From a virus, in the IMG/VR virus record IMGVR_UViG_3300045988_151631: a stretch of DNA of 42,177 nt, one strand, 5' to 3'. The translations under genes were made by a program, and so were the position numbers. This document shows, piece by piece, positions 1 through 42,177 of this stretch. Each line of letters starts with the position of its first letter. The first letter of the stretch is position 1. Below the pieces are notes generated by a model. It was given only the letters and a program-made list of their open reading frames with translations. It did not search any database and had not been told where the DNA came from.

Positions 1-99
1 CTTGCTACTTGTCGCCCGAAGAGATTAACACCGCTTGTCATTATGCGTGGCTTAATACACCGCAGGGAAGGAGGGGAACGAATGGAGAAGAAAAAAAAC
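1..99. repeat. Terminal direct repeat, identical to 42079..42177 (overlap of a circular molecule)
   Basis: Base-by-base comparison of the first 99 nt with the last 99 nt shows identity. Confidence 0.95.
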
Positions 100-134
100 A
101 CACCGCAGGCGCGGTATGCAAAAAAATATTTAAA
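1..134 (+). CDS. 3' end of the FtsK/SpoIIIE-like ORF that starts at 41037 and crosses the circular junction
   Basis: Reading frame of 41037.. continues through the overlap (codons from base 3) to TAA at 132..134. Confidence 0.7.
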
Positions 135-267
135 AAAATACATGCTCGAATTTAACACGCGCACCGATGCGGATATATTAGAATTTTTTCAATCTGTGCC
201 GAACAAAAGACAGCTTCTTTTAACGCTGCTGCGTGAAGAAATGGAAAGGGTAGAAAATTCCCGCTAA
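82..267 (+). CDS. Small basic DNA-binding protein, ribbon-helix-helix/Arc-like (61 aa)
   Basis: ATG at 82 preceded by AGGAGG. The track ORF 43..267 has an upstream start without SD. Lys-rich N-terminus then helical segment. Function is inferred. Confidence 0.55.
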   Translation: MEKKKNTPQARYAKKYLKKYMLEFNTRTDADILEFFQSVPNKRQLLLTLLREEMERVENSR

Positions 268-291
268 CATTAGTTAGCGGGTTGTTTTTTT
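260..291 (+). terminator. Rho-independent terminator
   Basis: CCCGCTAAC-ATTA-GTTAGCGGG stem followed by TTGTTTTTTT. Confidence 0.75.
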
Positions 292-388
292 GCCCTTTTT
301 TCACTTGTTTTTTTGACCCTCTGTAATCGCCTACAAGCCATTTTTATTTTTAGGTATAAACTTATATTCTTTTATTTCAAATGCTTGT

Positions 389-540
389 TGTGCGTTACCC
401 TGTGGATTGCTGTGTGCTTTTCTACCGTTAGCATGTGGCACGGTGTGCTTTCCATGGGTGCTCACAATATTGCCACGGTTTCAGTGTCGCCGGGGGTGTG
501 TCCCCTGTGCTTTGCTTTTTTCGTCCCGGTCCGATAACCC
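389..540. other. GC-rich structured noncoding block with TGTGCTTT motif at 413, 444 and 506 (variant TGTGCGTT at 389)
   Basis: Motif copies spaced 31 and 62 bp. Nested stems GTGGCA/TGCCAC (434/469) and GGGG-tgtgt-CCCC. Only weak ORFs here. Confidence 0.5.
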
Positions 541-615
541 CAAAAATGTAAGTACGCGATTTTTCGATTTTTTCAAAAATGTAAGTACGCGATTTTTCGA
601 TTATTTGAAAAACGC
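541..615. repeat. Two exact 29-bp direct repeats (CAAAAATGTAAGTACGCGATTTTTCGATT) with 33-bp period plus a degenerate third copy
   Basis: Copies at 541..569 and 574..602, partial copy about 603..615. Each unit contains AAAAAT..ATTTTT dyad. Confidence 0.85.
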
Positions 616-674
616 TTGCCGTCATTGGCAAGGTGTGATATCATAAAAACAAAGCATGATTGGAGAATAAAAAA

Positions 675-1277
675 ATGGATATAATTCATATAGATGTCGC
701 CTCTTATGACAAGCTTATGAATTGGCAAGAAGAAAATCGCGAACTCGTCAAGGCGATTGCACCATATAACAAGTTTTATTTTCAGCGGGCGGAAGTTGTT
801 TTCGCAGATTTGTTCGACTCTTATATTGTCGGTTATTTCGATTTCAAGCGCGATTTGTTGCGGCTTCGGATTAAGCGAAATAAAAAACAAATCGTCAATT
901 GCCATATTGTGCCAAAGCCTGATGACTTTAATAATGACTACGGAATATATTTTGATTTAACGGCTAACGATGAAAGCCTATCATATGAGGACACTTGCAA
1001 TGTTATTCAGATTGTCGCCAATACTTACATTGCTTACAACGCGTTGCTTATATACGGCAATCTTGTTGACGGCTCATCCATAACCCCGAGAACAAGAACA
1101 GAGGGCGGCGACAAGCATTACTTCGTAAGAGAATACGACAACAAGATTTACGCTGTTTCCTCGCACACTCACCGCTCACCCGAAGGTGTGTTCAGCGTTC
1201 GTGGGCATTTTCGTAAGTACAAAAGCGGTAAGGTGATATGGATTGACGAATATTTAAAAGGAACAGACGAAAAATAA
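675..1277 (+). CDS. Hypothetical protein (200 aa), basic C-terminal motif HTHRSPEG..VRGHFRKYKSGKVIWI
   Basis: ATG 675 with GGAGA SD (track start 660 is TTG without SD). Followed by a terminator. Confidence 0.75.
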   Translation: MDIIHIDVASYDKLMNWQEENRELVKAIAPYNKFYFQRAEVVFADLFDSYIVGYFDFKRDLLRLRIKRNKKQIVNCHIVPKPDDFNNDYGIYFDLTANDESLSYEDTCNVIQIVANTYIAYNALLIYGNLVDGSSITPRTRTEGGDKHYFVREYDNKIYAVSSHTHRSPEGVFSVRGHFRKYKSGKVIWIDEYLKGTDEK

Positions 1278-1280
1278 AAA

Positions 1281-1309
1281 AGGCAAGGATTGCTCCCTGC
1301 CTTTTTTTC
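1281..1309. terminator. Bidirectional terminator between convergent genes
   Basis: AGGCAAGGA-ttgc-TCCCTGCCT stem flanked by A-run and T-run. Confidence 0.7.
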
Positions 1310-1311
1310 TT

Positions 1312-1527
1312 TTACTTTTCGCTTTTAACAAAGTCCGCAAATCGCTTGTATTTGGCTATTTCACGGCAGGCGCGCCGCCAAGTGCGGTAAACACTTGACT
1401 TGTCAACACCGAGCTTGTCTGCCGCTTCTTTGAGCGTTTCGCCGTTGCTTATAGCCTTATACACGGCAGCTTGCTTGCTCGTCAATAGGTTGTCGGCTAT
1501 GTACTCATTCGTTCGGTTGTACTTCAA
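1312..1527 (-). CDS. Small HTH protein, sigma-70 region 4/LuxR-like (71 aa)
   Basis: LTSKQAAVYKAISNGETLKEAADKLGVDKSSVYRTWRRA resembles region-4 HTH. Last gene of the minus-strand early operon. Confidence 0.65.
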   Translation of the reverse strand: MKYNRTNEYIADNLLTSKQAAVYKAISNGETLKEAADKLGVDKSSVYRTWRRACREIAKYKRFADFVKSEK

Positions 1528-2014
1528 TTTCTGTCACTCCTGCATCAGCTTCAAGCAGCTTTGTTATTTCATCGTTTGATTTGGCTTTTTCAAGCAAGGT
1601 CTGCGCGGGTTTTATGGCGTGCTCTATTTCATCTTTAAAGCCGTAGTTGTTCTTCAAGTTGAATATTGCAATAGCCGGATTAACATTGCCGTTGAGCGAC
1701 CACTCGGTGAGAAGTGCGAGCAGTACCCCTTCTAACCTTGCCATAGATTGTTTGCGGCGTTCGGATATACCCATTTCGCCCCGTTGCCAAGCATCATATA
1801 TCGGCTTGCCTATGCCGCAAGCGGCGCAGAAGCCCTCTCTCGTTGGGCGTAGCTCCTTTTCTTCGCAAAACTCGAAATATTCCACAATGCGCTTTTCAAA
1901 GGCTTCATCGTCTTTGTCGCTTGCCGATATGATACTCCATCCGAGCAAGTCCTTGTACTTGCCGACTGTTTCCGCCATATATTGACGGCGCAGGCTCTGC
2001 GAATATGACGGCAT
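1505..2014 (-). CDS. terS: Terminase small subunit (candidate)
   Basis: 169 aa. YFEFCEEKELRPTREGFCAACGI HTH-like segment and AIFNLKNNYGFKD motif typical of Gram-positive phage TerS proteins. Confidence 0.6.
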   Translation of the reverse strand: MPSYSQSLRRQYMAETVGKYKDLLGWSIISASDKDDEAFEKRIVEYFEFCEEKELRPTREGFCAACGIGKPIYDAWQRGEMGISERRKQSMARLEGVLLALLTEWSLNGNVNPAIAIFNLKNNYGFKDEIEHAIKPAQTLLEKAKSNDEITKLLEADAGVTEIEVQPNE

Positions 2015-2397
2015 TAACGCACCACCTCTTTAAGCTGATTTATAACTTTTTTGACTTCTACTAATATCTCGGCGGTAGTCCATTGCTTGCCACCTTTGCG
2101 TGGCAAGTCGGCGTAATAGTCATTGCCGTGGGCGTAATCCCAACCTATCCAACGGCCTTGTTCCGTTCGCATATCTGAATCAATAATTAAGCCGTCCGAA
2201 TCGTATGTTATATCGCCGTGGCAGTCTATATCTGCATTATTCACGCTTTCGTTTTCGTGTAATTTTACATAGGCACACGGATGTGTGAAGTATGAGATTA
2301 TGCGGTATTCATATCCGTTGTAAGTACCGCCCGCCAACACTTCACTCGCGCCAAACTCCTGTGGGATTTTATATTTCATTTCTTTTGCTTCTTCCAT
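2014..2397 (-). CDS. Hypothetical protein (127 aa)
   Basis: Tightly packed ORF in operon, 1-nt overlap with next gene. Confidence 0.75.
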   Translation of the reverse strand: MEEAKEMKYKIPQEFGASEVLAGGTYNGYEYRIISYFTHPCAYVKLHENESVNNADIDCHGDITYDSDGLIIDSDMRTEQGRWIGWDYAHGNDYYADLPRKGGKQWTTAEILVEVKKVINQLKEVVR

Positions 2398-2400
2398 TTT

Positions 2401-2622
2401 TTACCTCACTTTTCTGCGCCTTGTAGGGCATTGATATTTACGATGTTTTTCTTTTGCTTTTTCGTGCTCGCGCAGGCAATGCCACGAACACAACAGCCTT
2501 TGATTGTTGGAATATTCGCCTGCTTTGTATGCCCAATTCGTGCGGTCATTGCACATAAAGGTGTTGCCGCATATCGGGCATTTAAAAATATTTTGATAAA
2601 CTTCTCCGTTCCTCACAATCAT
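2401..2622 (-). CDS. Small zinc-finger protein (73 aa)
   Basis: CPICG .. CSWHC cysteine pairs, operon context. Confidence 0.7.
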   Translation of the reverse strand: MIVRNGEVYQNIFKCPICGNTFMCNDRTNWAYKAGEYSNNQRLLCSWHCLREHEKAKEKHRKYQCPTRRRKVR

Positions 2623-2626
2623 ATCG

Positions 2627-3037
2627 TTACCTGCCTGTGCTGCCGAAACCGCCGTTGCCGCGTTCTGTTTCCTCGAATTTCTGCACCAAGCAAATGTTCG
2701 GAATGCTTATCTGCATAACAACAAGCTGAGTGATTTTGTCGCCGCGCTTAATGGCATAATCCACATTGGAGTGATTGTATAGCTTAACAACGATACTGCC
2801 TGTATAGCCAACATCAATTACGCCCTCGCTTGTTATGCTATATTTTACATTCAGTCCGCTTTTAGACTTTAAAAAGCCGGCTGTGTTTGGCGGCAACTCA
2901 ATATGTACGCCTGTATCAATGCTGATGCTGCCCTTTGCAGGAACAACCGTATCAATCGGTGATAACAAGTCAAGTCCTGCATCTGTTGCGTGTCCTCTTG
3001 TTGGCATTAAAGCCTTTTTGTCTAACATAATGTTCAT
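2627..3037 (-). CDS. dut: dUTP diphosphatase (trimeric dUTPase)
   Basis: Motifs ATDAGLDL, GVIDVGYTG, RGNGGFGSTG. ATG 3037 has GGAG SD and ATGA overlap with upstream stop. Confidence 0.88.
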   Translation of the reverse strand: MNIMLDKKALMPTRGHATDAGLDLLSPIDTVVPAKGSISIDTGVHIELPPNTAGFLKSKSGLNVKYSITSEGVIDVGYTGSIVVKLYNHSNVDYAIKRGDKITQLVVMQISIPNICLVQKFEETERGNGGFGSTGR

Positions 3038-3246
3038 TTGTTTAACTCCTTTTCGTTCATGTTTTCTCGTAAACAAAGGTCTTGCAGTTTGCTAAAGCAC
3101 GCCTCACACATATCAAGTTTTCTCAGTTCAATTTTGGGAGGGCTGAAAAAAGATATATATTTTCTATAGCGCTTAAATTCGTATCTTTCCTTTGCTTTAG
3201 TGATTTCTTTGTGGCATATATCACATTCAATTATTTTGCGTTTCAT
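3034..3246 (-). CDS. Small zinc-ribbon protein (70 aa)
   Basis: CDIC .. CEAC pairs. Confidence 0.7.
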   Translation of the reverse strand: MKRKIIECDICHKEITKAKERYEFKRYRKYISFFSPPKIELRKLDMCEACFSKLQDLCLRENMNEKELNK

Positions 3247-3658
3247 CTTCTTGTTCCCCTTTGTCCGTGTCTATTATTTCTATAAGTGTTAAAAATTCTA
3301 CACCAACTTCGTTAACATAAAAGGTTCTTATTTCATTGCCTATCAAGATTTCAAAGAATGTATCGTGTTTTTTCACAAACTCCATAAATAGCATTCTTCC
3401 ACCCTCGGTATTTACTCTAACTTCAAGCATTATATTCATTGTTGTTCCGTAATTAAAGATATTATCGACTTTAACTACTTTGAGTGGCAAGCCTTTGTAC
3501 GATACAAAACTATATTCTCGGAATTTCAATATCCTTTTGAGTTCTGAAATTTTACCTTTCATTTCTTTGTTTTCAATTTTTAATTTCTTATTGTCACCGG
3601 AAATAATCCCTATTTCTATTACCGCTAATAAAAGCAGTCCTGCAAGAAAAGCAATCAT
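3227..3658 (-). CDS. Membrane-anchored coiled-coil protein (143 aa)
   Basis: N-terminal hydrophobic helix MIAFLAGLLLLAVIEIGII followed by Lys/Glu-rich helix. Confidence 0.7.
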   Translation of the reverse strand: MIAFLAGLLLLAVIEIGIISGDNKKLKIENKEMKGKISELKRILKFREYSFVSYKGLPLKVVKVDNIFNYGTTMNIMLEVRVNTEGGRMLFMEFVKKHDTFFEILIGNEIRTFYVNEVGVEFLTLIEIIDTDKGEQEDETQNN

Positions 3659-3664
3659 AACTTT

Positions 3665-4348
3665 CTATCCTTTTTCTTTCACCTCTGTATTGCAATCTTT
3701 GATAAATTTCTCGTATTCCTCTGTTGTCATTTCTGTATCTTTGCCGTAACGAACACGATTTAATGCAACATCAAAATCGTAACAATAATTTGCAAGTACA
3801 ATTTTCGCTTCTTCTTTGGCTTTTTTTACACACATATCAATATAATCTTGCTCCGTCATATTCCAATCTGTAGGTGCATCAACTACTGTTGAAATTCTGC
3901 AATATAAGCCGTTAGGTTGCTTTGCTATTAGTCCTGCCATTATTCTTTTAACTCCACCAATATGTATTTGCCGTTCTTTGTCTTGGGTTGTTTCATTGCT
4001 AATCTCCTTTAGTTTTGATTCTGCTTCCTCTTTTGTAAAAAACACTACTTTGCCCAACATTAAGTCAATTCGAGTTTTGTATGTGAGTCTTCCAATAGGT
4101 GAAGAAATATACTCAATTTCAATCCACTCTTGCGGATTTGTGAAATAGTTATATTCAACTCTTGTTACTGTTGCTTCGCATATTTCATTTGAACTTCTAT
4201 GTAAAAACCACACTTTTTCCCCAACATTGAGTGTCGGTTCAATAATGCGTGATTTGTCTTTAAAACTATTACACAGTTCAGGTTTCCAATGCAATTGTTT
4301 CATAAGCTCACAGCACACATTGTAGTGGTAACAATTTTTACAAGTCAT
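3665..4348 (-). CDS. Hypothetical protein (227 aa), Cys-rich N-terminus
   Basis: Long ORF in operon, ends in TAG. Confidence 0.8.
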   Translation of the reverse strand: MTCKNCYHYNVCCELMKQLHWKPELCNSFKDKSRIIEPTLNVGEKVWFLHRSSNEICEATVTRVEYNYFTNPQEWIEIEYISSPIGRLTYKTRIDLMLGKVVFFTKEEAESKLKEISNETTQDKERQIHIGGVKRIMAGLIAKQPNGLYCRISTVVDAPTDWNMTEQDYIDMCVKKAKEEAKIVLANYCYDFDVALNRVRYGKDTEMTTEEYEKFIKDCNTEVKEKG

Positions 4349-4524
4349 ACATTTTCTGCCCCCTCGCTCATCTTCTCAATAGTTTCAATAATTTTATCTC
4401 TTGCGGCTTTTTTTGCCCTGTAAATTTCCCTGCAATTATCAGCAAAATACATCAATTTATATGCCTTATCGTCCTCGGCTTGTTGCTCGTATATAGCAGT
4501 AATTAAAACATTTTCGTCAATCAT
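4345..4524 (-). CDS. Hypothetical protein (59 aa)
   Basis: ATG 4524 with GAGGTG SD and ATGA overlap with upstream stop. Preferred over track start 4563. Confidence 0.65.
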   Translation of the reverse strand: MIDENVLITAIYEQQAEDDKAYKLMYFADNCREIYRAKKAARDKIIETIEKMSEGAENV

Positions 4525-4865
4525 TGTGTCACCTCGTCCATTTTCGCACCACAAACAGGGCAATAATTGTAAAGACTACTATCGTCATCAAAACAATCAG
4601 TATATCCACAAGCAGAACACTTACAATCCACATATCCTAAATCGCCTCCGACTTCTACCCAATGAGCGTGTCGCTCTGTATCTGCTTTTGGCAAACTCAG
4701 TATTTTTCTTTTTGCCGTTTCAAGTAACAAATCAACATAATCATTGATTGTTTTTGCCAATTCTCTGTTTTCTTGTCCTCTACCAATTACACAGAAGCAC
4801 TTAACATCTAAACTATCATTAGATATTACTTTTATTGCTTCTTTTCTATCAATCAAATCATCCAT
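4521..4865 (-). CDS. Hypothetical protein with C-terminal zinc ribbon (114 aa)
   Basis: ATG 4865 with GGAG SD. CKCSACG .. CPVCG. Confidence 0.7.
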   Translation of the reverse strand: MDDLIDRKEAIKVISNDSLDVKCFCVIGRGQENRELAKTINDYVDLLLETAKRKILSLPKADTERHAHWVEVGGDLGYVDCKCSACGYTDCFDDDSSLYNYCPVCGAKMDEVTQ

Positions 4866-5097
4866 TATTCTCACTCCAATCTAAAGCCTGTCCGCAATAT
4901 CTGCAATAAGGACTTAACTCGGCGAATGTTTTACAAGTTGGGCAGACTACTTTATTTAATATTTTATTCACTTTTTTAGGTATTTGTTTTTCAAGTGCTT
5001 CTATTACGATGTTCATTTCTTCTACCGAACACATATTCGTGTAAGCGTTTTCAGCTAAATTCTGAACGAAGTTGTTTTTTACTTCTTGTATTGTCAT
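4858..5097 (-). CDS. Small zinc-ribbon protein (79 aa)
   Basis: CPTC .. CRYCG. Confidence 0.7.
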   Translation of the reverse strand: MTIQEVKNNFVQNLAENAYTNMCSVEEMNIVIEALEKQIPKKVNKILNKVVCPTCKTFAELSPYCRYCGQALDWSENNG

Positions 5098-5339
5098 TCT
5101 TCTACCTCGCTTTCAATCAATTTTTCTACTTCTTCAATACTCATACTTCTGATTTTTTCATAGTTTGGCATTGCCTCGCTATTCAAATATTCAACAATAC
5201 CGCTAATACAATCTCGTTCCGTTGCTATCGGTGAGCATTCTCTTTGAGAACAATACCTGCACCCTTCCTCAACTTTATCAAATATTTCTTTTGCCATTTC
5301 CTCAACACTCATATTTTTAATTTGCTCATAGTTTGTCAT
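5094..5339 (-). CDS. Hypothetical protein (81 aa) with internal duplication of an M(T/P)NYE(Q/K)I(K/R).MS.EE motif
   Basis: Motif at residue 1 and at about residue 57. The same N-terminal motif starts the next gene. Confidence 0.7.
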   Translation of the reverse strand: MTNYEQIKNMSVEEMAKEIFDKVEEGCRYCSQRECSPIATERDCISGIVEYLNSEAMPNYEKIRSMSIEEVEKLIESEVEE

Positions 5340-5704
5340 TTTGATACCTCCCTAAGAATTTCGGAATATTCTTCAAATACATCACAGTAATTTTTTGCTT
5401 CGCATTTTTGGCATTCTGTAATATCAACGGTATCGGTGATACAGTGTAGCCCTAACTCTTTTACGAGTGCCAAGCGGTCTTTTGGGTTCATCCAATCCAT
5501 TTCTTTTTTGCCTTTTTGGTAATATTTGTCTATTAAAGGTACTCTGTGAGCAAATAATTCGCAGTAATCTTGCTCACAGAAATAATCCATGTGCGAAAAA
5601 GCATAATACTTAGCCTTTCCTGCTGTTTCTGCAAAAACTATAGCAATACATTCTTCATCGGAAGCTCTAACCTCATATGCTTTCATTTTTTCATAGTTTG
5701 TCAT
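5336..5704 (-). CDS. Hypothetical protein (122 aa)
   Basis: ATGA-coupled ORF in operon. Confidence 0.75.
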   Translation of the reverse strand: MTNYEKMKAYEVRASDEECIAIVFAETAGKAKYYAFSHMDYFCEQDYCELFAHRVPLIDKYYQKGKKEMDWMNPKDRLALVKELGLHCITDTVDITECQKCEAKNYCDVFEEYSEILREVSK

Positions 5705-5847
5705 TCTTGTACCTCGATATATTCAAGCGCAGCTCTTCTGCCTTTTTGCTCTCCATCAGCGAAAAGACAACATTCATCAATTGTTACGCTTTTAACATTG
5801 TCGATGATTTGTTCGTTTTCACCCATTACTTTATATTTCAGTTTCAT
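5701..5847 (-). CDS. Small hypothetical protein (48 aa, not in ORF track)
   Basis: ATG 5847 preceded by GAAAGGAAAAA. Stop overlaps the next ATG (ATGA). Confidence 0.5.
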   Translation of the reverse strand: MKLKYKVMGENEQIIDNVKSVTIDECCLFADGEQKGRRAALEYIEVQE

Positions 5848-5862
5848 TTTGATTTTTCCTTT

Positions 5863-6102
5863 CTATATTTCAGTTGTAAAGCCGTTTTGCAAAAGCCATT
5901 GTTTAGCTTCTGCTTTTTGTTTTTTTGTACTTGCATCGATGTGGTATATACATTTGTAAACCGTTGCCCAAAAGACTTTATCTATTTTTGCGTATGGCAA
6001 CCCGTACTTTGCATAAAATGCAAGTATTTTCTCTTTGTCTAAACTCAACAAAGCCTTGTCTCGGTCTTTTGTGAATTGTTCGATGTTATAAATGCTTTTC
6101 AT
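5863..6102 (-). CDS. Hypothetical protein (79 aa)
   Basis: Operon ORF. Confidence 0.7.
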   Translation of the reverse strand: MKSIYNIEQFTKDRDKALLSLDKEKILAFYAKYGLPYAKIDKVFWATVYKCIYHIDASTKKQKAEAKQWLLQNGFTTEI

Positions 6103-6293
6103 TTTTCCGCCCTTTCTTGTAATTCTGCTATGTTGTTAAGTATGTAAAACACACACGGTATTGCTAAACTATTACCGAGCATTTTATATCTGTTCCCGTC
6201 ACAATCAAGCTTGTTATACCACTTGATTAACTGTTGTTTATTTGGTGCTTTATATTGTTTATTACGAATCTTGCACAATTTCCTCTTGCTCAT
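6099..6293 (-). CDS. Orphan C-terminal fragment of a C5 cytosine DNA methyltransferase (64 aa)
   Basis: RYKMLGNSLAIPCVFYIL resembles Dcm motif X (R.K.LGNAV.VP). No motif I-VIII upstream. Confidence 0.5.
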   Translation of the reverse strand: MSKRKLCKIRNKQYKAPNKQQLIKWYNKLDCDGNRYKMLGNSLAIPCVFYILNNIAELQERAEK

Positions 6294-6682
6294 TAGTTAA
6301 ATGTTTGTTGTTTTTTATTTTCATTCTTGTTTAACCACCATGCTCTCGCTTTTGCTTTTTCTCGGTCAAGGAAAACCTCATCAAGGGAAAAAACCATACC
6401 GTCAAAATTGTCAAAATTGTATATCGCTATTTCTTTGCCATTATATAAAAAACAAGTAACTTTCCGCTCGTCAACAAAGAAATTATCGTATTTTCCATGC
6501 TCAACTTTTTGTGCGATGATGTAAAAAGTGTCATTTATTCCACACGGAAGCGTTATCGTTCTTTTATTTATCTGCTGTTCAAGTGCTAAAATTGCCATTT
6601 CCTCAGCTCTTCGAGCCTTTTTTGAAAGCCCAAATTGATGTTTTCGCTTGTTAAAGTAATTCAATGCTTCTACATTAGTCAT
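6293..6682 (-). CDS. Hypothetical protein (129 aa)
   Basis: Operon ORF. Confidence 0.75.
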   Translation of the reverse strand: MTNVEALNYFNKRKHQFGLSKKARRAEEMAILALEQQINKRTITLPCGINDTFYIIAQKVEHGKYDNFFVDERKVTCFLYNGKEIAIYNFDNFDGMVFSLDEVFLDREKAKARAWWLNKNENKKQQTFN

Positions 6683-6903
6683 TATTCTACCTCCTCAAAC
6701 CACTTGATAAAATCATTTACGCAATCAGAGCATAAATCAAAAGAACGGGAAGAATTCGTGCCGTATATATCTTTGAAACATACGCCTATGCCACAGCTCC
6801 TTAGAGCGCATTTGTTGATTTTTTCTGAGTTGTTGAGCAAGGCTTTACTTTTGCTGTTATCGTCATAATAACAGCCGCACCTATCACATCGTTTTGCATT
6901 CAT
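6682..6903 (-). CDS. Small Cys-rich zinc-finger protein (73 aa)
   Basis: CDRCGC .. CSDC. Confidence 0.7.
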   Translation of the reverse strand: MNAKRCDRCGCYYDDNSKSKALLNNSEKINKCALRSCGIGVCFKDIYGTNSSRSFDLCSDCVNDFIKWFEEVE

Positions 6904-6930
6904 TTTTTATTATTCCTTTCTTTAGTTGTG

Positions 6931-7049
6931 GTCGATGTCTGCTTACTAACACTAAGTGACGGTGACAAGTAGCCTACTACCGCCCTTGTCATAAAATCAC
7001 TACTGATTACACTCTATGCCGTTTTAATGTTAGTGAAGCAGCACATCGC
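6931..7049 (-). ncRNA. Candidate structured RNA element in a 148-bp intergenic gap
   Basis: About 19-bp closing helix (6931..6951 with 7028..7049, two bulges) enclosing a hairpin GACAAG/CUUGUC whose loop GGCGGU can pair with the adjacent ACCGUC (pseudoknot). Confidence 0.4.
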
Positions 7050-7051
7050 TT

Positions 7052-7369
7052 TTATTCGTTTATTTTTTTGATTGCCTTGTCAACTTCTCTGACGAATTTA
7101 TCAGCCATTTCGTTGCGTTCCTCAATGGTGAAGTCGCCGCCTTTTTGATTTTCGTCATAGTCAATATATGACAAGGTGATTATTTTGTAGTCTTCCTCGT
7201 CTACATTCCACCCTTTCGGGTGAATAGTCACGCACACGCAATTGGTGTGTGGCGAGAGTGTAACAAATACTTCTTTTTCAATGTTCGTGTTCAGATTGAC
7301 TTTCATTGCTTCGCAACACAGTTTGTTGATTGCTTGTATTATCTTGTCTTTGTATGTCGGACAATTCAT
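7052..7369 (-). CDS. Hypothetical protein (105 aa)
   Basis: Operon ORF. Confidence 0.75.
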   Translation of the reverse strand: MNCPTYKDKIIQAINKLCCEAMKVNLNTNIEKEVFVTLSPHTNCVCVTIHPKGWNVDEEDYKIITLSYIDYDENQKGGDFTIEERNEMADKFVREVDKAIKKINE

Positions 7370-7383
7370 TTTTTAACTCCTTT

Positions 7384-7923
7384 CTATACCTCGTTTCCCC
7401 AACAATCCCAACCATCGGCTTGTTGTCGGGCAAATAGTTCTATTGCAGTACCCACCCCGCATAATTCCATTATGCGGTTTCTTGTTTCGGGCGGCTTTGT
7501 TGAATGCGTTGTAAGCGGTGCAATAAGCAATTGGCTAACCTTGGCGGACTTCCTTTTAGGCTTGCCCTTTGTAGCTATCAGGCAAGGCTCTGTGTTGCCT
7601 CGTGTCCATCTGCCAAGTCCAAAAAAGAAGCCTTGCATATTATGATTTAGCTTTAGCCATTGGAAGCCTATTGTTTTATACTTGAAGCCCCACGCTTCAA
7701 TCAGTTCCAAAGCTTCTTTAAGCTTCGGATATGTGGCCCAAAGAAACAAAACGCAGTCCTTGGCCGCCAAGTTCTCAATAGGAAGCTTTCTCAATTCCTC
7801 AACGCTCATTGTGCTGTATTGCTTTTCCGCCGCACCTTGACAACCGCTGTCATCGTATTTCCATGGTGGGTCGGCGTATATAATGTCATATTTACGGTCG
7901 GTGTTGAAAATGTCAATTTTCAC
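7384..7923 (-). CDS. MT-A70 family N6-adenine DNA methyltransferase
   Basis: DIIYADPPWKY (DPPW motif), size 179 aa typical of phage MT-A70 enzymes. Confidence 0.85.
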   Translation of the reverse strand: MKIDIFNTDRKYDIIYADPPWKYDDSGCQGAAEKQYSTMSVEELRKLPIENLAAKDCVLFLWATYPKLKEALELIEAWGFKYKTIGFQWLKLNHNMQGFFFGLGRWTRGNTEPCLIATKGKPKRKSAKVSQLLIAPLTTHSTKPPETRNRIMELCGVGTAIELFARQQADGWDCWGNEV

Positions 7924-7926
7924 GCT

Positions 7927-8253
7927 TTAACTCTCCTTTATTCGTATTCCGTGAATATAAAGCATTAGTTTACGCTTGATTATGTATTCGGGCGTTTTAA
8001 ATCCTTTTGTGTCCTCAACGATTGTTGCCCCACATTGCTCATAGGTGAAGTCTGCTTTATAAGTGCAGGCACGCTCGGCAACCTTGCCGTCAATCCTCTG
8101 TGCCGGAATGAGCGTATATGTTACTTGCCTCTGCAAGTTCTTAATAACGCCCGCCCTTTCAAGGATTTTCAATTCGGCGTATCGTTGAGCTTCTTTTTTG
8201 CTGTCAAACATAATGCCGTCATATTCGGTTTTCTTTGCTTTGTATTTTTGCAT
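7927..8253 (-). CDS. DUF1064-type phage nuclease-like protein
   Basis: KYKAKKTEYDGIMFDSKKEAQRYAELK .. KADFTYE .. VEDTKG pattern. Confidence 0.7.
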   Translation of the reverse strand: MQKYKAKKTEYDGIMFDSKKEAQRYAELKILERAGVIKNLQRQVTYTLIPAQRIDGKVAERACTYKADFTYEQCGATIVEDTKGFKTPEYIIKRKLMLYIHGIRIKES

Positions 8254-8255
8254 AT

Positions 8256-9020
8256 CTAATACCGTGATTTTAAGATGTCATCTTTTAGGCTGGTATTTTC
8301 ACGAGCTCTTTTTTTGATTGCTTCGAGGTCATAAGTCGGTGGTCTTGTTATTTCTCCCGATTTTTCCTTTCGGGTTATTTGTGACCTGCTCCATTTACGG
8401 CACATAGCTTTCCAGCTCCGCATCGGTGCTCTTGCAACCGTCCAGCCGTTACCCTCGTAATAATCGTAAAAGTCTTGCGCATTTGTTTTCAAGGAATTTT
8501 CCGAGATATACCGCTTGATTTCGTCAAGCGAGGGAGCACTTATAAACATATCCGTAGTTTCTTTAATAGTCTCTCTCTTATGTATATTCTCTTCATTCTT
8601 TTCATTCTTTTCATTCTTGTTATAAAAAAAGTTTGTTGTTTGTTTGTTATTTGTTTGTTGTTTGTTTGTTGTTTGTTTGTTATTTGTTTGTTGCTCCGTG
8701 TCTATCAAGTCTTGATATTTCGCATAACCAAGCACTATTATGAGGGTATTTTTGTTTGTTGCTTTTTTGGAAATTTCGCCAGTTTTTTCTAATTTTTTTA
8801 GAGCCGAACGGACTTGTTGTGTTGTAAGCCCGTTTCGCGCCGCTATATCGGCAACAGAGGTCACAAAAGAGCCTTTTTCAATTTCGTGTCCGTGCCAAGC
8901 TGTGGCTTGATGATTAGCGTTTAAAATCAAATCAATAAATACACTCTTAACAGTCGGTTCATCGTACCATTCCCAATTGATAAACTTGCGGTGAAGCTTA
9001 ATCCAACCCTGTTCTGCCAC
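8256..9020 (-). CDS. Replisome organizer / DnaD-like replication protein
   Basis: N-terminal WIKLHRKFINWEWYDEP winged-helix-like region, low-complexity repeat linker, C-terminal DFYDYYEGNGW .. SWKAMCRKW. Confidence 0.7.
   Translation of the reverse strand: MAEQGWIKLHRKFINWEWYDEPTVKSVFIDLILNANHQATAWHGHEIEKGSFVTSVADIAARNGLTTQQVRSALKKLEKTGEISKKATNKNTLIIVLGYAKYQDLIDTEQQTNNKQTTNKQQTNNKQTTNFFYNKNEKNEKNEENIHKRETIKETTDMFISAPSLDEIKRYISENSLKTNAQDFYDYYEGNGWTVARAPMRSWKAMCRKWSRSQITRKEKSGEITRPPTYDLEAIKKRARENTSLKDDILKSRY
8592..8696. repeat. Tandem repeats inside the organizer gene (3 x 9 bp TTCATTCTT, then 2 x 33 bp GT-rich unit), candidate phage ori
   Basis: 9-bp copies at 8592, 8601 and 8610. 33-bp period between 8631 and 8696. 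Confidence 0.6.
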
Positions 9021-9032
9021 TTTTTACCACCT

Positions 9033-9257
9033 CTACGCTTCCGTAAGATAGTAACGGCTGTAAATAACGGGTTCTCCGTACCTATTTAAAGCTTTTTCTT
9101 GCTTGGAGGTGATGTTATACCCCTTGTGCTTTAAATCCCAAATACGCCCCGACAGGCGCGTACAGCCGTATTGTTCAAATGCTTCAAGGCTTGTTATACC
9201 TCCGTAAGTCCTCATATGTTCCAATATCTTGTTGCATTGAGAGTTAGTGCTACTCAC
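9033..9257 (-). CDS. Small winged-helix DNA-binding protein (74 aa)
   Basis: ILEHMRTYGGITSLEAFEQYGCTRLSGRIWDLKHKGY pattern. Confidence 0.6.
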   Translation of the reverse strand: MSSTNSQCNKILEHMRTYGGITSLEAFEQYGCTRLSGRIWDLKHKGYNITSKQEKALNRYGEPVIYSRYYLTEA

Positions 9258-9276
9258 GCTGATACCTCCTTACCGC

Positions 9277-9690
9277 CTAAAATGGCAAATCATCATCGTC
9301 AACGGGTTCAAAGTCCAAATTTATATTATCAGGTGCTTTGTAGCCCTCATTCTTTTTGTAAACCTCGTTTTCCGATTCGGCTTTTGAACCGCAGAAATGT
9401 ACGCGATTAACAACAACCTGAAATGATGAACGCTTTTCGCCGTTTTGGTCTGTGTATTGACTTTGGTCTATTGAGCCTTCAACGGCAATCATAGAGCCTT
9501 TGTGGAAATAGCGGGAAATAAATTCCGCTGTTTGTCTCCACGCCGTAAAGCGTATAAAGTTTGCTTTTTTACCGTCTTTGCCGAACGGGTCATCAACGGC
9601 GATTGTGCCGGAACAAACCGATAAACCGCTTTGCGTTGATTTCAATTCAGGGTCAGCCGTAAGCCTACCCATAAGTACAACTACATTCAT
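9277..9690 (-). CDS. ssb: Single-stranded DNA-binding protein
   Basis: MNVVVLMGRLTADPEL OB-fold start and acidic tail DDDDLPF. Confidence 0.9.
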   Translation of the reverse strand: MNVVVLMGRLTADPELKSTQSGLSVCSGTIAVDDPFGKDGKKANFIRFTAWRQTAEFISRYFHKGSMIAVEGSIDQSQYTDQNGEKRSSFQVVVNRVHFCGSKAESENEVYKKNEGYKAPDNINLDFEPVDDDDLPF

Positions 9691-9702
9691 TTTTTTAATC
9701 TC

Positions 9703-9996
9703 CTATAAATAATTTTTTCCGAATATCTCTATAAACTGTTGTGTGCTCCAACCGTAATATTGCATAGCCGCTCGCTGCCCTATTCGGCGCAACTGTTGCA
9801 TGGCCTCTATGTTGTGATGTACGCCGTTAGGCGGTTCGTTGTGGCAACTGTGGTGCAGGCGGACTTTAAGGCCGTATTTTTCGCTTTTTTTACGATATGC
9901 GCCGCCAAATATGTGGTGACACTCAAAAGCCCCATATCCGCCGCAGAGGAAGCACCTTTTATCGTTCTCGTCTTGCAATATGGATTTCATTTCCAA
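9703..9996 (-). CDS. HNH-like zinc-binding protein (NinG/Rap-like?)
   Basis: CFLCGG .. ECHHIFGG .. HHSCHN .. GVHHN. Confidence 0.5.
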   Translation of the reverse strand: MEMKSILQDENDKRCFLCGGYGAFECHHIFGGAYRKKSEKYGLKVRLHHSCHNEPPNGVHHNIEAMQQLRRIGQRAAMQYYGWSTQQFIEIFGKNYL

Positions 9997-10511
9997 CCTC
10001 CGATAAGCATTGCAAGCTCCGCAGGGGTCATTGTTTCAATTCCTTGTTCTTTGCAATCTTGAACAACTAAATCAATAAGCCTATGCATCTGTGCTGTGTC
10101 ATATGTACTGCTTCCGGAATAAAGAATTACATTTGTGCAGCCTTCCGTTTTGCTTTCAAAAGGTTCTGCTATCCAGCCCAAGCCGTTACTGTTCCAACCT
10201 TGCATTAACGCCTCTAAGTCTTTGTCGCGAACACAAACAATGGTATTGTTGTCGCCGATTTCACGAACATAAGAGCGATATATTTCGCCTACGGGAATTT
10301 CCGTTTTAGCGGCGAGCTTGTGAGCCAACACCCAAAAATAAGCGTTAGCGTCAAGCGTGCGCCGCTTCTTGAATTTACAAAGTCTGCAAGTCAATTCTTG
10401 ATTTTGCAATTCTTCGGTTTCGGTTATGTTCTGTGAGCTTTCAAGCGTTATCATCATTTTGCCCGTCAGCATATTGCGGGCAATATCCTTGATTTGGCAT
10501 TGAAATTCCAT
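9987..10511 (-). CDS. NinB/Orf-like recombination mediator
   Basis: RTLDANAYFWVLAHKLA resembles lambda NinB RSLDQNRKLWACLGDV. Sits next to the annealase. Confidence 0.5.
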   Translation of the reverse strand: MEFQCQIKDIARNMLTGKMMITLESSQNITETEELQNQELTCRLCKFKKRRTLDANAYFWVLAHKLAAKTEIPVGEIYRSYVREIGDNNTIVCVRDKDLEALMQGWNSNGLGWIAEPFESKTEGCTNVILYSGSSTYDTAQMHRLIDLVVQDCKEQGIETMTPAELAMLIGGWK

Positions 10512-11206
10512 TACATCGCCGCCAATCCGTTATAACAAGCTTCGTAATCAACATCGCTTAATTCCACAAGTGATGTTACCTTGTATTTATGGCAAAGCTT
10601 CTCAATCGCAACGCCCTTGCTTTCCGCAAGCTGAGTTAAACGCTCAACATCTTTTTTTAATTGCCCTTTAGGTGCGGATTGTGCCCTTGCATATCCAAAT
10701 TTAAAGCAATCTTTTTTTGTCTTTTCATCGTATATGCAAAGCTGAGTTATTACGCCGTTTTCGTAGGCGATATGCTTAACAATGAAGTGGTCGTTACAAG
10801 TGGGTTTGCCGTTATGGTCTGTGGTTATGTTGCAATCGTCGCTTTTAACCCATATGAATGGGGCAGAATAGAGCGCTAATCCAATCGACCATGAGAAGCA
10901 CGCACGCTTAAAGGAGTCGCTGCTCTCCGATTTCTCTTTTTCATAATTGCCCTCGGTGCCACAATCATCTTTCCATATCCATTCATCACCGCACTTAATG
11001 CCAACGGAACAAAAAAGGTTGCCTTTGCACTCATAATGCTTGCGCTGCCAATTTTGCTTTCCGACTGTCTCGTTTAATATTTTCATATCGCACCGCGCGT
11101 CCTTATAAAGAAGCAACGATACGCCGTTCGGCTTAGCCATAGCGACACGCACTTGTATTTCGTCCGCCCTTAATTCGCGGAATGTTAAATCTTTATTCTC
11201 GCTCAT
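10511..11206 (-). CDS. Rad52/Sak-like single-strand annealing protein
   Basis: ILNETVGKQNWQRKH .. KDDCGTEGN .. SESSDSFKRACFSWSIGLALY matches the Rad52-family core pattern. Confidence 0.7.
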   Translation of the reverse strand: MSENKDLTFRELRADEIQVRVAMAKPNGVSLLLYKDARCDMKILNETVGKQNWQRKHYECKGNLFCSVGIKCGDEWIWKDDCGTEGNYEKEKSESSDSFKRACFSWSIGLALYSAPFIWVKSDDCNITTDHNGKPTCNDHFIVKHIAYENGVITQLCIYDEKTKKDCFKFGYARAQSAPKGQLKKDVERLTQLAESKGVAIEKLCHKYKVTSLVELSDVDYEACYNGLAAM

Positions 11207-11307
11207 CTTTTTCCTTTCTTGCTTTATTCACAAACAAAGCTATTTCCATATTAGGAATGCCTGTTGTGTTATCATCGCCGTATTTGGCGATATATTCATC
11301 AATGTAT

Positions 11308-11499
11308 TTATCCATATATCTGTTCCCGGAACTCGTCATTCAAGCAGTCAATGCAATAATCGTCGCCGTCAACACGGTAATAATAATCGTCACATTCACC
11401 ACCGCATATGTCGCATATGACGGTTTTGTCGCATTCTCTGCTCGTTCTGCAATTGTCGCAGTCCCATGGGGAACAGCCTCGTGCATTACAACGCTTCAA
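11308..11499 (-). CDS. Small Cys-rich protein (63 aa)
   Basis: Multiple CxxC pairs. Confidence 0.7.
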   Translation of the reverse strand: MKRCNARGCSPWDCDNCRTSRECDKTVICDICGGECDDYYYRVDGDDYCIDCLNDEFREQIYG

Positions 11500-11891
11500 A
11501 AGTCGCTCCCCCCATTCAAGTATTCAAGCATTTTTTCCTCTTCGTCCTTTTCTTTGCGCTTGTATCGCTCATTAAATTCTTTTGTTGCGAACATATCAAC
11601 GCTTGCCACCATGGCATAGCAGTAAATCATCGGATTCCCGTTTGCATCAAGTTTTGTTGTTGAGCATATATGCGCATCGCAGGCGATTTCCTGCCCAACA
11701 TTGAAGTGCTCCTTTATAAACTCACCGACCGCGTAATATGCTTTGCAACAGATGAAGTCTGCTTTTTTTCGTTGTTCGGGTACTTTCGACCAACGGCGCG
11801 GCACGGCAACCGAAAACCTTACGCAGCCTATCTGCGGGTTTTCGTATTCAACATCGGTTGCAAGCCGACCGACAAAGCTAAATGAGTTCAT
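11496..11891 (-). CDS. Divergent SSB-like OB-fold protein (131 aa)
   Basis: ATG 11891 (ATGA overlap with upstream stop). MNSFSFVGRLATDVEY start and C-terminal LNGGSDF tail. Confidence 0.55.
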   Translation of the reverse strand: MNSFSFVGRLATDVEYENPQIGCVRFSVAVPRRWSKVPEQRKKADFICCKAYYAVGEFIKEHFNVGQEIACDAHICSTTKLDANGNPMIYCYAMVASVDMFATKEFNERYKRKEKDEEEKMLEYLNGGSDF

Positions 11892-12154
11892 TTTATCCCT
11901 TTCATTGCGTATTCGTAGAACGCAGGCGCGAACACAAGCTTTGACTTGCCTAATTCGCAAGCGGGGAAATCATCCCGCTTAAATAAATTCTGCACGGTTA
12001 GCTCGCTCCACCCTGTCAATTCCATAACATCTTTAATTGTTAAGAAGCGAAAGAGCGTTTTTATCCTTTCGCCACTCTCCTCAATTTTTTGAAATGTGTT
12101 TAAAAGTTCAGCTGCCATTTTCAATTCCTCGGCTGCATTTGTTTCAATCCTCAT
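11888..12154 (-). CDS. Excisionase/MerR-like HTH DNA-binding protein (88 aa)
   Basis: LTIKDVMELTGWSELTVQNLFKRDDFP. Confidence 0.6.
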   Translation of the reverse strand: MRIETNAAEELKMAAELLNTFQKIEESGERIKTLFRFLTIKDVMELTGWSELTVQNLFKRDDFPACELGKSKLVFAPAFYEYAMKGIK

Positions 12155-12434
12155 TTTCTTTTTCCTTTCCGTTCACAACAAGCAAAAGTTCGCGGTTTTG
12201 GCGGGATAATTCCGCAGAATATGATTTGTAAAACTCCGCTTCGCTTTCCATGTTATGTATATCGCTTATATATTGACTTATGATTTTGCAAGAGCTTTGG
12301 CAAGCGTAATCTTCCTGCTTTTCCTTTGCTTTGTGCTTTTCGTCTGCGAGCGCAAGCGAAATTAAAAACACACCCGCAAAAATCGCGCCGATTACCACGC
12401 CTGCGCAAAATGCCGAAATCTCAATTTTTGCCAT
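12144..12434 (-). CDS. Small membrane protein (96 aa)
   Basis: One TM helix ISAFCAGVVIGAIFAGVFLISLAL. Confidence 0.65.
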   Translation of the reverse strand: MAKIEISAFCAGVVIGAIFAGVFLISLALADEKHKAKEKQEDYACQSSCKIISQYISDIHNMESEAEFYKSYSAELSRQNRELLLVVNGKEKENED

Positions 12435-12621
12435 TCGTCATAATCTCCTTTAGAATCAAATCGTTATATACTTCGTTCATCGCTTGCATATCGGCGGTTG
12501 CTTGTTCCCTCATTTGTTCCTTTTCTGCTTTTCGTAGAAAATTACAAATAAGCTTGCTTATAAGCGTAGCCGGTACGGCTAAAAACGCGATTAAACCGAT
12601 AAAAAATAGCCCTGTCAACAT
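12421..12621 (-). CDS. Small membrane protein (66 aa)
   Basis: N-terminal TM helix, GGAG SD. Confidence 0.65.
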   Translation of the reverse strand: MLTGLFFIGLIAFLAVPATLISKLICNFLRKAEKEQMREQATADMQAMNEVYNDLILKEIMTNGKN

Positions 12622-12624
12622 TAT

Positions 12625-12711
12625 TTATCTCCTTACTTTGCTGAGTAATAAACCCCACATAGAAAATATTGTTACGCAAATTATTGTTGTAACTGCTATT
12701 GCTGTATTCAT
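12625..12711 (-). CDS. Hydrophobic micro-protein (28 aa, not in track)
   Basis: ATG 12711 preceded by GGAGG. Single TM-like segment. Confidence 0.4.
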   Translation of the reverse strand: MNTAIAVTTIICVTIFSMWGLLLSKVRR

Positions 12712-12792
12712 TCTTCTACCTCCGTAAATTCGCCGTTTACAAGTTTGTAAAATACATTTTCTTTTATTTTCTTTCCGTCTACATATTCTGTC

Positions 12793-13245
12793 TTAACGCA
12801 CATTGTAAAAACAATTAACCGAATCTGAGCCGCTGTTTGCAATCCTGCCATATGAGCCGCTGTTTGCAATCGTGCTATCTGAGCCGCTGTTTGAGTTTTT
12901 ACATTCTTTTATAGTTTTTTCAACGGGCGTTTTCTCGAATTGAAAATCAATGCTTGCTTTGACGAATGCGGGTAAATCAAGCTTTGCGCCTATCTTTAAT
13001 TTTTTTGTGCAATATTTCTTGTTATCATCGGTGAGCACTTCGTCTAACGCTTCAACCTCTGCAAATTCGGTAAGTTCGCCGTTGTTATCGATGAGTGGGT
13101 AATAATCGAGTACATCGAGCGGATTTTCGCAAAAGTGCATACCACACTTGCAAACTTCCACATTTTCTTCTTCAAATATGGTGTTTTCGGCATATTGTTT
13201 GCCTTTGCACACTAAACCCTTTTCAAATGCTTTATATCCTTTCAT
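12793..13245 (-). CDS. DUF7666-like protein ending in a short ANSGS repeat tail
   Basis: KGYKAF..GLVCKGKQY .. CKCGMHFCENPLDVLDYY pattern. C-terminus encoded by 27-bp tandem repeats. Confidence 0.55.
   Translation of the reverse strand: MKGYKAFEKGLVCKGKQYAENTIFEEENVEVCKCGMHFCENPLDVLDYYPLIDNNGELTEFAEVEALDEVLTDDNKKYCTKKLKIGAKLDLPAFVKASIDFQFEKTPVEKTIKECKNSNSGSDSTIANSGSYGRIANSGSDSVNCFYNVR
12826..12895. repeat. 2.6 copies of a 27-bp tandem repeat (TGAGCCGCTGTTTGCAATC..)
   Basis: Copies start at 12826, 12853 and 12880. Confidence 0.85.
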
Positions 13246-13360
13246 TTTTAATTTCCTTTCTTAACATATTGTTTCAATAAGTGGCTTTATCATTTGCGAC
13301 ACATCATATCCGCATAAAAAGCCCAACAAGATTATGATTAAATCGTCCTTTTCCACAATC

Positions 13361-13771
13361 TCAGTCCTTTAATTCGGGGTTATCATAAATGTTGCCGATT
13401 ACTTCAATATCGTAACCCATTTCATGCCAAGTTTTATAAGCAAAACCAACCGGCAGAAAGTCGAAGAGATTGCTGTGTACACGAACGCACAATTCGTGAT
13501 ATACCAAAAAAACTGGTGTTGTGTAATCAATGTTTAAGTAGTAATCATGATCAAGGCCTTTGACCCTTAATACATCGCCCTCGAATATCTTTTTGCCGTT
13601 CTTATCGGTTAAGCCTGTGTATTCGCCTATTGTTTCGGGGAGAACGGTTGTTTTTGTACAATCCGTGCAGAGTTGCCAGTCACCCTCATAGTCTTTAATC
13701 GGTACACCGTAAACCCAACTGCCCGAGTTAAAGCGTGTATCACCTTTTCCCCTATATAAAATTTCTCTCAT
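13361..13771 (-). CDS. YopX family protein
   Basis: MREILYRGK .. YTGLTDKNGKKIFEGD .. VIGNIYDNPEL. ATG 13771 has AAGGAG SD. Confidence 0.8.
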   Translation of the reverse strand: MREILYRGKGDTRFNSGSWVYGVPIKDYEGDWQLCTDCTKTTVLPETIGEYTGLTDKNGKKIFEGDVLRVKGLDHDYYLNIDYTTPVFLVYHELCVRVHSNLFDFLPVGFAYKTWHEMGYDIEVIGNIYDNPELKD

Positions 13772-13802
13772 ATATGAACTCCTTTTTATAAGCACAGCTT
13801 TG

Positions 13803-14015
13803 TTATTTTTTTACTTTCGGTAGAGTCTGTGGTAAAAAAATAAATTCCATAGGAATTTGTGTTATATTGCTGATTTTTTGTAATTGAACAGATGAAGGAC
13901 TTGTTTTCCCACTTTCCCAATTTTTAATTGTGTCAGGGCACACCGACAGCAATTTTGCCAGGTCAGTTTGCTTCAAATTCGCATTAACACGGCACGCTTT
14001 TAAAGATATTTGCAT
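13803..14015 (-). CDS. Cro-like XRE-family HTH regulator
   Basis: LKQTDLAKLLSVCPDTIKNWESGKTSP. Divergent from the CI-like gene. Confidence 0.8.
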   Translation of the reverse strand: MQISLKACRVNANLKQTDLAKLLSVCPDTIKNWESGKTSPSSVQLQKISNITQIPMEFIFLPQTLPKVKK

Positions 14016-14047
14016 TTTGTCACCTCCCTCGGTTTCTCAACATTTAC

Positions 14048-14076
14048 AGTCTACCACAAGTAGGATGTAAAGTCAA
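14048..14076 (-). promoter_or_regulatory. Early (Cro-side) promoter
   Basis: TTGACT, 17 nt, TGgTAGACT on the minus strand. Confidence 0.55.
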
Positions 14077-14125
14077 CCCCTAAATTAAAAAAATCCACCA
14101 CAAAGCAACAATTTTTCACTTATGG

Positions 14126-14154
14126 TTGACTTTTGCAAAGCTTTATAATATCAT
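14126..14154 (+). promoter_or_regulatory. Repressor-side promoter
   Basis: TTGACT, 17 nt, TATCAT. CCACAA(A)G motifs lie between the two promoters. Confidence 0.45.
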
Positions 14155-14180
14155 ATATGTATAATCAGGAGGTGAAAACT

Positions 14181-14498
14181 ATGACAGATGAAGAGTTAGA
14201 AAAAAAGCATAGACAAAATTTTACTAAAAAGTTAAATTATTATATGCAGCTCAAGCACAAAAGGCAAGAGGATATTGTTGTTGACTTAGGAATTAACAAG
14301 TCCACAATTTCTACTTGGTGCAGGGGGCAAAAAATGCCACGAACAGCAACAATTCAAAAATTAGCTACCTACTTTGGCGTAACGGTTGCCGATTGCTTTG
14401 CTGTTTTAGGCTCCGGATCGGAACCGAAAGCTAAATTATCAACTGCCGCAAGGCAATTGCCGCCCGAACACACGGATAAAGAGATAATGTTTTTATAA
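14181..14498 (+). CDS. CI-like XRE-family repressor (105 aa)
   Basis: ATG 14181 after AGGAGG. VDLGINKSTISTWCRGQKMP HTH. Confidence 0.75.
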   Translation: MTDEELEKKHRQNFTKKLNYYMQLKHKRQEDIVVDLGINKSTISTWCRGQKMPRTATIQKLATYFGVTVADCFAVLGSGSEPKAKLSTAARQLPPEHTDKEIMFL

Positions 14499-14920
14499 TT
14501 TTTATCGGCCTTATCATTAAATTCAAACGCAAACAAAATATTGCGCAGTCCGGCGGGAGCGGTGCCGAAATTCTTATAAATTTTGCACGGCAGACCGGAA
14601 TCGTCGCTGTCGGCGGAAAATCTCAGCGAATACGCGCGGTTTAAATTCTCAATATCGGCGGTGATATACAGAGAATCATCATTCTCTGCAAAATCGCTGC
14701 TTTGAACAAAGAAATGGAAGTAAGCGCAATTATCGCCGTAAAAATATTGCATATAGCCCGTGGCACTGTCGCCCTCGAGTTCGAGCCACTCGGCGGATTC
14801 ATTCGCAGTCCATTTTTCAAATTCGTTTACATATTGCGAATCATAGGCAAAAGCACGAAAAGGGCACAGAAAAGCCGAAACAAAGCAAATAATGTATATC
14901 ACGGCAATTTTCCTTTTCAT
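14369..14920 (-). CDS. Secreted protein of unknown function (183 aa)
   Basis: ATG 14920 after GGAGG. Signal peptide KRKIAVIYIICFVSAFLCPFRAFA/YD. Confidence 0.7.
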   Translation of the reverse strand: MKRKIAVIYIICFVSAFLCPFRAFAYDSQYVNEFEKWTANESAEWLELEGDSATGYMQYFYGDNCAYFHFFVQSSDFAENDDSLYITADIENLNRAYSLRFSADSDDSGLPCKIYKNFGTAPAGLRNILFAFEFNDKADKNYKNIISLSVCSGGNCLAAVDNLAFGSDPEPKTAKQSATVTPK

Positions 14921-15118
14921 TTCCCGCACCTCCGCAAGCCGAATTGATTATATGTGCCGAAATTCTATATAAAATAAGTTTATATTCACATGTTGCATTT
15001 TGTCAATAAATTGCGAAATTTTCTGCTTTTTGAACAAACTAAAAGAATGCTAATTGTTCATTTTAACCAATCAAATCGCCTTGTAAACCGCACCTGAATG
15101 GCCATGTTAATCTTTGGC

Positions 15119-15147
15119 TTGACAAATTCACCCTCTTATATTAAAAT
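15119..15147 (+). promoter_or_regulatory. Near-consensus promoter driving the tRNA locus
   Basis: TTGACA, 17 nt, TAAAAT, about 20 nt upstream of the tRNA half copy. Confidence 0.65.
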
Positions 15148-15164
15148 AACAGGGCAGTAAAAAG

Positions 15165-15206
15165 CATCGAGGTGTAGCGAAGTTTGGCTATCGCACCTGC
15201 TTTGGG
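15165..15206 (+). repeat. Exact 42-bp copy of the 5' half of tRNA-Pro (3 leader nt through the anticodon and G37)
   Basis: CATCGAGGTGTAGCGAAGTTTGGCTATCGCACCTGCTTTGGG is identical to 15334..15375. Confidence 0.95.
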
Positions 15207-15336
15207 TGACGAAAGCGAGCGCTGCCTGCGGCAGATGAAGCGAGCAATGTGAGCGGAGGCGAACAGTGCGACGATTTTGCAAGAGGGCGACCAAAGCAAC
15301 TTTAACCGCCATTATCATATAATAATTTAATATCAT

Positions 15337-15414
15337 CGAGGTGTAGCGAAGTTTGGCTATCGCACCTGCTTTGGGAGCAGGGGATCGCAGGTTCAAATCC
15401 TGTCACCTCGACCA
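15337..15414 (+). tRNA. tRNA-Pro: tRNA-Pro (anticodon UGG) with encoded CCA
   Basis: Hand-folded cloverleaf: 7-bp acceptor, 4-bp D stem, 5-bp anticodon stem, loop TTTGGGA, 5-nt variable loop, T loop TTCAAAT. Confidence 0.9.
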
Positions 15415-15417
15415 CGA

Positions 15418-15450
15418 GGGGTATGTTTGAAACATATCCCCATTTGTTTT
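15418..15450 (+). terminator. Terminator after the tRNA
   Basis: GGGGTATG..CATATCCCC stem then ATTTGTTTT. Confidence 0.7.
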
Positions 15451-15538
15451 AAATATGCTGATATTTGGCTTAGTTATGCGGTTTGTGGCTTTTTCGCAAA
15501 TTTAAGCAACTATTTTAAAACTCACTCAAATTAACACG

Positions 15539-15571
15539 AATTGCATTCAAATTGCATTCAAATTGCATTCA
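15539..15571. repeat. 3 x 11-bp perfect tandem repeat AATTGCATTCA
   Basis: Copies at 15539, 15550 and 15561. Confidence 0.9.
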
Positions 15572-15680
15572 ATTTTTTCTCTAATAGGTAGAATTTATTT
15601 TTTTGAGGTTACAAAAAAACTACTGTATTTTTGTAACCGCTAATTTGTAAATTAACCTTGTTTTTTTGGGTGTTTTCAAT

Positions 15681-15712
15681 AAAATAAAAAGTGCAGTGGA
15701 TGATACTGCACT
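15681..15712 (-). terminator. Terminator of the XRE pseudogene transcript
   Basis: AGTGCAGT-7 nt-ACTGCACT then U-run on the minus strand. Confidence 0.65.
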
Positions 15713-15760
15713 CTGTTCTTCACGGCGGTGCTTGTTAATTCAAGCATCGCTTATTTTTTT

Positions 15761-16210
15761 CTATTTGCGGTTGTTGTCAATTATACTTACTATATCATTA
15801 TCAGCCATACCATTGTCAACGGCATAACGATAATTACAGTCACAAAGTCCCTCATCATCCTCTTGTAGCTTCTTGGGTGTAGCAAGATACTTTCCAGTAA
15901 AGCGTAAAATTTCTTTTCTCCGTTTGTTCGTCAACAATGCATATGCTATCTGTTGCGAGCAATCATCTAAAGTACAATATAATGAAATAATGTTCTCATC
16001 AACAACACGGGGCTTAGTGCCAAATATATAGTTTGCATCAATATTGAACATATGACACAGCGGCACTATATATTTTATGGGAATAGGCTTTATGCCCTAT
16101 TCCCAAGCATAATAAGTTGCTGCACTAACGCCAAGGCTTGATGATGCCGCTTTAACGCTTGTCTTGCTTGATTTGCGTATTTTCCTCAGTCTGTTAAGTA
16201 TTCCTTTCAT
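15761..16210 (-). pseudogene. XRE-family HTH gene interrupted by one in-frame TAG (codon 38)
   Basis: ATG 16210 .. SSLGVSAATYYAWE-TAG-GIKPIPIKYIVPLCHMFNIDANYIFG is colinear with HTH_3 proteins. Track ORF 15761..16066 is the downstream part. Confidence 0.7.
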
Positions 16211-16318
16211 TTTTTCTTTCCTCCTTTTTTACTTAACAACCGCAAATATTCAATTTTTTACAATTATACTACAAATAAAAAAAGATTGCAACATAATTCA
16301 CAAATGCTGTGAAAGGAA

Positions 16319-16426
16319 GTGAAAAAAACGAACAGTAAGCAAAGAGAGGAAGTGCTGAAAATGATTGAAAACTTGACACACGAACAAAAAATTCAATTCC
16401 TCGAATACATTAGCAAGCAAGAATAA
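16319..16426 (+). CDS. Possible micro-ORF (35 aa from GTG 16319, or 21 aa from ATG 16361)
   Basis: Divergent from the XRE gene, followed by a strong hairpin. Confidence 0.3.
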   Translation: MKKTNSKQREEVLKMIENLTHEQKIQFLEYISKQE

Positions 16427-16455
16427 AGGCGGGATTTTTTCCCGCCTTTAAGTTT
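16425..16455. terminator. Bidirectional terminator
   Basis: AAAGGCGGGA-ttttt-TCCCGCCTTT. Confidence 0.75.
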
Positions 16456-16968
16456 TTATTGTGCCGCTATGATTGCGCCCATATCGTAATTAACTGCCGC
16501 AAGGTCAATCAATTTTCGTTCCGCTGTGCGCAATTCGCCCGCCACTTCATAAATGAGGTTGCAAACGCTGTTAGCCGCCGAAATTTCACCTATAGTTATC
16601 AATTCACTATACGATTTTTCGTACAACTCTTTTGTTTGCTTCTCCCAATCGCGCCACTTCTCGAATCCGTCCTTGACCGCTCGTTGTTTCGTTGCCGTGT
16701 CAACATCCTGTTTAACATGATTTCGCCAACTGTCGGGTATAACGGAAATTTTATCAATGGAATATTCGGGCAAGAGCTTGTTATAATCGCACACATAATC
16801 ACTCATCCACTCGCTGTGCGTGGTGAACTCGTGGCAAGCGTGAAGCTTGTGCAATTTCTCATATTCTCCGAGATTGAGAAATGCGAAGTATTCAGCCATT
16901 TGGCTATGAAACATTATGCCCTCTATCATATGCGCGTTTATCTTTGCGAATATATCAGCAACAGTCAC
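16456..16968 (-). CDS. Hypothetical helical protein (170 aa), possibly ferritin-like four-helix bundle
   Basis: GTG 16968 after AAGGAG. Helical heptad pattern loosely like ferritin/Dps. Function uncertain. Confidence 0.6.
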   Translation of the reverse strand: MTVADIFAKINAHMIEGIMFHSQMAEYFAFLNLGEYEKLHKLHACHEFTTHSEWMSDYVCDYNKLLPEYSIDKISVIPDSWRNHVKQDVDTATKQRAVKDGFEKWRDWEKQTKELYEKSYSELITIGEISAANSVCNLIYEVAGELRTAERKLIDLAAVNYDMGAIIAAQ

Positions 16969-16972
16969 AATA

Positions 16973-17374
16973 TCACTCCTTAATAACCTTAACGGTCATA
17001 TTGTTAATAACGGCATCCGCGCCTGTTAATACAATAGAGAGTGACGATGTTTCGCAATCATTATAATTGCGTATTGTACCCACAACTGCTATGTTTGTTG
17101 TAGTGCTCACAGCTGCAACCGTTGCGCTTCCTGTTGCGCCGATGATATCTACGCCGTCATTTTTAGCCGTTACAGTTATTGTGCCTGCGGCGGCGGGCGT
17201 TGCTGTGACCGACACAAGCACCGTATAATAGCCCTTCCCTGTGTTGGCAATAGTGTTGCCGTCCTGTCTGCAATTGCAGCCGAAACGGCGCACAGTAGTG
17301 CCTAACGGTATAATGTTACCCGCAGTTACAGTCTGTGCAAGGCTGTTAACGGTTGTTATCATTGATTTACTCAT
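16973..17374 (-). CDS. Hypothetical Thr/Ala/Val-rich beta protein (133 aa), possibly BclA-C/C1q-like jelly roll
   Basis: SD GAAAGGAG. Composition and length resemble trimeric head domains. Weak inference. Confidence 0.6.
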   Translation of the reverse strand: MSKSMITTVNSLAQTVTAGNIIPLGTTVRRFGCNCRQDGNTIANTGKGYYTVLVSVTATPAAAGTITVTAKNDGVDIIGATGSATVAAVSTTTNIAVVGTIRNYNDCETSSLSIVLTGADAVINNMTVKVIKE

Positions 17375-17393
17375 AAAAAATTGCTCCTTTCAC

Positions 17394-17421
17394 AGAAAAA
17401 GAGGGCGTTAATGCGCCCTCT
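17394..17421 (-). terminator. Internal terminator of the accessory cluster
   Basis: AGAGGGCG-6 nt-CGCCCTCT then UUUUUC on the minus strand. Confidence 0.75.
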
Positions 17422-17444
17422 TTGTTACCTCGCCGTATAGGGCG

Positions 17445-18011
17445 TTAAATGTTGTTACATCCGTTGCAAGCACAGAACGGTGAAGCTCCGGCATTGTAAG
17501 TATAGCCATTAGGATAGCGTACTACACCATACATGCGGTTATCCATTTCAAGGCTTGCAACTTTATCTCGCAAAGCTTGCATTTCATTTGTTTGTATCAA
17601 CGCTCTTGTTGCTTCACCTTCTGCGTGAATTGCATTAGTAATATCACAAGTGCGTTGATTAAGCTGTGCAGACATATTAGCGGTAGCAAGTCTGTTTTCG
17701 CAGCAGCACTCTGAAATCTGCGTTGCAAGGTTTCTTCCCTCGTTAAGTATTGAGTTGTTGAGGGAATAAGTGCTGTCGCAAATGCCATTTTCAATAGCCG
17801 TCAAACGGTCATTGAGCTGGCCGAAATGCTGTCCGAACAGTATTTCCTGTTGACTTGCAGATGTAGCATAATCGCCGTAATTTTTCCCGTTATTATTCCA
17901 GCCAAAGCCCATAAACAAAAACAGTAAAATTACCCACCAAGCACCTCCGCCAAAGTCATTATCGTGCTCTGTTGCAGCTCTAACATCGGCTAACGAATAG
18001 TTAGAATCCAT
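17445..18011 (-). CDS. Membrane-anchored coiled-coil Cys-rich protein (188 aa)
   Basis: ATG 18011 after AAAGGAG. TM GGGAWWVILLFLFMGFGW, CCC motif, C-terminal CACNGC. Confidence 0.7.
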   Translation of the reverse strand: MDSNYSLADVRAATEHDNDFGGGAWWVILLFLFMGFGWNNNGKNYGDYATSASQQEILFGQHFGQLNDRLTAIENGICDSTYSLNNSILNEGRNLATQISECCCENRLATANMSAQLNQRTCDITNAIHAEGEATRALIQTNEMQALRDKVASLEMDNRMYGVVRYPNGYTYNAGASPFCACNGCNNI

Positions 18012-18042
18012 AAAATCTCCTTTCATTTATTTTATTAAATAA

Positions 18043-18056
18043 TTTGTGCGCACAAA
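18043..18056. promoter_or_regulatory. Perfect 14-bp palindrome TTTGTGCGCACAAA, candidate operator
   Basis: Lies in the 46-bp gap upstream of the 188-aa gene. Confidence 0.45.
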
Positions 18057-18057
18057 C

Positions 18058-18276
18058 TTATTTCAATATTTCTTGTAGTGATATTGCTTGCTCTTTTAAT
18101 TCTTCAAACTGTTCTTGTGTCATTTGTCCGCTTGCGAGAAGTTGCTCAACAATTGCTTTAGGGTCTCCCGTCAGCGAACTTTTAAATTTGTTAAACTCCC
18201 TTATCATTGCAGCAGGGTTAATCTGATTTTGCCTTTGTGTTCTTTTTGTTAATTGTTGCAGTATCGGATTGAGCAT
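18058..18276 (-). CDS. Small helical protein (72 aa)
   Basis: ATG 18276 after GGAGG. Overlaps the 3' end of the upstream gene by 59 nt. Confidence 0.6.
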   Translation of the reverse strand: MLNPILQQLTKRTQRQNQINPAAMIREFNKFKSSLTGDPKAIVEQLLASGQMTQEQFEELKEQAISLQEILK

Positions 18277-18589
18277 TGATTATTTCCTCCAGTCTTGTTA
18301 CTCGTTCGTTTAATGATTTTGCTTCTGCCTCTGCTTCTGTCTTATACGGAGTAATCGAATAAGGCAAAACGGTTTTATATCCTGCGCCGTCCGTTTCGGC
18401 AAGCCAAACGATGGGCGCGGTTGTGTCAAGCATTAGCACGCTGCTGTTGGGGGCTAATTGGTATGCTTCCGCACCATTCTTGCCGTTTACACGCACAACC
18501 TCTGTGCGCTGTTGGGCTTGCATTTGGTTAAGCCGTTGCATATAAGGATTGTTGTATTGGTAAGGGTTATTGTATGGGTCATACATCAT
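18218..18589 (-). CDS. Hypothetical protein (123 aa) with Tyr/Pro/Asn-rich N-terminus
   Basis: ATG 18589 after AAAGGAG. MMYDPYNNPYQYNNPY then a beta-rich domain. Confidence 0.65.
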   Translation of the reverse strand: MMYDPYNNPYQYNNPYMQRLNQMQAQQRTEVVRVNGKNGAEAYQLAPNSSVLMLDTTAPIVWLAETDGAGYKTVLPYSITPYKTEAEAEAKSLNERVTRLEEIINAQSDTATINKKNTKAKSD

Positions 18590-18618
18590 ATCAACCGCTC
18601 CTTTCAGCTTTAATATAT

Positions 18619-18659
18619 AAAAAAAGAAGCGATACAAAGTATCAACTCTGTATCGCTTC
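18619..18659 (-). terminator. Strong terminator overlapping the stop of the 71-aa regulator gene
   Basis: 11-bp stem GAAGCGATACA/TGTATCGCTTC then 7 U. Confidence 0.8.
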
Positions 18660-18857
18660 ACGAATGATTTTGTTTATTAAATTCGTTTTGATTTTGTAAA
18701 ACCGATTGCGGTTAATGCTTAATTCAAACATTATGCCGTCGTCGGTCATATCATTTCGGGCTAAGTGGTTTATAATGATTTTTTCATCCTCGGTAAAGCC
18801 TATCTTTTTATCGAGGGTTGCAATATCTCTTTGCGAGAGAAAAGACAAATCAAGCAT
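18642..18857 (-). CDS. Small sigma region-4-like / ArpU-like regulator (71 aa)
   Basis: FTEDEKIIINHLARNDMTDDGIMFELSINRNRFYKIKTNL resembles region-4 HTH proteins. Confidence 0.5.
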   Translation of the reverse strand: MLDLSFLSQRDIATLDKKIGFTEDEKIIINHLARNDMTDDGIMFELSINRNRFYKIKTNLINKIIREAIQS

Positions 18858-18897
18858 TGCAAAGCTCCTTTATGTTCTTTTCTCTGTTCTTCACGCA

Positions 18898-19278
18898 TTA
18901 TTTTTCAATGAAATTCGCACTAAGTGACTGCCATAGCCATTCGCCTGTGTATATATCACGCATAAGCATAGGTGACGAGCGGTCGCCTACATACATTGTG
19001 GAGGTCCGGGCTTTGCCGTCCTCCGCGTCAAAATATTTGGCGGTGAAAAACTCGTCTTTAATCGCGTTGAGAATAAATGACAAGTCGGAAGTAGACAGAA
19101 TGCCCCACTGGATTGTAAGTTTGCGTTTCCTTGCCACTCGGTCGCGGGTCATATCGCCGTTTGCATTTCTACCTGTGCCCTCGTCATCGTCCAAGTCTTG
19201 TAATCCCCAAGTGATAGCTTTAGGGTCAGGCAATGCTTGACCATTGACAAGCAGTATTCCGCTTCTTTTAACGCGCAC
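18898..19278 (-). CDS. Hypothetical phage protein (126 aa)
   Basis: GTG 19278 after GAAAGGAG. Track start 19434 would overlap the divergent gene and lacks SD. Confidence 0.65.
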   Translation of the reverse strand: MRVKRSGILLVNGQALPDPKAITWGLQDLDDDEGTGRNANGDMTRDRVARKRKLTIQWGILSTSDLSFILNAIKDEFFTAKYFDAEDGKARTSTMYVGDRSSPMLMRDIYTGEWLWQSLSANFIEK

Positions 19279-19293
19279 TTTTAAGCTCCTTTC

Positions 19294-19312
19294 GGCTCTC
19301 AGGCGCTCAAAA
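19294..19312 (-). promoter_or_regulatory. Copy D of conserved box TTTGAGcGCCTGAGAGCC
   Basis: Minus-strand sequence 16 nt upstream of GTG 19278. Compare boxes at 30549, 36293 and 38295. Confidence 0.5.
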
Positions 19313-19318
19313 TTATTG

Positions 19319-19347
19319 TTGATTTTTACATTTATTTGTGATAATGT
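19319..19347 (+). promoter_or_regulatory. Promoter of the zinc-ribbon membrane protein gene
   Basis: TTGATT, 17 nt, TGaTAATGT (extended -10). Confidence 0.5.
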
Positions 19348-19378
19348 TAAATAAAAAAGAAATATGGAGGTTTCAAAA

Positions 19379-19690
19379 ATGAAAGTATGCCCTCGTTGTA
19401 ATGCACAAAACAGTGACAATGCGACAAATTGCACAAATTGCGGATTTAATTTTATGCAAAATCCACAACATCAGCCGATAATGCCGCAACAGCCTATACC
19501 GCAAGCGCAGATAAATCCTCAAACCGCATATTATTACGGTATGAAGGAACAGAAAAAGAAGGCACGAAAAACCGCGTTATCGTGGGAATATTATTCTTTA
19601 TTTTTGTTATCGGTGCGGCGAGCTCATCCGACAGCGGAAACACAAGCAACAACGCAACCGCCAACAGTACCATCGGCTCAGGCGAAGTGA
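19379..19690 (+). CDS. Zinc-ribbon N-terminal part of a split membrane protein
   Basis: ATG 19379 after GGAGG. CPRCNAQN..CTNCG, Pro/Gln linker. The frame becomes nonsensical after KKKARK. Confidence 0.6.
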   Translation: MKVCPRCNAQNSDNATNCTNCGFNFMQNPQHQPIMPQQPIPQAQINPQTAYYYGMKEQKKKARKTALSWEYYSLFLLSVRRAHPTAETQATTQPPTVPSAQAK

Positions 19691-20061
19691 CAACGCAAAA
19701 AAACAACACAGGTTCATATAATGTTGAAGTCAAAAGCGCAAAGCTTGCGAAAGATGTTAGCGATGACCCGATTATCGTGGTTACTTACTCATTCACGAAC
19801 AACAGCGATGATTCTATTGCATTTGATACAATTATAGATGACAAAGCATTCCAAGATGGTGTCGAATTAGGCTTTGTCTATACAAGTTGGGGCGTTGACG
19901 GACTGGATTTTGAAACACAGGGTAAAGAAATTAAGCCCGGCGTAACATACGATGTTACTTGCGCCTATGAATTAAACGACCAAAGCACTCCTGTTGACAT
20001 TGAATTGTATAGATACTTCAAGGACGAACCGTTTTATAAATACCGAGTAATAATTAAATAG
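19582..20061 (+). CDS. TM helix plus DUF4352/DUF5067-like extracellular domain (C-terminal part of the split gene)
   Basis: Frame open from 19450. VIVGILFFIFVIGAASS TM then a beta-sandwich-like domain. Confidence 0.6.
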   Translation: MGILFFIFVIGAASSSDSGNTSNNATANSTIGSGEVTTQKNNTGSYNVEVKSAKLAKDVSDDPIIVVTYSFTNNSDDSIAFDTIIDDKAFQDGVELGFVYTSWGVDGLDFETQGKEIKPGVTYDVTCAYELNDQSTPVDIELYRYFKDEPFYKYRVIIK

Positions 20062-20069
20062 CAGAAGCA

Positions 20070-20097
20070 AAGCAAGGATTTATTCCTTGCTTTTTTC
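20070..20097. terminator. Bidirectional terminator between convergent genes
   Basis: AAGCAAGGA-tttat-TCCTTGCTT then TTTTTC. The tail-fibre stop lies in the loop. Confidence 0.75.
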
Positions 20098-22860
20098 TAT
20101 TTTGTCGAGGCGCGCTCTCAGCTCGTCTATTTCGGCTTTTTGCTCTTGTATAAGCTTCAGCATAGCGGGAAGCACTATGCGCTCTCTCCAGCTCTCAGGC
20201 TCGCCGTCATCGTTGTATTGGCAAGCATTGGGATAATACTTGTCTACATCCTCGGCTATAAGTCCGACTTGCATACCCTCAACAAGCTGTTTATCCTTGT
20301 GCTCATCTTTGTATTGATACTGTTTAACAGGTAAATCATAAAGCTTGTGCGGGTCTAAATCCTCGTTAAACTCGGTGCTTATATCCTTTTTGTAGCGTGC
20401 AGATGAAGTGGTGCATTGAAGTCTTCCGTCACCATCAACATACACTGGTGCTAAGCCGGAATCACTCGAACGCCAATTGATATAAGTGTCTCCTCGCAAA
20501 TGGCTATCATCGTTTAGGTCGAGTATTCCTTGCACATCAAGCTTTCCTTCTACATACATACCACCATCGCAAGAAAACATAATAGACTTGCCATCCGGAA
20601 CAGAAATAGCTAAATCACGGTCAACAGACATTGTAGACCTTAGTGTACTGCTTGAACCATCACTCCATGTGTTCGTGCTAAATGTGAATATTGAACGGTT
20701 CTTTTTGCCATCATGTGCCACAAGATAAACTACGCCGCCCTCAATATATGTTCTGTAATTTTTATCATAGTAGCCATAACCGATAACAAGTGCCCCGTCT
20801 TGATATGGCGAAAGAATTAAATTTCCGCTTGCATCGTAAAGGTTAGAATCGTTGCTTGAAAGATAAATACCATTATAGCAATGTTGCTCTCCGTTAGAAG
20901 TAACCCACCATCTGCCGTGGTATCCGTCACTCTCTTTTTGCTGCACAGAAAATGCCCAGCTCTTATCACCAATCACCGCGGATTGCACATAAGTACGATA
21001 ATTGCCGTTATCTGCCCATAAGGCTTCTGAATCGATGTTAAAGCCGCCTATTGTGCCGGTGTAAGATAATATCCCGTCAGCAAATATTTTACCGTCTTTG
21101 GTGAGAGCTGTTGCATATGTTTTGCCGCCATTGGGTGTATAACCTAAAGCGCCATTGTTCCATACCCACATTGCAACATTGGTACTTCCGTTGGCAGTAA
21201 CAACCTTGCCTTCGGCATTATCCCATTTAAGCTCAATATCAGCATCGGGGATAGCTATTGCGCGCATTTTGTTTTGGGCATCATAAACGAATTTAACATA
21301 GCCGCCATTTACACCTGTGAACATAGAAACAATGTTTTGGTATTTTTCGTTAAAATCTGAAAATACTTGTGTTAAAGTTTTCGTGCTCGGGGTGCTTATG
21401 AATGTTGCCTTGCCGTCTGTTGTAATGTTGCCGTCAATAGAGGCGCTCATTCCACCCTTAAAGCTTATTGTCTGTGAGCAAATCAAAACCGGCACCAAGG
21501 TGTTGTCTTTGTCTTTGACATAGACTATATCACCGCTTTCATATGCTATATTACCTCGGTTTTTTAGCGTTGCCGGTGTAAGCTTTATATCGGAATATAG
21601 ATTTAATATATTTTGTGCATCTGTCTTGTCGATATATGGATTTGTAAAGTTAAATCCAAACTCACCGCTTCCAACAGTTATGGCCCCACCGTTTCCGTTG
21701 GAATCTTTTTCTGTTCCTGTTGTTAAATAATCAACTGAAAGTGGGTTTTGCTTTTCTTTTTGAAATCCGTTTTGAAAATATTGTCCCAAGCCTATGGTGT
21801 AGTTTGTATCGGTGTATGGTGCAATAACAAGCTCATCATTGGCATTTATTTTAGCGTTGCCGCCAAGCAAGCCTGCCATATAACCGACCATAGCACGGGG
21901 CGAAACATTGAAAAATCCGGGGTTTGGTAACAATTTATCAGTATTTACAAGCACCATGCTCTCATAATATTTAGTTATTATCTTATAGGTGTTTGCTTTG
22001 CTCTTTTCAGCATCAGCACCTTTTAACGAAAAGCCTAAATATGTTTCATATGGCAAACTCGGCACTAATAATGTGCAAGTTATATATTCCTCGCCTGTAT
22101 TTAAATCAATAAATTGTGACAGCTGCAAGCCGCTGTATTCGTTGTAAGTCAATAAGTTTGTTCCAAGCATACCTCTAAAGAGGCATACTTGGAGTGGGTC
22201 ACTGTAACTGTCACTTGAAAACATTCGCCATTCAACCTCTTTGGCATAAGGTGGAATGCGCACAAGGTTGTTTTTACCAATGCCGTAAAACAAGTCTGCC
22301 TGCACTTCATCGCCGTTGCTGTTATAGCTAACAGCTTCTGCTTTGCAATCTGCAGTTATAGTCAGCGTTTCAGGCTCTTTTTTTATATTTGCAATTATGC
22401 CTGCCTGATCTGCAATATCTAATATTACACTTGTAGCCCTTACTTTGTCTGCGCCTAACTTGCAAGTATAAGTGTTTCCAAGTGCATTAAGCTTGAGCAT
22501 TGCATCATATGCTTTAATTGTTACTGATTTATAATTATTTGTAGTTGAAACACTGTCAACATAATATACGCCTATGGGCGTATACTCTGTGTTACCGTCA
22601 ACAACTATGCCAAATTCAAGCTTAATTTTGGCATTTTCAAGCCCAACGAAATTATCAGGCACATACATTTCCATTTGCAACTCGTTACTGCAAGTGTTGC
22701 CAAGTGATAATGTGCTTGTTGAGCACATTGTATCTGTAATTTCAGCTGATATAATGTGCTCTCCGTCCACAACATACTTGTCATTGAATGTAGCCTTGAT
22801 TTTTATTTGGCGGCTGTCTCCGTCAAAGGCGCTTTTTACTTTTGGGTTTAATATTTTCAT
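20080..22860 (-). CDS. Tail fibre / tail-associated protein with C-terminal intramolecular chaperone (peptidase S74) domain
   Basis: 926 aa directly after the tape measure. C-terminus DLPVKQYQYK .. VGLIAEDVDKYYP .. LPAMLKLIQEQKAEIDELRARL is S74-like. Confidence 0.8.
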   Translation of the reverse strand: MKILNPKVKSAFDGDSRQIKIKATFNDKYVVDGEHIISAEITDTMCSTSTLSLGNTCSNELQMEMYVPDNFVGLENAKIKLEFGIVVDGNTEYTPIGVYYVDSVSTTNNYKSVTIKAYDAMLKLNALGNTYTCKLGADKVRATSVILDIADQAGIIANIKKEPETLTITADCKAEAVSYNSNGDEVQADLFYGIGKNNLVRIPPYAKEVEWRMFSSDSYSDPLQVCLFRGMLGTNLLTYNEYSGLQLSQFIDLNTGEEYITCTLLVPSLPYETYLGFSLKGADAEKSKANTYKIITKYYESMVLVNTDKLLPNPGFFNVSPRAMVGYMAGLLGGNAKINANDELVIAPYTDTNYTIGLGQYFQNGFQKEKQNPLSVDYLTTGTEKDSNGNGGAITVGSGEFGFNFTNPYIDKTDAQNILNLYSDIKLTPATLKNRGNIAYESGDIVYVKDKDNTLVPVLICSQTISFKGGMSASIDGNITTDGKATFISTPSTKTLTQVFSDFNEKYQNIVSMFTGVNGGYVKFVYDAQNKMRAIAIPDADIELKWDNAEGKVVTANGSTNVAMWVWNNGALGYTPNGGKTYATALTKDGKIFADGILSYTGTIGGFNIDSEALWADNGNYRTYVQSAVIGDKSWAFSVQQKESDGYHGRWWVTSNGEQHCYNGIYLSSNDSNLYDASGNLILSPYQDGALVIGYGYYDKNYRTYIEGGVVYLVAHDGKKNRSIFTFSTNTWSDGSSSTLRSTMSVDRDLAISVPDGKSIMFSCDGGMYVEGKLDVQGILDLNDDSHLRGDTYINWRSSDSGLAPVYVDGDGRLQCTTSSARYKKDISTEFNEDLDPHKLYDLPVKQYQYKDEHKDKQLVEGMQVGLIAEDVDKYYPNACQYNDDGEPESWRERIVLPAMLKLIQEQKAEIDELRARLDKIEKSKE

Positions 22861-22863
22861 ATT

Positions 22864-25800
22864 TTATGCTCCTACAAGCAAGGGACTTGTGCCCGTTCTT
22901 TTCACTTCGGAATTATGCTGTGAAACAACATTCTCATACACAATCTTGCCGTCAAGCGTTACACGGTTATTAACGGTTATAGGCTGTTCGTGTCTCACAC
23001 TCATAACCTCGGACATAACCCTATATACGGCGGCGGCAACGCCCGATGAAACGCCCTCGACGATTTGGTCATTGTTGGCAACAGTTGTGCGGTTGCCCAT
23101 TCTTCCGACCATTTCAGGTATGCCGTTTTCTCTCGCAACAAACATTTCACCGCTTTGCGGGTGTCCGCCTGTCGCATAATAAGATAGTTTGGGAACTTTA
23201 ATTGTAGTGCCCATAAAGTCTCTATCTTCGGAGGTGACTTTTATATTGAGCAGGGACTTGCCGCTAAAGAAATTTTTAATCTTTGTAGTGAAGTTTTCAA
23301 ATTTATCTTTTACTTTACTCCATATATCGCCAATGCCCTCTTTGAGCTTGTCTACAATTGTTGAACCGACATCTTTTGCTTTTTCAACTTTTTTGTCAAC
23401 CCAACTTTTGAAGCTGTCCCATTTGCCTTTTATCCAGCCTGTGAATTCACTCCAACCGTCCTTGATTGAAGTTGTGAAATCGTCCCATGCTCCTTTTATT
23501 TCCTCGCCACATTCGTTCCAACTTTCTTTAATTGAATCAGTAAAGTCGGTCCAAGTTTGCGATATTTCATCTCCAACCGATTTCCAAAACTCATCAACCT
23601 TGTTGCCCCATTCAGTGCATTTTTCTTCAAACCACACACCAAATTTTTCAAATTCTTCACCTATTGAATCAAATAAAACAGTTACAAAGTTGGCTTGTGC
23701 AACAATCGAATTTATCCAGCTTTCAAATATTCCGCCAATATCGAGGCCGTCAAGAAAGTCTTTGATTCCAGAAGTCATATCTTCACCGGCTTCAGGGTCA
23801 GTTATTCCCTCGAAAAAGCCTGCAATTGTATCAAACAATCCTGTGATAATATTATGCAAAAATGCTCCGACTTCTTTCCAATCGATGTTTTTAATTGTTT
23901 CCTTTAGAAATTCGCCGATACTCTTGCCTGTGCCTTTGAAGTCGAAATTAGAAAGGGCAGTGTTTATACCACTTAAAGCGGTGTTAAATCCGTTGGCGAG
24001 GTTTTGCCCCATTTCGCCCCACTTCGTTTTATTGATAAACGCATTGAGACCATTTGTGAGACCCGCAATTTTGGTGTTGACTTTGTTTTTCGTTTCGTCC
24101 CAATCGATATTATTAACCTTGTCGATTTGTGTGTTTAATTTATCGGCTAAGCTTTCGCCAATGCCTGTAAAGTCGGCTTTTTCCCAAGCCTCTTTTAACT
24201 TGTCGGCAAAGCTTGAAACGCTGTCGGTAATGGGCAATGTTTCAAAATCGCCCGTTGGCGTTGTGTAGCTGTCCGAGGCGCTTGTGTTGTCGGAGGTCTG
24301 TGACTGCTTATTAAGGAGGTTTATTTCATCAAAACCGGCAATGGTTTTTTGATATTCTTTTGCGCTTTGAGTGGCTTTGTTCGTTGACGATGAAGTCTTA
24401 TCAAGGCTTGCTGCATAGTCAACTTGCGTTTTCTTTGCAACCGTAAATGTTTTCTGCCCCAACATTCGGGCGAAAAACATACCTACTTTATTTGCGAGGT
24501 TATAAAACTTCTCACTTAACGCATCAGCAATAGGGGCTAATGCATTAAGCACTGGGGCGAGAGTGGTGGCAACAATGTTTTTTACCCACAACATATTAGT
24601 AGCGAGAATAGACATTGTTTTATTGAAGCGTTCGCTTCCTTTAGCCATATTCTGTATGCCCTCGGTCAAGAATGTGCCAAGAGATGAAAATAACCTAAAC
24701 AACCCGCCGTAAACAATGACAGATTTAAACGCTTCTCTGAGATATTGCCCGAATGAGCGGGTGCCTCTTTTGCTTTGCTTAATGTGCGAATTAAGCTTCT
24801 TAAACGCGTTGACAAGCTTTGTGCCTATTGATTTAGAGCCGTCTTTGCCTGCCGTCTTTACATTTTTGATAAGGCTTTTTATGTTTTTAACGGAACTTTT
24901 GATTTTTGAATTTATGCCTGAAAAAGAACTTTTCAGCTTGTTGGCGGCGTGGTATTTGGAAAATGCGCTCGCAACATCTTGCCCAAAAGTCCTCATATAG
25001 CTTCCGGTTTGTTTTGCTTTTGATTTTAAATTTGAAAATGCGTCTTTAAGTTTGACAACTACCGGGAGCTTTGAAACTGTGCTTCCTAAACCTCTTACAA
25101 AACCTTTAACGCTACTGCTCGTTTCCTGCGCTTTTGTCTTTAGCCCTGCAAAGCTGTCTTGAAGTTTGATGACAATAGGAAGTTTCGCCGCTGTACTGCT
25201 CAAATCCTGCGCAAAGCCTTTAATACTGTTTCCAGCTTCCTGTGCTTTTGACTTCAAGCCTGCAAAGCCGTCCTGTATCTTATTCACAACGGGAAGCTTA
25301 GAGGCGGCTGCGCCGAGGTCTTTGACCAAATCCTTAAATCCGTAATCGGCACTCGCCGCATCAAGGTTTTTGTTTGGTGCTGTACTTCTGCGAGGTGGGA
25401 ATTTCTCCTCAGTGTTTTCTCCTTTTTTCGGTGTTATGCCATTTACGCTCTTACTTTCACGCACAAGCCTTTGTGTGGCGCTCGCCGCACTTTCCGCATT
25501 TTTCGCAAGCGTTGCCATAGCGTTTGTAACTTCCATAACACCGTCAGGCAATGTGTCAAACTTTGAAAAGGTATCATAAAGCGTGCGCATACCCTCTGCG
25601 GCTTTGTCGAAGTTTACATTTGATAACTTGCGCAGATTGCGGGATAGGCTGTCTATTTGAGCGGTCTTTTCCTCGTCAAGCAATGAAACGGCGTGTGACA
25701 CCGCGTTTATCGCCTTTGATTGATTGCCAAGGTCGAGCTGTGATAACTTCTTGAAATTACGGGTAAACTTGTCAATTTGTGTGCTTTTTCTGTCCGTTAC

Positions 25801-25980
25801 AGGTTGAGTAAGCGCGCGGATATCACGGGTAAGAGAACTTAAACCCGATAAATCCGAAACGGCGTTTTTTAAGCTTCTCAGCGAGCGAGCGAACTTATCG
25901 ATTTTAGCTTCCGCATTTTGACTTTCTGCGCTTATTTCAATCGATAATTCATCTATCGGCGTATTTGCCATTCTTTTCAC
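22864..25980 (-). CDS. Tail tape measure protein
   Basis: 1038 aa, follows the G/GT pair, tandem about 40-aa repeats (KLPVV.KL.D.F..LK.KA). Confidence 0.9.
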   Translation of the reverse strand: MKRMANTPIDELSIEISAESQNAEAKIDKFARSLRSLKNAVSDLSGLSSLTRDIRALTQPVTDRKSTQIDKFTRNFKKLSQLDLGNQSKAINAVSHAVSLLDEEKTAQIDSLSRNLRKLSNVNFDKAAEGMRTLYDTFSKFDTLPDGVMEVTNAMATLAKNAESAASATQRLVRESKSVNGITPKKGENTEEKFPPRRSTAPNKNLDAASADYGFKDLVKDLGAAASKLPVVNKIQDGFAGLKSKAQEAGNSIKGFAQDLSSTAAKLPIVIKLQDSFAGLKTKAQETSSSVKGFVRGLGSTVSKLPVVVKLKDAFSNLKSKAKQTGSYMRTFGQDVASAFSKYHAANKLKSSFSGINSKIKSSVKNIKSLIKNVKTAGKDGSKSIGTKLVNAFKKLNSHIKQSKRGTRSFGQYLREAFKSVIVYGGLFRLFSSLGTFLTEGIQNMAKGSERFNKTMSILATNMLWVKNIVATTLAPVLNALAPIADALSEKFYNLANKVGMFFARMLGQKTFTVAKKTQVDYAASLDKTSSSTNKATQSAKEYQKTIAGFDEINLLNKQSQTSDNTSASDSYTTPTGDFETLPITDSVSSFADKLKEAWEKADFTGIGESLADKLNTQIDKVNNIDWDETKNKVNTKIAGLTNGLNAFINKTKWGEMGQNLANGFNTALSGINTALSNFDFKGTGKSIGEFLKETIKNIDWKEVGAFLHNIITGLFDTIAGFFEGITDPEAGEDMTSGIKDFLDGLDIGGIFESWINSIVAQANFVTVLFDSIGEEFEKFGVWFEEKCTEWGNKVDEFWKSVGDEISQTWTDFTDSIKESWNECGEEIKGAWDDFTTSIKDGWSEFTGWIKGKWDSFKSWVDKKVEKAKDVGSTIVDKLKEGIGDIWSKVKDKFENFTTKIKNFFSGKSLLNIKVTSEDRDFMGTTIKVPKLSYYATGGHPQSGEMFVARENGIPEMVGRMGNRTTVANNDQIVEGVSSGVAAAVYRVMSEVMSVRHEQPITVNNRVTLDGKIVYENVVSQHNSEVKRTGTSPLLVGA

Positions 25981-26380
25981 CTCCGTAACGGGCGTGCATT
26001 ATTTTTGACAAACTGCACATCCAATCGTACATTTTCTGCTGCGCTTTGGCTTTTTCGGCTTCCTTGTTTTCTTCCTCAGCCGGCTTGTAATCCATATACT
26101 TAATGCCTGCTTTTTGCGCCGCCTTACCGTCTAATGCGTAACATACGGCGCTGTAAACCGCGCTTTCAATACATGCGCCTTGTTGCCAAGCAAGAAAACG
26201 CTCGGTTTCCATATTTCGCTTTTGCTTTATTTCAAAAGCTTTACGATATTGCCGCGCCAACATCGGCGGTTCGTGCCAATATTCGTTACGCGGCATTCCG
26301 ATACTCATATAAAACGGTTCTTCATGTAGGAATAATTCTTTGTATGAGTTGTAGTGAACAGCGTTTATTCCACTGCCCAC
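25949..26380 (-). CDS. Tail assembly chaperone T segment (expressed as a GT fusion by -1 frameshift)
   Basis: ORF in the -1 frame relative to 26365..26697, overlapping it. Position before the tape measure. Confidence 0.75.
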   Translation of the reverse strand: MGSGINAVHYNSYKELFLHEEPFYMSIGMPRNEYWHEPPMLARQYRKAFEIKQKRNMETERFLAWQQGACIESAVYSAVCYALDGKAAQKAGIKYMDYKPAEEENKEAEKAKAQQKMYDWMCSLSKIMHARYGGEKNGKYADR

Positions 26381-26697
26381 TGAACCTCGTTTTTTTCGTC
26401 TGCCTCTTCATCGTTCATAAAGGCATCGCCCACTGCTGAAAATTCGCTCATAATAGCCTTTACAAGCCCGCTTTTATTTCCGCAAGCCTCAACTACCGCA
26501 TAGCGTTCATTCTCCGTTAATTCGGGGTGGTGCGCCTCAAATGCGGTTGTTTCAAGTAGACACATAGTTTTAAGCGGCATATGGTCAAAAGAGTTTTCGG
26601 AGAGCACAAGCCCTTTTGCTTCTGCTTCTAACGCGGTTGCTCTTGTATATTCGAGTTTATATGTTTTCTTTGTGTTCTTATCTGTAATCTTAATCAT
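26365..26697 (-). CDS. Tail assembly chaperone G
   Basis: 110-aa acidic protein between the major tail protein and the tape measure. Confidence 0.8.
   Translation of the reverse strand: MIKITDKNTKKTYKLEYTRATALEAEAKGLVLSENSFDHMPLKTMCLLETTAFEAHHPELTENERYAVVEACGNKSGLVKAIMSEFSAVGDAFMNDEEADEKNEVQWAVE
26389..26395 (-). promoter_or_regulatory. -1 programmed frameshift slippery heptamer A_AAA_AAC
   Basis: GAC GAA AAA AAC GAG in the G frame, 24 nt before the G stop. The -1 frame stays open into the T ORF. Confidence 0.75.
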
Positions 26698-26741
26698 GTA
26701 ATTACCTCCTGCCGCCTAAAAAATAGGCGGCTTTGATTTTT

Positions 26742-27227
26742 TTAAAGTTCGCTGTTAGCTGTTACTGCGATAGGTTCTTCCCATTTAAGGTCGCCGCAAG
26801 GTGTTATGTATGCCGAAGCTTCGAGCACGGCATTTACGCTTCTTGCAGGTGAGCCAAGGTCAACGGGATAGCAGGGGATAAAGATTGCTTTGTTAAGTCC
26901 GGGGGTGTCAACTTGAACCCACGCACAACAATCTTTCTTTTTGTTTTCCGCTTTCTTTGCGCAAAAAGCCTCCCAAGCGGTCTGAAATTCATTTGTAAGG
27001 TTGACGGTAAAGTTGATGTTACCGCCAAGGTCGATAAGTCCGTCAATTGAAGATTTATATTTTTCGTTTGACAAAGTGGTTGAATCAAGTGCTTCGGGGG
27101 CACTGTCTAAAGCGGGTACTTCCTTAATATCGGGAATTTGAATATAGCCCGTTGTGGGGCGTGTGCCTGAGGTGGTTTCCCACGCGTAAGTTACTTTCGT
27201 GCCCGCAGTTGAAATAGCTACACCCAT
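26742..27227 (-). CDS. Major tail protein (TP901-1/phi13-like)
   Basis: 161 aa, position and N-terminal GTKVTYAWETTSGTRPT pattern. Confidence 0.75.
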   Translation of the reverse strand: MGVAISTAGTKVTYAWETTSGTRPTTGYIQIPDIKEVPALDSAPEALDSTTLSNEKYKSSIDGLIDLGGNINFTVNLTNEFQTAWEAFCAKKAENKKKDCCAWVQVDTPGLNKAIFIPCYPVDLGSPARSVNAVLEASAYITPCGDLKWEEPIAVTANSEL

Positions 27228-27232
27228 ATGTG

Positions 27233-27622
27233 TTATATCTCCTTCGTAATGTTGTTTTTGCGAAATCTCGCTACTCTGCGTGAAATGCTGCTGTCGAGCA
27301 GATTATCAACTAACCCCTCATAAGTGCGAATATATCCGCGCTCATTGAATAAGTCACAAATCAGCTCGCATATTTCCTTTGTTTGCTCGTCTTTTTTCTC
27401 TGTATCATTGGCATACACATTAACTTCGTATTCCTCATTTACAACATTTTCTATGCCATCGAATGTTGAATACCTCTCGGCAACTGAATTGTTGGAAACA
27501 ATCGAGGTTGCGGGGAATTGGGGAACATTGCTTGACAAAGTGCAGTCAACAATGTAAATATTTTTTTTATATTTGTCTCGCAATCCGTCCCGCACATATG
27601 CGAAATCATTTGATTTAATCAT
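27233..27622 (-). CDS. Head-tail joining / tail terminator protein
   Basis: Position in the connector block. Confidence 0.55.
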   Translation of the reverse strand: MIKSNDFAYVRDGLRDKYKKNIYIVDCTLSSNVPQFPATSIVSNNSVAERYSTFDGIENVVNEEYEVNVYANDTEKKDEQTKEICELICDLFNERGYIRTYEGLVDNLLDSSISRRVARFRKNNITKEI

Positions 27623-28158
27623 TTCTTGCCCATAACCTTCTTTGTTGTTTCTTTGGCGCGGCGTTTAACCGCTTTGGCTGTGTTATACATAAAGGGTCGA
27701 GCGGGCATGCCCTGTGTAAAAGCTATCAGGTCCCCGCTCTCGGTTTCTTTCTGTGTGATATTTCCGTCACCGAGGGTGCTCGGATACCACCAACCGACTT
27801 TACCGTTGTATTCAGTAAAGTTACCCGTCATATATCCCCAACCGAATTGGCTTGCCTCGGGGTGTGCGTTTCCGCTTCCTCGTACACCCGTGCCAAATTC
27901 AACAAACGGTGCTTTTATGTTGCGAGTGACAATATAGAATTTATTGCCCCTCTGTTCTTTGTGTATGCTGTTTTTAATATCGGTTAAGTTACCGTAATCA
28001 GCCATTGCGGAAATCTCTTTTTGGGCGTATTCAACGCCGTAATCGGCGAGCTTATCGCAAGTCTTTAGTGCCTTATCCGATATGCTTTTTTTGTAGTTTT
28101 CAACTTTTTTTATAGCTTCATCCAAGGAAGAAGCAGACAAGTTTATGCGTATCATCAA
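27619..28158 (-). CDS. HK97 gp10-like head-tail joining protein
   Basis: FVEFGTGVRG motif, position. Confidence 0.65.
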   Translation of the reverse strand: MMIRINLSASSLDEAIKKVENYKKSISDKALKTCDKLADYGVEYAQKEISAMADYGNLTDIKNSIHKEQRGNKFYIVTRNIKAPFVEFGTGVRGSGNAHPEASQFGWGYMTGNFTEYNGKVGWWYPSTLGDGNITQKETESGDLIAFTQGMPARPFMYNTAKAVKRRAKETTKKVMGKK

Positions 28159-28505
28159 GAAGTAGTCACCCGCTTAATGGCATAGCGCACGCTGTTTAGC
28201 GAGGGCAATTTAGCCTTAACAATGTAGTTATAGGGTTGAGTAGGCGGAACGCCCACCCAGAGCCTTGAATTTTCGTCGATAAGGCATTGTTTGTCCGTTG
28301 TTACCATTTCCTTGTCATAGTCCACATCACGCCCGTATGGTTGCATGCTTGCCTCACCCTTGCCCGCAGACACAGAGATGTTGAGCGGTTGCGGTTCGGA
28401 ATATGTAACAATGCTGTTGCCGTTGGTGTCTGTGCCGCCGTCTTTGACGGCTAAAGAATAGTAGATTTTGCTTTGATTGCGTTTTAAATTACGCATCGTC
28501 ATCAT
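28155..28505 (-). CDS. Head closure protein
   Basis: Position in the connector block. Confidence 0.55.
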   Translation of the reverse strand: MMTMRNLKRNQSKIYYSLAVKDGGTDTNGNSIVTYSEPQPLNISVSAGKGEASMQPYGRDVDYDKEMVTTDKQCLIDENSRLWVGVPPTQPYNYIVKAKLPSLNSVRYAIKRVTTS

Positions 28506-28827
28506 CTCCTACGCTTCCTACAACAGTGCCGCGAGGCGTTATCTGCCTGAGCAATGCATCGCTAACATAAGCACTTGAGTATGTGCGCGATACTCCGTTT
28601 TCGCTGTGGGCTACTTCACCCTCTGCACCTCGTTTGCTGTACATTTCTGTTGCAATATCGAGGCACAGAGATTTATATTTCGTGGGTATTTCCTTGCCTG
28701 TTATTTCTTCCTCGAACGGGTAAAGGTTAGACAATATGACTTCCTTAGCCGTTTCGAGCAAATCATCAAGCACAAGCTCGTTATCCTCTTCAGGGATTCT
28801 GTTTCTCAATCGTTCTTTAAGTGTCAT
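28489..28827 (-). CDS. gp6-like head-tail connector protein
   Basis: 112 aa immediately after the capsid gene, acidic C-terminus. Confidence 0.65.
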   Translation of the reverse strand: MTLKERLRNRIPEEDNELVLDDLLETAKEVILSNLYPFEEEITGKEIPTKYKSLCLDIATEMYSKRGAEGEVAHSENGVSRTYSSAYVSDALLRQITPRGTVVGSVGDDDDA

Positions 28828-28850
28828 ATCGTCTAACTCCTTTAACTAAA

Positions 28851-29861
28851 TTAGCCTTTGGTACTTGCGGCGGCAGCAGTTGCTGTTCTCGTCAAGATAC
28901 CCGATTCGGGCGCTGTGAATGTGGTCGCAAGGTTGGTGATTTTTGCGTGATACCATTCGGGGCCGTAATCAAGGCCTGCTTGGCCGTAAATCATATACTT
29001 GTCGCCTGCACCGGACTGCGGCAGCTTCTCAAGGAAGAAATTACCTTTGCCCGGAACGGGTTGAAATACAGGTGCGCACACATTCGGATTAACAAGAATT
29101 GCCGTGCCATCGGGAAGATACTTGCCGAGCGCAATTCTCAAATTGCCGTAAGGCGTGAGAATGGTTGTAATGTTAATGCCGTTGATTGTGTCGCCCGCCT
29201 GTCTAATGGTGAAGCCGTTATCAAGCGCGTCTTTCTGCACCTGCATAAGCTGTGTGCCGCTGAGCAGGGAAACAAGATTGTAGCTGTCGCCGTTAGAATC
29301 GGAAACCGACTTTTGAGCTTCAAGGAGAAGCCAGTAGCCGAGCTCCTTTTTGTTTGCATCAAGCGTGTTTGTGGTAATAGCGTTTACAATGCCTTTTGTT
29401 TTGTTGGCGACTGTTTCGCCTGTGGATTCGGCATATTCACCATTGATGAATGTGTACTCGACATCCTGCTGAATGCCCGCCATTGCCGCTGTTGCCTGAA
29501 AAGCAACTTCATCAATCGGGTTAGCCTGCTGATTAGCTACATTTATGCCGCTCAGCGTGCCCATATCGCTCTGTTTAAGATACGAAACGCCAAAAGTCTT
29601 TTGGAAAATCTGCGTTACATTGTGTTCTTGCGCACGCTTAACAGCGGTAGCGTCGGGTGCGGTAAGCGAATCTTTTTCGCTGATAGCAGGCTGTGTGCCT
29701 GTTGCTGTGGTGTAGAATTGACCCACCGCAAACTTCACATGGTTAGATTGATAGGCTTTGCCTGCAATAAGGGTTGAAAACGGTGTTTCAACATTACCTT
29801 TGTTGAATAATAGACCACTAAAATTAGGGTATGAACCTGTGGTTACAATGTTATCTGCCAT
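28851..29861 (-). CDS. Major capsid protein
   Basis: 336 aa after the scaffold gene, strong SD. Confidence 0.85.
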   Translation of the reverse strand: MADNIVTTGSYPNFSGLLFNKGNVETPFSTLIAGKAYQSNHVKFAVGQFYTTATGTQPAISEKDSLTAPDATAVKRAQEHNVTQIFQKTFGVSYLKQSDMGTLSGINVANQQANPIDEVAFQATAAMAGIQQDVEYTFINGEYAESTGETVANKTKGIVNAITTNTLDANKKELGYWLLLEAQKSVSDSNGDSYNLVSLLSGTQLMQVQKDALDNGFTIRQAGDTINGINITTILTPYGNLRIALGKYLPDGTAILVNPNVCAPVFQPVPGKGNFFLEKLPQSGAGDKYMIYGQAGLDYGPEWYHAKITNLATTFTAPESGILTRTATAAAASTKG

Positions 29862-29864
29862 TCG

Positions 29865-30416
29865 TTAATCCTCCATTGAATCAGATATGATTGATTGCAC
29901 TCTGTCGAGCATTGTGCCTGTCTGCGTGTCGGGAGTTGTGTTTTTACCACCGCCAACGGGGGGCATTGATGTGTCTTTTTGCTGTTTGTCTTTCAACGCC
30001 GCTTTCACATTCTGCTCGTGAGTTTTTAAGTTCTTAAAAAATGTTGCTGTGTCGCCGTCTGCCTGCGCTTTGGCGGTGCTTTTGGCGAGTTCTTCCGAAT
30101 ATCCCGCACTGAGAAATTCGGCTGTGTATGTGGATATAAGCTTTTCCTTTCTCAGCGTATCAAGTTCGGTCTGCAATGCTGTTTGTTCGTCCTTTGCTTC
30201 TTCAGCTTTGCGCGTAGCCTCGTCTAATGTGTCGCGATACTTCTTCTTCCAAGTGGATGTTTCGGCGGTTGATTTGTCGAACATTTCTTTGGAAACATAG
30301 TCTGTTTTAAGCTTCTCGGGCGACACACCGAGTGAAACATCTTTGATTGCCGCTTCAATTTCGGCTACCGTGATTTCGTCCTTGAATTTTTCGCCAAGTA
30401 ATTCTTTAAGGGTCAT
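29865..30416 (-). CDS. Scaffolding protein (DUF4355-like)
   Basis: 183 aa helical, Lys/Glu/Ala-rich, immediately upstream of the capsid gene. Confidence 0.8.
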   Translation of the reverse strand: MTLKELLGEKFKDEITVAEIEAAIKDVSLGVSPEKLKTDYVSKEMFDKSTAETSTWKKKYRDTLDEATRKAEEAKDEQTALQTELDTLRKEKLISTYTAEFLSAGYSEELAKSTAKAQADGDTATFFKNLKTHEQNVKAALKDKQQKDTSMPPVGGGKNTTPDTQTGTMLDRVQSIISDSMED

Positions 30417-30432
30417 TGTGTAATATCCTTTC

Positions 30433-30511
30433 TGCGTTTTTTAGACTTCTCTGTCTGTATTTTGCGTTTTTAAAACTTCTCTGTTTCTTGCGTTTTTATG
30501 ACTTCTCTGTC
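30433..30511. repeat. Three 23-nt direct repeats (minus strand ACAGAGAAGT-nnn-AAAAACGCA) upstream of the scaffold gene
   Basis: Copies at 30433..30455, 30463..30485 and 30489..30511. Confidence 0.85.
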
Positions 30512-30520
30512 AAAAACAAA

Positions 30521-30566
30521 AGAGCCTATCCCCTTGTTAAAAGGAATAGGCTCTCAGGCTCTCAAA
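30521..30566 (-). terminator. Terminator after the endolysin gene plus conserved box A (TTTGAGAGCCTGAGAGCC)
   Basis: 12-bp stem AGAGCCUAUUCC/GGGAUAGGCUCU then UUUUGUUUUU. A duplicated GAGAGCC lies just 5' of the stem. Confidence 0.75.
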
Positions 30567-30573
30567 TATTTAT

Positions 30574-31452
30574 TTATCCGTGATAATCCACAAATCCGCA
30601 TTTTTGCTTGTTTGTGCCGTTTACTTTATATAGCACAAGATACATACCGTCAATTCTACCTAAACAATAGCAGCTTTCGTATTTATCTATGCTACCTACT
30701 CGTGTATCTCTGGCTGTATCAGCATAAACCGTTTCGGGTGTGCTTCCGTTGCGCCAGGTTTTTGATTGAGGTGGAGCTCCGTTCAAGCCGCCAGCGTAAG
30801 CTACAAATCCCGCCTTGTGCGCTTGACCGTTCTTAATCGAATACACAATTAAGTAACAGTTACCTGCCTTGCTATAACACTGAGCCGTGCTCTTTGCATA
30901 TACAGTGCCGATTTTATCCGTGCAATCATTAACCGCATAAACAGTCTCAGCTGTGCTTCCATTGCGCCAAGTTATAGGTGTTGGATAGCTTCCGCTTGAA
31001 GCACTTGAAGTGTTGCCGGAGCTTTGTGCAACCTTGCTTTGGTCTCTCGGTCGGAGCACTCCATATACGCCTGAATATGTGTGTTTAACCTTTTTCACCG
31101 GCTTTCCGTTCCAATTTTGGTCGTATGAATAGAAGCTGCGCGTGTCACCATCGCCTGTGGCTATCGCGATATGGCCTGCGCCGTTGCCTACGGAGCTATT
31201 CCACACAACTATATCACCACGCTTTGGAATGAGCTGCGGCGTATTTTTGATTTTATCGAAGTTTGCTTTGAGTGGTGCACGCAAGGCAAAGTTAATCCAG
31301 TAGAATCGAGCATTGCCCCAGCTTCCCGCCGATATACCAAAAACATCGTGCAGATAAGCCTTAATAAGGTCTACGCATTGCACGCCGTATGCGCCGTCAT
31401 AGTCGGTTGATTTGCCAAGATATTTATTAACAAATTCGGAGTAGTTCATCAT
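30574..31452 (-). CDS. Endolysin: N-terminal CHAP domain plus two SH3b-like wall-binding repeats
   Basis: GAYGVQCVDLIKAY .. GHIAIATG. Duplicated TWRNGST.ETVYA modules. Confidence 0.85.
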   Translation of the reverse strand: MMNYSEFVNKYLGKSTDYDGAYGVQCVDLIKAYLHDVFGISAGSWGNARFYWINFALRAPLKANFDKIKNTPQLIPKRGDIVVWNSSVGNGAGHIAIATGDGDTRSFYSYDQNWNGKPVKKVKHTYSGVYGVLRPRDQSKVAQSSGNTSSASSGSYPTPITWRNGSTAETVYAVNDCTDKIGTVYAKSTAQCYSKAGNCYLIVYSIKNGQAHKAGFVAYAGGLNGAPPQSKTWRNGSTPETVYADTARDTRVGSIDKYESCYCLGRIDGMYLVLYKVNGTNKQKCGFVDYHG

Positions 31453-31718
31453 TCACCCTCCGTTTCGTCTGTTCTCGGTGCTTCATATGTAAGCGCCTGC
31501 GTACTGTCGCTTATGCCCTTTGTGGTTGGGTCTGAAATAATACCGATTGCCGCAGGTATCATAAGAACAAGCGTTGCCGCATTCATGATATCAGTGGCTG
31601 CCACGCTCGTTTTAATGCCGAAAAGGTTAAGAATAGCGAATACGGCTACAATTACGGCTGATATAATACCAAGCCACCAAGAGCCACTTTTTAATCGTAC
31701 TTTCCAGTTGATTTTCAT
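31449..31718 (-). CDS. Holin (phi LC3-like)
   Basis: MKINWKVRLKSGSWWLGIISAVIV, two TM helices, directly upstream of the endolysin gene. Confidence 0.8.
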   Translation of the reverse strand: MKINWKVRLKSGSWWLGIISAVIVAVFAILNLFGIKTSVAATDIMNAATLVLMIPAAIGIISDPTTKGISDSTQALTYEAPRTDETEGE

Positions 31719-31999
31719 TGTTTATCCTCCTTGTGTTCAAGGGCAGAAATTCTGCCCTCGTGGTTGTTGATTTTTTCGCCCTGCTCATCGAGGCGTTCAA
31801 AAATCTGCTTGTGGCGACTTGAAGCCTTGACTTTGAGCTCATCCGTTTCTTTTTCGTTTTGCTCAATTCGGTAAATCAAATTCTTAATTTCGCCGCTGAG
31901 CTGTGTCATAGCGCGGGTGTTCTTAACAAGCGGCGCCGCCACTGTGCCGATGAGGCCGACTATAACAACTACAACGGTGACTATATTCCACTCAGTCAC
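31715..31999 (-). CDS. XhlA-like membrane-anchored coiled-coil lysis-associated protein
   Basis: One TM helix plus coiled coil. Position before the holin as in PBSX xhlA-xhlB-xlyA. Confidence 0.5.
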   Translation of the reverse strand: MTEWNIVTVVVVIVGLIGTVAAPLVKNTRAMTQLSGEIKNLIYRIEQNEKETDELKVKASSRHKQIFERLDEQGEKINNHEGRISALEHKEDKQ

Positions 32000-32226
32000 T
32001 CCGCCGCCTCCTCAATGGGCTTGACTTCGTAATGACGAATGATTTTATCTTTTTGTTCTTCATATGAAGCAACAAGATATTCTTTCGCCTCGTCATACAT
32101 AGGGTTGTTATCATCCACAACATCCTTAAATCCCATTTCGGATTTAAGCAATTCCTCGGTGGGGTTTGCGATAACAATTTTTTTCGGAGCTTCCACAAGC
32201 GCTCCATTTACAAGTTTTCCAATCAT
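31996..32226 (-). CDS. Small fibre-associated hypothetical protein (76 aa)
   Basis: ATG 32226 after AGGAGG, preferred over track start 32307. Confidence 0.65.
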   Translation of the reverse strand: MIGKLVNGALVEAPKKIVIANPTEELLKSEMGFKDVVDDNNPMYDEAKEYLVASYEEQKDKIIRHYEVKPIEEAAE

Positions 32227-32239
32227 TTTTGATAACCTC

Positions 32240-32680
32240 CTAAATTCTTTCAATCCTGATTGAATTTTCAACAACATATATAAAATCGGGGTCACTCGGA
32301 TACGCAAGGTAAAGGCTTATGATATCGGCATTCCTGATTATCATTTCCCTGTGCTGCCAACCTTTTATGGCCTCACACATAAGGCTTATGCCTGAAGCAC
32401 TTCGAGGTTTAACGGTTATGCCGCCGCTTCTTTTTGCGGCGGTATTGTAAACATCAAAGGAAATCTTGATATCACCCTTGACCTCAAAAGGAAACCGAGC
32501 AGTACCGTTTGCGTTCCAGCCGCTTGTGGGCTGCCACACCAAGCACTTGCGCCCCTCAAACTCTTTGCGCTGCATTCTTGCATTTTCGGCGATATCAATG
32601 CCTCCGCCGCTCGCAAAGAAATCAAAAAAAGCCGAGCTGTCAAACAAATTTGGGCGGCGAGCCATACTTCTTCGCCTCAT
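32240..32680 (-). CDS. Hypothetical protein (146 aa)
   Basis: Coupled to the stop of the fibre gene. Confidence 0.7.
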   Translation of the reverse strand: MRRRSMARRPNLFDSSAFFDFFASGGGIDIAENARMQRKEFEGRKCLVWQPTSGWNANGTARFPFEVKGDIKISFDVYNTAAKRSGGITVKPRSASGISLMCEAIKGWQHREMIIRNADIISLYLAYPSDPDFIYVVENSIRIERI

Positions 32681-34092
32681 CAGAAAGCACCTACTCTCGC
32701 TATCATCTGTTCAGTGCCGTCGCTTCGAGTGCCGAGCTGCTTAATATTCACCTCATATGAAGCGTTGGCAATAGGAACGAACACGCCGTCTGCGCAATCG
32801 TCACCAACCCACTTGATATTTTCGGCAGGGTAAACAAGCACGGTTGCCGTGTCGCCGCTCTCGAATGTGAACGCAAACTCTGCGCCTACATCCGTTAATA
32901 CGCTTGTTATGGTGATTTTTGTTAGCACATTTGAAAAATTCGTGTAAGTGTGGTCTACCGCCGCTATCTCAGGCTCTGTCACAGTACTTGTTGTGTTTTT
33001 CCATTTTTCAAGCTCGCTGCGCAGGATGTAATCACCCTCAGCTCTGCCGTACCACCACGACGAATCGGTGCAATAATAACAGCCCGCAAAATCGCCCGAT
33101 ACAACAATATAGTCATCTACCTCCCATACGATTATGCAACCCTGTGAAACTCTCACAGTATTGTTGCGCGTAAATGATGTTTGTCCGTCTCGCTTATAGC
33201 CGAGATAGCCCATACCCTCGGGATCATTAAGGAAGATATCGTATGCGCCGGTTTCGAGCGTTGACAAGTCATAAGCAAATCTTACTGCGCTGTTTGCGCT
33301 CAAATCAAGCGTTTTGCGCCCTGTGCGTGCCGATATATCAACAAGTGGTGCTGCTTGCTTGGCAATTTCCGCTTTATCTACGGTGGTTAGGACATAATCG
33401 CTGCCATTGTCTCCCTTGTCGCCTTTAGGGCCTTGCTCACCCTGTGGACCTTTAGCACCCTGTTCGCCTTTAGCTCCCTGTGGAATGACAAAATCGAGCA
33501 CCGCGGTGCTTTCCGTGCCGGAATTAACAACGCTTGCCGCACTGCCCGCTTCACCTGTGGTAACACTGCCCACCGCTATTGTGGCAGCTTTGCCGTCCTT
33601 GCCGGGTGCTCCGTCTGCTCCGGGTGCTCCGTTGAACTTGCCGCTGTCGGCATCATCACGCACGGATTGAGCTATTTTTTGTGCTTCCTCGGCAGCGTTG
33701 ATAACCTGCATATATTCGCTCGGTGTAGGGTCGGTTTCATCACCTGAATGAACAGTTGCATTATTGTAAAAACCGACTGTGTTTGTGGTAATAATGAATG
33801 TATCATTGTCAGCGTTTTTTTGTCCCTCGGTTGAAATCATAATATAGCCGGGATTGCTCAATACCTCGTGCGGTATAAAGCACTTGCAATCCTCACCGAG
33901 CGTTTGCGCCTTTTCAACGCCTGTTGTCTTGTTTTTGAAAAACGCACGCTTATTACAATCTTTCCAATCATCGGAAATGTAATTAAATGCACATTCTATG
34001 TAACGCCTTGTACCCTCAAAAGTGGCTATTTCTTTGCTTGCGGCTAAATTCTGTCCGTCGACAAGCAAGTTAATTGTGAGCTTATCAATCAT
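32680..34092 (-). CDS. Collagen-like tail fibre / BppU-like baseplate protein
   Basis: 470 aa. G-X-Y runs GAPGADGAPGKDG and GAKGEQGAKGPQGEQGPKGDKGDNG (DNA about 33405..33606). Confidence 0.75.
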   Translation of the reverse strand: MIDKLTINLLVDGQNLAASKEIATFEGTRRYIECAFNYISDDWKDCNKRAFFKNKTTGVEKAQTLGEDCKCFIPHEVLSNPGYIMISTEGQKNADNDTFIITTNTVGFYNNATVHSGDETDPTPSEYMQVINAAEEAQKIAQSVRDDADSGKFNGAPGADGAPGKDGKAATIAVGSVTTGEAGSAASVVNSGTESTAVLDFVIPQGAKGEQGAKGPQGEQGPKGDKGDNGSDYVLTTVDKAEIAKQAAPLVDISARTGRKTLDLSANSAVRFAYDLSTLETGAYDIFLNDPEGMGYLGYKRDGQTSFTRNNTVRVSQGCIIVWEVDDYIVVSGDFAGCYYCTDSSWWYGRAEGDYILRSELEKWKNTTSTVTEPEIAAVDHTYTNFSNVLTKITITSVLTDVGAEFAFTFESGDTATVLVYPAENIKWVGDDCADGVFVPIANASYEVNIKQLGTRSDGTEQMIARVGAF

Positions 34093-34696
34093 TGTTATTC
34101 ACCTTTACCATATAGCACCTGCAACCGTAATGCGGTTTCGGAGGCACTTTATCGATTTTGTATATTTTCCCATTTCGTTTTATGCATTCGGCACACACAT
34201 TTTTATCTGTTTGGGAAACCCATTTCAGCTTTAAAACGCCCTGCGCCTTAAAAACGGTTGTTCTTGCTTTATCAACAATCATTACGCCGTATTCCTCAAT
34301 TTGCTTTTTCAGCCCGCGTGCAAGTCGCTTTTGAGCTGTAATAGCGTCTATGCCGTTATACGAATAATCGTTGTCTTTAATGGTTATAAGCGTTTCAATA
34401 TATCGTTGTTCCTTGCGTTTCAGCTCGTTATAGTACACATATTGTGTGACTATGTAATACTCGTTAAGCCACTTTTTTACTTCATCCTCGGTTATATCCT
34501 GCCTATAAGCTTTGGCATTACGCAAAAGCATAGCAAATGCGGCTTGTTCGATTTTATAAAACGCTCTTTCTGTTTCTTTTTTTATCTGCTTAACAGAAGT
34601 TTTCGACAATCTAAGCCGCAAATTGTTCAAGATTATGTAAATCTTTTTTGCGAGCTTTTCGTTATCGTCAAGCAGTTGTTGATACGGAGTTGTCAT
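34085..34696 (-). CDS. Minor head protein (SPP1 gp7 / Mu F-like)
   Basis: C-terminal CAECIKRNGKIY .. HYGCRCYM motif, follows the portal gene. Confidence 0.75.
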   Translation of the reverse strand: MTTPYQQLLDDNEKLAKKIYIILNNLRLRLSKTSVKQIKKETERAFYKIEQAAFAMLLRNAKAYRQDITEDEVKKWLNEYYIVTQYVYYNELKRKEQRYIETLITIKDNDYSYNGIDAITAQKRLARGLKKQIEEYGVMIVDKARTTVFKAQGVLKLKWVSQTDKNVCAECIKRNGKIYKIDKVPPKPHYGCRCYMVKVNNND

Positions 34697-36251
34697 TTTG
34701 CTCCTTTATTGGGTCTTTGCCTGTGTTTTTCCCGCTTGCTGTGAAGCCGTCAGGCTCTGTATTTTTGCCTTTTGGCTCATCGCCCATATCGGTATCATCT
34801 TCAAGCGAAAACTTCCATTTGTCGAGGTAGGGCAGACTGTCAAGATATGCTTGCCCGCTATCGTTAAACAAACCGCAAAGTTTAAATGCAATACTCGGAT
34901 GAACACCCGCAGTAAGCATTCCGTTAAGCGCCTGCACCTTGACAAGCAGGTTATCTGTTCTGTTGCGGTTGAATTTAATCTCGATATCGGAGAGGCTTAA
35001 AGATTTAACTTCTTTAGGCGCATTTTTACTGTTGCCGATGATTTTTAAAACGATTTTTAAAAATTCCTGTTCGGATTGCTTGAATATTTCCTCAAATGCC
35101 TGCGCCTGCGTTTCGGCGATGTGCCAACCGTTGGAATACATAATCGCTTCGCCTGTATTTCCGCCTGTTGATTGTTCTCTGCCGGGAACACCCGCTATTT
35201 CAAGCATTTCTTTTGTGAAATCGTCAATAATTGTCTGTGTGTTGCTTTGGTTAAGCTCGGAAGCAAGCCACTCAACGGTTGCTTTTTTATCAGGGGTGAC
35301 ATCCGTTGTATTCAAGCAACCTTTTACCATAAGCTCGTTAAATTGTTCATCGGAAACTTTAACATTGTTAATCCACAGAATGGCCTGTATGAATTGTGCA
35401 ACGCCGTTTACTCTGTCGCTCGATACGGTATTGATTGCGTTAATAAGCTTGATAACGCGCTCGAAAGAACCGCAACGCGCTTCGTCTGCGTCATATTCAA
35501 CAATGGGTATAATTCCCATACCGTTTTTTTCGGATTTTAATATTTGCCAACCCATTGACGAACCCGCAAGCTCAAAATACTTCTCGTCTGTGTAGCAACC
35601 TAATGTGACCTCGCCTGTGTTGGTAATGACAAAAGTGCCTGCCAGCACTTTCTGCCTTTCAACCGTATTGGCATAAACAACAAAAGTGTATTCACTTTCG
35701 GGAATGTAAATCGAAAAAGAGGAAATCTCATTATCATCGTTTACATTCGCGGTTACAAGCCGATATCCCACGCCGCCCGTGAAAAATTCATCGGAAAGCT
35801 TTATATCCTTGCTATTCTTTGCCTGCTCGTACATCATTTCGTTAAGCTGAGCAACGGCAATATCGGTTTGTTCCTCAAGAGTGCTGTTCTTTCCTGCGTT
35901 GCGGATATCTTTTCTTGCACGCTGAATGTATGTTATCGGGTCGCCGAAAGTAAAGCCTTTCTTAAACTCCTTAATCTCGTGGGCGTGGTTTACAACAACG
36001 CGGTTATTGATATCGCCGCGTACTTTCTTATTGCGTTGCAATATCGGTTGTAAACCCTTTTCGTAGTTTTTCAGCATTTTGATTTTTCGGTAGTTCTCGT
36101 AAATATCGAAAATCAAATCGTTAAGAACATCTTGTATATTGCTTTCGTCAATCCTCGTGTAGTCGGTATAAAGCTTTATTCTGCCGTTGAAGTCGGTTTT
36201 TTCCGTTGCAACGGGGCTGTATTCTTTGATTGAGTTCCAAGTCTTAAACAT
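34668..36251 (-). CDS. Portal protein (SPP1 gp6-like)
   Basis: 527 aa, position between terL and the minor head protein. Confidence 0.85.
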   Translation of the reverse strand: MFKTWNSIKEYSPVATEKTDFNGRIKLYTDYTRIDESNIQDVLNDLIFDIYENYRKIKMLKNYEKGLQPILQRNKKVRGDINNRVVVNHAHEIKEFKKGFTFGDPITYIQRARKDIRNAGKNSTLEEQTDIAVAQLNEMMYEQAKNSKDIKLSDEFFTGGVGYRLVTANVNDDNEISSFSIYIPESEYTFVVYANTVERQKVLAGTFVITNTGEVTLGCYTDEKYFELAGSSMGWQILKSEKNGMGIIPIVEYDADEARCGSFERVIKLINAINTVSSDRVNGVAQFIQAILWINNVKVSDEQFNELMVKGCLNTTDVTPDKKATVEWLASELNQSNTQTIIDDFTKEMLEIAGVPGREQSTGGNTGEAIMYSNGWHIAETQAQAFEEIFKQSEQEFLKIVLKIIGNSKNAPKEVKSLSLSDIEIKFNRNRTDNLLVKVQALNGMLTAGVHPSIAFKLCGLFNDSGQAYLDSLPYLDKWKFSLEDDTDMGDEPKGKNTEPDGFTASGKNTGKDPIKEQNDNSVSTTA

Positions 36252-36272
36252 AAATGCTCCTAAATAAAAAAA

Positions 36273-36310
36273 AGAGCCACAAAATCAATCGTGACTCTCA
36301 GGCTCTTCAA
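36273..36310 (-). terminator. Terminator immediately upstream of the portal gene plus conserved box B (CTTGAAGAGCCTGAGAGTC)
   Basis: AGAGUCAC-10 nt-GUGGCUCU then 8 U. Confidence 0.65.
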
Positions 36311-36446
36311 GATGTATTTCAAATGTACGGTGACAAAACTTGCAATAGGGAAATACTGTTCCCTTTGTATCTTTTCCCACCTCAAGTAATTTCTTTTTAT
36401 ATCCTCGCCGCAAGCATTGCGGACAATAAATAATTTTTCGTTCCAT
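36285..36446 (-). CDS. Small zinc-ribbon protein (53 aa, not in track), Cys-rich KTR-like
   Basis: MERKIIYCPQC .. YCKFCHRTFEIHLEEPESHD. No clear SD. Confidence 0.45.
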   Translation of the reverse strand: MERKIIYCPQCLRRGYKKKLLEVGKDTKGTVFPYCKFCHRTFEIHLEEPESHD

Positions 36447-36548
36447 AATATGAGAGGGGCAGAGTATTTATTGTGTTCGCCCTCTGCCGTGGCATCGAAA
36501 AAAGAAAAATAAAAAAGGAAGTTCAGCGTGTCGCTCTCACGCAATTCT

Positions 36549-36578
36549 ATTATAATTTATAAACTTACAAAATATCAA
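36549..36578 (-). promoter_or_regulatory. Promoter-like element downstream of terL
   Basis: TTGATA, 18 nt, TATAAT on the minus strand. Confidence 0.45.
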
Positions 36579-36613
36579 CAGTTTATAACGCGTAGTTGTT
36601 GTTGAAAGACAAC

Positions 36614-38266
36614 TTAAAACAATCTATCCATAATTTTTATGTTCTCAAATGAGATTTTCTCTTTCATCATAGCTAAAGAAGCCAAACTGTCAGGCGCGTC
36701 ATCGTGTTTGTTCTTGCCCTCAACAACGAACGAAAACACGCCTTGCATAAACAACGCATATTCTTTGTTTCGGCTGTCCGTGCTCCGAAAATACATTTCC
36801 CGTATTTCCGGTGCGCGCTCAAATATTCGGAATTGCTTCTTTTGTCGGCTATATGCGTATGCGCCGTTCATATTGCAATAATAGTTACGCTTTTTCAACA
36901 ATTCGGCTACATCGTTCATGTACGCTTCGCCGCCTTGGTTAAACTCAAAATCCGCCATTTTCACATTATTGCGAATTATCGCATTTGCAATCAAGGGTTC
37001 GGTAACGCGCTTATCACCGTTATTGAACACAACATCGTGAATATATATGCGGTCGCCGTATTGGTAAGCAATAGGAAATGAGGTATAGTCGCCGCCGCCG
37101 AACGCAAGGTCGCCAAAAGCAAATACTCTGTCGGGTTCTGCATCGGGAAGCGTGCCGTTGTAAAAATTCATTGTATCGGATGTAAACAATGTGCCTTGTC
37201 TTTCAACGGGTTCACCTTGAAACTGAGCAAGCCAAGAAGCCATATCGTTATTGGCCTCGAACGAAGCGCGGCGCTCCCGGAAATATTCGGTGCTGAAGCC
37301 AACGCCGTAAGCATAATTAAAATTACTCTCATCGTTTTCATCAAGCGCAGGCAAATTGATAATCTTATATCGCGTATTTTTAAATGCGGAGTTTGTTTCA
37401 AGTAAACTCATCCTACGGCCCGCAGGGTCTGTCAAGCTCCACCTTGTGCCTATCCAAAGCTTTTTTGCCTTTTCCTTTGTACGAGTAACAAGGTTGTTAT
37501 CCACTTTGCTCCACGCACTATCAAGGCGGTTTTTGTTGAGTGCTTCCTCAATGCCGCCTATAAGGTCATCGGACACAAGAATACCGTCGCAGTCACAAGC
37601 ACCGTTAAGCGTTCCGTACAAAGAACGCGCGGTCATAGTAGGATAACGCTTTTTGCGTTTCAAATCCAATGTTTCCATTGCGGCATTTGTTGCCACTATA
37701 TTTATATCCGGGAACACATCGCCCCACAGATAAGTAAGGTCATCGTTTAATATCTCCAATATGCCATTATAGAACGCCTGCGTTATTGTATCGGAAAACG
37801 CACTGTAAAGGTTACTGCTCTCGGGTCGTTTACCGATAATCCAAGTCATAAAGAATGACACAAGCGTTGTTTTCCCAACTCTCGGAGGCATTGACAAAAA
37901 CAATTCATCAAGCTTATCATCCGCCAACTCCTGCATTGCGATAACCACGGGAAGCATTACCTTTCTGCGCGGCAGATAAAAGCGTTTGTGTGGCGGTCTA
38001 TTCAATTCCACATAAAGCAAATAGCTGTCAAAATCATACGGTGCAGCACACAAAAGTGCCGCCTTATAAAGCTTGTGAAACTCTAAAGCCGCCTTTGTGT
38101 CGCCTATGGACTGTTTTTTGATGTTTTTACGGCAAAGGGCTATAACTCGCTTGACGACCTCTAAATCCTTGTCATTTCGCCCCACATCAAGCAACATAGA
38201 CACATATTCAATTTTAGTCATATCCTTTGTCCGGATAATCTGCTCGGCTAACTTATTCATAGGCAT
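36614..38266 (-). CDS. terL: Terminase large subunit
   Basis: 550 aa. Walker A LSMPPRVGKTT, nuclease-domain-size C-terminus, upstream of the portal gene. Confidence 0.9.
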   Translation of the reverse strand: MPMNKLAEQIIRTKDMTKIEYVSMLLDVGRNDKDLEVVKRVIALCRKNIKKQSIGDTKAALEFHKLYKAALLCAAPYDFDSYLLYVELNRPPHKRFYLPRRKVMLPVVIAMQELADDKLDELFLSMPPRVGKTTLVSFFMTWIIGKRPESSNLYSAFSDTITQAFYNGILEILNDDLTYLWGDVFPDINIVATNAAMETLDLKRKKRYPTMTARSLYGTLNGACDCDGILVSDDLIGGIEEALNKNRLDSAWSKVDNNLVTRTKEKAKKLWIGTRWSLTDPAGRRMSLLETNSAFKNTRYKIINLPALDENDESNFNYAYGVGFSTEYFRERRASFEANNDMASWLAQFQGEPVERQGTLFTSDTMNFYNGTLPDAEPDRVFAFGDLAFGGGDYTSFPIAYQYGDRIYIHDVVFNNGDKRVTEPLIANAIIRNNVKMADFEFNQGGEAYMNDVAELLKKRNYYCNMNGAYAYSRQKKQFRIFERAPEIREMYFRSTDSRNKEYALFMQGVFSFVVEGKNKHDDAPDSLASLAMMKEKISFENIKIMDRLF

Positions 38267-38272
38267 AAAAAA

Positions 38273-38313
38273 AGAGCCACAGTAAAAAAACTGCGGCTCT
38301 CGTGGGCTCTCTC
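38273..38313 (-). terminator. Terminator between the recombinase and terL plus conserved box C (GAGAGAGCCCACGAGAGCC)
   Basis: AGAGCCGCAG-8 nt-CUGUGGCUCU then 7 U running straight into the terL ATG. Confidence 0.7.
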
Positions 38314-38874
38314 TTATTTATTATGTTCGTTGATAATCCTATAAAGCGATGTTCGCCCCACGCCTAAGCACTCGGCAAACTCTGCTCCTTTTATTTCTCC
38401 ATTACAATATTGTGCGTACAATCTTTGGTATTCTTCTTCATCGTAAGTCTTTTTCGGCCTGCCGAATTTCGTACCTTTCAGCTTTGCGGCTGCTATGCCC
38501 TCTCTTGCTCTTTCTAAGGTTTGCTCTCTCTCTAACTCACTGAGTGCGGCAAAAACCGTTAACATAAACTTTCCTTGCGGTGTAGATGTATCAATATTTT
38601 CTTTCTGCACCACAAGCTCAACATCTTTTGCCTTTAAGCAATCAACTATACTGAGGAAGTCCCTTGTGCTCCTTGCAAGCCTTGATATACTCTCAACTAT
38701 AAGCACATCGCCCTCTCTTACATAGCTTTCCATTGCTTTAAGTGCGGGTCTCTCTCTCTTTGCACCGCTCTCCTTATCTACGAATATCTTTTCAACACCT
38801 AATCTCTCCATAAGCAAATCTTGTCTATCCGTATGCTGTTGAGCTGTACTCACTCTTACATATCCTATTTTCAT
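38314..38874 (-). CDS. Small serine recombinase (resolvase/invertase family)
   Basis: MKIGYVRVSTAQQ (catalytic Ser motif), LIVESISRLARS, C-terminal HTH. 186 aa. Confidence 0.9.
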   Translation of the reverse strand: MKIGYVRVSTAQQHTDRQDLLMERLGVEKIFVDKESGAKRERPALKAMESYVREGDVLIVESISRLARSTRDFLSIVDCLKAKDVELVVQKENIDTSTPQGKFMLTVFAALSELEREQTLERAREGIAAAKLKGTKFGRPKKTYDEEEYQRLYAQYCNGEIKGAEFAECLGVGRTSLYRIINEHNK

Positions 38875-38904
38875 TTTTCCTTTTTCCTTTTCTTTTTTTC
38901 TTTG

Positions 38905-39180
38905 TGTTCATTATATCACAAGCTGTTCAACAAGTCAACACTTTATGAACACCTTTTTTGTTTTAAATGTGGTTACGGAGCTAAGACAACCTTTTATTAT
39001 ATCCATTCTAACCCCCTCCCACCCCTCGGGCTAAATCTTCGCTTGATATTCCAAAAGCCATAATTAATTGAACAGCTGCAACACTGTTCAATAATTCAAC
39101 AAGTTTAATTGTTGAATTGTTCAATAATTAAGAAATAGTTAATTGAACAATTATAATATTATTATTCAATGATTGAATAA
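38905..39180. promoter_or_regulatory. res-like array of TTGAACA/TGTTCAA dyads upstream of the recombinase gene
   Basis: TGTTCA-N16-TGAACA (38924..38951), TTGAACA-N10-TGTTCAA (39068..39091), TTGTTCAA-N18-TTGAACAA (39117..39150), TTATTCAAT-g-ATTGAATAA (39162..39180). Confidence 0.55.
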
Positions 39181-39396
39181 TCAAACAAATATTAAATAAA
39201 TAATAACATCCGTCTTAATAGTGGATACTTGGTTATATATTTTAATTTTTCACACATTAAGGGCTATAACATAATTCTATATGGTAAGAGCTGATAACAA
39301 GATTGTATATGTACTAATGATGATATAACAATATAAGAATAAAGAAATAAATAAATAAAATATAATAAAAAATTATATAATTATTAAAAATAGTTG

Positions 39397-39426
39397 TTGA
39401 CAATATGCCTGTGCATATGTTATAAT
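39397..39426 (+). promoter_or_regulatory. Near-consensus promoter of the plus-strand island
   Basis: TTGACA, 18 nt with TGt, TATAAT. Confidence 0.7.
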
Positions 39427-39492
39427 ATAAACAAGTTAAGGAGTTAAGAACCTTAACAAATACGGTGGCAGGTGCCAGAAAGGAAAAAGGAA

Positions 39493-39627
39493 ATGAAAGA
39501 AAACATGAGCGATTACCAATTTGAAACTATGTTAAAAATGATTTTAACAATTATTGACGGTTGCGAAACTCTCGACGAAGCAAGCGAAAAAATAAAAGCG
39601 CTTCTAAAGAAACCGAACAATAAATAA
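39493..39627 (+). CDS. Small hypothetical protein (44 aa, not in track)
   Basis: ATG after AGGAAAAAGGAA. Helical DYQFETMLKMILTIIDG. Confidence 0.5.
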   Translation: MKENMSDYQFETMLKMILTIIDGCETLDEASEKIKALLKKPNNK

Positions 39628-39902
39628 AAAAAGACCCCGACAATAAAAGCCGGGGCAATGACTCAAAAACAATATATAAGCCGCACGGTGTGGTACTTGC
39701 CGCCATCCGTCAACCGCTTATATGTTGCAAATACAATATATCACATTTAAAACAAAAAGGCAAGAAAAAAAGAGCGTAACCCCCGAAATAATGGAAAGAA
39801 AAGAGGGAAACGCTCCCGGAGCTTAAAGGATGTTAAAACCTCAAGCATTTGTATTTTAACATTCTTTGAACTCAAAGTCAATAAGAAAAGGAGATAAAAA
39901 GG

Positions 39903-40298
39903 ATGTTAAAGACAATTGAACAGGTAAAAGAGAATTTAAACAATAGAAAATGCCGCAGCGCTTGGGATAAGGGCGTTAATGCTTATGCGCTCGAACTGCT
40001 CGACAATTTGGCCGCCGCTCTTGCGTGGCAGCAGTTAGAGCAAATCCCAGAAGATTGGAAAACCTGCAAAGCTGATGTACTCAATGGGGCGGATGATTGG
40101 GCGGCGTTCTCTTGGGGTGGTTCTTCCTTGATATATGATTATGACATCGCCGAAAGACTTTGTACACCGTCCGAATTAAAAAGAACAAAGAACGGCGAAA
40201 GGAAGCCCAACGCCCGCGAAGATTGGCTCGACACGCAGGCAAGGGCGTTATATCAAGCTTGGAGCCGCTTATATTCAATAATTTACCTTTATAATTAA
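39903..40298 (+). CDS. Hypothetical protein (131 aa)
   Basis: SD AAAGGAG. RSAWDKGVNAYALELL .. LNGADDW .. WGGSSLIYDYDIAERLCTPSE conserved-looking core. Confidence 0.75.
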   Translation: MLKTIEQVKENLNNRKCRSAWDKGVNAYALELLDNLAAALAWQQLEQIPEDWKTCKADVLNGADDWAAFSWGGSSLIYDYDIAERLCTPSELKRTKNGERKPNAREDWLDTQARALYQAWSRLYSIIYLYN

Positions 40299-40397
40299 AC
40301 GCTTTTAAGGGGCTGAGCGCATCAACCCCATTCCACTAATAGCCGGGCGGGCTTAAAACGCAGACAAGATATAAAAAAAGAAAGGAAGTTATAAAAA

Positions 40398-40700
40398 ATG
40401 AAAAAGCAATTTGAAGAAATCGGACATTTGGGAGGCAATCCAAACATTGAAATAATAGAATATAAAAACAAATTCTACTGCCTTAGCGGTTGGAATGGTG
40501 AAAGATATTTCAATTGTTGGGAATGTGATAAGCCGTTTTGGTTTAACGGTAAATATTCTGCAAATCAAAAAAGCGATGAAAAATATACATTTATACCAAT
40601 CTACAATTATCAAATTGAAAACATCGACCTTGAAGCAATAGAGGAAAATCCAGATGAATGGCTGAACGCGGTAGAAACAGTTGATTTTGATATACAATAA
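40398..40700 (+). CDS. Hypothetical protein (100 aa)
   Basis: SD GAAAGGAAG. Confidence 0.7.
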   Translation: MKKQFEEIGHLGGNPNIEIIEYKNKFYCLSGWNGERYFNCWECDKPFWFNGKYSANQKSDEKYTFIPIYNYQIENIDLEAIEENPDEWLNAVETVDFDIQ

Positions 40701-40728
40701 TCGCAGAAAGGAAAAAAAAGGTAGAATT

Positions 40729-40956
40729 ATGAGTAAAAAAATGACAGCAAGAGAACTTGCAGAAATGGTAATCGAAGAAAATAGGCCGTTTGATTATTCG
40801 TGGTTGCGACACATCAGGCACACTTATTCGTCAAAAGAGTTGAAAGAATGGGCAAAAGATAATATTGAATACTTTACAACAGGGAAGGAGAGTAAACAGC
40901 TTATAGGCCGAGCCGCAACTATCTTATTGAGGGAAGTAATGGCAGAAGTTTGGTAA
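40729..40956 (+). CDS. Hypothetical protein (75 aa)
   Basis: ATG 40729 after AAAGG. Track start 40681 is an unlikely extension. Confidence 0.65.
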   Translation: MSKKMTARELAEMVIEENRPFDYSWLRHIRHTYSSKELKEWAKDNIEYFTTGKESKQLIGRAATILLREVMAEVW

Positions 40957-41036
40957 CGCAGAGTGACCGCCCTTTATGGGCGGGTAATGCGGCTAAGAGC
41001 GGTCACAAGCCCGCCGCAAAAAAAGGAAGTGAAAAA

Positions 41037-42177
41037 ATGGAAGATAATATATATCATTTCGCCCCGGTGGAGTGCTTCGCGATTGATGAACCTTGCGACG
41101 AGGCGGAAGCTGAGCAGCTCGCGAACACCGCTGCGCAGGCGGTAGCCTTCGCAGGCTTGCAAGCAACAGAAGCAATATACACCACCGCGCCGCAGCTCGT
41201 GCGCGTGCATTTTGGCCTTGATTTTGCATCTGCTTATAGAGTGCCAACGCTTTTAAACAGAATTGAAAAAAGTTTAAATGCTTACTTGAACCGCGACGGC
41301 TGCCGCTGTTATCTCAACAACGGTTTGACCGTTGAAATACCGAGAGCGCAGCGGCAAACGGTGCGTATGCGTCAATTCTTGACAACAAAATACGAAAGTA
41401 TGCGACTGCCCGCCGTCCTCGGCATTGACAGCAACGGGCACCAACTTGTTATTGACCTTGCCGATGCTCCGCACTTGCTCATTGCAGGCCAAACAGGCAG
41501 CGGCAAAAGCGTTTGTTTAAATGATATTTTAGTATCAATTTTACAATTCGAGCAACCCGCGGATGTTAAATTTCTGCTCATTGACCCAAAGCAAGTAGAA
41601 TTGTCAAAATATGCATGTATTCCGCACCTTGCAGGGCCGATTGCAACAACACCGCAAGAAGCATTGAATGCGCTGCATTGGGCAGTTGACGAGATGGAAC
41701 GCCGCTATACAATATTAAGGCAAAGAGGAGCGGCAGGGCTTGACCTTGCGCCGGGTCTCTTTCCTCGCCTTGTTATTGCTATTGATGAGCTTGCCGACCT
41801 TATCCAAGCGAGCAAGAAAGAGGTTGAAACGCTTATTTCAAGACTTGCAGCCAAAGGCAGGGCGGCGGGTATTCACTTAATCGTTGCAACTCAATATCCA
41901 AGCGCAAAAATCATAACGGGCGCAATAAAGGCAAACATCCCAACGCGCATAGCGTTCAAGACCTCTTCAAACTCTGATAGCCGCGTTATACTTGATATGG
42001 TAGGAGCCGAAAAGCTCACCGGCAAGGGTGACGGCTTGTTCTTTGCACCTGCTTCAAGCGTTCCGCAACGCTTCCAAGCTTGCTACTTGTCGCCCGAAGA
42101 GATTAACACCGCTTGTCATTATGCGTGGCTTAATACACCGCAGGGAAGGAGGGGAACGAATGGAGAAGAAAAAAAAC
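41037..42177 (+). CDS. Soluble FtsK/SpoIIIE-family DNA translocase-like ATPase (391 aa with wrap to 134)
   Basis: Walker A GQTGSGKS, Walker B LVIAIDELADL, IHLIVATQ, PTRIAFKTSS. No TM helices and no gamma domain. The ORF has no stop before the window end. Confidence 0.85.
   Translation, partial: MEDNIYHFAPVECFAIDEPCDEAEAEQLANTAAQAVAFAGLQATEAIYTTAPQLVRVHFGLDFASAYRVPTLLNRIEKSLNAYLNRDGCRCYLNNGLTVEIPRAQRQTVRMRQFLTTKYESMRLPAVLGIDSNGHQLVIDLADAPHLLIAGQTGSGKSVCLNDILVSILQFEQPADVKFLLIDPKQVELSKYACIPHLAGPIATTPQEALNALHWAVDEMERRYTILRQRGAAGLDLAPGLFPRLVIAIDELADLIQASKKEVETLISRLAAKGRAAGIHLIVATQYPSAKIITGAIKANIPTRIAFKTSSNSDSRVILDMVGAEKLTGKGDGLFFAPASSVPQRFQACYLSPEEINTACHYAWLNTPQGRRGTNGEEKK
42079..42177. repeat. 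Terminal direct repeat, identical to 1..99
   Basis: See the first feature. Confidence 0.95.

Follow-up and report, generated by a model that had tools for sequence, protein, structure and literature searches.

The tRNA-Pro gene of this phage genome, the copy of its own 5' half that precedes it and the spacer between the two are, as judged by their identity with host contigs, host chromosome carried by the phage. Quite probably this host DNA has taken the place of the end of a temperate siphovirus that carried the integrase, and the spacer belongs to a small unit, here called type A, which is itself an insertion that took place in the host. The features of the locus are collected in Table 1; the window is the whole stretch of 42,177 nucleotides that was analysed.

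Host DNA around the tRNA-Pro gene

The host block of the window aligns to the contigs L008 (CP091724.1), L021, L025 and L030 with 96.1-96.9% identity over about 1,050 aligned positions, and all four alignments begin at 14384 and end at 15414; a further contig, L023, is 99.7% identical to window positions 15061-15414. Host homology halts exactly at the 3' end of the tRNA. Within the block lie the beginning of a host gene (182 codons), the native promoter of tRNA-Pro, the half, the spacer and the tRNA. The corresponding neighbourhood in the host is made of genes for LrgB, HMA, flavodoxin and DUF3793 proteins and of a hypothetical gene, followed by the divergently transcribed tRNA-Pro, with no phage genes. 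The duplication is thus ordinary host sequence captured by the phage, a possibility that the preliminary description had itself raised against its own proposals, because half and spacer are found in L030, L021, L025 and L008 with no prophage at the tRNA.

Table 1. Features of the host block and of the adjoining phage DNA (window coordinates)
Feature	Position	Strand	Basis
Cro-type HTH gene, first of the early leftward operon	13803..14015	-	HTH_3, E 4e-11; gene order as in L034
cI-type HTH repressor, truncated at the host junction	14181..14498	+	HTH_3 and HTH_26 matches
Truncated host gene: 182 codons, 4 phage-derived codons and stop	14369..14929	-	comparison with L030 protein
Host chromosome block, 1,031 bp, Anaerotruncus-like (Acutalibacteraceae)	14384..15414		identity with host contigs
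Native host promoter of tRNA-Pro, TTGACA-17-TAAAAT	15119..15147	+	promoter scan and host conservation
Displaced 5' part of host tRNA-Pro (CAT and gene bases 1-39)	15165..15206	+	exact repeat
Type-A insert	15207..15333	+	homologues in three lineages; fold; covariance model
P0 strand CCAAAGCA	15291..15298	+	complements tRNA positions 29-36
Intact tRNA-Pro(UGG)	15337..15414	+	ARAGORN, Rfam, 78/78 identity with host genes
Phage-family att core, 18 bp, ATCCTGTCACCTCGACCA	15397..15414	+	comparison with L034
Phage P' arm	15415..15620	+	terminator 15418-15440; 11-bp repeats 15539-15575

The host gene at the left end of the block shares 181 of its 182 host residues with the L030 protein; beyond the junction the two are no longer similar, the full host protein having about 313 aa. 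The truncated gene matched no family of Pfam or PHROG. ORF186 was considered as a small recombinase and discarded, as it has no family match and corresponds to the N-terminus of a host protein of secreted/membrane type.

The preliminary description was accurate on the elements of the locus. ARAGORN recovers the intact tRNA-Pro(UGG) with its encoded CCA as the sole tRNA of the window, with a Rfam tRNA score of 64.8 bits, and all 78 bases are shared with host genes. The promoter described as strong has 11 of 12 consensus matches in the promoter scan, and it is conserved across all syntenic host loci. The hairpin 3' of the tRNA is terminator-like; it is supplied by the phage and differs from the terminators of the host loci, and the scan lists no terminator-like site between half and tRNA in the window. 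A repeat search of the window also returned the 42-bp exact copy (15165-15206 equal to 15334-15375), which is part of a 47-nt direct repeat whose starts are 169 apart, with a 127-nt spacer; in 42 kb of sequence, chance would not be expected to produce an exact repeat of 42 bases. The copy had been described as three leader bases followed by tRNA positions 1 to 39, which is correct for gene bases but not in standard tRNA numbering: since gene bases 36-38 form the anticodon in the ARAGORN prediction, gene bases 1-39 are canonical 1-37, and the copy ends one base 3' of the anticodon.

At three host loci, here called plain (L009, L005 and L007), the promoter lies directly 5' of an uninterrupted tRNA-Pro, and the distance from the promoter to the half in the window is that to the start of the intact gene in these loci. 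The half is therefore the 5' part of the host gene as it originally stood, with the native promoter still in front of it, and what was inserted, at tRNA position 37/38, is the spacer together with a new 5' half. The unit measures about 190 bp and consists of the type-A insert, an AT-rich linker and the fresh 5' half, by which the gene is regenerated.

The type-A insert and its predicted fold

Half and insert occur in three host lineages, each with a different tRNA-Pro sequence and a half matching it; in all three the two halves that flank type A are identical to each other, and the identity with the tRNA ends after G37 in G1, G2 and G3. Presence and absence can be compared at orthologous loci beside the same Fe-ADH gene, which are occupied in L022, L027, L120 and L121 and empty in L122-L126 and L128, where a single tRNA gene directly follows the same leader. 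The half is absent at L002, L011 and L017, while L116 holds a tandem array of halves. Between half and tRNA the insert has 127-165 nt, the full form being of 151 nt; 24 of these are absent from the window copy, with the deletion junction near 15241-15246. In the window, the structured domain extends from 15196-15206 of the half to 15301, and the AT-rich linker covers 15302-15333.

The RNA of half and insert is predicted to adopt a three-way-junction fold, which was derived leaving out L120 and L121. Its pairing is conserved at 97-98%, against 26-49% in slid controls, and its values were reached by none of 500 shuffles. Compensatory changes across the three lineages concern 5-6 pairs in the hand-drawn structure and 9 according to RNAalifold. 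The closing helix, P0, is present in the hand-drawn structure and, independently, in that of RNAalifold; it would be formed by CCAAAGCA (15291-15298) with UGCUUUGG of the half (15198-15205), the latter being found again in the gene at 15367-15374. The motif CAAAGCA is kept in all of at least 17 loci, those devoid of the half included. The window copy scores 87 bits with the covariance model, versus 147-161 bits for intact copies, and the MFE z-scores are only -1.8 and -2.0. The window scan against Rfam 15 at gathering thresholds returned only tRNA and Twister-P5, and the inserts of L021 and L026 had no Rfam match at E<=1. Conservation of the fold may be explained by transcription of the insert as tRNA leader, which would keep its RNA foldable.

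Several other roles of the spacer were considered and rejected. It has no Rfam match that would make it a hammerhead, HDV, hatchet or twister ribozyme; indels of 24, 25 and 1 nt and the lack of a conserved ORF speak against a coding sequence; a -10-like TATAAT, seen by eye, has no usable -35, and the scan listed no sigma-70 promoter there. A role as insulator against mispairing of the half was also dropped, as the alternative folds have equal energy and the MFE structure of the window is the mispaired one. L026 had been considered as an integrase junction, but its neighbour gene looks NUDIX-like by sequence.

The most likely origin of the unit is a non-autonomous integration footprint, or a miniature element, that displaced the 5' fragment of the tRNA. 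In the tDNA signature of genomic islands, an intact tDNA is accompanied by a cognate end fragment in the same orientation, placed upstream when it is a 5' fragment; 5' fragments are the minority, with 159 of 3919 Islander islands (PMC4383910). Type A resembles this signature (Williams 2002; Islander, PMC4383910) in orientation, in the upstream position of the 5' fragment and in its end in the anticodon loop, as well as in the identity block of about 40 bp and in the fact that tRNA-Pro(UGG) is an evident hot spot, with other elements at its 3' end. However, Islander islands carry a tyrosine integrase between the two tDNA parts and span 2-200 kb, whereas here 127-165 nt of non-coding DNA lie between them; no full-length relative is known, the fold is of RNA type and conserved, and the halves are identical in three lineages. 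Since an integrase is lacking, the insert has only 127-165 nt and no long form was found, the unit is not filed as an island and is called only footprint-like.

The search for relatives covered several collections. No integrase-bearing full-length relative was found with the exact block-2 motif and the spacer 31-mer in the viral collection, or with the exact block-2 motif in the metagenome collection; the genome collection was scanned with a 39-mer of the half as the only query. BLAST of the insert against phage and plasmid collections had no match, nor did exact IMG/VR scans with the half, the half-spacer junction, the spacer 31-mer and the conserved leader motif. BLAST with the half-insert-half sequence of L116 retrieved only tRNA-Pro genes and its own record, the covariance model had no match in 1.3 Mb of unrelated gut viral loci, and no description of a tRNA-half leader motif was found in the literature searched. 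Two observations speak against the footprint origin: compensatory base changes are unexpected for the double-stranded arm sites of an integrase, and identical flanking halves are not automatic when a foreign element comes in.

CIMEs of streptococcal ICEs measure kilobases, and the ICEs from which they descend can be identified. They share with type A the att-type repeats flanking recombinase-less DNA and the presence/absence polymorphism at orthologous sites; type A differs in its length, since about 190 bp is roughly the size of an attP alone. Mobilisation of the unit by an integrase acting in trans is conjecture.

A possible reading, to which we give some weight but which we do not favour, sees half and type A as a functional structured leader, or a small RNA, of the host tRNA-Pro rather than a mere integration scar; it could act, for example, in precursor folding, in processing or in tRNA-Pro supply, and the 5' half would be integral to it, with its anticodon arm forming the closing helix. 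The conserved fold with its compensatory pairs (5-6 to 9) across three lineages agrees with it, as do the location of most G2 substitutions in unpaired positions, the persistence of a P3-like helix, AAGAGGGCG and CAAAGCA where the half is lost, the strong promoters upstream in all three lineages and the fact that halves track their own tRNA in each. However, independent deletions (one in the window and L023, another in L008) disrupt the fold in G1, the half is gone in L002, L011 and L017, and sister species with the same neighbour gene and the same tRNA do without the insert; the MFE z-scores are only modest, the stretch between half and tRNA in the window showed neither a terminator nor another expression platform, and the insert belongs to no Rfam family. 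This reading partly overlaps with that of a captured host locus, and the route of the block into the phage is the same in both.

In a stronger and rather unlikely form, type A would be an undescribed structured-RNA element of about 190 bp, specific for position 37/38 of tRNA-Pro(UGG) in gut Clostridia, which regenerates the gene with the 5' half of its target and whose RNA has a function of its own. Such an element could be an 'attP-only' miniature mobilised in trans, or could duplicate about 40 bp of its target; in the model its RNA would be closed by the helix with the displaced anticodon arm.

The insertion point is also that of tRNA introns. In archaea and eukaryotes, tRNA introns at 37/38 form a helix with the anticodon; to our knowledge, the splicing endonuclease is absent from bacteria. 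Type A has in common with these introns the insertion point, a 3' part that can pair with the anticodon and its neighbours, and a branched structured RNA. Conversely, the insert is not followed by a 3' exon, but by a second 5' half and then by the 3' half, and it differs from bacterial group I tRNA introns in having no match to group I or other Rfam ribozymes.

These similarities would suit a tandem duplication of tRNA-Pro, whose upstream copy gained an intron-like insert at 37/38 and lost its 3' half. The insert is indeed at the canonical intron position, and the 3' part of it that pairs with the anticodon region is followed by AGCA in G1 and G2, equal to tRNA positions 38-41, or by AGCAGG(G) in G3, equal to 38-44; the linker has about the length of a 3' half, and in G2 its ACCUC is able to pair with GAGGU of the half. 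However, a T-arm remnant is not detectable, the orthologous empty sites hold one gene right after the same leader, and more steps are needed than for a single insertion, all of which makes a duplication improbable.

In gut Oscillospirales, the host gene for tRNA-Pro(UGG) thus appears as a crowded integration hot spot. One of its occupants, which recurs, is a very small insert that lacks an integrase, has a conserved fold and comes with a 5' half matching the tRNA. If this insert were mobile or functional, it would represent a new small element or RNA class.

Attachment site, proposed aberrant excision and predicted expression in the phage

The preliminary description had placed the locus at the attachment region of the phage, and this was confirmed by a prophage of the same family (L034), which sits at the same tRNA in the same host lineage and is 98.5% identical to window positions 7926-12800. 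The end of this prophage shows, in order, YopX, cro, cI, a tyrosine integrase (PF00589, E 4e-30), an arm, an 18-bp fragment of the tRNA 3' end and host DNA; the core and the host flank that follows are identical to L030 in 238 of 238 bases. This comparison locates the att core of the family in the 18 bp at the 3' end of the host tRNA-Pro(UGG) and shows that the integrase used is of the tyrosine type. The core reaches the CCA end and the tRNA gene is rebuilt on integration; in the lysogen, the intact tRNA, with all the DNA upstream of it, adjoins the P' arm of the phage. An 11-bp repeat, AATTGCATTCA, is present three times at 15539-15575 in the P' arm of the window and twice in the P arm of L034, and these repeats are putative arm-type sites. 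An attP is recognised by a core common to attB, by flanking arm-type repeats and by an integrase next to it; core and repeats are those of the segment 15397-15414 with the 11-bp repeats, and not of the half.

The P arm and the integrase, both present in L034, are missing from the window, and no integrase was found among its larger ORFs that were scanned. Furthermore, the repressor gene is interrupted: its phage part spans 14181-14383 and continues in a 38-codon tail of antisense host DNA, and similarity to the homologue in L114 stops at ...ATYFGV, that is at nt 14383/14384, which places the cut at codon 68. The junction 14383/14384 lies inside two genes, and its flanks share no sequence. A relative sharing the immunity region of the window was not found; thus, we infer the phage-side partner of the illegitimate join from a repressor that is 52% identical. 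A near-identity search of the window against GenBank phages, an exact-pattern scan of IMG/VR for the junction between tRNA and P' arm, and an exact-protein look-up of ORF 15761-16066 had no match. No tRNA is present in the examined parts of the phage relatives L031, L032 and L034, and the sequences of the integrase-bearing relatives, which have no tRNA of their own, stop short of this region or pass beyond it.

All this is consistent with an aberrant excision, the window genome being a specialised-transducing-like product of the lambda-gal/bio type. One illegitimate recombination would have joined a point in the upstream host gene to a point in the phage repressor gene; the released circle would retain attL together with 1 kb of flanking host DNA, whereas P arm, integrase and repressor C-terminus would be lost. 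The lack of an integrase in the window would be due to this event, and the product would probably be unable to lysogenise. As in lambda gal and lambda bio, the captured DNA is contiguous with one att junction and is exactly the stretch of chromosome next to the prophage in lysogens; the opposite end of the prophage has lost phage DNA, a single novel junction without homology is present and size is nearly unchanged (42.1 kb, versus 43.4 kb for the contig of a relative). Differently from those phages, the present one is an uncultured Clostridia phage from a gut metagenome assembly, not selected in the laboratory, and the DNA captured is a tRNA locus; moreover, the substitution runs into the repressor gene, so that the product is probably lytic-only. 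The phage would thus offer a natural snapshot of the acquisition of a host tRNA gene, with promoter, leader and part of the neighbour gene still recognisable, joined at the att core at the price of the integrase and of an intact repressor.

The junction at 14384 is on record from one assembly of one sample (MEGAHIT contig k99_94997 of ERZ27260705), and in a prophage tRNA and P' arm are in any case joined at attL, which would also suit an assembly chimera or a prophage rearranged in situ instead of a free phage with host DNA. However, a graph chimera needs a shared 99-mer, and the phage and host sides of 14384 have no visible similarity, which makes it unlikely. The genome is of circular type, with a 99-bp terminal repeat and 42,078 bp of unique sequence (the contig of a relative has 43,368 bp), and the assembly path closes as a 42-kb circle with a full phage gene set. 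Deletion and substitution are also internally coherent, with one junction and the integrase end missing. We therefore hold the chimera or rearranged prophage to be quite improbable.

A further interpretation had seen in the half an att scar, or attP, belonging to this phage and due to an integrase that crosses over in the anticodon loop. The locus does lie between the lysogeny and late modules, and an end in the anticodon loop is a classic footprint of tRNA integration; however, this breakpoint is not the crossover site of the phage, whose family uses the 18-bp tRNA 3' end seen in L034, with its own arm repeats and integrase, and half and spacer occur, flanked by host genes, in host loci where no prophage is seen at this tRNA, which leaves very little room for such a scar.

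The half had also been proposed as a decoy for anticodon nucleases or other tRNA-targeting defence, with the phage tRNA replacing the cleaved one. In favour are the strong promoter upstream, which predicts that the half is transcribed, and the fact that phage tRNAs countering tRNA-targeting defence are known. Countering tRNAs are mentioned in PMC10865867. The proposal is very unlikely, as the anticodon stem of the half is without its 3' strand and positions 29-36, with the anticodon, are paired in the conserved fold, the same arrangement is found in the host chromosome without phage, the integrase-bearing relatives, whose sequences stop short of this region or pass beyond it, have no tRNA of their own, and the window spacer is a deletion variant whose missing 24 nt disrupt the fold. 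The tRNA itself, identical to host genes in 78 of 78 bases, would be cleaved like that of the host: an anti-defence tRNA is expected to differ from the host one and to be maintained in the phage lineage, and here neither is seen, with no sequence change able to evade a nuclease. Nor does the locus fit tRNA-dependent lysogeny, where the core has about 10 bp, the host tRNA is not rebuilt and a separate phage tRNA complements it (PMC10865867); here the 18-bp core rebuilds the tRNA.

Differently from phage-encoded tRNAs, the tRNA of the window is a host gene with a host promoter and part of a further host gene, and oddities of phage tRNAs should be checked against the host before a function is assigned. 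In the captured host locus, transcription from the host promoter at 15119 would produce half, insert and tRNA as one precursor, ending at the terminator supplied by the phage; RNase P would then free one more host tRNA-Pro of the ordinary kind, and the half would be discarded with the leader.

Origin of the tRNA-Pro block

ARAGORN, Rfam, a repeat search and a signal scan confirmed the preliminary description of this locus, a tRNA-Pro(UGG) preceded by a copy of its own 5' half, a spacer and a promoter and followed by a terminator; the half-tRNA at 15165-15206 is a real feature, and its exact part, shared with 15334-15375, is 42 bp long. The two copies are separated by a G+C-rich spacer of 127 nt. 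The half consists of CAT and gene bases 1-39, i.e. canonical positions 1-37, and therefore ends one base past the anticodon. A scan of the window found no terminator-like site between the promoter and the hairpin that follows the tRNA.

Features of the window around the tRNA-Pro locus and in the phage genome
Feature	Position	Strand	Basis or remark
cro-type gene	13803-14015	-	faces the cI-type gene
cI-type HTH gene	14133-14498	+
'ORF186'	14369-14929	-	first 182 codons of host hypothetical protein; 181/182 identical to L030
Promoter TTGACA-17-TAAAAT	15119-15147		promoter scan
tRNA-Pro(UGG)	15337-15414	+	sole tRNA in window; ARAGORN; Rfam 64.8 bits
Terminator-like hairpin	15418-15440
Three tandem copies of 11-bp AATTGCATTCA	15539-15575	+	downstream of tRNA
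Serine resolvase	38314-38874	-
ORF	40681-40956	+
Twister-P5 self-cleaving ribozyme match	40957-41014	+	61.2 bits (gathering score 37.6), E 1.8e-10
FtsK/SpoIIIE-type ATPase	41178-42177	+	spans terminal repeat

An exact scan of GTDB representative genomes found the 39-mer of the half in 18 tRNA-Pro loci, which belong to gut Clostridia (Acutalibacteraceae, 'Anaerotruncus' and Ruminococcaceae). An Anaerotruncus sp. chromosome (L008, CP091724.1) and three metagenome contigs (L021, L025, L030) are 96.1-96.9% identical to window 14384-15414; all four alignments begin at 14384 and stop at the final base of the tRNA, which is itself 78/78 identical to the host genes. Loci of this type are ordinary chromosome, with the gene order LrgB, HMA, flavodoxin, DUF3793 and a hypothetical protein of 306-331 aa, and a divergent tRNA-Pro; in five other loci (L011, L017, L002, L028, L029) DUF1846 lies past the tRNA. 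ORF186 is a fragment of the same hypothetical protein; it breaks off at the junction, where four phage-derived codons take over. The similarity of the phage repressor to its L114 homologue stops at ...ATYFGV, exactly at nt 14383/14384, and its final 38 codons are antisense host DNA. These alignments show that the block 14384-15414 is host chromosome.

The host contig closest to the captured DNA is L023, with 99.7% identity to window 15061-15414. Its region 1-2700 contains a Tn916-type integrase and excisionase that reach to about 60 bp from the tRNA-Pro promoter, on the upstream side; thus, a conjugative transposon has inserted next to this locus.

Phage attachment site and anatomy of the window

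The phage genome, with nearly all its genes on the minus strand, encodes an SPP1-type portal, a terminase, an SU10-type capsid protein, a tape-measure-sized protein and a tail fibre, together with a CHAP lysin, an SSB, an MT-A70 methylase, a small serine resolvase and an FtsK-like ATPase. As the preliminary description had stated, no integrase was seen: neither a tyrosine integrase nor a large serine recombinase occurs among the larger ORFs scanned. The serine resolvase and the FtsK/SpoIIIE-type ATPase occur in an integrase-less genome, where they may act in plasmid-like maintenance or in multimer resolution; the ribozyme match lies directly 3' of ORF 40681-40956 and upstream of the ATPase gene. 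The window corresponds to MEGAHIT contig k99_94997 (ENA assembly ERZ27260705), and its 99-bp terminal direct repeat (1-99 and 42079-42177) has the length of the assembler's k; it is therefore a sign that the assembly path closes into a circle, of 42,078 unique bases, rather than a terminal repeat of biological origin.

Among close relatives in IMG/VR, L031 and L032 match window 15761/15924-22951 with 93-96% identity, and their contigs stop before the tRNA. A third one, L034, is 98.5% identical to window 7926-12800 and reads, in the tRNA orientation, YopX, cro, cI repressor, a tyrosine integrase of 379 aa (PF00589, E 4e-30), an arm, an 18-bp core, and a host terminator with its flank. The core, ATCCTGTCACCTCGACCA, is the 3' end of tRNA-Pro, and core and onward flank are identical to L030 at 238/238 bases; this boundary is an attR. 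The integrase-side arm of L034 contains two copies of AATTGCATTCA (reverse complement of about 295-316), the motif found in tandem in the window; these repeats are likely arm-type integrase binding sites. A second motif, TAGTTATGCG, is common to the L034 arm and to the window downstream of the tRNA. The terminator after the window's tRNA is unlike any host terminator, and the stretch downstream of the tRNA is, by its sequence, the phage P' arm. The attR of L034 and the P' arm of the window therefore place integration of this phage family at the last 18 bp of the tRNA, and in a lysogen the P' arm abuts an intact tRNA and all the host DNA upstream of it.

The window accordingly has this attL with a further 1,013 bp from the host beside it, and at 14384 the host DNA runs into the interior of the repressor gene; the P arm and the integrase are missing. 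A single illegitimate join inside a lysogen would yield exactly this circle; its size, 42.1 kb, agrees with the 43.4-kb contig of L032. Lambda gal/bio classically form by such a join in a lysogen, and the aberrant excision proposed here would be alike, so that on the phage side a known mechanism has been caught in nature. Lacking the integrase and with a truncated repressor, this variant is probably lytic-only. The junction at 14384 is on record in one assembly only; however, a graph chimera needs a shared 99-mer and there is no visible sequence similarity across the junction, which makes this explanation unlikely.

The half and the type-A insert in host lineages

In the plain loci L009, L005 and L007, the tRNA is uninterrupted and identical or nearly so, and a homologous promoter immediately precedes it, at about the distance that separates promoter and half in the window. 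It follows that the upstream half is what was originally the 5' part of the gene; the spacer and the second 5' half form a unit, lying at position 37/38, that regenerates the tRNA gene. The earlier suggestion of an att scar was right in kind but named the wrong owner, since the scar-like feature predates the visit of the phage, which uses a different part of the tRNA as its own site.

Three lineages carry the half and the spacer; the latter is termed the type-A insert. In the first, G1, to which the captured DNA belongs, the full-length spacer is 151 nt (L021, L025, L030); a deletion of 24 nt between CGAGC repeats is common to the window and L023, in L008 a different 25-nt stretch is missing and the half has one mismatch, and L002/L028/L029, L011 and L017 retain only the last part of the spacer, its first part and the half being gone. 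The second, G2, was found by a metagenome scan for the conserved motif (L019, L020, L022, L024, L026, L027); its tRNA-Pro(UGG) has a distinct D-arm, variable loop, T-loop and genomic context, the spacer is homologous, and the upstream half matches the lineage's own tRNA. The third, G3, is MT839022.1 (L116); it carries a tandem array with a period of 190-203 bp, which starts with promoter, half, type-A spacer, half and an unrelated type-B spacer with TTGACCAC repeats, and ends with a different half, a second type-B and an intact tRNA-Pro. This record (L116/L117), deposited as 'Bacteriophage sp.', has three 5' halves, DUF4238 genes and two tandem tyrosine integrases, and looks like a bacterial chromosome or integrative element rather than a phage.

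Beside the same Fe-ADH gene, four orthologous loci are occupied (L022, L027, L120, L121) and six are empty (L122-L126, L128); in the latter the same tRNA follows directly on the same promoter and leader. Related species are therefore polymorphic for the presence of the insert; gain is the simpler reading, though the insert may instead have been lost. In the occupied G2 loci L022, L027 and L120 a further hairpin-containing segment of about 24-30 nt (ACAAACAATGAGCAATGCTCATTA) lies in the native leader about 32 nt before the half, with ACATAT on either side. The empty orthologues lack this segment, which is a small insertion in its own right or else what remains of an older unit.

Fold and readings of the unit, and other elements at the locus

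Indels of 24, 25 and 1 nt mark the type-A insert as non-coding; Rfam gave no match, and BLAST found nothing similar in phage and plasmid collections. In the conserved fold, tRNA positions 29-36 of the half (UGCUUUGG) pair with CCAAAGCA near the 3' end of the insert (P0); P1 is broken by tandem G-A/A-G mismatches and resumes with two more pairs; P2 is CUGCC-NNN-GGCAG with a variable loop, and P3 is GCAAAA/UUUUGC in G1 and G2 and GCGGU/ACCGC in G3. The junction, AAGAGGGCG, is invariant. When the hand-drawn structure is applied to eight sequences, pairing holds in 98.5% of cells and five pairs are changed on both sides; 0/500 shuffles match this, and pairing in slid controls is 27-49%. RNAalifold independently recovered the same helices with nine compensatory pairs, and with L120 and L121, obtained later, one P1 pair shows the series C-G to U-G to U-A; the fold evidence is nevertheless limited, because only three lineages are available and the first structure was drawn by hand.

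In the hosts, the 5' fragment lies upstream of the tRNA and points the same way, breaks off within the anticodon loop and shares a block of about 40 identical bp with the intact gene; this geometry is the recognised signature of tyrosine-integrase integration, 5' fragments accounting for 159/3919 Islander islands (PMC4383910), and such events generally leave partial tRNAs as remnants (PMC9897764; bioRxiv 10.1101/2020.12.28.424599). An integrase may thus have produced the unit, which differs from a plain scar in its tiny, constant size with no long form found, in its RNA-type covariation, which is hard to reconcile with double-stranded integrase arm sites alone, and in its matched halves in three lineages. 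On this basis we rank first a non-autonomous footprint or miniature element with some structural constraint on its transcript. The host feature is then a variation on a known footprint that also has a conserved RNA fold. The main rival, a genuinely functional leader RNA, draws on the fold and its compensatory pairs; however, deletions break this fold in window/L023 and L008 (covariance-model scores of 87-89 bits vs 147-161 in intact copies), the half is dispensable in five loci, and the insert is absent from sister species. Tandem duplication followed by an intron-like insertion is a minor rival and ranks last.

In the phage, the host promoter would drive a single precursor running through half, insert and tRNA to the phage terminator, from which RNase P would free an ordinary host-type tRNA-Pro; half and insert would be degraded as leader, the whole block being passenger DNA. 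When the whole precursor is folded, the displaced half rivals the true 5' half equally for the 3' half of the tRNA (-80.5 vs -80.5, -94.1 vs -93.2 and -88.9 vs -90.9 kcal/mol), and the MFE structure of the window is the mispaired one, so that the half would more likely be a burden than a benefit. A decoy role, also proposed earlier, is not supported: the tRNA is the host's own in sequence, the half has its anticodon base-paired in the conserved fold, no tRNA occurs in those parts of the relatives that were examined, and the window's insert is a deletion variant.

The tRNA-Pro(UGG) gene is visibly an integration hot spot, with differing elements 3' of it in the window, in L019, in L020 (two tandem integrases and a MobL relaxase) and in L022 (an integrase). 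In L026 (300-700), a second tRNA-Pro copy stops after the anticodon stem (..GGGAGCAG|TTTT..), incomplete on a 1.3-kb contig, and is followed by a gene NUDIX-like by sequence. L120/L121 (700-2415) have a large serine recombinase in two pieces, one with Resolvase and the other with Recombinase/Zn-ribbon/DUF4368; its end lies about 100 nt past the 3' end of the occupied tRNA-Pro.

Follow-up and report, generated by a model that had tools for sequence, protein, structure and literature searches.

Conservation and organization of the cassette

The six minus-strand genes at 16456-18857 of the window (the whole stretch of viral DNA that was analyzed, 42,177 nucleotides) constitute, as judged by sequence comparison, a conserved cassette and not a chance grouping. 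The cluster is one copy of a self-contained 'moron-type' operon of tailed phages of gut anaerobes, and the same comparisons link it to no known system of defence, lysis, virion structure or sporulation. Across 100 related loci, the gene of the core protein (P4) keeps its neighbours and their order, with the gene of a small HTH regulator first, then P2, P3 and P4, and last those of a beta and a helical protein. With the punctuation included, the order is the regulator, a hairpin, P2-P3, a hairpin, P4, a hairpin, the beta and helical proteins, and a terminator. A sequence-only reading of this DNA had treated the six genes as one functional unit and proposed co-occurrence of their families as a check; the families are indeed found together, with their order retained, in 18 P4 lineages. 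The P2-P3-P4 part is constant (P2 is found in 93 of the 100 loci, and P3, as two types, in 91), and the last two slots take non-homologous alternatives. The beta slot is filled by a C1q/BclA_C-like protein or by another Cys-rich beta protein, and the helical slot by DUF7841 or by a ferritin-like protein or half-protein; hhalign detected no homology among the beta-slot alternatives or among the helical-slot alternatives. A genome scan with a narrower alignment returned 17 loci, mostly phage-sized contigs on which the bin taxonomy is unreliable. The combination of a fixed architecture, a dedicated regulator and hairpin punctuation with swappable distal parts suggests a real molecular machine, and these features separate the module from ordinary single-gene cargo.

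All six of the open reading frames that had been described are present: P1 (18642-18857, 71 aa), P2 (18218-18589, 123 aa from ATG, phrog_21718), P3 (18058-18276, 72 aa, helical), P4 (17445-18011, 188 aa, phrog_16490), P5 (16973-17374, 133 aa) and P6 (16456-16968, 170 aa, GTG start). A longer GTG-start frame of 147 aa is the alternative for P2, and the gene calls of sister contigs use 123 aa. The overlap of P2 and P3 is 59 nt as reported, and the good SDs attributed to the genes are GGAG-type sequences 6-10 nt upstream of each of P1 to P6. The cluster does not directly follow the tail fibre gene, as had been stated, because two genes intervene, one on the plus strand for a Zn-ribbon/DUF5067 protein and one for DUF6711. 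The DUF6711 gene (18898..19278, minus strand, 126 aa, GTG start; Pfam 1e-13, phrog_1194 2e-34), which is also called on sister contigs, is the upstream neighbour of P1 and is probably co-transcribed with it. Elsewhere DUF6711 is outside the conserved cassette: among the cassette loci only L004 and L005 have it, and a search for close relatives via DUF6711 returned only the same two contigs. A DNA-level search against phages gave a single 88-nt match. Pfam, NCBIfam and PADLOC searches with P1 to P6 produced nothing usable, in keeping with the view that no known system fits this gene set. Sequence inspection reveals a signal peptide in none of P2, P3, P5 and P6.

Hairpins and candidate promoter

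The cluster is punctuated by three terminator-like hairpins and one palindrome. Hairpin T1 (18626..18659, minus strand; 15-bp stem, -21.8 kcal/mol, followed by a T7 tract), 34 nt before the P2 start, encloses the P1 stop codon, which is where a strong terminator had been predicted. The second predicted terminator, between P4 and P5, is hairpin T2 (17399..17422, minus strand), with the structure AAGAGGGCG-loop-CGCCCTCTT followed by TTTCTGTG (-15.1 kcal/mol); a consensus terminator scan did not list it. A bidirectional terminator (16424..16450) closes the cassette. The region from 14 to 21 kb contains 16 terminator-like sites, compared with 6.7 +/- 2.6 in shuffled sequences. The perfect palindrome of the sequence-only reading is the 14-nt TTTGTGCGCACAAA (18043-18056), which occurred in none of 100 shuffles. 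It represents, in this phage, a hairpin that is conserved at the stop codon of P3. In most lineages 21-30 nt separate that hairpin from the start of P4, and the P3/P4 boundary has it in 13 lineages with compensatory changes in the stem. The hairpin between the regulator and P2 is at the same boundary in all six lineages that have the regulator, and the one between P4 and P5 in 11 of 18 lineages. The boundaries of the recurring hairpins are constant and their sequences are unrelated across lineages, a pattern of retained punctuation that fits the proposal of graded or conditional expression through internal terminators.

The sole promoter-like site upstream of the DUF6711 gene and P1 is a sigma-70-like candidate between the divergent genes (19322..19350, minus strand; TTAACA-17-AAAAAT with TG), identified as a consensus match only. 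Inspection by eye of the stretch from each hairpin to the following start codon found no room for a sigma-70 promoter and no convincing match, and there is likewise no room for a sigma-E/sigma-K promoter between the hairpins and the genes.

The genomic slot

The earlier assignment of the cluster to an att/int accessory slot is borne out by integrated copies, by integrase neighbours in relatives and by a sister phage with other cargo. In integrated copies, homology stops approximately 2 kb beyond P6 and host genes follow; within the window, homology to the integrated prophage copies ends at 14384, in the gene of a signal-peptide protein (14369..14929, minus strand) that is the likely att junction. 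There is no integrase beside the cluster within the window itself. In each of nine diverse relatives, the next large gene by the cassette encodes a tyrosine or large serine integrase, and the region between cassette and int is where contig ends cluster. The temperate relatives have the cassette last in the late/lysis operon, next to att/int. Phage L153 has the same integrase, a near-identical holin and a related NlpC/P60 endolysin as sisters with the cassette such as L154, but carries unrelated cargo (approximately 7 kb downstream of the integrase was examined). L154 and L156 keep the regulator and DUF7841, and have a 150-aa 'mini-P4' with a TM segment and a coiled coil. The crAss-like phage cr116_1 has a seven-gene P4 block, with a small HTH gene first, between orthologues of crAss001 gp30 and gp31. 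In crAss001 neither P4 nor DUF7841 was found (tblastn, and HMMs on the first 50 kb); thus, the block is dispensable for virion formation and lysis in that lineage.

The cassette thus shares two attributes with morons, being located in the slot between late/lysis genes and att/int and being present or absent among near-identical phages. Known examples of morons or lysogenic conversion genes are bor and lom of lambda and the toxin genes between lysin and attR in staphylococcal and streptococcal phages. Like lambda-type morons, the cassette is accessory, bracketed by terminators and distal in the late operon by att/int; unlike them, it is an operon of five to six genes with its own regulator, not one gene, and also occurs in phages without a nearby integrase. 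The description of these genes as prophage-expressed is not supported.

The core protein P4

The N-terminus of P4 is an acidic tail, followed by a Gly-flanked, Trp/Phe-rich segment that hydropathy identifies as TM. A long helix of roughly 100 residues (approximately 60-158), rich in Asn, Gln, Ser and Thr and with many Cys, precedes the C-terminal motif GVVRYPNGYxYxAGxSPFC. The CCC and C-terminal CxCxxC motifs that had been pointed out are present, and the conserved Cys residues of the family are C78, CCC at 102-104, C122, C180 and C185. The AF2 model of P4 has a pLDDT of 47, so only the topology of a TM segment and a long helix is usable. P4 matches phrog_16490 (4.4e-10 for the window copy, 1.8e-50 for the cr116_1 homologue), and the vir215 record is itself annotated phrog_16490. 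The only PADLOC match of P4, to a RecX-like model (E 0.026), is at chance level. The family is large: clustering gave 3117 groups at 90% identity, and at 50% there are 821 representatives. Abundant phages of the human gut, crAss-like ones among them, carry it, and yet P4 and its fixed partners are without an assigned function.

The exchangeable pair, P5 and P6

Profile comparisons support the assignment of P5 to the C1q/TNF-like jelly-roll of BclA C-terminal-domain type, at the level of fold class only. The P5 family profile matches BclA chains in PDB (6e-4 to 4e-3) and also cerebellin. Pfam BclA_C (PF18573) is matched by 17 of 24 family members, P5 itself not among them, and the best member (29.8 bits) does not reach the gathering cut-off of 38 bits. 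P5 has the size of one jelly-roll domain, and its profile aligns to the BclA C-terminal domain (PF18573; PDB 1WCK, 2R6Q, 3TWI) and to the C1q domain of cerebellin; unlike the BclA exosporium glycoprotein, it has neither collagen-like repeats nor the exosporium-targeting N-terminal motif, and its context is not a spore. The profile of the alternative Cys-rich beta protein has no PDB match, and the members of that family have no meaningful Pfam match.

The tentative description of P6 as ferritin-like gains support from its family profile, which matches more than 20 ferritin chains in PDB (best 7e-4) over helices A-B and beyond; P6 has no match to Pfam ferritin. In length (170 aa) and profile it resembles the ferritin/bacterioferritin/Dps bundle but lacks conserved di-iron ligands: the canonical ferroxidase ligands are not conserved in the P6 family, and only H21 and L33 are invariant, so the di-iron site has probably been lost. 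The 100-aa half-protein that can occupy the helical slot (BfrB match 1.7e-4) retains E22, Y29, E54 and H57 as E..Y / ExxH ligands. DUF7841, the commonest occupant, has no ferritin similarity, and its profile has no PDB match.

The regulator, P2 and P3

The suggestion that P1 is an HTH or sigma region-4-like protein is weakly borne out. Its PHROG matches, to a transcriptional regulator and a sigma factor, are weak; Pfam and NCBIfam gave none; and hhalign aligned P1 to GerE-type regulators from the same slot with 49% probability (E 1.8e-4). One such slot-mate (L062) has a clear GerE/Sigma70_r4 match (Pfam GerE 7e-13). P1 is similar in size (71-80 aa) to stand-alone HTH proteins of the GerE/LuxR and sigma-70 region 4 types, but unlike GerE/LuxR-type proteins has no Pfam or NCBIfam match of its own. 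In most loci the regulator slot contains a third type, of 77 aa, that cannot be aligned to the others.

The N-terminal tail of P2 is rich in Tyr, Pro, Asn and Gln; a small alpha/beta domain follows at residues 31-80, and the protein ends in a short zipper helix and a basic tail. AF2 models its core as small alpha/beta with a pLDDT of 96; Foldseek of the model against PDB found no match with E < 0.3, and against BFVD only uncharacterised phage proteins. P3 (phrog_22984, 2e-13) has a SHOCT-like C-terminal motif that matches Pfam SHOCT at 4e-4, below the gathering cut-off.

Distribution

All carriers come from gut anaerobes. P4 relatives are found in crAss-like phages, in Bacteroides phages including a Bacteroides uniformis phage, and in two viruses whose records name Methanomassiliicoccales as the host; in one crAss-like phage, DUF7841 adjoins P4. 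The cassette is among early genes in C. perfringens phages, among early or recombination genes in the Bacteroides phage C3_41T2LP, and after lysis genes in crAss-like, Dulem and Bajarodcaudo viruses; for some carriers there is no integrase within the 5-6 kb flanks examined. No copy was found in 72,556 plasmids, so the family appears to be phage-only. The cassette is absent from the Bacillus phages of a 50,697-record collection. Literature searches on BclA and prophages, DUF7841, endospore appendages, phrog_16490 and virion proteomics of C. perfringens phages returned nothing relevant.

Proposed role and alternatives

The cassette is tentatively proposed, with low confidence, to encode a membrane-tethered complex for competition between phages, acting in superinfection exclusion or in abortive membrane-directed defence. 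P4 would form a stalk, probably trimeric, that the conserved hydrophobic segment between its Gly residues anchors in the cytoplasmic membrane. The other products, P2/P3 as well as the P5/P6 pair, none of which has a signal peptide, would assemble on P4 at the cytoplasmic face, and specificity would reside in the exchangeable distal pair. The hairpins may impose a step-down or conditional read-through, which would yield the regulator in excess of the structural parts. Counted for this role are the co-occurrence and order of the genes, the conserved hairpins, the att/int slot and its hotspot behaviour, as well as the cr116_1 block, the TM segment and long helix of P4, the lack of signal peptides, and the location of the lysis genes elsewhere. 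Counted against it are the lack of a PADLOC match, the phage-only family (unusual for mobile defence systems), the occurrence of the cassette among early genes or behind lysis genes with no integrase seen in the flanks, the composition of the P4 helix (closer to an extracellular fibre than to a cytoplasmic coiled coil), and the lack of a visible promoter between the hairpins and the following genes. Defence or exclusion had been put forward from the location of the genes and is still a guess, as PADLOC-DB 2.0 gave no match of P1 to P6 above chance level and the plasmid collection none.

In a broader and speculative form, open to considerable doubt, the cassette may represent an undescribed apparatus shared across phyla by gut viruses (of Clostridia, crAss-like phages, Bacteroides phages and possibly viruses of methanogens), in which a self-regulated, hairpin-attenuated operon produces a membrane-anchored, Cys-bearing trimeric stalk of phrog_16490 to which interchangeable 'heads' (C1q/TNF-like or other beta proteins) and partners (ferritin-like or DUF7841) are attached, as a new membrane system of exclusion or defence against competing viruses. 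The question raised is which cargo gut phages maintain in the att-proximal slot and how it affects the interplay of phages with each other and with their hosts, and it is directly testable because there are cultured carriers (C. perfringens phages such as vB_CpeS-17DYC and HMD-PC1, the Bacteroides uniformis phage).

It is rather unlikely that the products are instead a dispensable virion appendage. In that reading, a trimeric P4 coiled coil with a Cys-rich, foldon-like C-terminus would serve as fibre or needle and P5 as its TNF-like knob, P2 would act as adaptor and P6/DUF7841 as chaperone of the fibre, and the hydrophobic N-terminal segment would insert into the membrane at infection. Known structures of this kind are the tail needles of P22 (gp26) and Sf6, in which a TNF-like knob tops a trimeric coiled coil, and T4 fibritin; they share with the cassette a long Asn/Gln-rich helix and a putative TNF-like trimer; unlike in those proteins, the shaft and knob of the cassette are separate proteins, the N-terminus of the shaft is TM-like, the genes are outside structural modules, and no sequence or fold match was obtained. 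The fibre-like composition of the P4 helix, a C1q/TNF-like fold typical of fibre heads, the phage-only family, and exchangeable head and 'chaperone' slots that resemble swaps of receptor-binding modules all favour an appendage, as do the names that depositors gave to crAss-like homologues ('spike protein/glycoprotein' or 'outer capsid protein/viral fiber') and the match of a P2-like neighbour in C3_41T2LP to phrog_473 'virion structural protein' (1.4e-8, in the coiled-coil part). An appendage that binds gut material, not a host-specific receptor, could spread across phages of different phyla, and a dispensable virion fibre would point to a host-independent trait of gut virions. However, fibres do not usually have a conserved TM-like segment, and terminators and its own regulator set the cassette apart from the preceding tail genes. 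In the C. perfringens phages and C3_41T2LP it has early or recombination genes around it, and searches did not find it in crAss001 or in the part of L153 examined, although these phages share neighbouring structural and lysis genes with carriers. It is neither within a head/tail operon nor kept in all close relatives, as a virion structural module would be.

An accessory role in lysis or egress, with P4 as an i-spanin or lysis regulator that modulates the timing or completion of envelope disruption, is unlikely. The i-spanin Rz of lambda has an N-terminal TM segment, a periplasmic coiled coil and intermolecular Cys, an architecture that P4 shares insofar as its low-confidence model can be compared, and in several lineages of Bacillota and Bacteroidota phages the cassette directly follows holin or endolysin. 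Unlike Rz, P4 has no sequence similarity to it and no o-spanin partner (no lipoprotein partner was found, and no protein of the cassette has a lipobox), and the cassette is dispensable in a sister phage: L153 lacks it despite its near-identical holin and related endolysin. The hosts include the monoderm C. perfringens, and the holin and endolysin genes of the window (30574-31999) are 12 kb away. The cluster was rejected as a lysis cassette proper: the holin and endolysin genes of relatives are upstream of the cassette and those of the window are at a distance.

A redox or iron-handling auxiliary for anaerobic hosts, composed of ferritin-like proteins and metal-binding Cys-cluster proteins, is quite improbable. 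Of the three types of protein that fill the last slot, two are ferritin-like, one of these with E..Y / ExxH ligands; P4 and the alternative beta protein have conserved Cys clusters, and the carriers all come from gut anaerobes; but DUF7841 and the P6 of the window fit poorly, the one lacking ferritin similarity and the other conserved ferroxidase residues, and no redox enzyme domain was detected in P1 to P6, the alternative occupants or the scanned neighbours.

Modification of the spore coat or exosporium, by expression in the mother cell under a GerE-like regulator, had been suggested by the BclA_C-like domain of P5, the GerE/LuxR type of the slot-mate regulator, Cys-, Tyr- and Gln-rich proteins without signal peptides, and hosts that include C. 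perfringens, but is extremely improbable and was rejected, given the lack of room for a sigma-E/sigma-K promoter, the absence of the cassette from the Bacillus phages of the 50,697-record collection and, above all, the P4 relatives in crAss-like, Bacteroides uniformis and Methanomassiliicoccales-assigned viruses, the hosts of which do not sporulate.

The accessory cassette

The six minus-strand genes at 16456-18857 (P1 to P6, with P1 transcribed first) are one copy of a conserved cassette consisting of a small HTH regulator, P2, P3, P4, a beta protein and a helical protein. With P4 as the query, tblastn gave matches in 22 phage records, in several of which P5 or P6 homologues adjoin; a scan of IMG/VR found 167 contigs and a genome scan 17 more. 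When every ORF lying up to a few kb from P4 was clustered for 100 loci, P2 was found in 93 and P3 in 91, the latter as two types related at an hhalign E value of 1.3e-4. The gene directly after P4 encodes a beta protein in 99 loci (the window type in 41, a different Cys-rich type in 58) and is followed in 97 loci by a helical protein (DUF7841 in 78, the window P6 type in nine and a 100-aa type in ten); a small HTH protein of one of three types is encoded upstream in 79. The 100 loci sort into 18 P4 lineages across which the cassette order is kept, and co-occurrence of the gene families is thus established outside this genome. The six ORFs, their Shine-Dalgarno sequences, the 59-nt overlap of P2 and P3, the CCC and CxCxxC motifs and a palindrome, all described in the sequence-only reading, were found as stated.

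Proteins of the cassette

P1 (71 aa) had been called sigma region-4-like. Its own matches to phage transcription regulators and sigma factors are weak, and it aligns with the GerE/LuxR-type regulators that fill its slot elsewhere (hhalign E value 1.8e-4), one of which matches Pfam GerE (7e-13) and Sigma70_r4_2 (6e-7). P2 (123 aa, phrog_21718) combines a tail rich in Tyr, Pro, Asn and Gln with a small alpha/beta core (predicted, pLDDT approximately 96) and a zipper helix, and P3 (72 aa, phrog_22984) has a SHOCT-like motif below the Pfam cut-off. P4 (188 aa, phrog_16490) belongs to a family of 3117 clusters at 90% identity and 821 representatives at 50%, the members of which have approximately 170-250 aa, always stand alone and contain no Pfam domain. 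It has an acidic N-terminal tail (family mean net charge -2.6), a hydrophobic segment between Gly runs (19-residue Kyte-Doolittle mean of 1.6-1.8), conserved cysteines (C78, CCC at 102-104, C122, C180 and C185) and a conserved motif at the C-terminal end. Structure prediction and Foldseek searches had been proposed for all six proteins; the predictions cover P2 and P4. The confident P2 core has no PDB match by Foldseek, its BFVD matches being uncharacterised phage proteins only, and the low-confidence AF2 model of P4 (pLDDT 47) consists of one TM helix and a single helix of residues 60-158.

P5 (133 aa) is predicted to be a C1q/TNF-type jelly roll without collagen repeats, because, in the PDB, its family profile aligns with the C-terminal domain of BclA (6e-4 to 4e-3) and with cerebellin C1q, and 17 of 24 family members match Pfam BclA_C, all below the gathering score. 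The suggestion that P6 (170 aa) is ferritin-like is borne out by a family profile that matches more than 20 ferritins (best 7e-4), but the ferroxidase ligands are not conserved in the family. The 100-aa occupant of the last slot is also ferritin-like (BfrB, 1.7e-4) and keeps E..Y and ExxH; no relative of DUF7841 was detectable. In Clostridium phage CS266P1, a P6-type ferritin-like protein is encoded after the tail genes (4974-5567) with no P4 neighbour, and therefore the P6 type also travels outside the cassette.

Hairpins and expression

The terminator punctuation noted from the sequence is present in the window and recurs at the same gene boundaries across lineages. A hairpin after P1 (18659-18626, minus strand) has a 15-bp stem that contains the P1 stop codon and is followed by T7; another lies after P4 (17422-17399, minus strand, -15.1 kcal/mol), and a bidirectional terminator (16450-16424) lies after P6. 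Terminator-like sites are enriched between 14 and 21 kb of the window (16, versus 6.7 +/- 2.6 in shuffles). Such hairpins separate the regulator from P2 in all six lineages with a recognised regulator and P4 from the beta-protein gene in 11 of 18, and follow the last cassette gene in most lineages, although the boundary hairpins of different lineages are unrelated in sequence. A fourth conserved element, a hairpin around the P3 stop codon, is found in 13 lineages, Dulem virus 36 and a C. perfringens phage among them; it lies 21-30 nt ahead of the P4 start in most of these, and its stems vary between lineages by compensatory changes. The palindrome of the window is the local version of this hairpin. 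Each hairpin lies approximately 30 nt ahead of the next start codon, no convincing promoter was found between the two, and the sole promoter-like site (TTAACA-17-AAAAAT with TG) is upstream of DUF6711-P1. We infer that the regulator would be freely transcribed and that the downstream genes would be reached by attenuated or conditional read-through.

Position of the cassette and exchange of cargo

Metagenomic contigs of up to 419 kb contain the same prophage in integrated form, and their homology to the window ends at 14384, inside the gene of a signal-peptide protein (14369-14929, minus strand). The window version of this protein has 186 aa; that of the lysogens has 310 aa and a C-terminal TM anchor. 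Because host-like genes such as those for flavodoxin, LrgAB and a ClC channel lie beyond this point in the integrated copies, the cassette is placed approximately 2 kb from the junction. The breakpoint, within a surface-protein gene, is likely to be the att crossover, and the window therefore looks like an excised or circularly permuted form of the phage. The assignment of the cluster to an att/int slot is upheld by the integrated copies and by nine of nine diverse relatives, in which an integrase (six tyrosine recombinases and three large serine recombinases) is the first large gene past the cassette on the opposite strand, but not by the window itself, which has no integrase. The only recombinase among its scanned ORFs is a resolvase-type small serine recombinase of 186 aa (38314-38874, minus strand) beside the large terminase, and no ORF of integrase size is left unassigned. 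Many IMG/VR contigs terminate exactly between cassette and int.

A related locus, L007, in which genes for an NlpC/P60 endolysin and for a holin lie ahead of the cassette, provided the integrase used as anchor for a hotspot test. The cassette is present in 35 loci with this integrase, and two more such loci are cut by contig ends. Two others, L154 and L156, hold a variant (8316-9892, minus strand) that keeps the same 80-aa regulator and DUF7841 and has a 150-aa Gly-rich TM and coiled-coil "mini-P4" and a 110-aa protein in place of P2, P3, P4 and the beta protein. The sister phage L153 shares the integrase and holin and has a related NlpC/P60 endolysin, and in its slot (8356-9566, minus strand) two other genes take the place of the cassette, one for an unrelated 268-aa protein and one for an HTH-like protein of 79 aa. 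Thus, the cassette behaves as exchangeable cargo.

Distribution among phages

Other cassettes have no integrase nearby, within the 5-6 kb flanks covered: in the C. perfringens phages HMD-PC1 and vB_CpeS-17DYC the cassette is among early genes after an antirepressor, in Dulem virus 36 it is between the receptor-binding protein gene and replication genes, and in Bajarodcaudo virus 5 it follows holin and lysin genes and precedes replication-type genes on the opposite strand. With the C. perfringens P4 as query, homologues turned up in crAss-like phages, where their annotation is "spike protein/glycoprotein" or "outer capsid protein/viral fiber", as well as in Bacteroides uniformis phage C3_41T2LP and in two viruses with Methanomassiliicoccales as host according to their records as written, and the P4 family HMM confirms these homologues (3e-16, 4e-12, 5e-8 and 6.5e-9). 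The homologue in crAss-like phage cr116_1 matches phrog_16490 at 1.8e-50 and lies in a seven-gene block, the first gene of which encodes a small HTH protein, between orthologues of crAss001 gp30 (45% identity) and gp31 (47%). The first 50 kb of crAss001, including the gp30/gp31 locus, has neither P4 nor DUF7841, and tblastn with the cr116_1 P4 gave no match in crAss001. In cr125_1, a DUF7841 protein gene directly precedes P4 (HMM 3.7e-26). After P4, cr116_1 and cr125_1 alike encode a beta-rich, cysteine-containing protein of approximately 140 aa and then a protein of approximately 170-186 aa that combines a beta domain with a coiled coil; no homology of these to P5 and P2 was detectable. In-frame TAG codons occur in several genes of cr125_1, that of the P4 homologue among them, consistent with stop-codon reassignment. 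No match to P4 was found in 72,556 plasmids.

Possible functions

The cassette is an exchangeable, self-regulated accessory operon with a constant core of a long-helix protein, predicted to be membrane-anchored, and two small partners. We tentatively propose that it encodes a membrane-tethered complex with which phages compete with one another, through exclusion or through abortive defence, and that the swappable distal pair would form the specificity end. In the main rival reading, the proteins would make up a fibre or needle of the virion that is dispensable and bears a TNF-like knob; this would account for the fibre-like helix composition and would explain why the family is confined to phages and is spread across host phyla, and it is rated somewhat less likely. 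Modulation of lysis is a distinctly less probable role, and a redox or iron function is the least probable of the four; cultured carriers make all four readings testable. The cassette is missing from sister phages that have the same genes for structure and lysis, which contradicts a core role in the virion or in lysis. Spore modification, raised in the sequence-only reading and earlier favoured, as a spore-surface role, in view of BclA_C, composition and the GerE-type regulator, is contradicted because homologues of the core protein P4 occur in phages of non-sporulating hosts.

Genome of the window phage

The window corresponds essentially to a single phage genome of the siphovirus type. It has approximately 41% GC and is read nearly throughout on the minus strand, and Clostridia are the hosts of the closest isolates. 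Transcription proceeds from the resolvase to the large terminase (36614-38266, minus strand), an SPP1-type portal, a MuF-like protein and the lysis cassette, and then to an SU10-type major capsid protein, a 1038-aa tape-measure-like protein, a tail fibre of 926 aa (20080-22860) that carries an S74 chaperone domain, and the P1-P6 region. Early genes transcribed after this region encode YopX, DUF7666, two SSBs, DUF1064, an MT-A70 methylase, dUTPase and the gp3-like small terminase (1505-2014, minus strand). The two terminase genes are at opposite ends of the window, which implies circular permutation or an intervening plus-strand region at 39-42 kb of different skew. The lysis cassette (30574-31999, minus strand) encodes a 94-aa TM and coiled-coil protein (31715-31999), a two-TM holin of 89 aa (31449-31718) and a CHAP endolysin of 292 aa (30574-31452); it is unusually placed within the head-morphogenesis module, between the MuF and 470-aa genes and the scaffold and capsid genes, rather than after the tail genes.

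The cluster had been placed downstream of the tail fibre, as it is, but a plus-strand Zn-ribbon/DUF5067 gene and a DUF6711 gene intervene. The former consists in the window of two overlapping ORFs of 108 and 159 aa (19364-20061, plus strand) and in sister contigs of a single 233-aa gene, the split being a frameshift or sequence error; it is separate cargo, transcribed convergently, with its own bidirectional terminator (20069-20093). Downstream of the cassette, an Xre/HTH_3-type gene (15761-16210, minus strand) is interrupted at codon 38 by an in-frame stop (E*G); the integrated sister prophages L101-L105 have an intact version of it (149 aa, EEG).
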